A stretch of 63,838 bases of DNA, filler included, from Collodictyon triciliatum (taxonomy: Eukaryota), in NCBI GenBank assembly GCA_043381765.1. It is 5 parts of 5 records of this genome, joined end to end, with 100 filler letters (N's around TTAATTAATTAA, not from the genome) between each part and the next. Parts side by side here need not be neighbours in the genome. Positions count along the whole stretch, not along the records: positions 1 to 26,773 come from JBHJMP010000412.1; 4 more parts are not named here. One strand, given 5' to 3'. Both the position numbers and the translations under genes were made by a program. A model generated the notes under the pieces. The model was not told where the DNA came from. It made no database searches and saw nothing but the letters and a program-made list of their open reading frames with translations. Shown in pieces: positions 1-63,838 of the stretch (positions are counted from its first letter, which is position 1; the number at the start of each line of letters is the position of its first letter).

Positions 1-95
1 CAAACAAACAAACAAACAAACAAACAAACAAACAAACAAACAAACAAACAAACAAACAAACAAACAAACAAACAAACAAACAAACAAACAAACAA
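1..95 (+). repeat. (CAAA)n microsatellite
   Basis: Perfect tandem CAAA from base 1; a (GTTTT)n tract follows at ~140-240. Confidence 0.95.
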
Positions 96-145
96 AAAAA
101 AAGCAGGACTGACAGAACGGAAACATTTCATCTTTTTATTGTTTT

Positions 146-177
<32 letters not shown>

Positions 178-189
178 TGTTTTGTTTTG

Positions 190-220
<31 letters not shown>

Positions 221-2703
221 TGTTTTGTTTTGTTTTTTTATTGTTTTTTTTTATCGTTTTATTGAGCTCTCTTTTAATATTTTGTTTCACTGGGTTTCTC
301 CCTTTTCTTTTGCTCATCTAGATTTTTTTGTTATGCTTTTATAGGAGTAATAATTTGAGTTTTATAGCTGTTCGGTCATAACATAATATTTCGATATAAT
401 CCTTATGTAAATCATGCCACCATTAAATCTCAAAAAAAAATGATAATTATAATATTGCAACATTTACCAATACTTAATCCCAGAGAAGGCTGGCGTAAAA
501 CACAGTAACTAGCAGTGTCACAAACCGCCACCTCCTGCTAATCTTTCATTGTATGTAACATATCTGCATAGAGCTATCCATGCACCATACCCCAAGTCAG
601 CTACATATGTGAGTACATTATGGATACATCCTAATAATGAAATTATATATATATAACATATTTTTTTAAAGGAACCGATTTTATTATGCTAAGCAATAGC
701 ATTCCACAGCCACTTTTTTTTTTAAAAAAAAAGTAATACCTGCTCTTGATAAAGTTCAAAGAAAACCGGAGTAGGTAACCTGGGGTGAGTGTGTTTTCGC
801 CAAATACTTCGGGTTTTCCAAGTAGCACTGTATACGACTTCCATTTTCACATTCAATATCGTCGACTTAAACCTAAGATTATTTTTTATGCCTCAGACAA
901 TTGCAACTCTTTCTTAACTTTTAATCATGTCCCTTATCATTGAAGTATTGATGCGTATTCGTTACGTTTTGGTATGTGCATTAGATTATGGCCAAAAAAA
1001 ATTGATTCAAGATCTAAAAAAAAATGTTTGGCAAATTAAGTTATTTTTAACCTTATTAACATAAATCAGTAATAAACGTATACATACTATGCTGAAACAC
1101 TAAAAAAATCAAAATTTTAGCAAGACAAAAATACCAAAGTATGTCCTCCAGTAAAAAAAAAAGTATTTAAGAGACATAAGAAAATGATGGCATGGTTTCC
1201 CTAACTTAACATAAAATACCCAATGTCAACAGCATTAAGATATTCCCTTGTCATCATAATACTATCGATCCCTACTTGCTCAAGCATAAATATACTTGGG
1301 CCAAAAACTAGGAAGAAATAATCCACCAACATTTTTATCCACAATCCACATATATAAACACCCTAGTCCACCGACTCTCGCTATATGAAGCAAAAACTCT
1401 CCAAAATATTTAATGCATGTAAAAAAAAAGCTGCTCATAGGTTTAACGTGTATCCAAGGATTTCGCAAACTATTTTAAATCGTGCTGTCCGCATTATAGG
1501 TACTAATAGTCCATCATTCTGGTGCTTTAAAATAAAGAAAATATGTACCAGATGGTCAAAACCAACCCTTTAAAAAGTAAACAAATATATCAAAGTAACC
1601 TAGACTCAATAAACATGACTTCATGAACAGTTTCTTTCTAATAAAATTTGCCTTATCATTTTCCTGTAAGCCACATATTACAAAGACCAATATGTAGTAG
1701 ATAGCGCAATACAAATCAGATTTACGACTCAAAAACAAAATATTTTCCCCTCCTTCATATTGAAGTCTTTTTAACATAATCATATGCCAAACATGAATTT
1801 TACAAATAAATATATTTCAAAAACGATGAATACACCCTTTTCTGTATTATATTCATTTCGTTGCAAGAAATGAGACACATGATTTATTCAACTATTCAAC
1901 TCTTCTTAACAAGTCATTCACAAATGATACAAAAGAAGATTTTGAGATATCAATAAGCCACTACATACTGCAAGCGTAATCACAGTCTACAAGAGCCAAC
2001 AGTGATAAGAAAGCCTAAGCACATTTTTTTTTAAAAAAAAATCACTATATTTACGTTTTAATAGTAATTTTATTGATACATGTAAATCAGAGCAATAATA
2101 AATGAACTGGTTAAATAATGTTGAACCATAAAACACACAAGATAATCAACTTTCTTTGTCTGACATAAGTGTGTTCCTTTATTTAAACGTACCAACATCG
2201 TCCAAACGTTCGATATATCTTACTAAATAAAATGTACATAACCGTTTTGTACTTAATTTCGAATTAACAAAGTCGCATTTGCATTTCGTTTTCTTTTTTT
2301 ATTTTTTCATTTTATTTTATTGTTTCTCTAAATTTGTGCAATATGATGGAGGTTTCGACTTTTGTACAATATCTTTTCTTCTACTGTCCAATAATACAGT
2401 TGTACCTCCGCTACGTAGAAGTCGTACGATTCGGATTTGGCTACATTTCAGGTCAAAACAGGAACTGAATTAAGGATTCCCTCCTATGCACTCAGTAGGT
2501 TCAACAACAATCTTATCACATGTAAAGCTATAATAGCCTAGAATCTAGATTTCAACATCATACATGGCCAGTTTCCTCGGACTAAAAAAAATTTTGCATA
2601 ACAATTGATTAAAAATAGTATTAAAAGAGACATTTCATACCGGTCTAGTATTCAGTTTAACATAAATAATTTTACAAATTCGTAAGCATTACAGTTCTTG
2701 AGG

Positions 2704-2719
2704 CCATCTTATTCACTAT
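2704..2719. repeat. 16-bp target-site duplication, left copy
   Basis: CCATCTTATTCACTAT, identical to 4514-4529; abuts the poly(A/T) tail. Confidence 0.9.
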
Positions 2720-4513
2720 TTTTTTTTTTTTTTGGTTTCTTTTCAACAGTTTATTGAGATAAAAACAAAGCCGAGGAAACCGCCTTCGCCTCTAGGACAA
2801 AAATGAGCTGTGGACAAGACAAAAGAAAGTACCGGATTGTGTGGTTGGAGATTTTGTGTTTTGGGTGGAAAGAAAAAGAAAAAGAAATAGAAAGGAGAGA
2901 AAGTGTTCTCACACGCAGACTATTCTACCCGAGGTGAATCAGCTCCAACGCGATTTCTGGTTGTATTCGAGACTGACAGAAGAGCGGATAAAGTTGTCGG
3001 GTCGATGAAAGTACGCACATGGCAGTTACTTCTCAAATCGATTCCGACGAGTCCTTTCAACCGTCTATCTCAGACAAGATTTACATCCTATTTCATTCCA
3101 CTGGATGAGTCTTTTGAGGGGACAACGGGTCACTTTCCTTGCGTTTCTTGCTGGGCGACTCTGACAAAAAGCGATACATCGTTGTTTGTATGGTATTACT
3201 GACAATGGCGCTTGACCGTCCCCTGGTTTCGGAACCATGCGTAGCTGGCAGTGGACTTTGCCTAACCGGAGTATGGCCACACGTTTGTGGTTTTAGAAAC
3301 ATACACTTGTTTGTTCGGACTGTCTTTGGTGTGTGAAGTTCCAAGCTCGGATTCGATTTGTGCTGTTTGTTCTTGCTCCTTGGTTCTCGGTGCGACAGGC
3401 TGGGGCAGGGTAAACGGACTATCTTTGGTGGGCGCTGGTTCTTGTGTTGCCTTCGATTTGGAGTATCCTTTCGGATAAGTAACGAAGACTGCCTTGTTGC
3501 CTCCTATGTTAACCATATTCACGTCTGTCTGAATGGGTAGTTTAAGGGGGGATTTCTTTCGGGGTTTGGAGATGCGCTGCTCTTGGGTCTTGCGATGTAC
3601 GGGCTTGTCCGGTGTTGGCGGTGGAGGGCTCAAATGCAAAGATTCTGAAGAGGAACCGAGATTTCCTTCCATGTCATCGTCGCTGTCGCTGTATGCGCGT
3701 ATATCTGCTGTGAGTCTTGCGGGCTCAGTTGTTGTCTGGCCTTGGCTTCCTTGACCCCGTTGCTGCTTGTCTGCTTGGCAGGTGTATTCTTTTGCGGGGC
3801 TTTTACTTGTCGTTCGTTATTCGCGGCTGGCGGACGCTCTTTGAGGATGCGCTTTGGACACTTTTTGCCCATAACCGTAAACTTTGCAGGGAGCTGGTTC
3901 TTGTGACAAAGAAGCTTCACCACGGCCGTGTCTGTGGATAAGCCTTTGTCCTTTTTGATCTCCGCGTGGGTCGGTCTGAACGGCTTCAGCTCCTCACGAA
4001 GGAGTTGCGGCCACACGTCCAGCGGTAGTTGGTAGAGCATCACCGAGGTCTCTGTTGGTTTACTTCTGCTGGAGCTGATCGTAATATCGATCAAACTTAC
4101 CTGCCTCAGTTCCAGAAGCTTTCGGGCGTTTTCTGCAGTGCGGAAGGCGATCAGGCAAAGGCCTTCGCTATACGGTAAGCGCAATCGGATGGACTCTTCC
4201 CAAAGTTTGTCCGCTTTCAAAAAGGAGGCGAGCGCATCGGTGAGCCTGCGGGTCTTGTTCTTGTTGTAAACGACTTGCTCGACCCCGTGCAAAAAATACT
4301 GTCCGATCAGACAAACTTGCAGGCAGCTTCCTTGCGCGGGTCTTCCTAGACTTACGTGCAACTCGGGGTTTTTCCGCGCCAGCGTTGGAACCAGAAGAAC
4401 TGGCTGCAACTTGCAAAGCCTTCGACGGGTCGCAGCTTGCGCCGATCTCCCCGTCTCGGCTTGTGTTTTCCATCAGGCGCGGGAAGCTTGATTGAAAATC
4501 AGGCGCGGGAACC
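2720..4513 (-). mobile_element. Non-autonomous ORF1-only non-LTR retroposon (HAL1-like), copy 1
   Basis: Flanked by the direct repeat CCATCTTATTCACTAT (2704-2719 and 4514-4529). On the minus strand AATAAA (2755-2750) is followed by a 15-nt poly(A) (T-run 2719-2733). It carries one long frameshifted ORF1-like reading frame and no EN or RT motifs. A homologous copy lies at 61840-63604. Confidence 0.8.
3093..4473 (-). pseudogene. LINE ORF1p-like (tandem RRM-type plus low-complexity tail) ORF with three frameshifts, ~460 codons
   Basis: ORF-track pieces 4168-4473, 3630-4409, 3262-3672 and 3093-3344 join at indels near 4293, 3700 and 3310. The core LIAFRTAENARKLL...TSVMLYQLPLDV..QLLREELKPF...TDTAVVKL....LPAKFTVMG resembles the L1/Tx1 ORF1 RRM pattern. 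Confidence 0.65.
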
Positions 4514-4529
4514 CCATCTTATTCACTAT
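4514..4529. repeat. 16-bp target-site duplication, right copy
   Basis: CCATCTTATTCACTAT, identical to 2704-2719; abuts the element 5' end. Confidence 0.9.
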
Positions 4530-6662
4530 ATATATCAGCGTCGCTGTAATTAACTTTCCTTTAATTACAATTAATATAATATACCTTATACGCTATGAAC
4601 ACAAAAAAATCATTCTTGATGCAACAAAAGTAACATGGAGATTAAAAAATCACTATCCTCGATGGATTATGTGATGCAATAATATTAATATATTCTGCCA
4701 TTTTAATATTTTATTCATAATTTTTTGATTATCTTGCACAATATTGCTGATATCGATGCATGTCATTCCTCACCAATTCACATCTATTTACATTTATTTG
4801 CATCTTTTTGATTGTTTCTCATCATTTCCACTTTACCCTCATCAATCTGCATACATTCTTATCAATCCACATTAATTACTTTATTCGCACTACATCCCAA
4901 TATTCCCCCATCTGCTTTCTATGTCATGTGCCTCTGTCTCTTGTTTTATTACCCTTGCTTCATTTGCTGCACTTCTTCGCTAGTTATCCTATGTGCTGTC
5001 TTGTGTCCCTCCCACGCCGTGCCATCCACCTACCATTCTTGTTAGTGACTGTTTGTTCTATAATAACACTCCAACTACCTGTTCTCCTTATCCCCTTCTC
5101 TCTATATACCCTCCCTCCACAAAAAAAAAAAAAAAAAATTGGCCCTAACCCTATAAAGCAAAGGTACATGATATTCATACTATGTTAGGTGCCCCTGAAT
5201 AACAAAACAAACAAATAAAACAACAAAACAAACAATAGGATAATATTGTCATTTTTTATTTAACAAAAATGAGGTATGCAAATCTTCGGAAAATCAATTT
5301 AAAATTAAACACCAATGCTCCTGATATACTTATTGGGAGAGAAAAAACAGCCGAGACAGGAGATAAATGGCTGAGCACAATAACACAACATATTGATAAG
5401 CAACAAATCATTCAAGAGCAGAGTATTTGATAATTAAAGCGGTAAATATATCTCAAGAAATGCACACAATGTTCTTTTATTTGGATTGATTTAATTCCTA
5501 CGTGCAGAGTTCAAATAATACCGGCATCAAAAAATGGCCCTGAAACTCATCTTGACTCCACTTGGGTTAACAAAGCTTGTCATTTTTATGTTAATGGCGA
5601 ATTATTTTTATTTTATTTATTTTTTTTTTTTGCATTAGGATACGTTTCCTTCGGGCAATCGGATTTACTCGAATAGGAACTAAAGCTTGGAGAAAATCGA
5701 ACTAAGAACAAAGGATGTATTTGATGACTTTATAGTTGGTCGCTGCTTATCATAATTTATTGAAAGGGCCACTAGAAAATCCATGGGGAGCTAGCATTCT
5801 CGTTTATTTGCGCATTTTTCTGTATTTTCAATATATTTATCTGCCATTAACTCTATTTTATGATTTTCCATAAGCATCTCGGCAGTAAGTCAGCTATTGA
5901 CGAGCAACTTGTCGAAGGGAACCTCATGGTTACTGTTTGTTAGTTTCTAAAATCGAATGCACAATACGAGGGCGTTATCAAGCCAATTTATTTCGATTGA
6001 TTGGCTTGCATCCTTTATACTCATACTCGAATGAAATACGGTTTACACATATGGGTGACTGGTATGATTAATATTACTTTTAGAGTTTGTTATCACTATT
6101 CACTAGCGAAAGATATCAACTAAAAATATCACTTGCCCTGGCTCCGATTTTCATTTCTTCATATTATTTTTTTTTATTGCTATCTTATTGCTTAATTCTT
6201 GTTTTTTGTATGAAGTCTTCCATGATTTTACTTAGTCTTTCAAGACCTTGGTCTAGAAGAAAAAAACTTTGTTATTCTCATTCCCACATGGATTCTGCTC
6301 TACAAAGTGCCGGATAAAAAAAAAAGGAAGAAAAAGCCAGAAGGCAAGCATTGACCGTCGTCCTTCACTACCCCAAACAAAGGCATGCAGGACTATTCCC
6401 AACCAGAATGGCAAACCAACAACTAGGACGCAGTGAAAACTGAATGCATACATTCGAAAGTAAACCCCCAAAGAAAAACCTCAGGAAAAACAGAGTGGAG
6501 ATATCTTTTTTTTTTGTCAGAGAATAAGAAAAAAGAAAAAAGAAGAAAAAGAAAAAAAAGAAGCAGAGCTAAGGTCGGCCAATCTCATTCACTCGACCAC
6601 GTTTGCAGAGGCCAACAAGAAATAATGCCCTGTAGGTTACTACGGAAGCCAAAGCCACCGAA

Positions 6663-9452
6663 ATGATGCGGCCCGTGTTGCAAAGAGGGTCCGAGCCAAA
6701 GTCCAAACACTCCGGCCACCTCCCACCACACGCATCTGCCCATATCGATCCGCAAACAATCACGGTCGTGTCAAAGTCACTGACCAAACAGCCGTCAAGT
6801 CCGCCCAATCCTCCGATTCGCAGTCAGACTAAAGGAACTAGAACGACCCGCACAAAGGCACACGAGGCGAAAGATATTATGCGACGAGCAAATGGTACTG
6901 GGACGAAGCTGCAGAGTCCACACTCGTTTGCAGCTAAGGGCTTGTCAGGCTCTGATGCTTCAAGCGAAGCAAGTAATGAGGACACCCGAGGTTTTTACTT
7001 TGTCATGATATATTCTTGTGACATCCTTTTCATCTTCTATCTTTGGTTTTTTCTCATCATTTTCTTTTCTTTTCTTTTCTTTTCTTTTCTTTTCTTTTCT
7101 TTTCTTTTCTTTTCTTTTCTTTTCTTTTCTTTTCTTTTCTTTTCTTTTCTTTTCTTTTTTTTTATTTATTTGCCTATGAATGCGTAAGCAAATCAGTCTA
7201 TTGAAAAAGAAAAATTCATCTTTTAGCTTCCGACTCTGATGAGCCTGTCGATGTTCATCATACTGTTTATGGTGGGATTTCTCAAAAGGTCGGATCTTAT
7301 GCTATAATTGAAGGCTGCATTAGGACACATGATGATAGTGACGGTGAGAGTGATGGCGTGGAATATGATATTATCGAAGAGTCACTTTCCACCATCATTG
7401 AAGATTATGCCCCGAGCTCCATGATGTCCTTCGGAAATGAAGAGGTTATTTCTGCAAATGAAATGGTTTTATTTCAATGGTGTTATCCCATTTTTAACTT
7501 TTCATAAATACAAAACTATTATGATGCGTTGACTCGTTTATGTATTTATATTTTTTGCTTAGTTTTGGGATGCTGATTCATCCACAAAGACACAAAAGAT
7601 GCTAGACTCTGTTGAGAACTATTTATACAAAGGTTGATTCTTGTGAACCGTAGTAAACACAAAGATTAAAATAACTATCAAAACAAAACAGAAAAATAAG
7701 GTTGTAATAATTACGCTTAATTGCATTGCCCTTTTTTTCCTTCGTAGACGGCGCATTTGAAGGGGAAAAGAGTGTTATACCTGAATGTGTGATTTGGTCA
7801 GAATTGTTTCCGCACCTCCGGTATTTCAAAATATTTTAAAAAAATATTGCATTCAGCCATTGTATTTATATATGTATATAAAAAGAAGTTTAAACCATTC
7901 TGATAACAGGGTCTCTGGTACATCTTTGTTCCCTTCTCTTCCAAGTAACCATGTTGCTCTTTATTCAAAGAGTCCACCCACAAACCACGAGCCCACAAAC
8001 GGAACTGTTTGCAGGCTTAACTCTTTCGAGTCTACTGGGCAGCGAAGCAAACTGAATAATCAAACTGCCCAAGTCCACTTCGTTTCTCAAAAATCAAACA
8101 CGGCGCCAAACCGCTATTCTTTCTCCTCCTTTCATTCCGACTTGCCACAGATGCTAGTCCGCGGGTTTCCCGTGACCATTCAATATTCCTCGCATGAGTA
8201 AGTGCAAATATGTTGACGCTTTTTCTCATTATCAGAGAGGAAGAAAAGAGTGAACAATTCGTGCATATCGCGTGTAAAAGAACTATTTTTAACTCTTTTT
8301 TTTTTGTTTGTTTTTTGGAAATCATGCCTCTATTCGTATAGAGCTGAAGAGGTATTGGCCCAGCATGGAGAATATGATGAGATTCTTGCGCAGGACTCAA
8401 AGTATTTACAAATCAAAATATATCTATCAAACTCGGTTTCACTCTTCAATACCCGATGAAAACAGATTCTAATAACATTCTTTTTTCCCTTCATCCATTT
8501 TCTCTTTGATTGAAATCCAGGTGCTTCACCTCATTTGTTCATGCAAACCAACAAAACGACGTAAAAATACCAAAATTAACGGAGCCGCAGTCACCTCGCA
8601 CAATCAAGATTCAGAGAAGAAAAGCCAAGAAGGAACAGGCTGGTTTCCCACCACTCTCGCCAGATGCTTCAATAAAAGATGGTAACCGAATGATGATTAT
8701 AAAATCGATAAAAAAAAAGTATTTGTCTCGGAAAATCTGCATACCTATCTATCCATTTTCTCTTTGCTAAACATCGATAAATATATGAAAAAATTTCCCT
8801 TTTCAACGTTTTTGCTTTCTGTAGAAATAATTTCGGCCTTGTTTGATATCTCATGGGAGCGAATCAGACCGAATTTAGAATCACTCGTCATGCTTCGAAT
8901 ATCTGGTCAGCTCTGATGATTATACGGTCATAAAAATCATTTGAATATGTTTGGTATCTTTTTTCTTTTTTAGATATACAATGGTAACATTAACAAGATG
9001 AAAGGAGACATTTTATAGCGCATTTAAAAGAGAGATATAGTAATAGGAAGTTAAAAATAACACTCGATAACTGATTCATCTAAACAGGAGAAATGAGAAT
9101 CGAGAGCCTTTCGTCAGATAATGTACGCGACGTATTCGTTGATGTTTATATATCAGTTTGTAGAGTCTCTTTTCATTTTTTTTCATTTCCTTTATTCATG
9201 ATAATACCTACGCTGTGTTTTGCTTTGTTTTCTTGTGTTTTCTTGTGTTTTCTTGTGTTTTCTTGTGTTTTCTTGTGTTTTCTTGTGTTTTCTTGTGTTT
9301 TCTTGTGTTTTCTTTTGTTTGCTGTTTGCCTGTAGGAAAAGGATGGAACTTTCAACCAAAGAGGCCACTTAAGTCGGGACATGTCTCGAGGACCTTCTCG
9401 TGCGATTCAATTAAATGAAATGATTAATATAGATAATCAAAGTTACTGGCGA
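6663..9452 (+). CDS. FAM149: FAM149-family (DUF3719) protein, multi-exon; 3' end uncertain (may extend towards ~10440)
   Basis: Spliced exons give SFGNEE|FWDADSSTKTQKMLDSVENYLYK|..PECVIWSELFPHLR|VSG (7227-7920), EEVLAQHGEYDEILAQD (~8343-8400) and GFPPLSPDASIKD|EIISALFDISWE (~8640-8905). These are the conserved FAM149 blocks, in order, with GT-AG introns. Confidence 0.8.
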
Positions 9453-9905
9453 TGTACATGTTTTCCTGCAGCAGTTTTAAAATTTTATTATAATCCGCTT
9501 TTGTAGAAGAATTGAATAATAACCGGTAGTTTGACTTACATATGCTGATATATAGGCCAGTCTATCCAAAGACCTCGAACGGATGACTCGGGACACAGAA
9601 TGAACGGAACTCTACTGGAATCCGCAATGATGATTCGAAGTGTTGCTCTTCATCAACGGCCCGCAAAGTATAATCAAATACTCGTACAAGCAACAATTCT
9701 AGTATGCACATGCTAGATATGTTTGACCTACATATTTGTATTTCTTTCTATTAGGGCTCTTGGGAGGGTTTATGGCTCAGAGCCTGATTCGCCTCCACTC
9801 GAAGCTAGAAGAGCTGCCAAGGCCTGCCTCAATACGGTAATTTTCCCTTCCGTCGTTTTCTTCGATATATTTAAAAATCTAGCCATCTCTTTGTTGTTAT
9901 CATCT

Positions 9906-10011
9906 GATTTGATTTGATTTGATTTGATTTGATTTGATTTGATTTGATTTGATTTGATTTGATTTGATTTGATTTGATTTGATTTGATTTGATTTGATTT
10001 GATTTGATTTG
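9906..10011 (+). repeat. (GATTT)n microsatellite
   Basis: Perfect pentanucleotide tandem. Confidence 0.95.
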
Positions 10012-11302
10012 ACTTGTTCATTCATTCTCTCATGAGTTAGTAACTTATCCAAATACTTACATTATCAGATGCTGAAAGACTCTAAAAAAGGACACACCGA
10101 TGAAGAACCGGATACGGATATCAATTCACCGTATTCTTTCATTCTCGTTTTCTATGAAGAGGGTTTAGTACATGCAAATTGACGCAACATAGATCCAATT
10201 TTTTGAAAAATTCATTTAAAATTAAATATTCAAAATGCTACTTTTATGGTAATGACAATGACAGCATATTCCCATCTATCCAAATCAACGGACGTGTAAA
10301 CAAACGACTCCCGCTGTCTGCTACGGCAGACCTGCTTGCCCCAACAGATGCTTCCAGGTTGACTGCCGCCGATGTTTTTTTTATCGCGGGAATGTGCTCC
10401 TTGTACAATATTGGTCTCTTCTCACAACAAATACCATAGGGTCTTGAAGCTTCCGCCGATCGGGCTCTCGCAGAGGACGTAATCAAATTGCATTCAGTAT
10501 TGTATAGCTCCCTCCTTTCATGGCTGAAGAAACCTTTCCATAATCACTCCAGGAAGTCGTCACACGGAAGCCGGTCTAATTCTCGAAAATAGATTAAGAC
10601 CAAGTGAGAGTAATCGCTGCATATATCCTTTGTTTTTATTTTGTTTTTTGTTTTTGTTTTTGTTTTTGTTTTTGTTTTTGTTTTTGTTTTTGTTTTTGTT
10701 TTTGTTTTTGTTTTTGTTTTTGTTTTTGTTTTTGTTTTTNNNNNNNNNNNNNNNNNNNNNNNNNNNNNNNNNNNNNNNNNNNNNNNNNNNNNNNNNNNNN
10801 NNNNNNNNNNNNNNNNNNNNNNNNNNNNNNNNNNNNNNNTTTTGTTTTTGTTTTTGTTTTTGTTTTTGTTTTTGTTTTTGTTTTTGTTTTTGTTTTTGTT
10901 TTTGTTTTTGTTTTTGTTTCTGTTTTTTTTTATATCGATATCATGACAAAATTTTGATAACATATTGATTCATGGTGGATAGTATAAGGCGTTATGGAAG
11001 ATTTGTACTATGATGGGCTACGTCGCTGTATGAATAGTGTAATATGCCCTGCAAGATATATGTATGGACCGTCTATTTCTGTCAAAAATAAAAATAAATT
11101 GCCGATATTCCCATGCAAGCATCTCAAATATATTCCCATGAATGAGTAATTGTGCTGATTACATGTGAGATTTAATATTTCATACATCACTAACCCCTCC
11201 TTTATGCGATTCAAAGTAAAACAAGATTATGCCGCACAAGGGGCAAGATAGGGTGGGTATGGTAGAAAGCAAACACGAGTAGGAGACCTTACTGTGAAGA
11301 CA

Positions 11303-13326
11303 CTAGCACTGGAAATAAAGCAGTGATAACGAGTTGGTCAGGGTGGCGTAACTAGCTGGTTGGCTGTGTGGGCAGCTTGATTTTTGGATAAGAAGAATAG
11401 AGAGCTGCTTTATGAGTACAGGCCATTCCGCCTCGATGGGCGCATCACCCGGGGTGTTGAAGTAAGCCCTGAGCTTGTTTTGTATATCTTTTATCGACTT
11501 GGAGTTATTGTATGCCCTCCAGTCTATGTGCCTCGCCTGCCATTCACAGCCACCGGCTGAATCGATGCTAGCCAGGATAGCACTGTGGTCGGACAGCGCA
11601 GAATAGACTGTTTTAAGTTTCTTGAACCACGCATGCAAGTCCCTTGAGCAGAGGAGGCGGTCGATTCTGCTCCACGTGAAGCCGCTTTTTGTATGTCTTA
11701 ACACGTTGCTCCTAGAGAGTGAGGATTGAGCGTCTTCCAAGGGTCTTGCAGCTTGTGCTTCATTGTCCAGTCGACGAAAGGTTTGTCACTGTGTGTCGAA
11801 GACCCAGACCATTCGGTGCTGGCATCCATAAGAGCGTTGAAGTCTCCACAGATGATGATACGTTTCGCAGACTCCATCTCCTTAGAGATAAGCTCATACT
11901 CGTGTATTCTAGTATTTGAACCTGCTGTTTGGGGCGACATGTATGTTGTCATTTTACGAGTGTCAGCTCCATCTATTTGGATATCGAGACTTATGCAGCG
12001 GCCAGGAATAATCTCTCTGAAGCGAGGATTGAGTTTGGCTATCCATTTCTTGCATAGAAACGCTACACCTGCGTGTCTCTGTTGATTATCGTCACAGGAC
12101 TACATTTGTGGACCTTTCCAAAGTTCATTGTTGGTTAGATTATCAGGGCTGAGCCATGTTTCTTAGAGATAGACGATGTCTGCATGAGAGAAAAGAGCAG
12201 TGTTTAGGGCCTCTTTTCTTTTATGGGGGTCTTTAATCCCCCTAACGCTCCACGACAGAACGTTAAAACGCATGAATAATCTACTGGTTTTTGGAGGCCG
12301 TAGCCCTCGGTGATTGGCCCTCTCCGCTGGAGCTGGGTTGCTCAGGGTGGGATGGTATACTCGAGTTATCCTTCATTTGGCCGGTGTTATAATTGCTCGC
12401 GGTTCGGCCAGAATTTGTCGGATGGTCTTGGACTTTGGGCTGCAACCCCTTTGTAGCTGGTGTGTTGGGAGATGCACTCTGTCGGTCACTAGCAACCCTC
12501 GGTTCCAATTTTTCCCCCTTATTCACGCGGTAGGCAGGGTCATCCATGTTTCCACTCTCATTATGATTTGCTTTCTGACTCTCTATATTAGGTGGTGTAC
12601 TTGATTGATTCATTCTCTTTTCCTCGGGCGAGGCTTTATCTTCGACGGTTTCGGTCTTTTTTTCGTGCGCCAGTGATTGCAGGATATGTAACCGGTGTTT
12701 TATATTCGCCTATCTTTCTTTTTCTTTTATTGGAAGGTGTTTCCCGCTGAGGAGTCGCAAGAGTTTCGACAGCAGGTCTGCTCCCATAAACAGTACTTGA
12801 GGAGTAATTTGTCCTTCCCAAACCTTCAATGTGCTCTCTTTCTTTGATTAGCGAGCTTGAAGCAGCATGTCCAGACAAATCGACCAGTAATTCGTCTGTA
12901 TTTTCTATATCCAAATCTTGACTTTGGGTCGCTTCATTATTAACCGCCTTGATTGTATTGAGCACTATGTCCGTGGGCTTCATGTCACGATTTCCCCCTC
13001 TTGTGGGGTTGCGATGTGTATCTCCCCACCTTTGGTCTTGTTGTTTGGTTCAAGACTGGTTTCGCGCTCGCGATTCATGAATGCTCGGCCTTGCTTCCAC
13101 ACTTTGATGGAATCCTGTTGCCGTGTAGCCCAAAGTGCGCGTGGTAGCTTTTCGTATGATGGTGGTTGGTTGGTTGGTTGGTAGTGGTCGGCTTGGTGGC
13201 AATTGTTTGATATAAGGGTCGTTTGCCCTTGTCTGTCGTTTCCTCCTTTCTTGGGGAGAGTCTACGGGATGTCGGTCTCTTTGAGGGCGCGAATCTCCAC
13301 AGGGTTGTGTACTTCTTGGATGGCAA
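11303..13326 (-). mobile_element. Degenerate L1/Tx1-like LINE fragment: ORF1 C-terminal part plus APE endonuclease of ORF2, no RT
   Basis: ORF1 ends with TAG at 12281; after a 7-nt spacer ORF2 starts with ATG at 12273: MRFNVLSWSVRGI..ADIVYL*ETW..HAGVAFL..PGRCI..IICGDFNA..LQDPWK..FTWSRIDRLL..SDHSAIL. These are APE endonuclease motifs, with two in-frame stops and a frameshift near 11700. Confidence 0.88.
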
Positions 13327-13682
13327 AAAGGGTGAATGTCTTTCTCGTTTTTTATTATTATTTACTTTTCTTTGTCAAAGGTCACGAGTGCACCGTTCTT
13401 GCCTATCGCTCCATACATGTATGTTTTGCCCAGAGTACGCAGAAGAACCGTTTTCGAATTATGGCAATATTCACTAGTACTGCTGATGAAAAAGGACCAA
13501 GTAGGCAGCGCATCTTATCGCCACATGCTTTATGTGCTGCATTTGCAATTCTTTGCTGGTCATAGAAACGAAATACATCGAAGGATAAGGAAGGAGAAAT
13601 AAAATCGAAAGAGTTCAAATGACATAACACGAAGGCTGAGAGCCACAGACACAGACACTGGCTGGGAAGGCAGGCAAAAGCC

Positions 13683-16600
13683 TCACGACTGCGTCTCTGT
13701 CATCTCCTGTTGACTTGCTGGCTGCTCCTGTTTGTGCTCACGCGACTCAACGAGCGTGTGGTTTTGAGCCTTGAGGGCTGCAAATAGGGAAGCTGAGAAC
13801 GAGGCAAGAGACGACGGAGTGCGTGGGTGAGTCTGTGCATCTACTCTGCCCTGGTCGTGGATGGTGACGGCCACGGAGCGGCTTTCTTCCTGTGTAGATG
13901 CGGGCTTTGGGGTTGGCGGGGGAGCATCGTTGCCTTGCGGATGAACTTGATTGCGGCCAACGGGCGGGCCTCCCGTGGCGGAAAATAAGGCCTGCAGGAT
14001 TTGAGATGATGTTCGGGGCCGCGAGACCGATTGTGAGCGCGGCTTTGTGCTGGAATCCTCTGCTGGGTTCAACAGGCCCTTTTCCATCATCTCCTGTCGC
14101 TGAAGCTCTTCTAGTCTTCTTTTCTTCCGGCGACGGAATGCGCGTTGGATAGCCAGTGCTGCATGTGAATGGGCAACCTTGTTTGGGGACAAAAAAAAAA
14201 GCTAGCTAAGTCTCAACTTATGTATGGAATACTTTTTCCTCTTTTTTTTTTTTTTGCATAGAAAATACTTCATACCATTACATAGTTATCAAATGTATGT
14301 CTTGTATATTATACCAATCCTTTCGAAGGCTTCAGCTTGGCGAGGTCTGGGAATGCTCGTCGATGCAGGTCTTCCATTTCGTCTCGTATTCTGGACTCAG
14401 GCAGTCTGGGTTATGGGAGTAGGATTTTCTGTGAATATACTATGAAAATAAGCAAAATGTGTGAACCGAGAATTGATTACTCGACTGAACCCAACACCCT
14501 TCGCGACAAGACCGAAATGACCTCGAAATAGTGTATCATCCCCTAATTGTGAATGCAGATAGTTCGATGTCATAACCACATATCAGTGATTTGAGAATTT
14601 AGCCATTATTCAGATGACAAAGATGAAGGCAGAAAGGAAAACGAATGCGTGTAATAGAAAACAATTATATATAAAGGAAAAATATAATAATTAAGAAGCA
14701 GTTTCTACCTGGTGCTCCGGTATATCAAGAGATGATATGAACTTCATCATGTCGATGCTATTCAAATCTGATATACGACGAAAATTAAAAGATACATATA
14801 ATTACATGGATGATGAAAGGACAAGCTACCTGCACCAAGTGGAGGTCCAATCATCCTCAAGAATTGTGATAACCTTTGCTAATATCAATAAGAGGATGGA
14901 AAATCACATAAGTCGGGATGCAAATGCAATTACACTGTCAAGCTATGTGATTGTGCATGTTGTGAATCTAGGATAGAATTACGTATTTCATGAGGTTCAC
15001 GTTCCCAGGGGCGGATAAGTAGGACCATATGATCACCACGCTTTATGTTGTATATAGTAATTTAGCATAGCTGGGCTTGATATCGCATAATAAATTTCTT
15101 TGGAAAAACTAATCGTATATGAAAAAGGAAGTCAGGCAATATCTAGGAATTCACTTCATGTCTGAATTTTACAACTTTCTATTGCACATGAAATTCGTAA
15201 ATTTGGCTCAAAAATCGTATAAAGTTTTACTCTGCGAGATACCCTTCAGGTATAGCTGTGTCCTCTTCATTCTTGGCTATGCTAAAATTCTCTAAAATGA
15301 CCGCTATAATACGATAGTTGTTCTATCAGCCATACTTCCATATGTAAAACGAATCATTTGATTTTCTAATTTATCCAGTTCAGTTTTTTTCTTTTTGTTT
15401 TTTGAGATTTTGGGCTATTGAGTTGTTCATGTATTGATGGCTCACCAGTGTAAATATTCAACATAATGAAGGATACGATGAACAAATAAAAGAAAAAGAA
15501 TGCATTTGCTGTTGCAGGTGAGCCACAATCATTTGCTGACCAGTCACAATCTGGAGGCCTTATCGAGCATCCCGCTTTTACGTTCGGCCAATCGTCAAAT
15601 GTCATGACCCTACAAGGCGATATAAAATTTAAACATGTTTTCATTGACATAATCTAAAAATCTAAATATGTAAGCTTATAGTTTGAAGAACGAGTCAAAA
15701 TATAGATAGGTAACTTTGACGTAGAGATGAAAGAAAAAGCTGAGTACCTGAAAAGAGTTAGAAAGGAAAGTGGAAATGTCGAAAAGTTTGAATGTTCATT
15801 CAAGCCATCCTCGGTCCAACGAATGTTCCCAAATAACGATGTGGCGAGACCAGCAAAGATAAATATTATGAGAAACAACACGGACGCGATTCGATACATG
15901 GAAGGGAGAGAATATCTAAACGGGTTTGAGCACTTTGTTAGAAAAAAGTATTAAACCAATTGTAAATAACTATACTTGTGATTATCTTCCATCTAGTTCG
16001 CATCGAACAACTCGGTTGTGCAGAAAAATTTTTTGCTCAATTTCAAAAAAAAAATACTTTATGGTCAAGAATATCTTCCGGATACTTTTCGACTCTCGCA
16101 TGATTCTCAAAACATTAATGAGTCTGAAGATTCTTATAATCCTAAAAATCGAAGTGTTCACTGCCAGACTTTTCCCAGTGATTGAAAGAGACGTGTCTAG
16201 GTTTTTCAGCAAGTATCGGGTAAGAAAAGTTGGCTGACGAATATATCAGGTTGGTTCGTGTAATGAAATTATTTGTGGAAATTTTAGGACATTTATGAAA
16301 GATTCATTTTTCATCAAGCTTACTGATAACTGATATAATCACAAGTGTAAAGTCTAGGCAATTCCATTTGCTCTTAAAATATTGTCTCTCGAGTGCAGTA
16401 AGTTTGATAATTGCTTCGGTGATGTATATGACAGTAAAACAAATGTCACTGGCAACTAAATAAATATTCATGTAAATTAAGGGGAAAGGACTCCTTTTTT
16501 TATTTCACTCAATAAAAGGCTGTTCGGTACCATTTAATTCATTTAAAATCTTCATCAGAAAAAAAACTTACAGAATGCCATAGTCCATGTGGGGTCGGGA

Positions 16601-19600
16601 TTACGGTGTTGACAGGCCATGATGATAATATTGGCGAAGATTGTGGCCGTTATACCATCTCGAAACCATCTCCGCCTTTCATAGATGATAACATTATTGA
16701 GATAAAGTTCAATTATTGAATTATTGAATAAAATCAACAGGAATTTGATTTGCGTTAGCTTGTTATTAACAAATGAACGTATTACATCGATATCTCAAAC
16801 ATAAATTTGCTCAAAGGCTTTGAAGGAGGTGCATATATCTCTTCAGGTTTTACTTTCGCGATTACTTTCTGCAAGTCATATTCAATTAAAGAAGGTATAT
16901 TCGATTTTATCTATTTATAAAAAAGCATAGAACGCAACAATAAGTCGAGAGTTACCTGAAATCTAAGCCATATTTTTTGCTTATGGTCTAACAAATCATG
17001 TCCATCGTATTTCTTGTGTAACTGCATGCATCAATTATGTATATTATATTACAAAATAAAATTACAAGAGCATACACAACCGGCAGTTTAAGTAGACTCT
17101 AGCAATCTAATTACCTCATGAAACTGGTTGACGACTACTGAGACAAACAAGTTCATTATAAAGAATCCCACGACGAATACGAATGCAACAAAAAATAGAG
17201 CGTATGACAAACGATTGTTTCGGATCGGTTGTTTGTCAAGCTAAGTTTAAAAGAAATAGAATGTTGTGTTCATGAATTTTGCAAAATAAAACAAACAGAT
17301 AGAGGTGAAGATAGCACTTGAGTATTAAAAAGTTCGAAAAACATACGCCCGCAGAATCCACCCCATTATACATGATGTCAACCCAACCTTCAAGGGTGGC
17401 AACTTGAAATAAAGCTCCCATTCCTGATAAAACATCGTCAAAGTTTGGGCTTTGGTTCAACCATTCCCTTAATCTCACCTTTATTTTTATTGAAAAATTA
17501 GTTATTTTTAAGATTGACTGTTTCGGAGCAATACAAAATCCTTTTGCTTAAAAATAAAAGAAATATTAATAGATGCCTCTCCATCTACGATAAAGACTCC
17601 AACACACTGCTCCATGGTCTCCACATCTTCGACAGGGAATAAATGGAAGGATTATAAAGTAAAATGCATACTGCATAATATTTTTGAGAATTTGCATTTC
17701 AAAGAATAACCCGAACTTCCTTTAATTATATAGTAAACATGCATACTCGAGTCAGTGCAGTAGTAAAACTGTCCTCCAAATAGTTGTACTCCCACGATTG
17801 CAAAAATAAGCCAAAACAAAAACGAAATGAAGAACACGTTCATGATGGGTGGAATTGATAGTATCATGGCATTCACAATAATCTGTATTCCAAGTCCATT
17901 GTTAAAATGAAACCTCATATACACATACATTAATGGCAAAATATAGGAATTTGTAACAATCTATCATATTCTACAGGGGGAAATTCCTACCTTCATTTCT
18001 CCCTGTCTATTAATTAATCGGATGGGCCGAAGAGCCAATAGAGCACGAAGAGCTCGGATTGTTTCAAATCCACTATTTCTTGCCGTGATCGACACAATCG
18101 ATAGCTTTGGAGAAAAAACATCGTCATGCAAGCGTCTACTTATGGTAAAATCAAGTAATTTCTACATACCAGTATTATTATTGCATCAAATTTGTTCCAG
18201 TTATTGCTCAAGTAGGCGTGTTTACCATCGTATAGTCCATGCTAAATTTTTAATGTATTCTTACATATGAGGGAGAATTATGGGTTCACTACAATTGGAT
18301 TATTCTGAGAGAGATGTGCTAATATTGAAAAATGAAGGAATGTTACATATATTTACTTACAGCGATGGATACAAATAAAATTTCTACGATAAAGGCTGAG
18401 ACAAGAATGACATTAAATGTGTAAAGGATACTCTCTTCCAAACCAGTCACATTATTTGACTGGAAAACCAAAATAACACAGCTAGCGATTATGATTCCCA
18501 AAAGTGTATATTCAAAGTATGGATGATGCACCGTGCGATAGCAAATCTGAGATATGCATGTATTTGGAACGGTGAGTCGAACAAAGGTATACCGAATTGT
18601 ATAAGATAGGTTAATGGGAAGGGTTGATTACCTTTCTAATTCTACTTTCAGGAGAAAATAGTCTGTAAGATTTTCCTTCCATGGGCGGAAGGTTTGATGC
18701 CGTCTTCCCTTGTTGTGGAGCAACATTTCCAGATTGTATTTTCTTAAGCTTTTGTTTTAGGACTTCTCTTGCTTTCTTCCCACGATTCGTTTTGAACTGA
18801 CCGGGAGGCTTCGACGATCCCGCTACGTTTTGACTTTCTTGGGTGTTGGACTGTAGACCTTGTCCATTTAGAGGCGGGCTTGCCTGCTGTTGAACAAGTT
18901 GATTATTTCAAATAAAACAGCACAGACATCCCTGTTCTTAAACAACACAAATAAAAAACAATGTCTATCTTGAACGCTCAAAATTCCAATTATGTTAAAA
19001 AAATTACCTTAGCCAAGTTATCTGACGACGCATCATAAATCATACTTGGCTCCTCTTCTATGACATCATGCCGACGTACTTCAGTTTTAATTATTCCTTC
19101 ACCTTGTAATTTAGTCACTGATATTTTCCTTCTCAACTGCTTCAGCTTTATAGCAGCTATCAGGCTAACCTCTCTTGTATTCCTGATTTATTTTATTTTT
19201 ACTTAAAAAAGTTTGCAAATAAATTGAATGTTAGGATTTGATTATCAATAGATAAAACCAATTTAATTGACCTCTGAAATTTTATTAGCTCTTTGTGTTC
19301 ATTTAGCACATCTTTTCTCAATTGAGAGAAAGAATTGATGAGAATAGCCAGGAAAAGGTACAACAAAACATCTAGAGTAATGTGTTTTATTAATTTTAGT
19401 ACCATTGGAATAATACCGGATATATAAGCTACAAATCGACTCACAATTTCCAAACATCACAACAATTACAAAATACGCCGCTGCCATGGGATGTGTATCT
19501 CTCATGGTTTGATACATCAACGTAGTCCAATCAGATGTAGATATGACCTATATTAAAATATCAAGAATATGTGAGTCTTACAAATATTAGAGATAAAAGA

Positions 19601-21470
19601 AGCCATTGACAAATGATGGCATTCGAAATACGACCTGAAATTTGTATAAAAAAAATTACACTAAATTTTTTAAAAAAAAAAACCTGAATTACCGACAGCA
19701 TGGCTCGGGGGAATGTGTCGAAATTATTGCGCGATAAATTATATTCTAACTTACCAGCAAACAGTTGCATTCCAACCAAAGCAAACATGCTCTATGTTAA
19801 GATATACGAGAGTAACTCATATGGTGATTATCAGGTGCTCCCTAATGTAGAGTACAAATTGCCCGTAATATGTAATGAATGTCTCACCAAAAAAATTAAT
19901 AGAACCCATATTAGATTTGCTACTTCGTGTAAACTCCTCACCACGGTAGCGAGCAGTAATCTCAAGGTGTCAAATATGCTAAATTATCGTCGAATGTAGG
20001 TAACCAGTGAGAAAACGTGATGCATTGTTAATGTACTATTGAAATACATTACGAATGGTGGAAGTGCAGCGTAAAAGGTACATTCAAAAAATTACCGAAA
20101 AAGTTTAAGGATCCGAGTTGTTCGAATAAGTCTGAATGTTCGTAGAGTCAAAAGATAACCTCGACCATTCATCGAAATCTCCACAATACTTACAATAGTA
20201 ATAATTGTATCGAAAACGTTGAACTGAGGGGACAATCATTAGTTAAATTGTTCTTTTTTTCAGTTTCTTCTTTCTAAATATAAAAATGTATGTCATCATT
20301 TTTTTCATGATTTGATTTCTTGTACTTCGTCCTGAAAGTACCGCCTCCAACCAAAAGCAATTAACTTCAATACGACTTCACACGCAAATATGATGGTGAA
20401 TATAAGATTGAGCATTTCTGTCGGTAAAAGAGCCTTGTTTTGATCAGTGTATTTTTTGATTTGATATCATCATTGAATAAAAATACCAATATATGTGTTC
20501 ATATCTACCCGTATATACAATATGGAAATGAATTATTTGAGTGAACTAATGCGCGAAATATATGTTTAATATAATGGTTCTTGGAAAATCATCCATACGT
20601 GTTATTATGAACTGCTCGTCAGTAATTTCTGGTTTTGTGAATGCCAATAGGATTGTGTTTGATATAATTGTCATAGTAATAATATTTGTAAACTGCTGAC
20701 TCGTAGCAATCTGAAGTTACGCAGTACCGATTATTAGTAAATAATTCGTTTCGTAAAGATATAGGTAGCGAACACTCCTTTAATAATCTGAATATATGTG
20801 TGCATGTTAAGAGAAAAATGGACTATGAGTAACCTGGAAACACTTCGCAACTATAGTATTCAAGCTTTGAGGTGCAAGATAAAGTGCTTTGTGTCGATTC
20901 CTAATGCAAATATTTAACTTTTATCGTATTCACATGAACATTGAGGCTTTTATTAGTGACAATCGATGCCGTTTTTTTGTATTTCATCACCCAATCTAGC
21001 TTATCGATTCGGATGTGAATATGATTATGATGTATTTGGGGACACATCAAATAAACTCCATGAAAACTTACTCGTTAGACTTTGCATCAGATTTTTTTAC
21101 TATTAGTCGGAACATAAATCAGTATAGGCAAAATTAACCATAAGTGCCCAAACTTGAAGTGCTTAAAATGTTTTTTGAAAAATAAATTACTCACTTCTTT
21201 TTGAAATCTCGCTATAAGATTCAGTGATTGCAGCCAGGGCCAGATTCACGACAAAAAATGTGTTTATCATCACAATCAAACAGAAGAATATGTCTGATGC
21301 CTCATTAGTACCATCAGACACCTTTTCGACATTTGAAACATTTTTAGTGATTGTATGATTACTCGAAGAAAAAAAATTTTCCTTTATTCGATTCAAAGTG
21401 GAGCGAGGTTATGCCATTACTCGAAGAAAAATAAATGGAAAAAAAAAAACATACCAATACCAATTTTTAG

Positions 21471-21546
<76 letters not shown>

Positions 21547-23874
21547 CTGGAACAGAAACATTTACATAGGTTAATTGATATTGGTAGGTTAAGTTATTTT
21601 TTTCACAGAATGAATGTATGTTATAACCTGATACATGAGCTTTCCCCAATTATCGAGCGTCACGGTTCTGAATATGGCCAGGAATGCACCGCCGATGTCG
21701 TCAAAATTTGTGTATCCAAAATCTGGATTCGATTTAGTGTCTTTGCAAACATATCCTATTATTCAAGAAGAAGCATTTGCGTGGTTACTAAACCTACGCG
21801 AAAAACTATACTTTTATTTCCGCAAATTGAAGATGAATGGATAGGGCAGTATTTTGATATAGTAGATGCTTTTCTTTTATTTAAGAAAACATATAAAGTT
21901 CACGGGCAGCAACGAAAAACATTTTTATAGCATATATTTGAGCTACCTTTAGGACAATGGCGGGAAAGTGGGTGTGTCCCACATAGAAATCCGCTGACTT
22001 CAAACTCACCTAGGCAATTATTTTACATGCTCCAATCATATTATTTTGCGTGGAAAACTTCATAATTTTATAAATGGACGGATATGTGTTTGTTTGCAAG
22101 AAATACCCGTCTCTATATGAACGCAGCGATGCACCAAATTACCAGAAAAGAACTCGATACTGATAATGGAGAAAACAAGAAACATCATTATGCAAAGGAA
22201 TAATATGCTCAAAAGGTCGGGAATGGAGCGGATGATTGAATCCACGACAACACGCATTCCCTAGTGGTTTTAATAGCGAGTTTGTATTAATATATGCTTG
22301 AGAATTGAAGTGAGATTTGTGAAGCAGACCTGAAATCTTGAGAGAGCACGCAAAGGTCTTAGCACACGAATCACCCTTATGGCTGAAAAATTCCCAACCT
22401 CGGGGAAATAGCTTAAATTTCTGTATGGATACGATTTAATTTGCATTTATCTAAGCAAACTCAGATTATTCCACAAAAAAAATCGATTGATTAAATGATA
22501 TTCGTCTTTCTTCAATTATTTATAAGAGTTTTTCTATTTTTAAATTTTTTTCTCAAAAACAAACCCGACGATGACTACAAAGAAGTCAATCCAATTCCAG
22601 TAGTCATATAAATACGTATGCTTCCCGCGCACAAATCCGAGAGCAATTACTTTAAGTATCATCTCCATCGTAAAAATTACCAAAAAAAGGATTTCCGTCT
22701 ATTTGTAATGAAACAAAACAAAAATCAACAACAATTGCCATCGCGTTGTACCAATTTAGTAAGTTTATGTCAGCCTGGTTATCTATGAATATTGCTTCAA
22801 GTATAAATTATGTATTTTTTTTAATATGTTCATTACGTTGTTTAGGATGACGTTTCCAAAATATGTATCTGGCTCTGTGGGTGCTGACAGTCCCAGCACA
22901 ATACAATTTAGCACAATGCTCATTATCATCGATTTTTCGAACCATCTGCGATTGTTTTATGATCAATTTTCAAAAAGAAAAGTAGAACAAGTTGGCTTTA
23001 GTACACAAATGAGGACTACGTAAAAAAATAAAGAGTCAAAAATATGTGGTGAAATAAATCTCTTTTCTTTTTTAGTTTAGCAACGTTCGTTGCTGATTAT
23101 ATGGCCTAGAATAATAGGTACATACTCGTTTGAGATGGTTTGAAAACAAAACTTTCGAAATCCATTGTCTGTCGAAAAGAGACGAAGAGACATTCCCTCC
23201 ATCTATTGTAATGTAAGGATAATTTAATATACAAAGGTAGGCACGTCAGAGTGTAAGTTACCCAAAAAGTTACTTACTGTATGTTTTCCTCCGCTATATG
23301 AATCTGCCTTTATTACTTGACCCTCTGCTTCGTCTCCTGATGCAGGTGGGCTAATAGTGTTTATGTCCGATTCACAATTTTCTTTTATCTGACAGTTGTC
23401 TACCTGATAATTCAAGTCACCAACCCTACTCCCATCCCACGAGCGAGCATCATCTCTGTGATTCGGTGGGGTAACATGTCCACCGACACCAGCACCAACT
23501 TGGTCATCTGTGTCCAATAATGAGCCAGCTTTAGCGATTAAATAAGCTGGGGCATCAGTGGTGCTGTGAACAGGGTTTTGCTTGGCAGACTGTATATTTT
23601 CTGAGTCACCAATTCGATCAACAGGCTGGTCCGCTCGCGAATGCATAGCCAAAAGAGATTTTGAAGGTTTTGGAAGGTGGGAGTGATCCTGAGAAGTTGC
23701 ATGCAAATGTAGTCTTGGAGATCTCTGCAATGAATAAGATAATATCCCAGGTTGTATGTGCGATGATTGGTTATGTGTCTCAGCCATTTCTTTGATTAAT
23801 GGATGTATGGAGTGAGGTAATTGTTCGGTGTTTGCATTAGTTGGCTGCAGGTTCATCTCCTGGTTCGACTCCAT
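13683..23874 (-). CDS. Four-domain (4x6TM) voltage-gated cation channel alpha subunit, Nav/Cav/NALCN superfamily, many exons
   Basis: Four S4 helices (AIRVIRVLRPLRALSR; LRTFRLIRTTRILK; IRALRALLALRPIR; FRIIRIFRLINVLR). Four pore loops (FRTVTLDNW, IQVISTSDW, FQVATLEGW, FRVMTFDDW). C-terminal IHYFEVISVLSRRVLG and IQ motif AALAIQRAFRRRKK in the last exon (14177-13683). ATG at 23874. Confidence 0.95.
21472..21543 (+). repeat. (AC)n microsatellite inside a channel intron
   Basis: Perfect dinucleotide tandem. Confidence 0.95.
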
Positions 23875-24996
23875 TGTTGTTAAATCTATCAAAATGTGAA
23901 GACAGGAACTAAAATTAGACTAATAAGTTTTGTAGGATATTCTTGAACTGCGCAACCAAAGCCGCAAACTAGTTTCCCTTCAATCAGAATTATCTAGACT
24001 ACGGCGCTGAGGCGTAAACATTCAAGCCCTGTCAACCAGCAACATCACGAAATAGCTATGACAGTCATGAAAAAGCAAAAGTCGAAGCAGAAATGAGGAT
24101 ATAAATGCGCGAAGGACAAGAAATCGAATCAAAACACGAGCTGGAAACGATTCCACAAAGTCTGCCTCGCCATGAGTTCTGACTGCCATCTACTGATTCG
24201 CAAGGGCAGTTGATTCCCAAATGATCCAAAGATCAAGCAAACGATTGAGGTTAGTCAGCAGAAAATGCGGCTCTTTTTGCGTCCAAGCCATTCCATAGAT
24301 TTGCTCCCTTTTCATGCGCCCCAGGCAAAAAAAAAAAAAAATGGATGAATAGATAGCGCAAATAGTTGGCTGCTGGTTTGGAAGCAAGTCTTTGGTCTCC
24401 GACTTGAACCCACAAATGAGACCGAAAATAGTAATAGAATGGATAATATGCAACTAACATCCAAATTCAGGTTCTCTGACTAATAAATTCGTTCGTGGTA
24501 ATTTGCCGTTATTCTATAAGTGGAATATAATTTTATCTCATAAAATATAATCTAAAACTGGATGGGGTGCATTACTATTTCTATTTATACTAGAAATTAT
24601 AATTTTGACTGTGAGTTTGTGTGTTTATCAGGTACGCAAATGTTTTTTTTCACTTTTTTCACTTTTTTCACTTATTTATCTTTTTTCTCTTTTCTTTTCT
24701 TCATTTTTTTCTTTTTCTTTTCTTCATCTTTTTCCTTTTTCTTTTTTCTTTCTTCTTTTTTCTTTTTCTTTTTTCTTTTTCTTTTTCTTTTTTCTTTTTT
24801 CTTTTTCATTCTTCACTTTTACTGTTCATTCTTTTTTTTCTTTTTTCTTTTTTTCTTTTTTTCTTTTTTTTCTTTTTTTTCTTTTTTTTCTTTTTTTTCT
24901 TTCGAACATTACACTACGTCCTGCATATTATGGGGGCTATTGAAGCACGGGACATGTCGGACATACCCTTCGTAAACTGTTTGCTCCGTAGGATAT

Positions 24997-26563
24997 ATGG
25001 CAGACGTCAAACCCCAAAGGCCGATGCATGATCGTGCAGATTCCTCAAGACAAGGCTCTAGTGCCCAAGGAGAATATGTGGAAGCTGGTTTTGTTGCGGA
25101 AAAGATCATAGGCTCAGGAAGCTTTGCCAACGTCTATCTCGCCTCGATGCCTGGCCACCACGAAAGAGTGGCAATCAAACGAATCCTGCTGGACAAGCGC
25201 TTGAAGGTTTTCCCAGTTCATTCCCTTTGTAACTAAAGCATTATATCTTTGCCTATGTGCGAATGGCAGCGTAGTGGGCTGTGATATCAAAAGAAAAAAA
25301 AGGTGAACTCCCCGGTTGATGATGCAAGTACATCTAACAGAGAATCCGACTTAATGACATCTTCATATCAGAACAGAGAAATGCAGATTTTGAGAAGCCT
25401 CAACCACCCCAACATTATAGAGTTGAGAAAATTCTTTTTTTCGGCTGGAGAAAAGGTAAAATTAACATCTAGGCAGTGTCTTGTTTTTATCCCAACTTGA
25501 CCAAAAAATTGTTTTCATCTTAATAGGCTCATCTCCTTTTCTTCTTTTCTTCTTTTACTATTGATTGTGGGTGAATTACGCTTATGTTTTCATCGAATAT
25601 ATATATCATTTTTATCCATATGTTAGATTTAAGTGAGTGATTTTAATAAAATTAAAAAATTACTTAAATTAAGGCAGAGGAGCAGTATGTTAATCTTGTG
25701 ATGGAATATATCCCAGAAACGTTATCCAGGATTATTCGATATTATCACAAGCAAAAACAGAGCCCTCCAACAACGACTATCAAACTTTACACATACCAAC
25801 TGTTTCGTGGCCTTGCATATCTACATTCATCTGGTATATGTCACCGTGATATTAAGCCCCAGAACATTCTAATTAACCCATCTCAAGGTGATCTTAAGAT
25901 ATGTGATTTCGGAAGGTACTTCTCTCCTTTGATAAGTGATATTAATCAAAAAGGCGATTTTATTTTCTTTTGCGTTTATCCCAGCGAAATTCCATTGTAA
26001 AATTTCTCGATAAAAAAAAGAGGAACATTCTAGTTACTTATTGTAACTGCATCACCAGCGCAAAGCACATGATCAAAGGTGATTCGAATACATCATATAT
26101 ATGCTCCCGGTATTACCGTGCCCCAGAGTTGATCTTGGGCTCATCGACATATTCTTATCCCATCGGTTCGTTTTAATGGTTAAATCAACAAAAAATGCTT
26201 GTGCAGAGATAATGAATTTTCTTCTAAATTTATCTGGTGGACCCTTTCAATAGTTGCATAATAAAAATATGACTGAATTCGGAGTAATGAAATACACTTT
26301 CCATCCCAAATATTATTTGTAGAATGTATTATTCCTGAACACAATATTCACATGTATGCTTCTTTGTAGATATTTGGGCAGCTGGTTGCGTCTTGGCAGA
26401 GATGCTTCTGGGGCAGCCGCTTTTTGTCGGCGAGAGCTCTGTGGAGCAGTTAGTGGAAATTATTAGGATACTTGGAACTCCGTCTAAGGAAGACATTTTG
26501 AATATGAACCCAAATTACACCGAGCTCCGATTTCCACATATCAAAGCGCAATTCTGGGGGAAG
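24997..26563 (+). CDS. GSK3: Glycogen synthase kinase 3 / shaggy-like kinase, 3'-truncated by the contig end
   Basis: Exons give [28 protein letters not shown]..|..[34 protein letters not shown]..|[51 protein letters not shown]. Confidence 0.97.
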
Positions 26564-26773
26564 GTTACCAAAAATAATCTCATAATGAGGAAAACTACTT
26601 TAACCTATATAATAGCTATATTCAATACTTATTTTTTCATTTCTTCTCTTTCTCTTTCTCTTTCTCTTTCTCTTTCTCTTTCTCTTTCTCTTTCTCTTTC
26701 TCTTTCTCTTTCTCTTTCTCTTTCTCTTTCTCTTTCTCTTTCTCTTTCTCTTTCTGTCTTTGTTTCTCTTTGT

Positions 26774-26873
26774 NNNNNNNNNNNNNNNNNNNNNNNNNNN
26801 NNNNNNNNNNNNNNNNNTTAATTAATTAANNNNNNNNNNNNNNNNNNNNNNNNNNNNNNNNNNNNNNNNNNNN
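26774..26873. other. Artificial contig-joining spacer
   Basis: 44 N + TTAATTAATTAA (stops in all six frames) + 44 N = 100 nt. Confidence 0.95.
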
Positions 26874-27061
26874 TACCATTACCATTACCATTACCATTAC
26901 CATTACCATTACCATTACCATTACCATTACCATTACCATTACCATTACCATTACCATTACCATTACCATTATCATTACCATTATCATTATCACCCCCATT
27001 TTAATCTTCATCCACACACCCAGCACACATCGACTTCATCTCCCGAAGCGGCCGACCGACA

Positions 27062-30000
27062 ATGACCGCAGCTGCCGACACACATGCGTCTTCGCCCCTC
27101 GGCGCGCTTTTCGGGCGACTCGCCGGACTTTACTCTGCCGACCCCACTGCAGCGCGCACAAACAGCACACACGCCCAGTTACACAGCCCAACCAACGCGG
27201 TGCCTCGTCCACACGCGGATATGACCGCCCCAATCGAGGGCCTCGCAACAGCATCTCCGGCACGCGGTGGGCTGCGGCACTCTGTCCTGGATTCGCGCAC
27301 CCTCGAATCTCCGCCGCGTGGCGCATCTCCTTTCACGCCAAAACACGCAAACTGGTCTGCAGCGTCTCGTTTGTCGCGTTCCCCGCACTCGCCGTATTCG
27401 CCGCATTTGCCGCTCTTTGCCACGCAAGACGACCCGGCAGACTTGCGGATGGTCCTGCATCACTACAATGCTCGTGGCGCAGCGCTTCGCTGGCGGAGGA
27501 TGCTGTGGCTGCTGTCGGTCGGGCTCTTGGTCCTGCCTGTCCTTCTCAAGTGTGTGATGATTGTGTGATGATTGTGTGATGATTGTGTGATGATTGTGTG
27601 ATGATTGTGTGATGATTGTGTGATGATTGTGTGATAATTGTGTGATAATTGTGTGATAATTGTGTGATAATTGTGATAATTGTGTGATTGTGATAATTGT
27701 GTGATTGTGTGATTGTGTGATTGTGATAATTGTGTGATTGTGTGATTGTGTGATTGTGTGATTGTGTGATTGTGTGATTGTGTGATTGTGTGATTGTGTG
27801 ATTGTGATAATTGTGATAATTGTGTGATTGTGTGATTGTGTGATTATGTGATTGTGTGATTGTGTGATTGTGTGATAATTGTGTGATAATTGTGTGATAA
27901 TTGTGTGATAATTGTGTGATTATGCCATATTTTATCACATAATTTAATTAGATAGGCAGTAAGATATGATATGAAACATGCTATTATTTAACATAGATTA
28001 ATTTGCTTTATTGAATATGTCTATTCGCACGTACTACATTATCAACAGGACATTTGCTGAATCAGGAACGCCGTCCGACAAATTATATGAATTTATTCTC
28101 CAACTGAACCAGCAGAATATGTATTCCATTTGTAAGATTTCATATTCTTATATTTAGTCCTTTATTACTATTACTATTCCCTAAATCGATCAGTTCATGA
28201 ATGAACGAATGTTTATAAAAATTTCTTATATGCGAGATGTCTCAATTTTTTGAGTGCAGAATCGTAAAATTACCTGATATGAATTGCATTCACAATAGCC
28301 TCTTCTACTTTTTTTTTAAAGTGAGCTAACGATGACATTTTCCATGTTTTTATATGTGCTGATATTTTCAATTTTGGTATTTCTCCGTGATGGCCTCTGA
28401 AGCGACTGTGATTTTCTTTACTTTCGCCTCCGTCTTCTATCTGAGAGTTCCTCAGAAAATTTGTCTCAACGCGACACGAGAGGAATTTCCACTTGGCAAT
28501 CTGGATGCATCCTATTTCGAGTTTCTGCCAAAATGTACTCAACTCTACCTTCTTCTTTTTTTTTTTTACTGTGATTTTGATAAATATGTTGTAAAATTCA
28601 CCTATGAATCAATTTCTTTATTCTTTTACCCTATCAATAATAATGAAAATAACTGTAATTTACAAAGAAACCTACACCGTCTTATAAAATCCGATTTTTT
28701 TTTCCTTTCGTGTTGGCACCGTTGAAATACCTCGCGATGGTAAAAAGCGTAACAAACTGCGTAATACATTACAATTATTAATGTTGGATAAAATCTAGCC
28801 CAGGTGAAGAAAGCGACGTTAGCAGAGCGCTCACTCTTCAGATATGAGCCTGATTTGAGGTATACAACAATGAACCAGGAGTATTTGAAGGATTTTTTTT
28901 CTTCGTTAGAATCCATCAGTTTATTTAAAATTCATGTGTCATTTATTTTTTCCCTCTATGTTTTTATTTATGGCTCTTACTTTCATCAGTAAAGCAGAGT
29001 CTCCACTGAAATCGGGCCTTCTTCCTTCGGCTTCCTTGACTTCCTTCGACGAGAAATATGGTCAACTCAAAAGCACCATCCTCGGTAATTTTGTTCATTT
29101 ATATATATATATATCTACTCGATCTATCCATTAAGGATTGTGCGCATGTTTCAATACTTCTCTTTATTTCTTAAAATGAAACTATATTCCCATGATTCAG
29201 ATAGTGTTGCAGTAGATGCAAATACAAGTTTTGAAGTAAACAAGCGCCAAGTCAAAAACATCGGGGGATTACTCTACTCTGGTGCATTTTTTTTCCAGAT
29301 AAAACCTCATTTAAAAACGTGCCCATGAATTTTATTCGACCGTCATTTTTTTTTAATAGCTTATGAATTGGGTTATGATAATAAATACTAGATATATCTC
29401 GAGATTCGTTCAGTCTTGGCCTTCCTAAGATGAGTTACTCTCCGGGTGCATACTCTCCTGACCACCAAAGGTTCCTTTGTGCCATTTGTTTTTCTGTCAA
29501 TGTTTGAAGTGCGCGAACCTCGAGCGCCCTGAACGCTTTTTCAAGCACATATATTAACATCCAGATTCAATATTGAGATTTAAAGCATTTGAACTCGTGA
29601 GTGAATTTTATGTCTTTTAAAAGAATTATATGCACTGTTCATTACCTGATAAAGACAATACGCATAAAAAGGGCATTCAATCGGAAATTCATATCGTCGC
29701 CTCTCGCTCATCAGGTCAAATCTTTATTCCTTTTTGATTCTATCCATAATAATCCAATACAGTTGATTATTATTATTATTTTTATTATCATTATCATTTC
29801 AAGAGTGTTACACATTTTAGAACCCAGATACGTAATTGAATGTAATATAATTTGATTTATTTTTAAGAAATGTATGGCCTTATTGAAAAATAAAATAGAT
29901 TACAAGTTTCACCAGAAGTAGCAAACATACATCTTTGGATGGATTCAAGAGAGTTAATAGTCATCCATCCATCATAAATCTTCTCTTTTTTTGTTTCCTC

Positions 30001-31429
30001 TCCGTTTTTATTTTCATACATGATTAAATGGCTGCGTTTTTTTTTTCTGTATTAAACTGTCGGAGCTACGGTGATATCTGATTAATTTATGGTTAATTTG
30101 ACATGGTAGGTATTTGCAGCCACAATTATCCCCAGATATATTCAGTACCTCGAGCGGGGCGAAGGAAAAGATGCAAGGATTCATAATCTTTATTATTTTA
30201 TTATTTTCACATTTTTTTTTGTTCAATCATATATCACGCTCTACAAAATATTCCTTTGGTCGCGACGATATCTACACACAAGCGTATACCTCCAAACCAC
30301 TGTCGACACTAATATCGTGTTGTATATATATGAAGGTCTCCACAGCACAAACACCCAATTCAAGACTCCACAGACTCAAGAGTAATGACATATATTCTCT
30401 TGTTTTTATTTTTCTTAAAAAAAAGCAGATGATAAACATGCTTACAAGATTTATAAATATCTATTATAATCCTCTCATCGTTTCCCTCGTACCTGCCATC
30501 ATGGATTTATATGAACCCATTCCACCTGAATTTCGCATGAGACTCACCACCCACGGTGCGCAATCAGGCCTCGCTAAAGACATCCATTCGTATCAATGGG
30601 ACCGCGATATCCACACCCGAGACCAAAACGCACTTGCATCCCACAGAATCACGGAAGCCCGCGTATTATACGTCTTTCATAAAAGTCTACCAATACATAC
30701 TTTGCTTGTGCACAGTGAAAGGACATGAAATATTGTCCACATTATTCAAGTAGAGATTTTTCAATTAATTTCTTTTTTTGTTGTTGTTATAACTGAATGG
30801 CATTCTTTCTTCTATATTCCCTTCTTTTTTTCTTTTCTTTTTTGGGATAATGATAAACAGTTGGTTTTTGAAGCATTTTCCAACTACATGAACGGCCTTT
30901 CCTCGTCAAAGTTTACATCTCACTACACAGCCAAATCCAGCCTCGAGAGTGAGTCTGCTCATATGAAGCCTTTCATACGGAATGCATTCTATGTATTTCT
31001 ATATTCCTACCTGAGATCTATTATAAATTATATATATACAAAATTGCAATAAATATTTTTCTTTTCTTTTCTTTCTTTCTTGCTGTGCAGTTCGAAGTTC
31101 CTCCCAAATAGTCATCATTCACGACACGGCTTGCGAGAGAGCTTTCCAAATCTACGACCGTGGAGTTGTGCGCTCGAGTGTGCAGGTATTGCAGAATTCA
31201 TTGCAATCGCACAACAATCACACACAAAACAATCACACAACAATCACAAAACACTAACAACCGCACAATCAAATCACTTCAATCACAATCGCAGGGCAAC
31301 AGCAACATATGGGAGACGATGATGGAATTCGTATCCAAAGCTGCAGACACGAGCGACTTCCGCGCCCTTCGACAGAACTCCACAGAGCCGTTGGGCGAGT
31401 TTGTCACGACTCTGAAAAAAGAGACGTAA
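27062..31429 (+). CDS. TMEM209-like nuclear-envelope membrane protein, multi-exon
   Basis: N-terminal TM (WRRMLWLLSVGLLVLPVLLK) and a Ser/Pro-rich middle. Later blocks HLWMD..|VFAATIIPRYIQYLE, YQWD..ITEAR|LVFEAFSNYMNGL..FTSHY and GNSNIWETMMEFV resemble TMEM209 conserved blocks (PTD..LVMHLFC.YLD; GRNN.F.TL..F). Confidence 0.55.
27551..27921 (+). repeat. Compound (TGTGTGATGAT / TGTGTGATAAT / TGTGTGAT)n tandem array in the first intron
   Basis: Variable 8-11-nt units beginning at the putative GT donor of the first exon. Confidence 0.9.
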
Positions 31430-31841
31430 GCAACGGATCAAAGAGAAAGTGAAAACGTCTGCATCAGCGCTAATAGGATATAAAAACAGAGGATGAAAAG
31501 CACAAAATAAGGATCGGACACGAGTAAATAAACCGCGGCTGAAAAGAGACATTCTTCCGTCGCATCAACCAGCGCGAGTCTGAAACGAACGAGCATGTCA
31601 GAGTCTTCACTTTCTTCATTGAAAAAAAAAAAGGAAAGAAAGTAAGAAAGAAGAAATCAAGTGAAAAATGTGTTCTGTAAGAAAGTTTAAAAGAAAAGAA
31701 ACAAGACACAAGAAAAGGTGTAAAGAAAGAAGGCAGCGAAATGGAAGCCTTGGCGAGGAGCGATTTCTGCCGTCTTCATCGAGGGGAAGGGGGACCAGCC
31801 GGGCTCTGTTGGTTCCGTGATGGCGGCCATTGCGGGTGTGA

Positions 31842-34800
31842 TTATGATGGCGGCACAGCGAGTGCACTGAGTGAGCCCACGAGTTCGTTCTCGTCGATGC
31901 CCTCGGACATCAGCATTGGCTGCAGCTCTGTTTCATGCGGCAACGATGTTAGCGATATACATATTAAAAGAAAAAGTCACAAAAAAAGCAGAATAAGAAA
32001 AGAAAATATAAGCCTGAACCGATCAAAGGGAAAAAATAGTAATTCTTGTTTATTTTTTTAAATAAAAAAAAAACTCACGAAGAATATCGATGAACTCTGA
32101 TATTTCCTCCAAAACAAAGACTTCCTCCTCCATCATCTTCAGGAAGGCCTTGAGGCGCTCTTGCATTTCTTGCTCTCCAGACACAAGCCTCTGCTTCAAC
32201 TCCACAACCCATGGCCTGTATATAATTCGTTACTTGGCAGTGGATATAAAGAAAAAGAAAAAGAAAAAGAAAAAGAAAAAGAAAAAGAAAAAGAAAAAGA
32301 AAAAGAAAAAGAAAAAGAAAAAGAAAAAGAAAAAGAAAAAGAAAANNNNNNNNNNNNNNNNNNNNNNNNNNNNNNNNNNNNNNNNNNNNNNNNNNNNNNN
32401 NNNNNNNNNNNNNNNNNNNNNNNNNNNNNNNNNNNNNNNNNNNNNAAACAAAGAAAACAAAGAAAACAAAGAAAACAAAGAAAACAAAGAAAACAAAGAA
32501 AACAAAGAAAACAAAGAAAACAAAGAAAACAAAGAAAACAAAAACAAAAACAAAAACAAAAACAAAAACAAAAACAAAAACAAAAACAAAAACAAAAAAA
32601 AAAGAAGAGAAAGAGAAACAGCGCAACTCACGTGGTTGCATCCGTGTCATTGATACTGCCTCTGGGCAGTCCGCTTTTGAAAATGTTTTGGAGCTCGTTG
32701 ACGATTGCAAACAAGACAAGCGCAGGACGAAGCCGCTGGCTGACTGGGAGAGCCGGGTCGAGTGGCTCTGTGAGTCGTGCAAGAATCAGCTGCTTGAACA
32801 AAGTGTAGCGATTCTGCTCCCAGTCGCTTTGCGTGTAGAGCAGCAGCGTGGCCACAAGCATGTAGCTGGCATTGTCGACCACGAGGGACGCATCGCGCCA
32901 CGAGCCGGTCGGGGCTGCGGTAAACTGGTTCAGAGCAGTCTGGAAAGAAGCCCGCGGGTTGGGCGGCTGGTCCATCAGAAAGAGGGCCATGTATATCATG
33001 TGCGGAACCATCGAGAGGTTGCTTTCGCTTCCGCCCAGCGAGTCGGTGGAGAACGACTCCTTGTTGGCCAGGCGCACGAGCAGCAGGCGCAGGTCGTGTG
33101 TCAGAATGCGGATGCGCGATGTGTTGGGCACCCGATATACGCCGCTGAGGTACTGCCAGTATCGGTCGACCTCGCTCGCATATGCGTCTGACGGGATTTC
33201 CGGCCCGCGGATAGGGAAGATGCTGTTGCAGGGCGACCCGGAGTTGCGTAGGGCGGCTCCGCCCCACTCGTCCATCGCATTGCGGCCCGTCTTTTTCACG
33301 CGCGTGTCGTTCTCGTGGCACTTGAAGTGGATGACTTTGAAGTATGTCACGGTGCAGATGCCCGACTCTTGCTTGCCTTTGGGCGGTGGCAGACCTGGAC
33401 AGGACACAGGAGAAAGGTGTTTATGTGGCATGATTTCACATTAAAAGATGTGGTCTTTCTTTTTTTTTTTTAATTGTACCAGTGCCGCTGTGAAGTTGAC
33501 CCGATATCTGGACTCGCTTGGAGTATGTGTAGAATCCAAGTGGCTGCTGCTTCTGCAAAGTGTATCCTTCGCGGCAGATGGCACATTGGTGGCCTTTTTC
33601 CTCCTCGATTTCCTCCGTCACCATAGTTGAGGCCGTGATGGATTCCAATGCCCTGTGGTGGTGGATGAGAAACTCGGCGCTGATTTATGGCTTGTATATT
33701 TTTCATTGCTTGGGTGATATGATGGAGTGCATGAAATAAGGTTTGGTATCCTACTGCACTCGCTTGCCTTTGGCCTTCTTCTTACGCTCTGCAACTATGT
33801 CATTTTGCTCCTTTTTGACATTGGCTGCGGCCTCTTCCTGTGTAGTGCAGATTGGTTTGAAAGCATATATGAGCAAAAGAGAGAATATGGCGAAAAACCA
33901 ATAAAAGGAAATAAAAGGAAATAAAAGGAAATAAAAGGAAATAAAAGGAAATAAAAGGAAATAAAAGGAAATAAAAGGAAATAAAAGGAAATAAAAGGAA
34001 ATAAAAGGAAATAATCNNNNNNNNNNNNNNNNNNNNNNNNNNNNNNNNNNNNNNNNNNNNNNNNNNNNNNNNNNNNNNNNNNNNNNNNNNNNNNNNNNNN
34101 NNNNNNNNNNNNNNNNAAAGCAAATAAAAGGAAAAAAAAGGAAATAAAAGGAAATAAAAGGAAATAAAAGGAAATAAAAGGAAATAAAAGGAAATAAAAG
34201 GAAATAAAAGGAAATAAAAGGAAATAAAAGGAAATAAAAGGAAATAAAAGGAAATAAAAGGAAATAAAAGGAAATAAAAGGAAATAATCGCATACGTTGC
34301 CTTCGCAGATAGCAGATAAACACATCCCGCTCATGGAGCCGATGTTTTTGCCACTGGGTATGGATTCAAGGCGACATAGCACTTTCACGATTCCGCTGGA
34401 CACAAGAAGAGACTGGCTTGGTGTATGCGAGCGAACAAGACCTTCATTGTTTATTTCAAGTTAAGTCAACCCCATATCAATTAAACAAATATATCTAAAA
34501 AGGAAGCATTATCATTTCAAATAAAAAAATTACATAAAAGAAAGGGCATATGAAAAAAATACCAGTAAGATACTCCAGCAAAAGTGTGACGGAATGCTTT
34601 TGCAGAGACTCTGTCCATCTGCAATTTTCAAGAAAAGGAGAATAAGGGTTAATTACAGTTTTGTTTGTAACATAAATGATTCATATATTTATGAAAATGG
34701 TTAAATGTTGGATATAATGATTCCTCACTGTTTTGAGTTTTTGTCCAGGGACGGCGGGAAGCTTTGTAGAAGATAATCAGCAATCTTTTTAGTGATTCCT

Positions 34801-37800
34801 CTGCGAAGGAAATAATCGCGCATCAGATTTCCGTTGTGGTTCACTGGAATCATCGATAAGGCCATCTTTAAGGCATTCAAATAGTGATTCTTATCCCTAC
34901 AATATCAACATAAATAAGGCGTAATTATTTAATATATTACGGTTACTCCAATTCTTACCTAAATAAAACTAGCACAAAAACTAACACAAAAACTAACACA
35001 AAAACAAAAACAAGAACAAGAACAAAAACAAAAACAAAAACAAAAACACAATACCAACATAAGACCAGATCAATTGAAAAAAAAATGATGAAAATCATAA
35101 GGTGAAATATTTACGCATCAGGGGTCTGTGATGCATCAAAATTTTCAAAGTCAAAGTAGGGTTCAAAAAAGTCGGCCAAAATCTTGAAAAGTTGCTCATT
35201 TCCATAAGTGAGGAAGGGTAGTACACGAGACAACACATTAATAATTTTAGTGTTTTTGCGTAGTTCGGGGTTACGTAATTTCTCCAAAAACATTGGGAGA
35301 TGACTTAAATCGGTCGCAATTTGTTCCTCGTCGTGCATTTCATCTATTTTAAGACATTTTTGGATTTGTCCAAATTATGTTATTTCATATATTCAGAAAA
35401 ACAAAATCGAAAACAAAATCGAAAACAAAATCGAAAACAAAATCGAAAACAAAATCGAAAACAAAAATAGGACAAAGAATAAAGAATAAAGAATAAAGAA
35501 TAAAGAATAAAGAATAAAGAATAAAGAATAAAGAATAAAGAATAAAGAATAAAGAATAAAGAATAAAGAATAAAGAATACCTTCTCCCTTACGAACAAGA
35601 TTGGCCTCTGCAACCAAGACAGATATCAGCTCGATGATATTCTGAGACAAGGCAGAAATCGAGTCTGATTGGAACACTTGTTCCAGCTTGACGAACAGAA
35701 TGGATACCCCACGAAGTTTCAGCATAGCGAGGCGGTTCTGCTTCAGTTTTCCACAGTAGTACAATATTGTCAGCAGCAGAGTGACAGTTTCGCGATGCAG
35801 CTCAAAGTTGTTCACTTGCTTTAGCCAGTTCAAAAGGAATTCAATTCCATTTGCCTATGTATTTTTTAAATCAAAATAAATAAAAACGATTCCTGAATTA
35901 TATGAAAAGAGGTTATTATGAAAAGCTGCGGGAAAGATAAAAGTAAAAAAATAAAAAAAATTAAATACAACGCAATTGTTGAGAGGTATTGATCCCAAAA
36001 TAAAGCGTATGAACGTTGTGAAAATTACGTCGCGCAAAACGGATGTAATCGCAAATTCTTCTTCGGGGTCTCTTTCCACATCCTGTTCCTCGTCGAGGGT
36101 CTCGACAATTGTCTCTCTGGCCTCTCCTTCCAATCCTTGCAGGCGATACACAACAACCATGGGTGGTAACGAGGCTCTGTCCTTCTCCGGTCTCGATGGG
36201 AGCCACACTTTTTCGTAGACCAGCTTGATACTTAGCCCAAGGTTGATAATTTTGTTATCTACAAGCAGTTCAATGCCGTTGTCGCTCTGGAAGAATATTA
36301 ATTAGAATGAATACAAACATTATGAACAGCAATAAGGAAGTATACACGTCATTTTTTTTTTGAATTTTAGATGTTTATAGGAATTAATTTATACATCTAG
36401 GAAAGAGCCCATCCCGAGGTCGACACATATCTTATTCTTTACATTTCTCATTAGAGGACCCACATCCCTTGATGAATAGGGATTGCGATTCATAGAGCCT
36501 GGGATGAATTCCTCCTGAGACGATGCCTTGTTGAGAACCAATTGATAGACAGCCTCTACTTTCACAGGACGTATTGTGATACTCATTTGCTCCAAAATGA
36601 AAAGACCAGTGGAGCCCTTCCAGTGTTTGTGGAGTGCCGACGAGCATGTGGTCATATATCTTATTTTATCTTGCTCGGAGTCACCAAAGCATTTCTTAAG
36701 TAGTTTGAGCAAGAGGTCACTGGCATCGTCCGTCAATTTGGTTTTTTGGACAACTAAGCCTCTCAGATGAAGATAGCTATCGAGTACAGTCTCCATCAGA
36801 TTTCCTTGCTTGAACTTGGTGAGGGCCAATGGATTCTCTACAAACAGGTTCATCAACTGAACTAGATTCTTGAGGACAAATCCTTGGGACATATCCGTAG
36901 AGAACGAGTTTTCAAGGAAGCTGATACGGTTCGTCTCGATGCCGATGGCTGTCAGCAGTTTCGGGATGATTCCCTATATGAAAGAGTGTATCAGTTCATA
37001 CTTCTTCCAATTTAAAGCAAGGTTAAATTCCTCACGAAAATACATACAATAAAGAACGTGTGGATGTATAATTCACATTAAGGGCATATATTCGTCCGCT
37101 TTTTCTTTTTCTTTTTTTACTTTTTACCTTGATGATCAAATAAGCTCGGTACTCCTCGCTGAGCAGTTGGTTGTAGAGTTCAAAGAATTCGCTTGATGCT
37201 TCTCCCGCCTGGGATGTGTGCTCAAGCATAAGTGTCAACAAATCAACAAAGCGCAACTTTCTAATCGCACTTCCTTTACAGAGTGTTTCAATCAAGGATT
37301 TGGTCTCCTGGCGAACCAACTGCGAGACAGGGTTAAGTAATAGCTTTCTAATCCATGAGCCTTGAATGAAGGGCGGCATTACATGCTCTTCTTTCAATAA
37401 TCCGGCCTTCTGTTTCCATACTCGCACACATTTTCTGACCATGTATCGAATTGATGGGTCCATCACAACGTCTCCCTTCTTGTCAGTGGATGTGGTTTGC
37501 TTGATGGTTTTGTTATCCGTGAATAGGTTGCTGGACCACTCCGCGAATTTGGGCTCGCTTTCCTTCCATTCGGAGTAAGAAAGCTTGGGGCAACGGTCAA
37601 GAGCCCTTTCAACCTCAGCAGGAAATTTAGGGCTGCTTGAAATGACACAAAGCTGTGATATAACTCGAAGGCAAGGAAGTGTAATGGCCTCCGTGATGAG
37701 AGGAGAAAGATATCCTTTGGAGATGGCAGAAAAGAATATCTCAATGACAAGTTTCAATCTACTTTCCCACACGCTATCTTCAATCATGCACAATTCGGAA

Positions 37801-40800
37801 AGGAGATGTACTTCGTTGGATATGTGCCAGACAGATTCTGTGTTTCGAGAATCCAAAACACAGCCGAGTACTTTTTCCTTCAAAATCTGATTCACTTGCT
37901 TGGTTGCTTCTGGATTATCCTTTATGAGGGATGCAATGACAGAGCGCGTATCAGCGCGAGTCTGCTTTGTTCCTTGGTGGAGTGTGACAGTGAGCAACTC
38001 CTCCAAAACGCCTTTTTGAATGAGGTCGTCTCTGATGACAGAGTTCTTTGAGATGGACTCCAAGAGTTTTAATGAGCGTGTAATAAAGTGAATGGCACAT
38101 CCAAAACATTTGCCCGATGGTCTTTCAGCGGACGAACTTGACGGGCCTTGAAACCCACCACCTTGGCTCTGCGAGTAGCGCAGTAATTCTCGACGGAAGG
38201 ATGTCAACATTTGGACACTGCGGCTAAGTGCCTCAAAGTTTGGCTTGCAGTCTCGGTGATAGAGAGACCCCAGCGCTTGGATTTTCATATTGACCTTGTT
38301 GTTGGAGCTGCTGGACATTCCACGGCTCGCAGCGGCAGATATTATGTCTGTTATTTCTCGAGATGAATCGTCATCCTGATCGAGAATACGATGGATAATC
38401 TTTTGCAGCGGCTTCTTGAAGTTGACTAATTGCTGGTAGCTTTTATGGGCATTTTTTGTTTCCTTCTCGATGTTTTCCAGACAAAGCTTTCGGTCCTCCG
38501 CGCTAAAGATTCGGTCAGCACCAAGGTTGCGTTTAGCAAAGAACGAAAATTCAAATTTCCCATATCTGCAAAATCCGCACTGGACACAGAGGAATGCCCG
38601 TAGATCTTCGTAGTGAATGGCGCGGCACTGGCGGCACTGGAAAGCATTCTCTCCACAGGAACACATGCCGTGTTTTTCTGTGACTGTTCTACTGCAACTA
38701 GGACATTGAATCTTTTCAAAGGCAGCCGATGGACTTTCGTAAAACTCTGTGAATTCCAATTTGATGTTCGAAGCCACAATCGGTATGGGGAATTCGGCTT
38801 TAGCCTCGTTCTTTCCTTGCTGCACATGAATCGGAGCACCGCGTTTCCATAGTGCGTGGTTGTTCTTCAGTTCGGCCATGTCGGCACTTGACGTAGAGTA
38901 AAAGACAGACACTAGCTTGACACTCTTTGACTTTCTTGATTCGCTGCTAATATTGAGAGATACAGCTCGAAGTACATAGCTGCCATTAAACTTTATGATT
39001 TGCGAGTTGTGCATATACTTTACCTCAGACTTAATGGTATCCACTCGAATAGGATGGAACGGTACTTCAGGGTCGTTGCAAACTAAGCACGGGTCACTCT
39101 CGAGATAGAATCCGTCCACATCAATGTACTGGCCCAATGCCTTGTACATGAAGGAGTTTGGGTGGTTGACCAATAGGGTATTTTGCTCCCGAAGAATGTC
39201 TTTGAGGGAATCCACAACACCGCTGATGGCTTTTGTGTCCTTTCCACCGTAGATATGCATCATTTGTTCGTAGCAGTCGAAAAAGTCAGTTGCATTTTTA
39301 CCATATGAAGGCATGGAAGACAGTTTTGAGGTTAAAATTGACAAGATATCCTTCTGTTTCTCTGGATACAGCGAAAAAACAGCCAATACAAGCTTGCGGG
39401 TCTCTGTCCTCACAGCAGCGATGTTGACGCCAAGGAGGTAAGAGTCGATGAATTTGGAAAGCTGGCTATCTGAAATCGTCCATAAAACAGCAGGGTCTGC
39501 ATCAGAATCCCTCCTTCTCGATGGTTTTGGATCGGATGAGTTCTTTCTGCCTGTAATCTCTTCGCTTGCTTTTGACGCAGTCGGTTGGGATGAACTGGCA
39601 TCCTTTGGAGTAGATTGTGCATGCGAAGGTGCAGTCGAGTCCTTTTTGGTCTCTTCAGTACTAGCTGCTTCTGGGGTGCCAGCAAAGGCTTCCAGCAGCA
39701 GCTTGAGAACGCCAAGGATAGACTCTTCCACCATAAAGTCCGATATATGGAACAAAAAGGTCAGAACAGAAGGGTCTTGATGGCAGATGAGCTTCCAGTT
39801 ACGTGGTCTGCTTTGTGCTACTTTGAGAAGCTGATTGATTGCGTACAACAATTTGTGGCTGTGCTCAAAAGACAGGCTGTACATACCTCCTAATTTAAGT
39901 TGAGGAGCAATCTCTTTGATTTGTGAGAGATAAAACTTCATCACGCCACAATCACGCACCTCGTAGTATTTGCTCTTCGACTTGTAAATAGCACGTATTA
40001 CTTTCTTTGCAAGATTCTTGACAAAGAACGTCTGTGGGAGCGCTATTAGCTGGCACAGGAGTTTCACAAAGGTTGGCAGGTTCTCGTCGTCCATGTACGA
40101 GTCATCAACAGTCTTTTTCGCTCGAATCGTGTTGTAGTAGAACATAATCAGTATGTCGAGCAGCAGCTTCCGGTAATCCGAGAAGGGGTCGGGTGTGGCG
40201 CTGAGGACCAGGTCGGTCAGGAATGGCTCATATGTTCTCTTGAAAGAGTACTGAGGCACAAGAAGTAGGCTATCCGACTGCGACGAGGCATTTTCGGTGT
40301 TGCTCAGAACGGTGGACTGTTTCATTGAAGAATAAAAAAGGGTCAGTCTTTCTAGAGAGGCCACGACCAACGGGCCCAACTTCTGTTCGAGTATAAAGCT
40401 GGCCACTTCACCAGCAGAATGAAGAGTCGCTGCCTGTTGAAATGGCGATGTTAGAGACTCTACCACTTCAGCCGATTTCTTTTCCCTAACAGGTACCAGA
40501 TGCAAAAACTGCATAGACATCATGTCGCACTCCAGAAGGGCACTTCGGTTGGGTGAGAGTGAAAATATGGGACTGGATGCGTCTGGGGAGACGGTTGTGA
40601 TACATTTTTTGATAGACTCTGTGTCGAGCTTTCCTGATGTAATGAGGCTGAGCAAAATCTGGAGGTATGGCAGTGTATAGAAGCCCCCCTTTGATCTTTT
40701 CTCCTTAAATGACTCTAGCAGTAGATCAACAAATTGCTTTGTCGGGTAGGAGCTGGTGCCCACACTGTCATCGAGACTCATCCGGATGGCCTCTTGGAGC

Positions 40801-42190
40801 TCCACATCGATCATTTTCTCGCCCATGGAGTCTGCGCTAGGTCCATCTGCCAAAGAAGTGACAGCGATTTCATCACTCATGGGAATATCCTCGATGAGAA
40901 GTCTCTCCATGGAATGGTCACTGCGATGTTTTGTTCCTGTGAAGTCGGTCAGGTTTTGGTGGCAATCTTCGCACAGGTCAAAGTCCCCACAGACCAGACA
41001 ATGCCACCTGGCTTCTGTGATGGGCGTGCGTTTGCAGCCGTCGCAGTAGTATTGATAAGCTGGGCTGGATGTGCTGGCTATATCATTAACCACTTTATGG
41101 AAGACGCCGAAATAGTTGATTATGGCGGAAGTAGAGTAAACGCGAATGGCCTCGATGGGAGATTCAACCAGACTGATGATGTTTTTGATGCATTCTTGTA
41201 TGGTGCCCGGTGAGTTGCTCGCCAAAGATATTTGGGCAACAAGTATCAAGACAGTTCCTTGGACAATCGTGGACAAGTGTGGTGATTCACAAAGGTCTTC
41301 GTCAACGGACGACTGGAAAAGCCTCCAAAGACGGGAACTGATGGAGCTCTCACTCTTGATAAAGTTGTGGAATGTGGAAGGAGAGTAGGTCACGATGTCA
41401 ATCATGTTTTCATACGCCTGCACAAGGTGTGATATGGACAGGTGACCGTCAGAAGTGCTCATCAGCTTGGTACGAAGTGAATCCAGGAAGAGTGAATCTC
41501 GAGTCTGTCATTTATACAGAAAAAAATTAATTGACAGTTTAGTTAAATAATTTGGCAAATCGTCCAAACGGGGGGGAAACAAAAATGACGGATTTTTTTT
41601 TAACTGAGTTGGAACGCATCCTCAAACCTTGAAAAACTCTTCACGGTCGACAGTAATTTTTGACAATACTATATTTGCGTTGCGGAGTAGAGAAGGAGCA
41701 GAAGGTAGTGTATTCAGAACGGGAATCAAAGAGATTATGCTTGCTTTCAGATTATCCTTGACAATCACCGCAGTTTGTGATGGTTGGTTGTCTTCCTTGG
41801 CGATCAAATTCTTGATTCCAGCAAGACATGAAGTAATGATTTTCTCCTTTGCAAGCTTCGGGCTCTTTGACCAGCTCGAGTCCAGTATCAGAGGTCTTTG
41901 TGATTTTGAATCATCTGAATGTGTTTAAATTTTGATTATAATCATCATAAAAAAGTCTGCTGATAAAAGAGTAATTATTTTTTGTTTTTTTGTTTTTTAA
42001 AAAAAGTTCGACTACGATTGAAGGAGAAAAAGTATATTATGCAATAATATTTTTATGTCTATTTTTCTATACCTCCGGCTGTATTGGCTAAAGATTCAGC
42101 TTCGAATTCAGACTTTGAGATTGCATACACACGAATGCCACAACATCCAGGTTTATCCGCTGCACGCCCAAGATTGAACGAAAAGAATCC
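31842..42190 (-). CDS. UBR4: E3/E4 ubiquitin ligase UBR4 (BIG/Pushover/p600), C-terminal portion; 5' end lost at the contig end
   Basis: NHPNS..Y..L....DGFYLESDPCLVCNDPE; Cys-rich CPSCSR....HGMCSCGENAFQCRQCRAIHY; QEEFIPGSMNRNPYSS..VGPLMRNVKNKIC; PMVVVYRLQGLEGEARE; hemiRING CAICREGY...TVTYFKVIHFKCH; FSTDSLGGSESN. Stop TAA at 31842. Confidence 0.96.
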
Positions 42191-42275
42191 CTACGATTAT
42201 GCATACATGTTGGTATATGATGTTACTCTGCTTACATACAGGTGTGGCTAAGATTCCGCTATTCCAGCAACAACA

Positions 42276-42373
<98 letters not shown>

Positions 42374-42473
42374 NNNNNNNNNNNNNNNNNNNNNNNNNNN
42401 NNNNNNNNNNNNNNNNNTTAATTAATTAANNNNNNNNNNNNNNNNNNNNNNNNNNNNNNNNNNNNNNNNNNNN
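42374..42473. other. Artificial contig-joining spacer
   Basis: 44 N + TTAATTAATTAA + 44 N. Confidence 0.95.
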
Positions 42474-42701
42474 AAAAAAGAAAAAAGAAAAAAGAAAAAA
42501 GAAAAAAGAAAAAAGAAAAAAGAAAAAAGAAAAAAGAAAAAAGAAAAAAGAAAAAAGAAAAAAGAAAAAGAAAGAAAAGAAAGAAATAGAAAAAGAACAA
42601 AATCAAACCAAAGCAAAGGTAGAATAAAGGAGAATGCGAAAGAAAAGAACCACAGAACGCACCCCCAGACTAATTCAGCAGCACGCAAGCAGACGCAACC
42701 G

Positions 42702-46656
<3,955 letters not shown>

Positions 46657-48039
46657 TGCAAGAAAAAAGTCATATATATATATATATATATAAGCATTAT
46701 CTCGTGTACATCTTGATTCTTTCGCCAGCAGCAATAATGACATGTGACTGTATCATACCAGATATGCATCGCCCTCGGTCAATACGCTATTGAATCGAAC
46801 ACTGTGCAAAAAGTGAAGTTGAGAAGGCATAGAAAAATAAAAGTAAAAATAATGCGATTAAAAAAAAAAGAGAAAAGAAGAGGGGTTCAAATTGCTAATT
46901 AACTTGTCATTCATAAATGAAACAACAACAACAACAACATAACACATTTCATCGGATGACTTGAACTGAAGGAATTGAATTCTTATCTACTTCCACGGGG
47001 GAGTACCAAAATTAAGTTATAATAAATATGTTGCGGTTGGTGCTGTTATTCTGTCTCGACTTCAGTTGGTACGTATTTTCTTTTGTTGTGGCTTTACATT
47101 AGAAGAATTTATGCTACCCAACATCCATCCCTTGGACGAAGCAAACTCATTTCTTCGATTAAAATAATATATCATTGTGAAAGCATACTTCATTACCAAT
47201 ATCTTCGTGTCTTGTGTTCTGGTTTTTTTTTTTTATCACCTATGTTCTACCTTTCTCATCATGTTTCTCGTGTTTTTCTCTTCATGTGGCTATTGAGACT
47301 AGATCTCCTGTTGCTTTCTTGTTGCTTTCTTGTTGCTTTCTTGATGCTTTCTTGTTGCTTCCTTCTGTCTTAGTTTGCCGCGCAATTCGCAAGCTTATCC
47401 TTTTCATACCAATAGAAATAAAAGAAAAAAAAAGTTCAGATTGGCATTTTTTTCTGCGTAATTTCTTTCGCCTTTTCTAAATATTCCTTTTTTCTTTCTA
47501 TTCTTTTTATTTGTGGAAGAAACATAAAATCAGTGATTTAATTAAAAAAAAAAACTGACAGATTGGATGAACGACAAACTGACAAACAAACAGACTGACA
47601 GACACTATCGAGTGAGTGAGTGGAGTGAGTGGAGCCCGTCCGAACGGCAGATATTGAGCCGCAGTCTAAAAAGGCTTATCATCTGTGTCAGTTTTGTGCA
47701 CTTCCTTTGTTGTTGGAGAGAACAAGAATGAATGAAGCCAATCTATAAAATAACGCAAAATAAAATAAAAGAACAGTGAAAAAGTTGGTGTGTGGCTTAT
47801 TGGGCGTGCCGACTCGTGTCTAGTGTTTTCGCATAGAAGGAGCATACATCAACTACAAAGAAAAATCGAGTGATCGAAAGTCCAGAGAAAAAATAAATAA
47901 TAAAATAGGCTTACATACAACGTACCACCCAACAATATTATTTCTTTTTCTCTTTCTCTTTCTCTTTCTCTTTCTCTTTCTCTTTCTCTTTCTCTTTCTC
48001 TTTCTCTTTCTCTTTCTCTTTCTCTTTCTCTTTCTCTTT

Positions 48040-48139
48040 NNNNNNNNNNNNNNNNNNNNNNNNNNNNNNNNNNNNNNNNNNNNTTAATTAATTAANNNNN
48101 NNNNNNNNNNNNNNNNNNNNNNNNNNNNNNNNNNNNNNN
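48040..48139. other. Artificial contig-joining spacer
   Basis: 44 N + TTAATTAATTAA + 44 N. Confidence 0.95.
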
Positions 48140-48654
48140 AAGAAGAAAAAGAAGAAAAAGAAGAAAAAGAAGAAAAAGAAGAAAAAGAAGAAAAAGAAGA
48201 AAAAGAAGAAAAAGAAGAAAAAGAAGAAAAGAAGAAAAGAAGAAAAGAAGAAAAGAAGAAAAAGAAGAAAAAGAAAAAGAAAAAGAAAAAGAAAAAGAAA
48301 TGCAAGAGAATGAATAAGGAAGACTCTTCAATGCTTGAGGTTTAACTGTGTCGTAAATGCACAATAAATGCTTTTCATATTTCAGGTTTCCATTAATTTG
48401 TTTTGATTATGTCGCGCATAACTCTTAAACCTTTGGGCATTGAAAAGTGTTTTCTTTGATGTCGCTCACTCTCAAACTAGACAGAGATCTGGTGATTTCA
48501 CGTCCCCTTTTCACACTTTTTCAACACAACCACTTTTAGTGCTCCACAAAGTCGCACCCTCGGTTCCAAGCAAAGACCGTGAAGCAACGTCCTTTCTTCC
48601 TCTTTTTCATCTTCGTCTTTTTCCCAGCTTTTATTCTTTCCTCCGCATAGATCG

Positions 48655-49159
48655 ATGTCGTTCTTCCGTGCTTTAAAAACACTCGACGCGTACCCAAAGA
48701 CGCAGGAGGATTACCGCATCCGAACAGTTTCTGGTGCGCTATGTGAGTTTCTACTATGGGATTATTGACTCTCTCTTTCTTCTCATCCATGATGGCATTT
48801 TTTTTTTGGCTTGGGCAATTAGATGTATGATAAAAATATGTATAGTCATTGTCGATGGAGCTTGAGCTCTCTTTCTATTCTCTCTTTACAACCTTTCGAG
48901 TTCTTTTTCTTTTCTTTTCTTTTCTTTTCTTTTCTTTTCTTTTCTTTTCTTTTCTTTTCTTTTCTTTTCTTTTCTTTTCTTTTCTTTTCTCTTACTATTA
49001 CTATTACTATTACTATTACTATTACTATTACTATTACTATTACTATTACTATTACTATTACTATTACTATTACTATTACTATTACTATCACTATCACTAT
49101 CACTATCACTATCACTATCACTATCACTATCACTATCACTATCACTATCACTATTACTA

Positions 49160-49190
<31 letters not shown>

Positions 49191-49218
49191 GCTATCACTA
49201 TCACTATCACTATCACTA

Positions 49219-49293
<75 letters not shown>

Positions 49294-52164
49294 CTTCGTC
49301 TACTTTCTGCTTTTCTTTTTTTAATCCCTTTCACCCCGAGATATGTTAATGACGGATTGACTCGTCTCTATAGTGTCGATCATCAGTGTAGGCTTGATTT
49401 CTCTGCTCCTTTTTTCAGAGCTGTCCTACTACAGTGTTGTTGATGTACAAAATGAACTCTCTGTGGACACTTCGCGTGGGGAAAAGCTTGTGATTCATTT
49501 CGACTTTGTATTTCATAGCCTTCCGTGTCAAGGTTTCGACATTCACTGCCATATTATTTGGCATTAACATCATAACTCTAAATTGAAAATATTTTTTTCT
49601 GTTTATTCGTTGAGTTGTTTTGCAATCATCGAATTATACAGCAAAGTTTCATGATTCACAATCTTGATAAACATTGTTTTGTCACACGAGCTTTCATACT
49701 TCTTCTCAATATTCATCTATGCACGCTCCTCAAAATAGACTTTGCGTTTTTATTTCTACTATGTATTTTTTATGTTTCAATTTATACGACAGCGATCAGC
49801 GTTGATGTCATGGATATCTCTGGGGCTACTCAATTGGACATCACACACAACTTATTCAAAAAAAGGCTTTCGGCAGAGGGACATCCCTTAGATATAGGAC
49901 GGAAAGAACACAGTGAGTTAATAAAATGAAAAGCAGTTTGAAAGGATAAAAACCTACTAGTAAAATATTATCTGGTTCATCATGTGAAGTTGAGCCAATC
50001 TAACGTTATTCTTTTCCGACTTTATTTATATCCAAACCTATCACACACCATGTCGTCCTTAATGTTTCCGAGTGACTTAAGCAGATGCGTGTCAACGATG
50101 TTTTTATAACTTTTTTAATTATGAACTTTTGATGTTTTAAATAACAAGTGTACTAAAACAGTCAACATACAGAGATTGGAAAAGAAGATAGCAATAATAC
50201 AACAGAAGCAGGGGAGCCTTGTGGAGACTGTTATGGCGCGGTCAACCAGGGTGAGGAGCATCCCTGTTGCAATACATGTGATGAGTTGAGGCGAAGATAT
50301 AGCACTCGGGGGTGGGACGTGACCTCTCTGTTAAGCACGCCCCAGGTTGAATTTTCATACAAAATGATTTCATTTAATTTTTTAAAAAGTAACATTTGTT
50401 CTTTTATTTTATTTTTTGATCGCCGTAAAGATAATAATCATTTAATTCTCACTATTCTCTCCGTTCCCCCGCTCAATGTTAATTTAATATTCGTTTTACA
50501 ATTTTTTATTTCATACCCTTATCAACGACAACATTACACATATTTTTTTAATTTCAATTGATATATTATTTCTTTCTTCTTTCCTATCCCTTTTTCTTTA
50601 TCAGTGTTTGGCTGATGAAGGTTATACAATCCAAGGCCAGCCAGGTGAAGGTTGTAACGTATATGGATTTCTGGAAGTAAATAAGGTAATTGAGTCACTC
50701 TTTTGGTTCAATTATCATCAAAACTTTTCATCACGACTTAAAAATACTTCCGTTTGCTAAATATTTTCTCTATCATCTCATATGATTATTAACCCCTCAA
50801 CAGAAGGTGCATACATTCATCGATACTTTCATTTATAACATTTTGAAGGTTACGGGCAACTTTCACTTTGCTCCAGGAAGAACTATGAGCAACAACGGCA
50901 TACATATGCACGACCTTTCTCTTACCAACGGAATGGTCAATCTTACTCACACGTAAAAAATTTTTATTCGTGCAAATCTGCATAAAACATAAATGATATT
51001 CAGATATGTGTCCATTTAAAATAAAAATAAAGATGGTAAAGCAAATTAAATAAAATATATGTATATTCATTCAATACTTTAGCTCGTTCAAGTGCCAGCA
51101 TTAATTTATTATTTTCGCGTTATTTTTAACATATATTTATGTCTATTCTCAATATTAAATGCAATTATGACTCAATTTGATATTGGCAAAGGATTCGACA
51201 TCTCTCATTTGGGGACCATTTTCCAGGTGTTGTGTATCCTCTTAACGGAGTGAAAAAAGTTGCACCAGAAGGTATACATGAGTATCCTACTAATACGACT
51301 TTATGTTTATTATCATTTCAATTTTTTTCTTTCAGCCTTTTCATTCCGGTTGCCACTCATATATGAAAACCATAAAAAGAAGAAAAAATGATGAGATTGA
51401 TGGTTTGTTGACGCTATTTATGTTTAGAATCAACTGGGCAAATATACAAATACTTTGTCAAAGTCGTGCCTACAATATACAGGCCATTACTGGGAGAGGT
51501 AGGTTCACAAGCATCTTTCGAATAGCAACATCGTACTTATTTACGTCTTCGATACAACCACTATTTTTTCCTCGTTCATTTCCTTTTTGTATGCACAGAT
51601 TGCGTATCGATGTGTATTCACACACGAAAGATTAAACTAAACTCAAGAGACTCACTCAAGCACACACTCTTTTTTTTTCCGCACCAGCCAATCCGAAGCA
51701 ATCAGTACTCATCCACAGAACATTTTACGGAGACCAAACTGGATTCTGAAAACTCTGTGCCTGGTATCCTCATCCACTACGAAGCATCTCCAATCATGGT
51801 TCTCTTTACAGAACAGCTACGGTCACTCACTCATTTCGCCACCAGTGCATGCGGAATCATCGGGGGAATCATGACGGTATAACGAATTAACTCGCTATGC
51901 AAACTTTGTAATTGACTCAAATAAAATAACAGACGACAAGCAACAGGCAAAGAAGAATTTATTTAAAATCTACCCGAGCTAATGACATAAAAAAAAAACC
52001 CCCATCAAATGAAACACCTTTTGCAGCTAGCTCATTTTCACTTTTAATTCTTATATGGCTTGCAATTGTCATGATTATTTTAGGTCACTGGGCTGATAGA
52101 CTCGTTTATTCACCGCACATCGAGGCCGAAGTACCACAAAACAGTCCCGTCCAAAGGAAACTAG
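48655..52164 (+). CDS. ERGIC3: ER-Golgi intermediate compartment protein 3 / Erv46
   Basis: LKTLDAYPKTQEDYRIRTVSGA; VDTSRGEKL; DVMDISG; CGDCYGA..CCNTCDEL; EGCNVYGFLEVNK|VTGNFHFAPG; HLSFG..FPG...PLNG; YKYFVKVVPTIY; SNQYS; CGIIGGIMT|VTGLIDSFI...SKGN* (last exon 52084-52164). Confidence 0.96.
48905..49293 (+). repeat. Compound microsatellite block (TTTTC)n-(TACTAT)n-(CACTAT)n-(TAT)n in ERGIC3 intron 1
   Basis: Successive perfect tandem arrays. Confidence 0.93.
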
Positions 52165-52778
52165 AATCAACTCCGTTTTTTTGTCATAAAGGAATTGCTC
52201 CCAAAAGAAACTTAATGTTATACGCCAATTTCGCTCGCGAGTAATAATCTCGCTGTCGTCCTGGTATGCAGTCGAGCAGCGATTGATGCGCTTCATAAAA
52301 TAGGTCTCATTCCGCCTCTCTGACAAGGACCATGAGGAAACACAGGAGGAGCTCTCTAATTCATATGCATTCTATTTTCTTTTCTCTTTTACTAAGGAAT
52401 ATATATATTGAAAAAGAAACAAAGCAGTCTGCGATTCGACGGTGGATAATGCCACAAGGATATACTGGCTTGAGAGATACAAGCACCGCATAATTCATTT
52501 GCGATATATGTCAATCCGGACTCAAACAAATCACCTTTGCCTGTGTTTCCGCGAAACCTGATTTTTCTTGAATATGCAACCAAAGAGGGCGACGATCAAT
52601 TATTGCAAGCGGTTTAATATGCGATGATGACGGCGGTGATGATGCAACCTCTCAGACCAAGAAAACAAAAGGAAGGAAATAATTGAGGACCATAAACTAA
52701 TTGAAGCATCAGTCTCGATTACTTTTCCCTTCTTTCTCTCTTTTTCTTCTTCTTTTAAACTTTTCATCTACGCACCGG

Positions 52779-55700
52779 TTACTTTCGAAGTCTGTTAGCA
52801 AGATTCGAAGCCAAAAAGAGGTAGAAACGCCCAGGAAGCTCCGGGTCCAAGTGGAGCAGTGACTCCACATACGAGCGCTCCATCACATAAATGTCGACAC
52901 CATCCTGTTTGTTTAATTTATATTTGTTTGTTTTAGCAGAGATGTGACAAGAAAACGAATATTGCTGTGATTATCTTCATCATCATATAGTGAATTTACA
53001 AAGAGTAAATGCAGGCAAATATGATGCCAAGATTCAGCACAGATATGCCCCATAAATATCACGACATAGGTGTGTCCTTTCATCACATATACATATGTAT
53101 ATTTCTTGTTCTAAGCTAATCGATTTGACGACCTCGTCTGCGATGATGGACGCCGAAGCAGGCACGGGTTGTAGAAAGGACATTTCGCCAAAAAGCTGAC
53201 CCTGGCCCATCTTGCGGAAGATGATTGTTTCTGCACCGGAACCCTTCTGAACACGCACGTTTCCTTTGCCGATCTGATAGAGGCATCTTGCACGGCTGTC
53301 AAAGTATACAATGGTTTGTGTGTTTGTTCGATGTAGTATATCCACACACACATGGCTAGCCTAAGTGATTGGAGTTATCAAGGGGATGAGAGAGGTAATG
53401 TTTGTGGTCACCTTCCTTCTTCCAACACTGCTTCATCTTTCTTGAAGGTCACAAGCTTGGCTCCAGTCAGAAACATCTTCATATCCTGGAGGAAAAGAAA
53501 GAGAAAGATGGGATGTGATGTGAGAATAGGAAAAGGAAGACGAGGGAATGGGTCTTACATCTTGATAGCTTGTCTGTATGTTAATATAATATTTTTATTT
53601 TATTTATTTTAATAAAAGAATCCGAATGAAACCTTTTGGGACAACACTTCGACTTTTCCTTGCGTGCTGATATCACGAGATGATTCCAGTGCGCGAGCTG
53701 TGCGGGCAAAGGCATTTCGAGTGGCCTGTATAGATGTTACATCATGAATTCTTGCTCGCGAGTCATAACACATCACAAGGCAGACAAAAAGAGTGAAAGC
53801 TAAGTTGAATACCTTGACCGTGCGCCAAGCGCCTGAAATGGAATCATACGCTTCCTTTACGTTCTCGATGTTGGTAAATATAAGCTATATACGAATACAT
53901 GAACTTATGAGAAACGTTGGCGGCTAGAATTTTGGGTTAAAGAAAAAGAAAGAAAAAGAAAGAAAAAGAAAGAAAAAGAAAGAAAAAGAAAGAAAAAGAA
54001 AGAAAAAGAAAGAAAAAGAAAGAAAAAGAAAGAAAAAGAAAGAAAAAAGAAAAAAAGGAAGAAAACAACTTCTCGGCTGTCGTCAGTCGTAAACTCAATA
54101 GCAGCTTCATTAGCGGTGATGGTAGCCAATGTCTTCAAAGGAATAACATCCTGATTCAAACAAAATATCCATTAGTCAGAAGATTTATTCCAACTATTAC
54201 AAGTATGGTTTAATGATGGTAAAAGCTGTAGATACGGACAAAACCAACCTTCGTTTTCATGCCTATAATTTGTGCTGCAAAGGAAATGTGGTTTGATGAT
54301 ACATAAAGAGTGCCGTGCTGTCTAATCATTTTCTCATACGAACAGGGTATTGCTGCAAAAAGAAAAGGGACAATTGATGCTATTATTTTGTGAAAACCGC
54401 TTCACATATATTTAAGCAATGATACTAGCAATTGAAAATCATACTAATGCTGAATCATGGTGCAAATTTATAAATACCAGAAATCAGCTCCTCCTCTTTG
54501 GAGAAGCCAAACGTCTTTTGAAGCTTTTCATTTGTGATTTTGGGCGTCTTTTTCTCAACCAAGGAATTCGGAGCAACCTGTCATATACAAATGCATTATT
54601 GCGTTAGGAATGTGTAGCAACAAAGGAAAGTAAATAAAATCAAAAAGCTTTCTTTGTATATATAAAGCTACGTCATAATTTCATAGCCATGATACTACAA
54701 ATTATAAATCTCCCAACTTTGCGGCTTCGTAGACGCTCGGCCAATTGGATTGCAAGAAAATTATAAAATCGGCCTGTGAGCCCAGGGTCGACCTTAAATA
54801 AACCTTTATTCAAGTAAGCATTTTTGTCAATCTTTGAGCGTGTATTTCCCTTCTTATGAAGCTATACTATCCATGAATTAAAATATGGATAAAGATTACT
54901 TTCGATGAACTGCCCATCGATGATGTAGACAGCAGTAGGGTTTTCATCAGCAATGACTGTTGCGCTAGCAGAGCTCCCTTCCAGGAATGATATTTCACCG
55001 AAGAATTGCCCTAGGTAACGAAAAGATATGACATAAAACCAGGAAAGATAATTTAGATAAATGGGAAATGAAACAAAAATGAAGAAAATGAAGAAAATGA
55101 AGAAAATGAAGAGAAAAGAGAAAAAAAAGAGAAAAAAAAAGAGAAAAAAAGAGAGAAAAAAAGAGAGAAAAAAAGAGAGAAAAAAAGAGAGAAAAAAAGA
55201 GAGAAAAAAAGAGAAAAAAAGAGAGAAAAAAAGAGAGAAAAAAAGAGAGAAAAAAAGAGAAAAAAAGAGAGAAAAGAGAAAAGAAGAGAGAAAAGAAGAG
55301 AGAAAAGAAGAGAGAAAAGAAGAGAGAAAAGAAGAGAGAAAAGAAGAGAGAAAAGAAGAGAGAAAAGAAGAGANNNNNNNNNNNNNNNNNNNNNNNNNNN
55401 NNNNNNNNNNNNNNNNNNNNNNNNNNNNNNNNNNNNNNNNNNNNNNNNNNNNNNNNNNNNNNNNNNNNNNNNNGAAACAGAAACAGAAACAGAAACAGAA
55501 ACAGAAACAGAAACAGAAACAGAAACAGAAACAGAAACAGAAACAGAAACAGAAACAGAAACAGAAACAGAGACAGAGACAGAGACAGAGGCAGCTTCTG
55601 TAAGTTAAAAAAATGAAGTAAAAGCGATTGTACTGTGCTAACCTTCCTCCATCGTACGCAGAACCTCTCCGCCTTTTTCCACACGAATTCTTCCACGAGC

Positions 55701-58700
55701 TATTTGGTAAAGGTTTCGGCTTTTTTCACCCTGCAATAATCCATACACTTCTGTTCAGGTCCTTACCTTCCAAATCACAACATAAAAACGTGCATATATT
55801 TAATATAGTAAAACAAGAAACAAAGGGCATACCTCCCTCAAAACGGGCATATCTTTCGTAAAGGCAACAACTTTGGCACCTTCTTGGAACAAACTCCAGT
55901 CCTTTTCAGTCAGCATGTTTGCGTCTATATTGATAACCGTGGTAATTAGTCATAAAAAGCAATGGGTAATTTCACCAAATGTAAGTTTTGTTTGCAGTTT
56001 GCTTTAATAGGAGAGAACCTCGCTCGGGTTGACGGCGCGGGGATATAATGCGCTCTTCTGCGGCTGATGCATCGGCAGATTTCATGGCTTTGGTATATAG
56101 TTTTCGAATGGTGATGTAAGCCTGTCAGAGCAAGAGATATTGTTGAATCCTTAATACTAGTAATTTTGATTTTACATAGCATAATTGAATGTGGATTCTA
56201 AAATATGTAGACTTACACGCCGAATGAAGGAGAAACCGCGAAAATTGTACACACGGTCCTTCATTGTTATCTATTGAAGACATGATGGTGACATGCAAAA
56301 TGGTTTTGAGTTCAAGTTAACAAGCAACAAATTTCGTAGATTCGAAAAAAAGTTCTGACGTGATTAAAGAATAAAGAGAATTTAGGTGAAATGCTTAAGA
56401 TAAAGCTCAAGGAAAGACAGAAAAATCACGCAAGGATACACCGTACCCTTAACGACCCATCTGTGTCATACTCATCAGGGTCAGTCAAGATAAGCTCCAA
56501 ATTATCAATATCCTTAAACGGAATCACCTACAATATATTTTCATTTAGTTCCAAAATTACTCGAGTGAAGAAATATTGTTCGATGAATTTTGTTTCCATT
56601 ACAATGAGTAAAAAGGAAAAAAAGTAGAAAAAGAGGAAGAAAGAAAAAAGAGGAAAAGAGGAAAAGACAAAAAGAAAGAAAAAAGAAAGAAAAAAGAAAG
56701 AAAAAAGAAAGAAAAAAGAAAGAAAAAAGAAAGAAAAAAGAAAGAAAAAAGAAAGAAAAAAGAAAGAAAAAGAAAAAGAAAAAGAAAAAGAAAAAGAAAA
56801 AGAAAAAGAAAAAGAAAAAGAAAAAGAAAAAGAAAAAGAAAAAGAAAAAGAAAAAGAAGATAAGAAGATAAGAAGATAAGAAGAAAAAGCACTTCTCTTG
56901 TCTTGAATCCAAAGACTGTTGCGTGAAAGCATGCATACTTTTCAGAGAAGACTATAGCCCCATGAAGAGTCATGTTTTTCCCCTCCATGGCGCAGGATAT
57001 GGACACAATAATTTTTTCAGAGGAAGGGAGCTTGTATTTTTCTCGGAACCTGAGTTAGAATTTGTCCCTTCCATTCAATAGAGTTCAAATAGAACAAGTA
57101 GAACGATGGAAAGCAAAGCACATACAAGAGCCATATATCAGACTTTTAGTGTTGCGAAATTACCTTTCATTCTTCCTTTTTCTCTCTATATCCAGTGACT
57201 GAAAGACTGGAATACTCTTGAGCTTACCCATAAAATCCTAACAACATTTCAAATGTGCTTTTATATTTGTGTTCAACATAAATTACAAAAATTACGGAAA
57301 GTTTCCAGACAATACTTGGTAATCTTGGCTCTTTAAGAATCTTTCATAAGAGTTATTATGGAGCAGCTGGAGAACTTCTCTCTGTATGAAATTTGATTAT
57401 ATATAAAATTAAAGAATTAAAAATTATTGCCGGAATTTTTTTAAGATTGAACCTAGAATATATCGAATAATCAAGAATATTAATCAGACTTTTCTTCTTT
57501 TTTATTATAAAAAAACCTGAGCGATGTCGAACAGGTTAGTTGTTATGGCTTCTCTCATCTCTGCTTCAATCTTAGAGCGAAGATTGTGTTGAATGTTAAC
57601 TTCAGAGGGAGACCCTGAGCAAATGTATTCCGCAAAGACTTCCTCAGCAATCTGTCTCTTTTCTGCTTCAGTAATGTCTGCTTTATTCGTCTAAAGCCAA
57701 AAGTAAAAAGAATAATTGGAAAATATAGTGTCTTAACATGCGTACACGGAGAATATTATCGGAGGTGGATTGAATGCATCAACAGCGTAAGCAAGGCATT
57801 GTATTGAATACGAACCAAAATATGCTTGTAATCAGTCACGGCCATCCAAAAAGCGATATTTTCAGAACAGACTTCCTTGTCAACATAACTCTTCAATAAT
57901 GGGAAAGTTAACAGACGACGAATAGAATGGTTCATGACAAATGTGATGCTTTCATCGACACCAGAAAATGATTTCTCAGTTTGCTCTTTTGCCTAAAACC
58001 ACATGAAAATTTACATTTAATCAAGAACGGATAGAGCTAAAGGATTATCAGTGAAAACGTGTTTATAGAAATCACCCATTTACAAATAATATAAAAGAAA
58101 AATCATAAAAATGAAAATGTTGTATTGTATCCATCAAATACTTCGAAAGTTTCTAACGTCTCCATCAACATTAGAACGTAGCCAGCTTGACGGGAGGTAC
58201 ATGATGCATCGATCTAAACAATAAGCAAGAAAAAGTATGCAGGATCTTCATCAAACATGAGTTTATCGATTAACTATAAATATCGAAAAAAATAAGGTAA
58301 TGAAAATCATATGCCGTTCAGTAATCGATAGAAATAGACCTTTTGAGGTTTGTTCAATGCAGGTAAGAGAGAGTGCACTGTGGTGGCGAATCCATTGAAA
58401 ACGGGGTGTTTGAATGTGGGGGCGTAGTAATCGGCTTTTATGGACTTGATGCATTCTTCTTGTACTTCAGCGAATAGATTTGGGTCTCGATTGCTCTGCA
58501 AAAATGAGAAGGGAAAAGGTAAAAATACGTTCCAAGAGGATATGATGCATACATGTCTGGGCAGTGATACATCTAAATGGAATTGGGAACTATGCTTGCA
58601 TTACACGAAAGAAAAGTGGCAAATGAAATATAAACTGATAAGAGAATATACCAGGTTTGCATATATTTTATCAGCTAGTCGAATTCCTTGAAATATCTGA

Positions 58701-59300
58701 TTTGGGCAATCGTCGGCGATATACTGAGTGAAATAAAATAAAATTAAATTAAAAATGTAAAACCAATCAGAAAAAAGGAGAGAGTGACCATACGGTTGAG
58801 TCACCTGAAGCAAAAGGAAAAGGAATTGTACACGTAAAAATATAACTATAGTACATAAATGATTAAAAATTTTTGATTTTACTCTAAAGAAACTTTTTTT
58901 TTTAAAAAAAATATCGATTGAACTGGTTACATAAATTTTTTCAAACCTCTCCAAAGATGAAAGTTGCAAGCTCGTATGAATTGGAATGAGCCACAATTTG
59001 GCGATAGTGATCCGCGTAGAGACAAAAGTTGATGCAGTCAAACTCGTACTCTCTTAAAAATTTTCATGGGGATGAGTATAATGGGGCTTCTTGTCTTTGG
59101 CTTAATGAATATACCAGTGTCGATATATGAAACTATTTTATTTTATTTTTTGGCATGTGCGATTGAGTGAAAGGAACATCAATAGTGCCACAAACCGATC
59201 CATGAACCATTTTAGACATGAAAACAAAAGCAATTTTCGGGCACATTTATCGGCATGATACATCGCGTCTTCAAACTTCATCGGGACGAGAGGGTGTTGC
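52779..59300 (-). CDS. Multidomain signalling protein RGS-RGS-GRAM-CNB-GRAM-CNB; 5' end probably beyond the contig end
   Basis: RGS1: EFDCINFCLYADHYR..IFGE|YIADDCPNQI..LFAEVQEECIKSIKADYY. RGS2: EVCSENIAFWMAVTDYK..YICSGSPSEVNI..LFDIAQ|REVLQLLHNNSYERFLKS. GRAM1: FREKYKLPSSEK..SCA..HGAIVFSEKYACFHATVFG. CNB1: LYQIARGRIRV..GQFFGEISFL. GRAM2: PCSY..HGTLYVSSNHISFAA. CNB2: LYQIGKGNVRV..GQLFGEMSFL..LANRLRK*. Confidence 0.85.
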
Positions 59301-59804
59301 TATATTAAATATTTTTATTTATTAATTTATGGAGATACCGTTTATGCATATTTGATTTATTATTTTCAATTAGCAGCCCATCGGTAATGCTCATAAAATC
59401 ATCAAAATAATGAAAGAATATTTGTAAATCTATACATCGAGAGTTTTCCCCTCCAAGGTGGCAAGGAGATTGAGAATAGAATGAGACAAATCCACTGGAC
59501 TCAATGGAGGATAGTCGATCTGAGTGGTTTTTTCAACCATGTAAGAAAAAGATGTGATGCTATCAACACTATACAGAAAACCGGCCGAAAAAACATAGGA
59601 AGAACAAAATAAAAGGATGATTTACTGCAGAATAAGATTGAAATGATTAATAGAGTATGAAAAACTAGTTTGTTCACCAAACAATAATATATAGTATTTG
59701 TTTGGTAAATGATATCTACCGCAGATCCAGACAGCAACCCAAATTGTGACGAAACATGCTGGAGAACATAAAGTTTCATATAAAATTGACGGTAAATACA
59801 AAAC

Positions 59805-59883
<79 letters not shown>

Positions 59884-59983
59884 NNNNNNNNNNNNNNNNN
59901 NNNNNNNNNNNNNNNNNNNNNNNNNNNTTAATTAATTAANNNNNNNNNNNNNNNNNNNNNNNNNNNNNNNNNNNNNNNNNNNN
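59884..59983. other. Artificial contig-joining spacer
   Basis: 44 N + TTAATTAATTAA + 44 N, flanked by (AG)n and (TATG)n microsatellites. Confidence 0.95.
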
Positions 59984-60855
59984 GTATGTATGTATGTATG
60001 TATGTATGTATGTATGTATGTATGTATGTATGTATGTATGTATGTATGTATGTATGTATGTATGTATGTATGTATGTATGTATGTATTCAGACATCAGAG
60101 AAAATAGGTTGTTTTAAAAGATACACGTACATTATTCTGTGCTCCAAAATAGGTAAACAATCGACGCGTTTACGCGATGGAGGGATACAAATAGATGAGA
60201 GTATATGCGCCTAGTATGCTGTGCCACTTCACTACGTGGTTAAAAGGATTCTCTGCCTGAAATACATTTTTTGAAACTCTTTCTTACTGATAAAATATCT
60301 TGAATCCGAAGTTTCATCTTTCCAGCGAACTTTGAATATCAGTGCTGTTTGGAAAGCAGTATCAAAACATGAACAAGTTAAATTTATGCTTCCTTGACCA
60401 GATTACTCCTGGAAAAATCATATGAAAAACATGATATAAAAATGAAAGGCAGCAAAAACAAATGCCAGCGGACGTCCATGTCCTCTTGGAAATCAACTAA
60501 AATTATGTCTACTATTTCTGAATGTAGAGTTGCAAAGCATAAGGGGAGCTTCGAATCGACTGATGTACACACCCTCATCGATACCCTCTAACTTATATCT
60601 TCGCGCAGCACTAATTGGTGGGTGGCCCTGCTGGTATCAGCGCATAAACCAGAAATTTCTGTAGAGCCCCATTCTCTGAAGGCGGTTTTTGTTTAAGCTC
60701 TTTGCTCAGACTTGCATTTTGGAAAAAAATGGTGATTTCCACAACGGTCGTTCCGAGAGTGTTGCTCGAGGGTTCTGGTATATAAGGGCATTTATGTTTG
60801 CCTGTCAATCTGTGGATTTTTCATGGGGTGACCAGAGACAACAAGCGATTTAGAC

Positions 60856-60956
60856 CGAGCAAGACAACATCGAGCAAGACAACATCGAGCAAGACAACAT
60901 CGAGCAAGACAACATCGAGCAAGACAACATCGAGCAAGACAACATCGAGCAGGACA
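60856..60956 (+). repeat. 15-bp minisatellite (CGAGCAAGACAACAT)x6 plus a partial unit
   Basis: Six perfect units (60856-60945); the degenerate seventh runs into the ATG at 60957. Confidence 0.95.
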
Positions 60957-61636
60957 ATGCAGATAACATTAAAGATGTTGTTGGGTGGAGCTATCACACT
61001 TGATGCAGAACACTCCGACACAATTAAAAAAATCAAGGACAAGATACAGGACAAAATTGGAGTCTCATCATCGCTTCAGCGCTTGAATTTAGCGGGGAAG
61101 ANNNNNNNNNNNNNNNNNNNNNNNNNNNNNNNNNNNNNNNNNNNNNNNNNNNNNNNNNNNNNNNNNNNNNNNNNNNNNNNNNNNNNNNNNNNNNNNNNNN
61201 NNNNNNNNNNNNNNNNNNNNAAAAAATCAAGGACAAGATACAGGACAAAATTGGAGTCTCATCATCGCTTCAGCGCTTGAATTTAGCGGGGAAGATTTTG
61301 GAAGAGGGTCACACAGTCTCAGGCTACAACATTAAGGAGAAATGGACATTAAAACTTGACATTTGCCAACAAAACAAAATACGGATACAATTACGTATAC
61401 AAACGCTCAAGTTTTCAGTCTCTGTGGAGCTTACCGATACGATGGAAACTATAAAGAAGAAGGTAGAGCGAGAAAAAGGCTTTCCGTCTGACTACCAGCG
61501 TATGATATGGAGAGGGAAACAATTGGAAAACCACCTCACGCTCTATGACTACAACATCCCAAAGGATGAAATTGTTTACCTCGTTATGCCTGTTTTTGGC
61601 GTTCCTGAAATAATGCACAGTTCCATCTCTACTTAG
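60957..61636 (+). CDS. Intronless tandem ubiquitin-like protein (at least two UBL domains, no C-terminal GG), interrupted by an assembly gap
   Basis: UBL1 MQITLKMLLGGAITLDAEHSDTIKKIKDKIQDKIG..QRLNLAGKILEEGHTVSGYNI; UBL2 ..DTMETIKKKVEREKGFPSDYQRMIWRGKQLENHLTLYDYNI. Bases 61027-61101 repeat at 61221-61295 across the N gap; merging them gives an open frame of 161 aa. Confidence 0.8.
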
Positions 61637-61839
61637 CTACAGTATTATCCATTCTTTTCCTGAATACCATATCCCTTCTATTCTCTTATCCTTTAGGACT
61701 GAAGTTACAGAAAAGCATTGACAACTAAGCCATCCATTTTGTTTAAAATGATTCAATAAAAGTAAAAATAGAAAGTTATACTATTTTTGTTATTTACTTG
61801 TATTTATTTGTTTTCTTAATCTTGGGTATTCATGAACTG

Positions 61840-63604
61840 CCCGCGCCTGATGGAAAACACGAGCCGAGACGGAGAGATCGGCGCAAGACTCGACCCGTCG
61901 AAGGCTTTGCAAGTTGCAGCCAGTTCTTTTGGTTCCAACGCTGGTGCGAAAAACCCCGAGTTGCACGTAAGTCTAGGAAGACCCGTGCAAGGAAGTTGCC
62001 TGCAAGTCTGTCTGAGCGGAAAGGATTTTTGCACGGGGTCGGGCAAGTCGTTTACAACAAGAACAAGGCCCGCAGACTAACAGATGCGCTCGCCTCCTTC
62101 TTGAAAGCGAACAAACTTTGGGAAGAGTCCATCCAATTGCGCTTACCGGACAGCGAAGACCTTTGCTTGATCGCCTTCCGCACTGCAGAGAACGCCCGAA
62201 AGCTTCTGGAGCTGAAGCAGGTAAGTTTTGATCGATATCATGATCAGCTTCAGCAGAAGTAAACCAACAGAGACCTCGGTGATGCTCTACCAACTACCGC
62301 TGGACGTGTGGCCGCAACTTATTCGTGAGGAGTTGAAGGCGTTCAGACCGACCCACGTGGAGATCAAAAAGGACAAAGGCTTCTTCACAGACACGGCTGT
62401 GGTGAAGCTTCTTTGTCACAAGAACCAGCTCCCTGCAAAGTTTGCAGTCATGGGCAAAAAGTGTCCAAAGCGCATCCCCAAAGAGCGTCCGCCAGCCGCG
62501 AACAACGAACGAAAAGTAAAACCCCGCAAAAGAATACACCCGCCAAGCAGACAAGCAGCAACGGGGTCAAGGAAGCCAAGGCCAGACAACAACAGAGTCC
62601 ACAAGACTCACAGCAGATACGCGCATACAGCGACAGCGACGATGACATGGAAGGAAATCTCGGTTCCTCTTCAGAATCCTCGCACTCGAGCCCTCCACCG
62701 CCGACACCGGACAAGCCCGTACATCGCAAGACCCAAGAGCAGCGCATCTCCAAACCCCGAAAGAAATCCCCTTAAACTACCCATTCAGACTGACGTGAAT
62801 ATGGTTAACATAGGAGACATCAAGGCAGTCTTCGTTATATATCCGAAATGATACTCCAAATCGAAGGCAACACAAGAACCAGCGCCCACCAAAGATAGTC
62901 CGTTTATCCTGCCTAGCCCGTCGCACCGAGAACCAAGGAGCAAGAGCAAACAGCACAAGTCGAATCCAAGCTTGGAACTCCACACACCAAAGACAGTCCG
63001 AGCAAGCAGGAGCGTATGTTTCTAAAACCACAAACGCGTATCCATACTCTGGTTAAGCAAAGTCCACTGCCGGCTACACATGGTTCCGAAACCAGGGGAC
63101 TGTCAAGCGCCACTTCCGATAATACCAGATAAACAACGATGTATCGCTTTTTGTCAGAGTCGCCCAGCAAGAAACGCAAGGAAAGTGACCCGTTGTCCCC
63201 TCAAAAGACTCATCCTGTGGAATGAAATAGGATGTAAACCTTGTCTGAGATAGATGGTTGAAAGGACTCGTCGGAATCGATTTTCGAAGTAATTGCCATG
63301 TGCGTACTTTCATCGACCCGACAACTTTATCCGCTCTTCTGTCAGTCTCGAATACAACCAGAAATCGCGTTGGAGCTGATTCACCTCGGGTAGAATAGTC
63401 TGCGTGTGAGAACACTTTCTCTCCTTTCTTTTTTCTTTTCTTTTTCTTTTTCTTTTTCTTTTTCTTTTTCTTTCCACCCAAAACACAAAAACTCCAACCA
63501 CACATTCTGGGTTTTCCACTGTCTTGTCCACAGCTCATTTCTTGTCCTAGAGGCGAAGGCGGTTTCCTCGGCTTTGTTTTCTCTCAATAAACTGTTGAAA
63601 AGAA
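61840..63604 (+). mobile_element. Non-autonomous ORF1-only retroposon (HAL1-like), copy 2, degenerate
   Basis: Collinear with the reverse complement of ~2737-4483, from CCCGCGCCTGATGG (ATG 61850) through the ORF stop (63223-63225) to AATAAACTGTTGAAAAGAA (63586-63604). It has several frameshifts and a TGA at 62849; no clear poly(A) or TSD. Confidence 0.8.
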
Positions 63605-63838
63605 TCATATGAGCATACGCTTTCCTATTGCCCATGCCTTCATATTTTTTTCTTCTTCTTGCAGCCTACCCCGATGGTTGCATGTGTGAAACGAAGTTGT
63701 AAGCACAATGTGGCCAAACAACCAAGCAAACAGGCTGCCTCAATCCGTCCGGTCTTCCGAAACAGTGTCCTCAGGCGGGCTGTGGCGCAAAGCCCAATCA
63801 AGCGTTTGAAACACGAGCCAGAAAGACCTGCTGGATCC

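Follow-up and report, generated by a model that had tools for sequence, protein, structure and literature searches.

A probable ORF2-less, protein-coding retroposon family in the genome of Collodictyon triciliatum

Retroposons that encode an ORF1 and no ORF2 are known from HAL1, from TRE5-A.2 of Dictyostelium and from HeT-A of Drosophila, as set out in the relevant passages of PMC5753468, PMC3159450 and PMC5443660. HAL1, in the passage devoted to it, 'encodes only ORF1p' and is a non-autonomous, poly(A)-tailed element dependent on the ORF2p of a LINE (PMC5753468). The proteins encoded by the ORF1 of non-LTR elements usually have, in the section of PMC3905857 that deals with them, 'one or two RRM domains' as their RNA-binding core. 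What gives ORF1-only retroposons their significance is that an RNA-binding protein alone can win its RNA privileged access to a foreign reverse transcriptase. To my knowledge few such families are known, every one of them with an obvious LINE parent. HAL1 arises repeatedly, and then dies. The L1-type ORF1 protein consists of a coiled coil, the L1 RRM and a CTD (Pfam Transposase_22).

Here, I describe a unit found in the assembly GCA_043381765.1 of Collodictyon triciliatum. The window, that is the whole stretch of DNA analysed, has a length of 63,838 nucleotides including filler. The unit at positions 2720-4513 (minus strand) is probably, though far from certainly, a dead copy of a multi-copy, LINE-dependent, ORF2-less and protein-coding retroposon family. 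This kind of element is already known; the encoded protein is new. The features are the following:

2704..2719, minus strand: target-site duplication at the 3' end of the element, exact 16-nt repeat
2720..4513, minus strand: decayed but full-length copy 1 of the retroposon, 1,794 nt with its tail
2720..2733, minus strand: poly(A) tail of 14 A, or 15 with base 2719, which may belong to tail or duplication
2734..3092, minus strand: ~359-nt 3' UTR that contains AATAAA at 2755-2750 and, at ~2862-2900, a (CTTTTT)n microsatellite
3093..4473, minus strand: ancestral ORF of 459 codons (ATG 4473-4471, TGA 3095-3093), from three-frame translation and tblastn with the protein P0011
3816..4298, minus strand: conserved protein core, 161 aa here, with two successive RRM-like beta-alpha-beta-beta-alpha-beta halves predicted by low-confidence AF2 models
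4472..4511, minus strand: 5' terminal region, in which a repeat search shows a 14-nt direct repeat to stand twice, at 4498-4511 and 4472-4485 (TTCCCGCGCCTGAT on the element strand)
4514..4529, minus strand: target-site duplication at the 5' end of the element, ATAGTGAATAAGATGG on the element strand, exact 16-nt repeat
~11330-12273, minus strand: probable remnant of an APE-type LINE endonuclease, from sub-threshold Pfam matches
61837..63604, plus strand: retroposon copy 2, on a different contig, more decayed and older, with a single 5' motif unit

Copy 1 arose when a polyadenylated RNA was reverse-transcribed and inserted, as is shown by its tail, which begins 16 nt past AATAAA, and by the 16-nt duplication around it. 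The direct repeat CCATCTTATTCACTAT is exact at 2704-2719 and 4514-4529, abutting both ends of the copy; with up to 2 mismatches allowed it has 2 sites in the whole window, both flanking copy 1, against 0.07 expected by chance, and at least 2 matches were obtained in 0 of 100 shuffles. On the minus strand, AATAAA (2755-2750) is followed after 16 nt by 14-15 A, and the 5' end lies at about 4513. The window holds 29 A/T runs of at least 10 bases, among which the tail of copy 1 alone has a repeated word of at least 11 bases within 8 kb upstream. The target site is AT-rich, and copy 1 has a GC content of 0.50 as against 0.31-0.34 in its flanks. The initial annotation had delimited a unit of ~1.8 kb between exact 16-bp direct repeats, ending in AATAAA plus poly(A), and both statements proved correct for copy 1 (minus strand, 1,794 nt, 14-15 A); the target-primed reverse transcription that it invoked is supported by the tail together with the duplication. 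The lack of an endonuclease and a reverse transcriptase was likewise borne out by Pfam on every frame of the unit, and all frames of the two window copies yielded no other Pfam domain either.

The second copy that had been reported on another contig is indeed present (61837-63604, plus strand) and is 92.1% identical to copy 1 over 1,778 alignment columns. Its 3' end stops 3 nt short of the tail site of copy 1, without poly(A), and no clear target-site duplication was seen at its ends; a candidate duplication, judged by eye to be a weak match with ~8 identities in 9 aligned bases and a 2-nt gap, was rejected. A third full-length 5' end comes from the metagenome copy L001, which lies in a different AT-rich flank, and two further metagenome contigs (L002 and L003) carry partial copies. 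Homology of copy 1 to copy 2 and L001 extends from the CCCGCGCCTGAT motif to the tail, and the same CCCGCGCCTGAT start is common to the three copies that reach the 5' end, in unrelated flanks. The metagenome copies stop short of the 3' end. The doubled 14-nt motif of the 5' terminal region recurs in L001 and is a single unit in copy 2; the region is a candidate internal promoter or 5' UTR, its part as a promoter being presumed. It is most improbable that these copies are a gene family dispersed by duplication at the DNA level, with the poly(A)-like run and the flanking repeat of copy 1 there by coincidence. Copy 2, with neither tail nor duplication, would suit such an origin, yet the homology breaks off precisely where the tail and the 5' motif lie, the flanks are unrelated at three loci, the 16-nt repeat meets both ends exactly as chance would not produce, and the tail stands 16 nt past AATAAA.

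An ORF of ~460 codons had also been claimed. It is open in neither window copy, and exists only as an ancestral frame and in relatives that have kept it intact, P0011 (465 aa) among them. Relative to the frame common to five DNA copies, copy 1 has frameshifts at ~4291 (+1), ~3700 (+2) and ~3307 (-2), its longest ATG ORFs reaching 136, 136 and 101 aa, and copy 2 has five frameshifts and three in-frame stops. Four of the five DNA copies are broken, frameshifts private to the single copy being present in most, the majority frame of the five is open for 459 codons, and intact versions of 459-465 aa occur in freshwater metagenome contigs. A contig from an RNA library (1,643 nt) differs from copy 1 by exactly the three frameshift indels of the latter and carries the frame without them; no splice joint was found in it, and all copies are colinear with it. 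A putative mini-intron (GTAAGT...CAG near 4060-4095) was rejected, as copy 1 is in frame across it and the RNA-library contig has no joint there. Among RNA records, six rows contain 20-29% of the sampled words, an expression lead, and to judge from such sequence records the intact copies are apparently transcribed. All five DNA copies in which the stop codon is included pass from the ORF into a common 3' UTR with no ORF2, and so does the RNA-library contig; no copy was seen to continue into an ORF2, in agreement with the ORF2-less family that had been proposed.

The family is represented by 19 protein variants in five clusters, from four sources (JGI/IMG, ENA, NCBI and Logan), and by two copies in ~63 kb over the five concatenated contigs of the window. 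A single DNA metagenome contributes 29 contig pieces, of which 3 show an identity of 99% or more, 15 of 95-99%, 9 of 90-95% and 2 below 90%; three pieces from the same metagenome have loose ends within the 5' region (4285, 4357 and 4391), as 5'-truncated copies would show. In the contig depths from X1 and X15 the flanks stand at 0, which many copies of the element or merely other strains would produce, contig depth not being equal to copy number. The five DNA copies are 93.4-97.2% identical pairwise, and their variable ORF sites are private in 115 cases and shared in 14, the private ones falling 30, 38 and 47 times on the three codon positions, which is near neutral. Decayed relatives (P0020, 84% identical, and P0023, E 5.7e-4) point, as far as their sequences tell, to older insertions. 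The length of the (CTTTTT)n microsatellite in the 3' UTR varies among copies.

The predicted protein of 459 aa comprises a basic N-terminus, a conserved core of 165 aa, and a long disordered tail rich in S, P, K and Q. Conservation with P0003 (64%, first search) and with P0021 (~30%) is confined to the core, the tails having diverged, a pattern that would argue for selection on the protein. Both relatives are represented by one sequence on one contig each, with the length (450-460 aa) and architecture seen here. In the models the core of 165 aa has the look of a pair of RRM-like domains, and the encoded product is probably an RNA-binding protein. The AF2 models are of low quality, with a mean pLDDT of 38.8 and 45.3 (62-80 in the first half); Foldseek run on them places tandem RRM proteins on top with a best E of 0.019, none reaching 0.001, and 14 of its 15 best rows are RRM proteins by title or by the identity of the protein. 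The best VIA Z (6.5) is within background and generic ferredoxin-like. L1 ORF1p is absent from the Foldseek and VIA lists, which, the models being poor, is uninformative either way.

At the level of sequence, searches at E <=10 found no Pfam family for P0011, P0003, P0021, P0020 or P0016, RRM_1 being unmatched, and no PDB chain by sequence profile; P0022 returned one chance-level Pfam row (TPR_ESP1, E 0.11). Among 1.84 billion proteins searched with a profile, six were retrieved, from about four relative lineages, all of at most 459 aa, and neither L1 ORF1p nor any other LINE ORF1p was among the six; a second search with a wider alignment gave nine proteins at E <=0.01 and no further lineage. 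On these comparisons the protein is new and matches no Pfam family. Of the ORF1/RRM-type RNA-binding protein proposed for this locus, the RRM likeness is weakly supported by the models, and no sequence similarity to L1 ORF1p or to a LINE ORF1p was found. Jockey-like ORF1 proteins have an RRM core resembling the two RRM-like domains modelled here with low confidence, but their defining CCHC knuckles follow directly after the RRMs, whereas here there are none and no match at the sequence level: P0011, P0003, P0021, P0013 and P0001 (3-4 Cys each) contain neither strict nor loose CCHC patterns.

With HAL1 the unit shares the layout of ORF, UTR and poly(A), the target-site duplications, and the presence of one ORF without ORF2. 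HAL1 is, however, a mammalian L1 derivative with an L1-type ORF1p, whereas for the protein described here no match to L1 ORF1p or to a Pfam family was obtained; the hosts of HAL1 are mammals, and the present host is not an animal. 'HAL1-like', as first applied to this unit in the sense of a derivative of L1 ORF1, finds no support, no similarity having been detected by Pfam, by the PDB sequence search or by the profile search of 1.84 billion proteins; judged by sequence, the element does not share the descent of HAL1. TRE5-A.2 plainly arose by deletion and has modules in common with TRE5-A.1, while for the element here no partner was found in the window. TRE5-A.2 inserts at tRNA genes and depends on a 3' C-module with a structure, whereas the 3' end here has a plain poly(A) and no significant fold (z -0.91, 31 of 200 shuffles folding equally well). 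A structured signal for recognition by a LINE at this end was rejected on this z value and on the Rfam search of the unit's 3' end, in which no family appeared at E <=1. HeT-A is likewise ORF2-less and its lineage is long-lived, but its Gag has CCHC knuckles, which the present protein lacks, and it is confined to telomeres, whereas the insertions here lie in ordinary AT-rich sequence and not in arrays.

There being no copying enzyme in the unit, its spread was most likely achieved with the machinery of other mobile elements. The window contains a possible trace of such machinery, the probable endonuclease remnant at ~11330-12273, whose two matches fall below the curated Pfam cut-offs (25.9 vs 27.4 bits and 23.6 vs 24.5 bits). 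This remnant, a possible source of endonuclease and reverse transcriptase, has no similarity to the retroposon ORF (best other tblastn E 0.06) nor to the retroposon termini. An autonomous LINE with the same ORF, 5' end or 3' end was not found in the window. One special case of the preferred explanation is a true HAL1-type deletion derivative, in which an autonomous LINE of the same genome would have this ORF as its ORF1 and these ends, and the unit would have lost ORF2. The short 5' UTR, ORF, UTR and poly(A) together with two RRM-like domains fit the ORF1 norm as outlined in part of PMC3905857, HAL1 and TRE5-A.2 originated likewise according to the passages on them, and the ESM-Atlas neighbours of the protein (CCHC-type and ZCCHC3-RBD clusters, 0.87-0.88) are leads in the same direction, and leads only. 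I regard this case as quite unlikely, for no such LINE was found in the window, none of the five DNA copies nor the RNA contig enters an ORF2, the domain occurs in no protein longer than 459 aa among the 1.84 billion representatives, and neither a CCHC nor an L1-type ORF1 match was found.

No partner LINE having been found, a still live rival is that the copies are processed pseudogenes, the mRNA of an intronless or intron-poor, highly expressed host gene for a tandem-RRM protein having been repeatedly retroposed by LINE machinery. Under this explanation, the intact copies would be the gene itself and the protein would have no role in the spread. Poly(A), target-site duplication, absence of introns and neutral decay are common to processed pseudogenes and to the present copies. 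Further in line with it, the protein has no homology to LINE ORF1p or to any transposon family, other lineages have P0003 and P0021 as one sequence each, as for an ordinary conserved gene, and the GC content of the retroposon ORF, 0.48-0.56, would not stand out among host exons (0.32-0.585). Copy 2 could even be the source locus, as it has no poly(A), its homology runs from CCCGCGCCTGAT to 3 nt before the tail, and copy 1 differs by one extra 5' repeat unit; but copy 2 is dead too, by its five frameshifts and three stops. Density is high (two copies per ~63 kb, and many variants in single metagenomes), and copy ages are spread from ~97% identity down to P0023, at E 5.7e-4. The many copies of varied age, the CCCGCGCCTGAT 5' start common to three of three, and the intact ORF kept in the source lineage are unlike processed pseudogenes.

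The gene that adjoins the element bears on the same question. It is a BIG/UBR4 gene split by short gaps of ~60-90 nt, read as introns, whereas the retroposon unit has none and the RNA contig no joint; moreover, the 3' UTR has a GC content of 0.42, above that of two UBR4 intron-like gaps (0.22-0.31) and of the element's flanks. Taking both sides together, processed pseudogenes seem to me a somewhat unlikely origin. The BIG/UBR4 exon next to the element has a ZZ finger, as in plant and protist forms, and is 30-36% identical to plant BIG (best in a direct search) and 25% to the UBR4 of Hydra. Its ESM-Atlas neighbours are chordate-labelled clusters. The host, a freshwater eukaryote with AT-rich DNA, is likely to be a protist or an alga.

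To return to a LINE-dependent, ORF2-less family, its mode of action would, by analogy, be like that of HAL1, TRE5-A.2 or HeT-A. RNA polymerase II would transcribe a master copy, starting at a promoter within or at the short 5' end; the 459-aa protein would presumably attach to the mRNA that encodes it, in the manner of LINE ORF1 proteins; and the resulting poly(A) RNP would enter the genome through the endonuclease and reverse transcriptase of an autonomous LINE acting in trans.

A bolder version, which I consider doubtful, is that of an old and self-sustaining 'parasite of LINEs', whose ORF, rather than being a recent relic of a LINE ORF1, would encode a tandem-RRM protein of its own kind, perhaps taken over from a cellular gene for RNA binding, and which would have lasted through deep divergence with no ORF2. 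Behind it stand the homologues of the core found elsewhere at 64% and ~30% identity, with no kinship to known ORF1p detected. If true, it would place a third, stable way of life between those of SINEs and LINEs, unlike that of HAL1.

In the literature on ORF1-only and non-autonomous retroposons, Repbase being outside the scope, no description of this family was found. It combines a protein of no known family with intact, apparently transcribed copies in freshwater plankton and with relatives in other lineages, and could therefore serve to test whether cis-acting RNA packaging suffices for the long-term survival of a non-autonomous element, as well as enlarge the ORF1-like proteins by a new class. 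Annotators should note a repeat family that gene finders would call 'hypothetical protein'; JGI/IMG labels several of its members in just this way.

The feature at 2704..4529 is real, and the initial annotation, which had proposed an ORF1-only retroposon there, was largely right. The unit itself, copy 1 of the element, lies on the minus strand at 2720-4513.

Features of copy 1
near 4513, minus strand: 5' end, beginning with the motif CCCGCGCCTGAT
4498-4511 and 4472-4485, minus strand: two units of a 14-nt direct repeat including CCCGCGCCTGAT, found by repeat search
4473-4471, minus strand: ATG of the ancestral ORF
3095-3093, minus strand: ancestral stop codon
after 3095-3093, minus strand: 3' UTR of about 359 nt with a (CTTTTT)n microsatellite
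2755-2750, minus strand: AATAAA
ending at 2720, minus strand: poly(A) of 14-15 A, 16 nt past AATAAA
2704-2719 and 4514-4529: exact 16-mer duplication on both sides of the unit

The flanking 16-mer does not occur elsewhere in the window, up to two mismatches being permitted; the duplication is expected 0.07 times by chance, and two matches were found in none of 100 shuffles. As a control, a repeated word of at least 11 bases was sought in the 8 kb upstream of the 29 A/T runs of at least 10 bases in the window, and only the tail of copy 1 has one. Together with the GC content (0.50 in the unit vs 0.31-0.34 in the flanks), the tail, the AATAAA and the exact duplication mark the unit as the product of target-primed reverse transcription from a polyadenylated RNA, as had been claimed; copy 1 was retroposed.

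The second copy proposed for another contig was confirmed at 61837-63604 (plus strand), with 92.1% identity to copy 1 across 1,778 columns. Four identical spacers (N44-TTAATTAATTAA-N44 at 26774-26873, 42374-42473, 48040-48139 and 59884-59983) indicate that the window consists of five contigs joined artificially, copy 1 lying in the first of them, so that their positions here do not make the two copies genomic neighbours. The longest copy-1 frame, used as a protein query, returned five clusters with 19 sequences, drawn from JGI/IMG, ENA, NCBI and Logan, and a scan of metagenome contigs yielded three loci (L001, L002 and L003). The 19 include the intact protein P0011 (465 aa, 459 counted from the ATG of the element), whose contig, at 1,777 nt, roughly equals the complete unit in length; P0020 (84%) and P0023 (E 5.7e-4) are more decayed relatives. 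In L001 (2,415 nt), 727 nt of unrelated AT-rich sequence precede the element, which starts from CCCGCGCCTGAT as in copy 1; copy 2 has the same start but a single unit of the 5' repeat. The family thus has one 5' end at three places whose flanks are unrelated. In all five DNA copies the stop codon is followed by the common UTR and never by a second ORF, in agreement with the ORF2-less family first suggested.

The claim of a roughly 460-codon ORF in the window fails. ATG-started ORFs in copy 1 reach only 136, 136 and 101 aa, spread over three frames, and an open frame of 459 codons emerges when copy 1, copy 2 and the three metagenome copies are aligned.

State of the common frame in the five aligned copies
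Copy 1: 457 codons covered; three frameshifting indels (+1, +2, -2); no in-frame stops
Copy 2: 455 codons covered; five frameshifting indels; three in-frame stops
L001: 450 codons covered; one frameshifting indel; no in-frame stops; a 24-nt in-frame deletion
L002: 262 codons covered; no frameshifting indels; no in-frame stops
L003: 323 codons covered; one frameshifting indel; two in-frame stops

Given the lesions in copies 1 and 2, the ORF represents an ancestral state. Pairwise identity among the five is 93.4-97.2%; 129 of the 1,352 ORF columns and 43 of the 300 UTR columns vary. Variable ORF sites are private in 115 cases and shared in 14, the private ones falling 30/38/47 on codon positions 1/2/3, a spread close to that of neutral decay after insertion. 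The copies have decayed neutrally around an open ancestral frame. The (CTTTTT)n of the UTR differs in length between copies. The deletion in L001 lies in the region encoding the disordered N-terminus of the protein (L001 781-800); taken with the frameshift, it implies that this part of the protein either tolerates length change or is decaying.

Among 24 listed public runs, 20 (17 studies) contain 20-32% of the sampled 31-mers; their labels are mostly freshwater or lake-water metagenome, with six recorded as RNA. By my own arithmetic, a share near 0.3 is the expectation for a copy about 3.5% from the family centre. One DNA run gave 29 contig pieces matching copy 1 over 2900-4501 (identity classes 3/15/9/2; depth measured in contigs is not copy number) and none matching either flank. 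Three of them continue into sequence unlike copy 1 at 4285, 4357 and 4391, the pattern expected of 5'-truncated copies. Intact copies are present in RNA libraries: a 1,643-nt contig from one metatranscriptome spans 2900-4501, and exactly three frameshifting indels (4291, 3700, 3307) separate it from copy 1. Transcription is therefore likely rather than proven, since RNA libraries can contain DNA. The same contig has no splice joint, and a GTAAGT...CAG inside the ORF, considered as an intron, is consequently not spliced.

The main rival explanation is that an expressed, intronless host gene gave rise to the copies as processed pseudogenes. It would account for a protein without any transposon homology, for homologues in other lineages that occur as single sequences, and for the missing tail of copy 2; it is harder to reconcile with how dense the copies are, with the range of their ages and with a copy 2 that is itself dead, and is regarded as unlikely. 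On balance, the best and fairly probable reading is a protein-coding, non-autonomous retroposon family relying on LINE endonuclease and reverse transcriptase (EN/RT) in trans. Its promoter would be internal or 5'-terminal, its protein may bind its own RNA, and a LINE would supply EN/RT. A 77-nt internal promoter is described for trypanosome elements (PMC1874656).

P0011 and the divergent P0003 (459 aa) are conserved only at residues ~60-225 (64% core identity in the first search); neither the basic N-terminus (RKSRKTRARK) nor the C-terminal half, rich in S/P/K/Q, is conserved. Across 1.84 billion cluster representatives, a profile search recovered only six proteins (E <=0.001), each of at most 459 aa, including P0021 (450 aa, ~30% core identity), likewise built of a disordered head, the core and a long low-complexity tail. 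A further word-based search, run with a wider alignment, brought in no other lineage. Five of six members scanned match no Pfam family at E up to 10, the sixth giving one chance-level row, and a PDB sequence-profile search gave no match. Two AlphaFold runs were poor (mean pLDDT 38.8 and 45.3; 62-80 in the first half of the core); both models have the order helix-strand-strand-helix, then strand-helix-strand-strand. With such a model Foldseek found nothing at E 0.001 or better; of its best 15 rows, 14 are RRM proteins by title or identity, mostly with tandem RRMs (HuR, E 0.019, then Pub1, U2AF65 and nucleolin). VIA-align gave Z <=6.5 to ferredoxin-like (ACT, RRM) domains, inside its stated background. 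Compared by eye with the RRM consensus, VFLHGV / EGLCLIAF and VMLYQLP / GFFTDTAVVKLL resemble RNP2/RNP1 pairs. ESM-Atlas neighbours serve as leads only: the nearest is a mostly arthropod, unnamed cluster (0.90, 176 shared features), and others carry zf-CCHC or two ZCCHC3 RNA-binding domains (0.87-0.88). The core is thus probably two RRM-like domains. Many cellular proteins contain RRM domains. ORF1 proteins usually do likewise (PMC3905857).

In function the element resembles HAL1, Dictyostelium TRE5-A.2, with an AB-ORF1-BC structure mobilised in trans by TRE5-A.1 ORF2p (PMC3159450), and Drosophila HeT-A, with gag and 'no pol ORF' (PMC5443660). With these precedents, a protist retroposon with ORF1 alone is not new in kind; what is new is a protein outside known families, no visible parent LINE, and relatives elsewhere with constant architecture. 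The initial interpretation is right in mechanism and conjectural in descent. Judged by sequence, the L1-type ORF1 feature is lacking, and the element is therefore not a HAL1 member. A CCHC knuckle is absent from all five members examined, and the protein is therefore not a Jockey-like ORF1p. A strict HAL1-type origin, in which ORF2 was deleted from a LINE having this ORF1, would be a special case of trans-mobilisation and is quite improbable.

Other features of the window
11330-14200, minus strand: block of high GC with a probable LINE endonuclease remnant of APE type (~11330-12273; Pfam)
32631-41507, minus strand: gene for an E3 ligase of BIG/UBR4 type, one exon of which (1,491 aa) encodes a ZZ finger

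The LINE remnant matches Exo_endo_phos_2 (E 9.5e-6) and Exo_endo_phos (E 5e-5), both just under curated cut-offs. Its EN-like frame begins near 12273, with broken ORFs before it and no reverse transcriptase after it. The remnant represents a LINE deleted at the 3' end or, alternatively, some other ORF2-defective derivative, and has no similarity to the ORF or termini of the element. Of two more A runs, 24327-24341 (15 nt) and 5121-5138 (18 nt), neither has a candidate duplication (repeated word of at least 11 bases) within 8 kb upstream; the former comes after GC-rich sequence and may be a tail left by a further retroposed unit.

Short gaps, read as introns, seem to interrupt the ordinary genes of the window. 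These genes also include ion-channel exons, a kinase, an ERV/ERGIC protein and cNMP-binding and GRAM domains. The BIG/UBR4 exon best matches plant BIG, with the same ZZ and UBR4 domain set (30-36% identity), vs 25% for Hydra UBR4, which has no ZZ. By this evidence the host is not an animal, and a protist or an alga is a reasonable assignment.

Further 100-N gaps lie inside the contigs, and almost all breaks fall in microsatellites: at both sides of all four spacers and at nine of the ten flanks of five gaps (10740, 32346, 34017, 44323, 55374), the exception being downstream of 44323-44422. The flanks of a sixth gap (61102-61220) are non-repeat. The repeats are penta- to nonanucleotide or shorter, e.g. 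(GTTTTT)n, (GAAAA)n, (CTCTTT)n, (AG)n and (GTAT)n, and long simple repeats that stop assembly seem to be unusually abundant in this genome.

Follow-up and report, generated by a model that had tools for sequence, protein, structure and literature searches.

A predicted four-domain voltage-gated cation channel with a D/S/E/D pore ring in Collodictyon triciliatum

Gene model and channel architecture

The window analysed in this study (the whole stretch of Collodictyon triciliatum DNA, 63,838 nucleotides including filler, along which all positions are counted) carries a channel gene on its minus strand, as are all features named below. The coding span extends over 13683..23874 and comprises 41 exons with 1,779 codons followed by a TGA stop. 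The model was assembled from window coordinates, and the relatives P0008, P0005, and P0010 were aligned along the span by tblastn. All 40 introns are of the GT-AG type, with lengths of 56–306 nt (median 116.5), and the frame of 1,779 codons is open throughout, with no in-frame TAA or TAG required. A ciliate origin was rejected on these grounds, as ciliate introns are much shorter.

At E ≤ 0.01, the Pfam profile Ion_trans (PF00520) was matched by 17 of the 24 exons tested, and 10 of these exceeded the curated cut-off. The profile coordinates of the matching exons traverse the domain four times and in order, as in a 4x6TM protein. Furthermore, the model aligned end to end with P0008, which itself bears four Ion_trans stretches; both results uphold the four-domain architecture proposed in a preliminary description of this DNA. 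Each of the four S4 segments is rich in basic residues. Five Arg/Lys were counted in a 20-residue S4 stretch of domain I (S4 exon 22330..22420), six in domain II (S3-S4 exon 20096..20223), five in domain III (S4 exon 17991..18104), and six in domain IV (S4 exon 16058..16196). The S6 motifs are intact, the III-IV linker is short, and the I-II linker spans only about 45 residues in the model. As judged from the sequence, this is a complete, intact, and intron-rich gene for a 4x6TM voltage-gated cation channel.

The last exon (13683..14177) encodes an IQ-like motif, AALAIQRAFRRRKK, to which residues 1703-1720 of P0008 aligned with 56% identity, and continues into a low-complexity tail and the stop codon. 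The least secure exon is a 63-nt, in-frame exon in the outer loop of domain I (21947..22009), which is flanked by AG/GT sites and has phase 1 on both sides. It is supported by a tblastn match of P0008 residues 431-474 to 22064-21945 (E 0.013) and contributes two Cys, giving four Cys in this outer loop. Splicing of exon 22260-22107 straight to 21755 would be possible as well, but the P0008 match and the count of four Cys favour inclusion of the 63-nt exon.

The pore ring and the domain II splice junction

The ring codons were read directly from the sequence as GAT in domain I (Asp, 21654-21652, context IFRTVTLDNWGK), TCT in domain II (Ser, 19535-19533, context VISTSDWTT), GAA in domain III (Glu, 17391-17389, context LFQVATLEGWVD), and GAC in domain IV (Asp, 15596-15594, context RVMTFDDWPN). 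Residues and positions are those given in the preliminary description, and the domain IV context likewise contains the Asp described there at the next position (ring+1). The domain I pore-loop exon (21628..21755) covers positions 157-196 of the Ion_trans profile and has Asn at ring+1. The filter and S6 exon of domain II (19445..19547, profile positions 185-218) has Asp at ring+1 (19532-19530); it aligned ungapped in tblastn to residues 31-64 of P0005 and 774-807 of P0008. In domain III, the pore-loop exon (17347..17478), also an Ion_trans match, shows Gly at ring+1. Domain IV is encoded by an S5 to pore-helix exon (15748..15915, profile positions 125-182) and a filter and S6 exon (15446..15609), the latter with Asp at ring+1 and an outer loop of the pattern C..PP.C...DCG.

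Alignment of the pore exons with channels of solved structure gave Cav3.2 for domain I (2.9e-15, tvtlDnw over vitlEgw), Cav3.3 for domain II (2.5e-4), Cav3.1 for domain III (3.8e-16), and NALCN for domain IV (9.6e-4, mtfDdw over vtgEdw). In domain II, istSdw lies without a gap over ltqEdw of Cav3.1, Cav3.2, and Cav3.3, in agreement with the earlier claim that a neutral Ser stands here beside a retained Cav-type Asp. The homology indicated by these matches is far beyond chance. Each alignment is gap-free around the ring motif, and in each the ring Glu or Asp of the solved channel pairs with the residue two before the conserved Trp, and this Trp follows the ring residue by two positions in all four domains (WWWW in a 59-row alignment). 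The predicted pore ring was confirmed as D/S/E/D, and in domains II and IV an Asp follows directly at ring+1.

The domain II pore helix is split by a 136-nt GT-AG intron (19548..19683), which separates the filter exon from the S5 to pore-helix exon (19684..19791; ending in ...AMLSVIQ, donor GTTTTT). The two exons match adjacent positions of the Ion_trans profile, 142-183 and then 185-218. Both this intron and the fate of the nearer upstream AG (after 'tttcag'), which leads into a TAA after 15 codons, were found by direct reading as previously described. A consensus-looking alternative donor, GTAATT, is located at 19692-19687, 9 nt upstream of the used one, and its use would remove the three pore-helix residues V-I-Q. 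As the Ser codon lies four codons inside its exon, neither donor choice alters it. The junction stretch aligned without a gap with P0005, P0008, and other relatives, and the spacing from NFD to W, counted manually, is 21 residues both in the channel gene and in domain II of Cav3. Homology favours the longer form of the predicted pore helix, which uses the GTTTTT donor.

Relatives and comparison with known channel classes

P0008 and P0005 are the nearest relatives. P0008 (full length, 1,771 amino acids, ring DEDD) is 37.1% identical to the model over 1,707 aligned columns. P0005, a transcriptome-derived EukProt protein of 974 amino acids, shows 39.7% identity over 968 columns; it is N-truncated and lacks domain I, so that its ring can be read at three positions only, namely Ser, Glu, and Asp in domains II-IV (?-S-E-D). 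At ring+1 of domain II, P0005 has Ala instead of Asp. Both proteins have the domain IV outer-loop pattern GCSIxPP in common with the channel gene, and their C-terminal regions align with it. In bit scores, P0008 reached 292 with NALCN, 690 with Cav3, and 719 with Nav1.7.

The channel protein was placed as sister to P0005 with a support of 100 by FastTree (59 rows) and IQ-TREE (30 rows), and the domain II Ser common to the two is thus shared and not an error. Together with P0008 they form one clade in both trees. The Cav3 clade, consisting of a fish T-type row and the EEDD proteins P0001 and P0002 (support 100), excludes the channel protein in both trees. The preliminary description had assigned the channel to a distinct clade, and this was borne out in part: its clade is separate from the rows labelled Cav1, Cav3, and Nav in the two trees, which contained no NALCN or Cch1 row, and the Ser is shared with P0005.

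Among solved structures, Cav3 channels match the pore exons of domains I, II, and III best; domain II is gap-free from the filter to S6, and both have Asp at domain II ring+1 and the motif GWVDIMY in domain III. In contrast, the Cav3 ring, described as 'always EEDD' in the text of Spafford 2023 (PMC10120453), differs from D/S/E/D, ring+1 of domain IV is Asn in Cav3 and Asp here, and the I-II linker of the model sets the two apart as well. Cav1 and Cav2 have the ring EEEE, rarely EDEE, and thereby also differ from the channel gene; the beta-subunit interaction domain AID is given as confined to the animal clade in the text of Pozdnyakov et al. 2018 (PMC5824947). The ring Lys of Nav1 (DEKA/DKEA) is absent. 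Nav2/Cav4 rings (DEEA, also DEES, DEEG, and DEET) resemble the present one in combining three carboxylates with a small neutral residue and no Lys, but the neutral residue is in domain IV in those channels and in domain II here. Furthermore, Nav channels are described as having no residue at domain II ring+1 (PMC10120453, in its text) and Glu at ring+4 (Fux et al. 2018, PMC6259924, likewise), whereas the channel gene reads S-D-W-T-T, where +1 is Asp and +4 is Thr. Nav2/Cav4-type rings are reported there as Ca2+-permeable or non-selective (PMC6259924).

For the filter and S6 exon of domain IV, the best match of solved structure is NALCN, and the two have the domain IV ring+1 Asp and the C..PP.C...DCG outer loop in common. 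However, the S4 segments of NALCN/Cch1 are charge-poor according to the texts of PMC6259924 and PMC5824947 and fully charged in the channel gene, and the NALCN/Cch1 rings (EEKE, EKEE, and EEEE) contrast with a D/S/E/D ring devoid of Lys. Resemblance also extends to the non-animal four-domain channels as presented in PMC5824947. Their clades are lineage-specific and their rings depart from EEEE, with Ser in domain II among the variants; their S4 segments are charged, the III-IV linker is Nav-like, and an IQ motif is present.

Proposed function, alternatives, and precedent

With a probability of roughly 0.6, the gene is predicted to encode a voltage-gated, Ca2+-permeable channel with a D/S/E/D ring that belongs to a sparsely sampled lineage and is neither Cav1/2, Cav3, Nav, nor NALCN/Cch1. 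The four charged S4 segments would act as voltage sensors. The pore ring would present three carboxylates and a small polar Ser in domain II, and domains II and IV would each add an Asp at the next position above it; we infer that such a pore conducts Ca2+. The two ring+1 Asp may supply much of the divalent binding otherwise given by the missing domain II Glu, and selectivity over monovalent cations would probably be below that of EEEE channels. Such compensation is not general to the clade, as P0005 has Ala at domain II ring+1.

According to mutagenesis of animal channels, Ca2+ selection depends at its core on the four carboxylates of the ring together with the ring+1 Asp of domain II. The present gene is a natural channel from which the domain II carboxylate has been lost, a loss held across about 60% sequence divergence from the sister P0005. 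It keeps the domain II ring+1 Asp and has a second one in domain IV, and would offer a clean test of what the ring+1 positions achieve alone. As set out in the text of Spafford 2023 (PMC10120453), a ring+1 Asp in domain II (animal Cav) or in domain IV (NALCN and many non-animal Cav) tracks with Ca2+ selectivity or with strong block by Ca2+. Three-carboxylate rings (DEEA, DEES, DEEG, DEET, and NEEE) were classed with calcium-type pores by Fux et al. 2018 (PMC6259924, in the portion available), and a choanoflagellate DEEA channel was non-selective for Na+, K+, and Ca2+ in the same account. Selectivity further depends on minor changes and on the outer loops (PMC5824947, text), which makes ring-based predictions unreliable.

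A more far-reaching idea, which we put forward tentatively and hold to be somewhat doubtful, is that the channel gene and P0005 represent a conserved subfamily of voltage-gated four-domain channels that can do without a ring carboxylate in domain II, with ion choice in the channel gene governed by two facing ring+1 Asp in domains II and IV. If true, such a 'double-beacon, three-carboxylate' filter would fall outside all four classes of the scheme in Spafford 2023 (PMC10120453, as far as its text sets them out) and could show a distinctive divalent/monovalent profile.

The same ring+1 Asp could also be read as a direct replacement of the domain II Glu, resulting in an ordinary, highly Ca2+-selective channel with an effective D/D/E/D ring in which the Ser is of little consequence. 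P0008 has E-G where the channel gene has S-D, as if the carboxylate had been moved by one position, and the number of acidic residues over ring and ring+1 is five in both; moreover, the text of PMC10120453 associates a ring+1 Asp in every case with Ca2+ selectivity or Ca2+ block. However, in the ungapped alignment this Asp pairs with the Cav3 ring+1 Asp, which is present there besides the ring Glu, and P0005 keeps the Ser next to Ala, that is, without an adjacent carboxylate. We regard the D/D/E/D reading as rather unlikely, at about one chance in four.

Far less probable are two explanations that would remove the Ser or the channel itself. The mature mRNA might lack this Ser if another exon or splice site were used or if the transcript were edited, and the second donor 9 nt upstream gives this some footing; yet it leaves the Ser codon untouched, the nearer acceptor reads into a stop, and the transcriptome-derived P0005 carries Ser in the same column. 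In addition, a three-frame scan of the minus strand revealed no second domain II-like pore exon, using a crude pattern that also failed to pick up the split pore loops of domains II and IV themselves. Altogether, a transcript without the Ser appears very improbable. Similarly, a decaying gene copy, a non-conducting one, or an assembly error behind the Ser is hardly to be expected: no positive point was found for this, and the open frame of 1,779 codons over 41 canonically spliced exons, intact S4 charges and S6 motifs, and the Ser common to P0005 all speak against it.

The preliminary description had called the ring unusual and its combination unrecognised, which overstates its rarity. Non-animal channel rings are of 'great variety' in the text of Pozdnyakov et al. 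2018 (PMC5824947), where Ser in domain II is on record as E/S/L/L in Paramecium and S/S/K/E in Phytophthora, and 29 of the 59 rows of our own alignment have a ring other than EEEE. D/S/E/D itself is unnamed in the Results and Discussion text of PMC5824947, whose full 277 rings are placed in Figure 3 and supplementary tables, and it was not found in print as a ring in a literature search on the ring string and selectivity filter. The string 'DSED' does occur in the literature, where it denotes the DCS locus of Cav1.2, which is separate from the ring, and it was rejected as a precedent. D/S/E/D is an unusual predicted ring, but variation of this kind has precedent among non-animal channels. The family picture is unchanged by it, as many kinds of ring have already been recorded; the gene could yield one functional data point for the non-animal four-domain channels, which are of large diversity and almost uncharacterised.

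Searches for further relatives added little to P0005 and P0008. With the domain II exon as query (41 residues, seven of them intron-read), a word-based search returned one word-sharing candidate and no scored one, a result of little weight given this query; the same search with the domain III exon gave three distant matches only. A metagenome scan with the domain II exon produced 216 pattern matches and no relative among them. The scan with the alignment of P0005, P0008, and P0010 retrieved one locus, L001, which encodes a distant channel with 30% identity and is uninformative for this clade.

Structure of the channel gene

The channel gene was assembled by script from minus-strand ORF fragments and the sequence itself. 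The model comprises 41 exons from the ATG at 23874 to the TGA at 13683 (minus strand), with a reading frame uninterrupted over 1779 codons. All 40 introns are GT-AG (56–306 nt, median 116.5 nt), their donors starting with GTA (30), GTT (4), GTG (4), or GTC (2). When tested singly, 17 of 24 exons matched Pfam Ion_trans at E ≤ 0.01, ten of these above the curated 25-bit cut-off, and their profile coordinates traverse the domain in order, four times over, as in the four-domain channel proposed in the preliminary description. No Pfam family was matched by the N-terminal 199-aa exon or the last exon. The S4 segments of domains I–IV carry 5, 6, 5, and 6 Arg/Lys residues, respectively. The gene is intact and encodes a channel of four domains whose voltage sensors are charged.

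The III–IV linker is short and contains GHDLLDHKQK, presumably in the place of the hydrophobic inactivation motif of Nav channels. The C-terminus carries AALAIQRAFRRRKK, aligned to AALTIQRYF of the relative P0008. Matches in tblastn of P0008 and of P0005, a relative truncated N-terminally and lacking domain I, helped to place the six C-terminal exons as well as an exon of 63 nt in the domain I outer loop (22009-21947, minus strand). The 63-nt exon is the least certain part of the model; its match is weak (E 0.013), but it is in frame and has canonical sites. Its inclusion raises the cysteine count of the domain I outer loop to four, giving 4, 0, 2, and 3 for domains I–IV by hand count on the printed model; a family pattern of 4-0-2-2 is given in passages of Fux et al. 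(2018; PMC6259924).

A (TG)n microsatellite of ~70 nt (about 21472-21546) lies within the intron after the domain I pore exon. The G+C content is 0.48 at 12001-14000 versus about 0.34–0.38 across the rest of the gene, and this rise coincides with the low-complexity last exon and the 3' flank.

Selectivity-filter ring and pore junctions

The ring, one selectivity-filter residue per domain, was placed by comparing each pore exon with all solved structures. The domain I exon matched 54 sequences at E ≤ 1 (best Cav3.2, 2.9e-15), with tvtlDnw opposite vitlEgw. For domain II, four sequences were found at E ≤ 1, all of them Cav3 (best 2.5e-4); istSdw lies opposite ltqEdw, with no gap through S6. The domain III exon matched 54 sequences at E ≤ 0.01 (best Cav3.1, 3.8e-16), with tlEGW opposite the domain III D/E-G-W. 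The domain IV exon, with 16 sequences at E ≤ 1 (best NALCN, 9.6e-4), places mtfDdw opposite vtgEdw and has the outer-loop pattern C..PP.C...DCG in common with NALCN domain IV. From this pairing with the ring residues of solved structures, the ring is D/S/E/D. It is formed by GAT 21654-21652 (TVTLDNW), TCT 19535-19533 (VISTSDW), GAA 17391-17389 (VATLEGW), and GAC 15596-15594 (VMTFDDW) for domains I–IV, all on the minus strand. The positions following the ring (ring+1) read N/D/G/D, with Trp at ring+2 in all four domains of a 59-row alignment. The four codons, the ring itself, and the ring+1 Asp of domains II and IV had all been claimed previously and are confirmed here.

Just upstream of the domain II filter lies an intron at 19683-19548 (minus strand), for which the reported GT...AG borders were likewise found, with a length of 136 nt; the nearer upstream AG leads into a stop, as read directly in the sequence. 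The donor used is GTTTTT, and a consensus-looking GTAATT occurs 9 nt upstream, use of which would shorten the pore helix by V-I-Q. The tandem donors (19684-19692) could yield two in-frame isoforms differing by these residues. The longer form appears favoured, since the stretch aligns ungapped with P0005, P0008, and other relatives, the segment spanning NFD to W counts 21 residues here as in Cav3 domain II (hand count), and the two exons match adjacent Ion_trans profile positions (142-183 and 185-218). Under either donor the Ser codon is the same, four codons into the downstream exon. No second domain II-like pore exon emerged from a motif scan in all three frames of the minus strand; this is weak evidence, because the pattern was crude and overlooked even the split loops of domains II and IV.

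The introns 19548-19683 and 15610-15747 interrupt the domain II and IV pore helices at nearly the same point; the former is in phase 0, after the FQ/IQ codon, and the latter in phase 2, within the matching Arg codon. The domain IV intron is 138 nt long, divisible by three, with one in-frame stop.

Relatives, published rings, and predicted conduction

With the domain IV exon as query, exhaustive HMMER searching retrieved 51 proteins at E ≤ 0.001. Four of the proteins (P0004, P0007, P0011, and P0025) matched in 5–20 short stretches; P0004 and P0011 were taken as repetitive false matches and dropped, on the basis of the match pattern and not of their sequences. Identity to the full model was 37.1% for P0008 (1771 aa; 1707 columns, model residues 2-1634), 39.7% for P0005 (974 aa; 968 columns, starting in domain II), 29.0% for P0010, and 25.2% for P0034. 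P0005 comes from one Trinity transcript in EukProt; in a word-based search whose length range did not include P0008, its next-best neighbour was only 27% identical. Bit scores of P0008 were 719 (Nav1.7), 690 (Cav3.2), 656 (Cav1.3), and 292 (NALCN); Nav and Cav are about equally distant from it, with NALCN lying much farther away.

The 59-row alignment contained the model and 58 of 113 proteins (≥1300 aa, plus P0005; P0004, P0011, and P0088 excluded). EEEE was found in 30 rows, Ser anywhere in the ring in nine, and a domain II Ser in three: this channel, P0005 (-SED; ring+1 -AGD), and P0076 (SSDA). DSED occurred in this channel alone, while P0008 and P0010 have DEDD and P0034 has EDDD. FastTree on the 59 rows joined the channel and P0005 as sisters (100), followed by P0008 (87), P0010 (99), and P0034 (96). 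IQ-TREE on 30 rows with the full model (LG+G4, quick search, SH-aLRT) supported the same joins at 100, 82, and 99, P0034 no longer being retained. At the sequence level, the domain II Ser is shown to be common to the channel and its sister, about 40% identical.

Cav1 (insect, hagfish), Cav3 (fish, with the EEDD proteins P0001 and P0002), and fish Nav rows each formed a fully supported clade apart from that of the channel; deep branches were weak, as in published trees. The lineage is outside the labelled animal families. The tree labels covered Cav1, Cav3, and Nav, with no NALCN or Cch1 row, and the distinct clade proposed earlier stands in both trees relative to those three families.

In passages of Pozdnyakov et al. 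(2018; PMC5824947), EEEE dominates among 277 four-domain channels, yet "a great variety" of rings is described, including D/D/K/D, A/G/K/E, S/S/K/E, D/K/T/D, D/D/D/D, E/S/L/L, E/Q/D/E, N/E/D/N, and T/E/N/D; its Results and Discussion text, as far as available, does not name D/S/E/D. Fux et al. (2018; PMC6259924, in part) list DEEA, DEES, DEEG, DEET, EDEE, and NEEE among calcium-type rings. A 2025 survey (PMC12412391) put the eukaryotic count of candidate four-domain channels at 1,476; its available passages contain no ring survey. Literature searches that paired the spaced ring letters, or EukProt and voltage gating, with the selectivity filter gave no match; the string DSED was found solely as the DCS locus of Cav1.2, separate from the ring. 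D/S/E/D appears to be a new ring in a family whose rings are known to vary.

We infer voltage gating and Ca2+ conduction for this channel. With three carboxylates and no Lys, its ring resembles those of the DEEA type, which are Ca2+-permeable or non-selective, and the two ring+1 Asp residues suggest Ca2+ selection or block. In the passages available, Spafford (2023; PMC10120453) argues that a ring+1 Asp in domain II or IV accompanies Ca2+ selectivity or strong Ca2+ block, occurring in domain II of animal Cav and in domain IV of NALCN and many non-animal Cav; the domain II Asp has been termed the "calcium beacon" of animal Cav, and a ring+4 Glu the "sodium beacon" (PMC6259924, in part). Domain II reads S-D here versus E-G in P0008, with five acidic residues over ring and ring+1 in both, a suggestive carboxylate detail. 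The S-A of P0005 shows, however, that the clade does not require a carboxylate next to the Ser. The earlier interpretation is supported in part: the four domains, the ring, and a clade distinct from the labelled animal families stood, and Ca2+ permeability is kept as a prediction. Interest in the channel is modest and lies mainly in the chance to test, on a natural channel, what the domain II carboxylate and the ring+1 positions contribute.

Neighbouring genes

The other genes of the window (a protein kinase, a UBR4-like ligase, an ERV-type transporter, and a GRAM-domain gene) are not diagnostic of a protist. The protein kinase gene (24976-25997, plus strand; Pkinase 1e-22 on 25668-25997) stands in head-to-head orientation to the channel gene, and its exon 24976-25233 reads GSGSF..VAIK, which looks GSK3-like. 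A long pyrimidine-rich low-complexity tract (24551-25031; F/S/L runs) separates the two 5' ends. Just downstream of the channel gene, an endonuclease-reverse transcriptase-like ORF (11701-12099, minus strand; Exo_endo_phos_2 9.5e-6, weak and below the curated cut-off) is probably a LINE-like remnant.

The part joins at 26774-26873, 42374-42473, 48040-48139, and 59884-59983 read 44 N, 12 bases, and 44 N; the window has five further 100-N gaps and one of 119 N. A UBR4-like E3 ubiquitin ligase gene (32631-41507, minus strand; E3_UbLigase_R4 up to 9.8e-63, UBR4 domain, ZZ zinc finger) includes one unbroken 1491-aa ORF (37035-41507), whereas the channel gene has an intron per about 130 coding nt. 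Exons of an ER-vesicle transporter (50157-51879, plus strand; COPIIcoated_ERV 7.7e-16) and of a GRAM-domain gene (56602-57054, minus strand) were also found.
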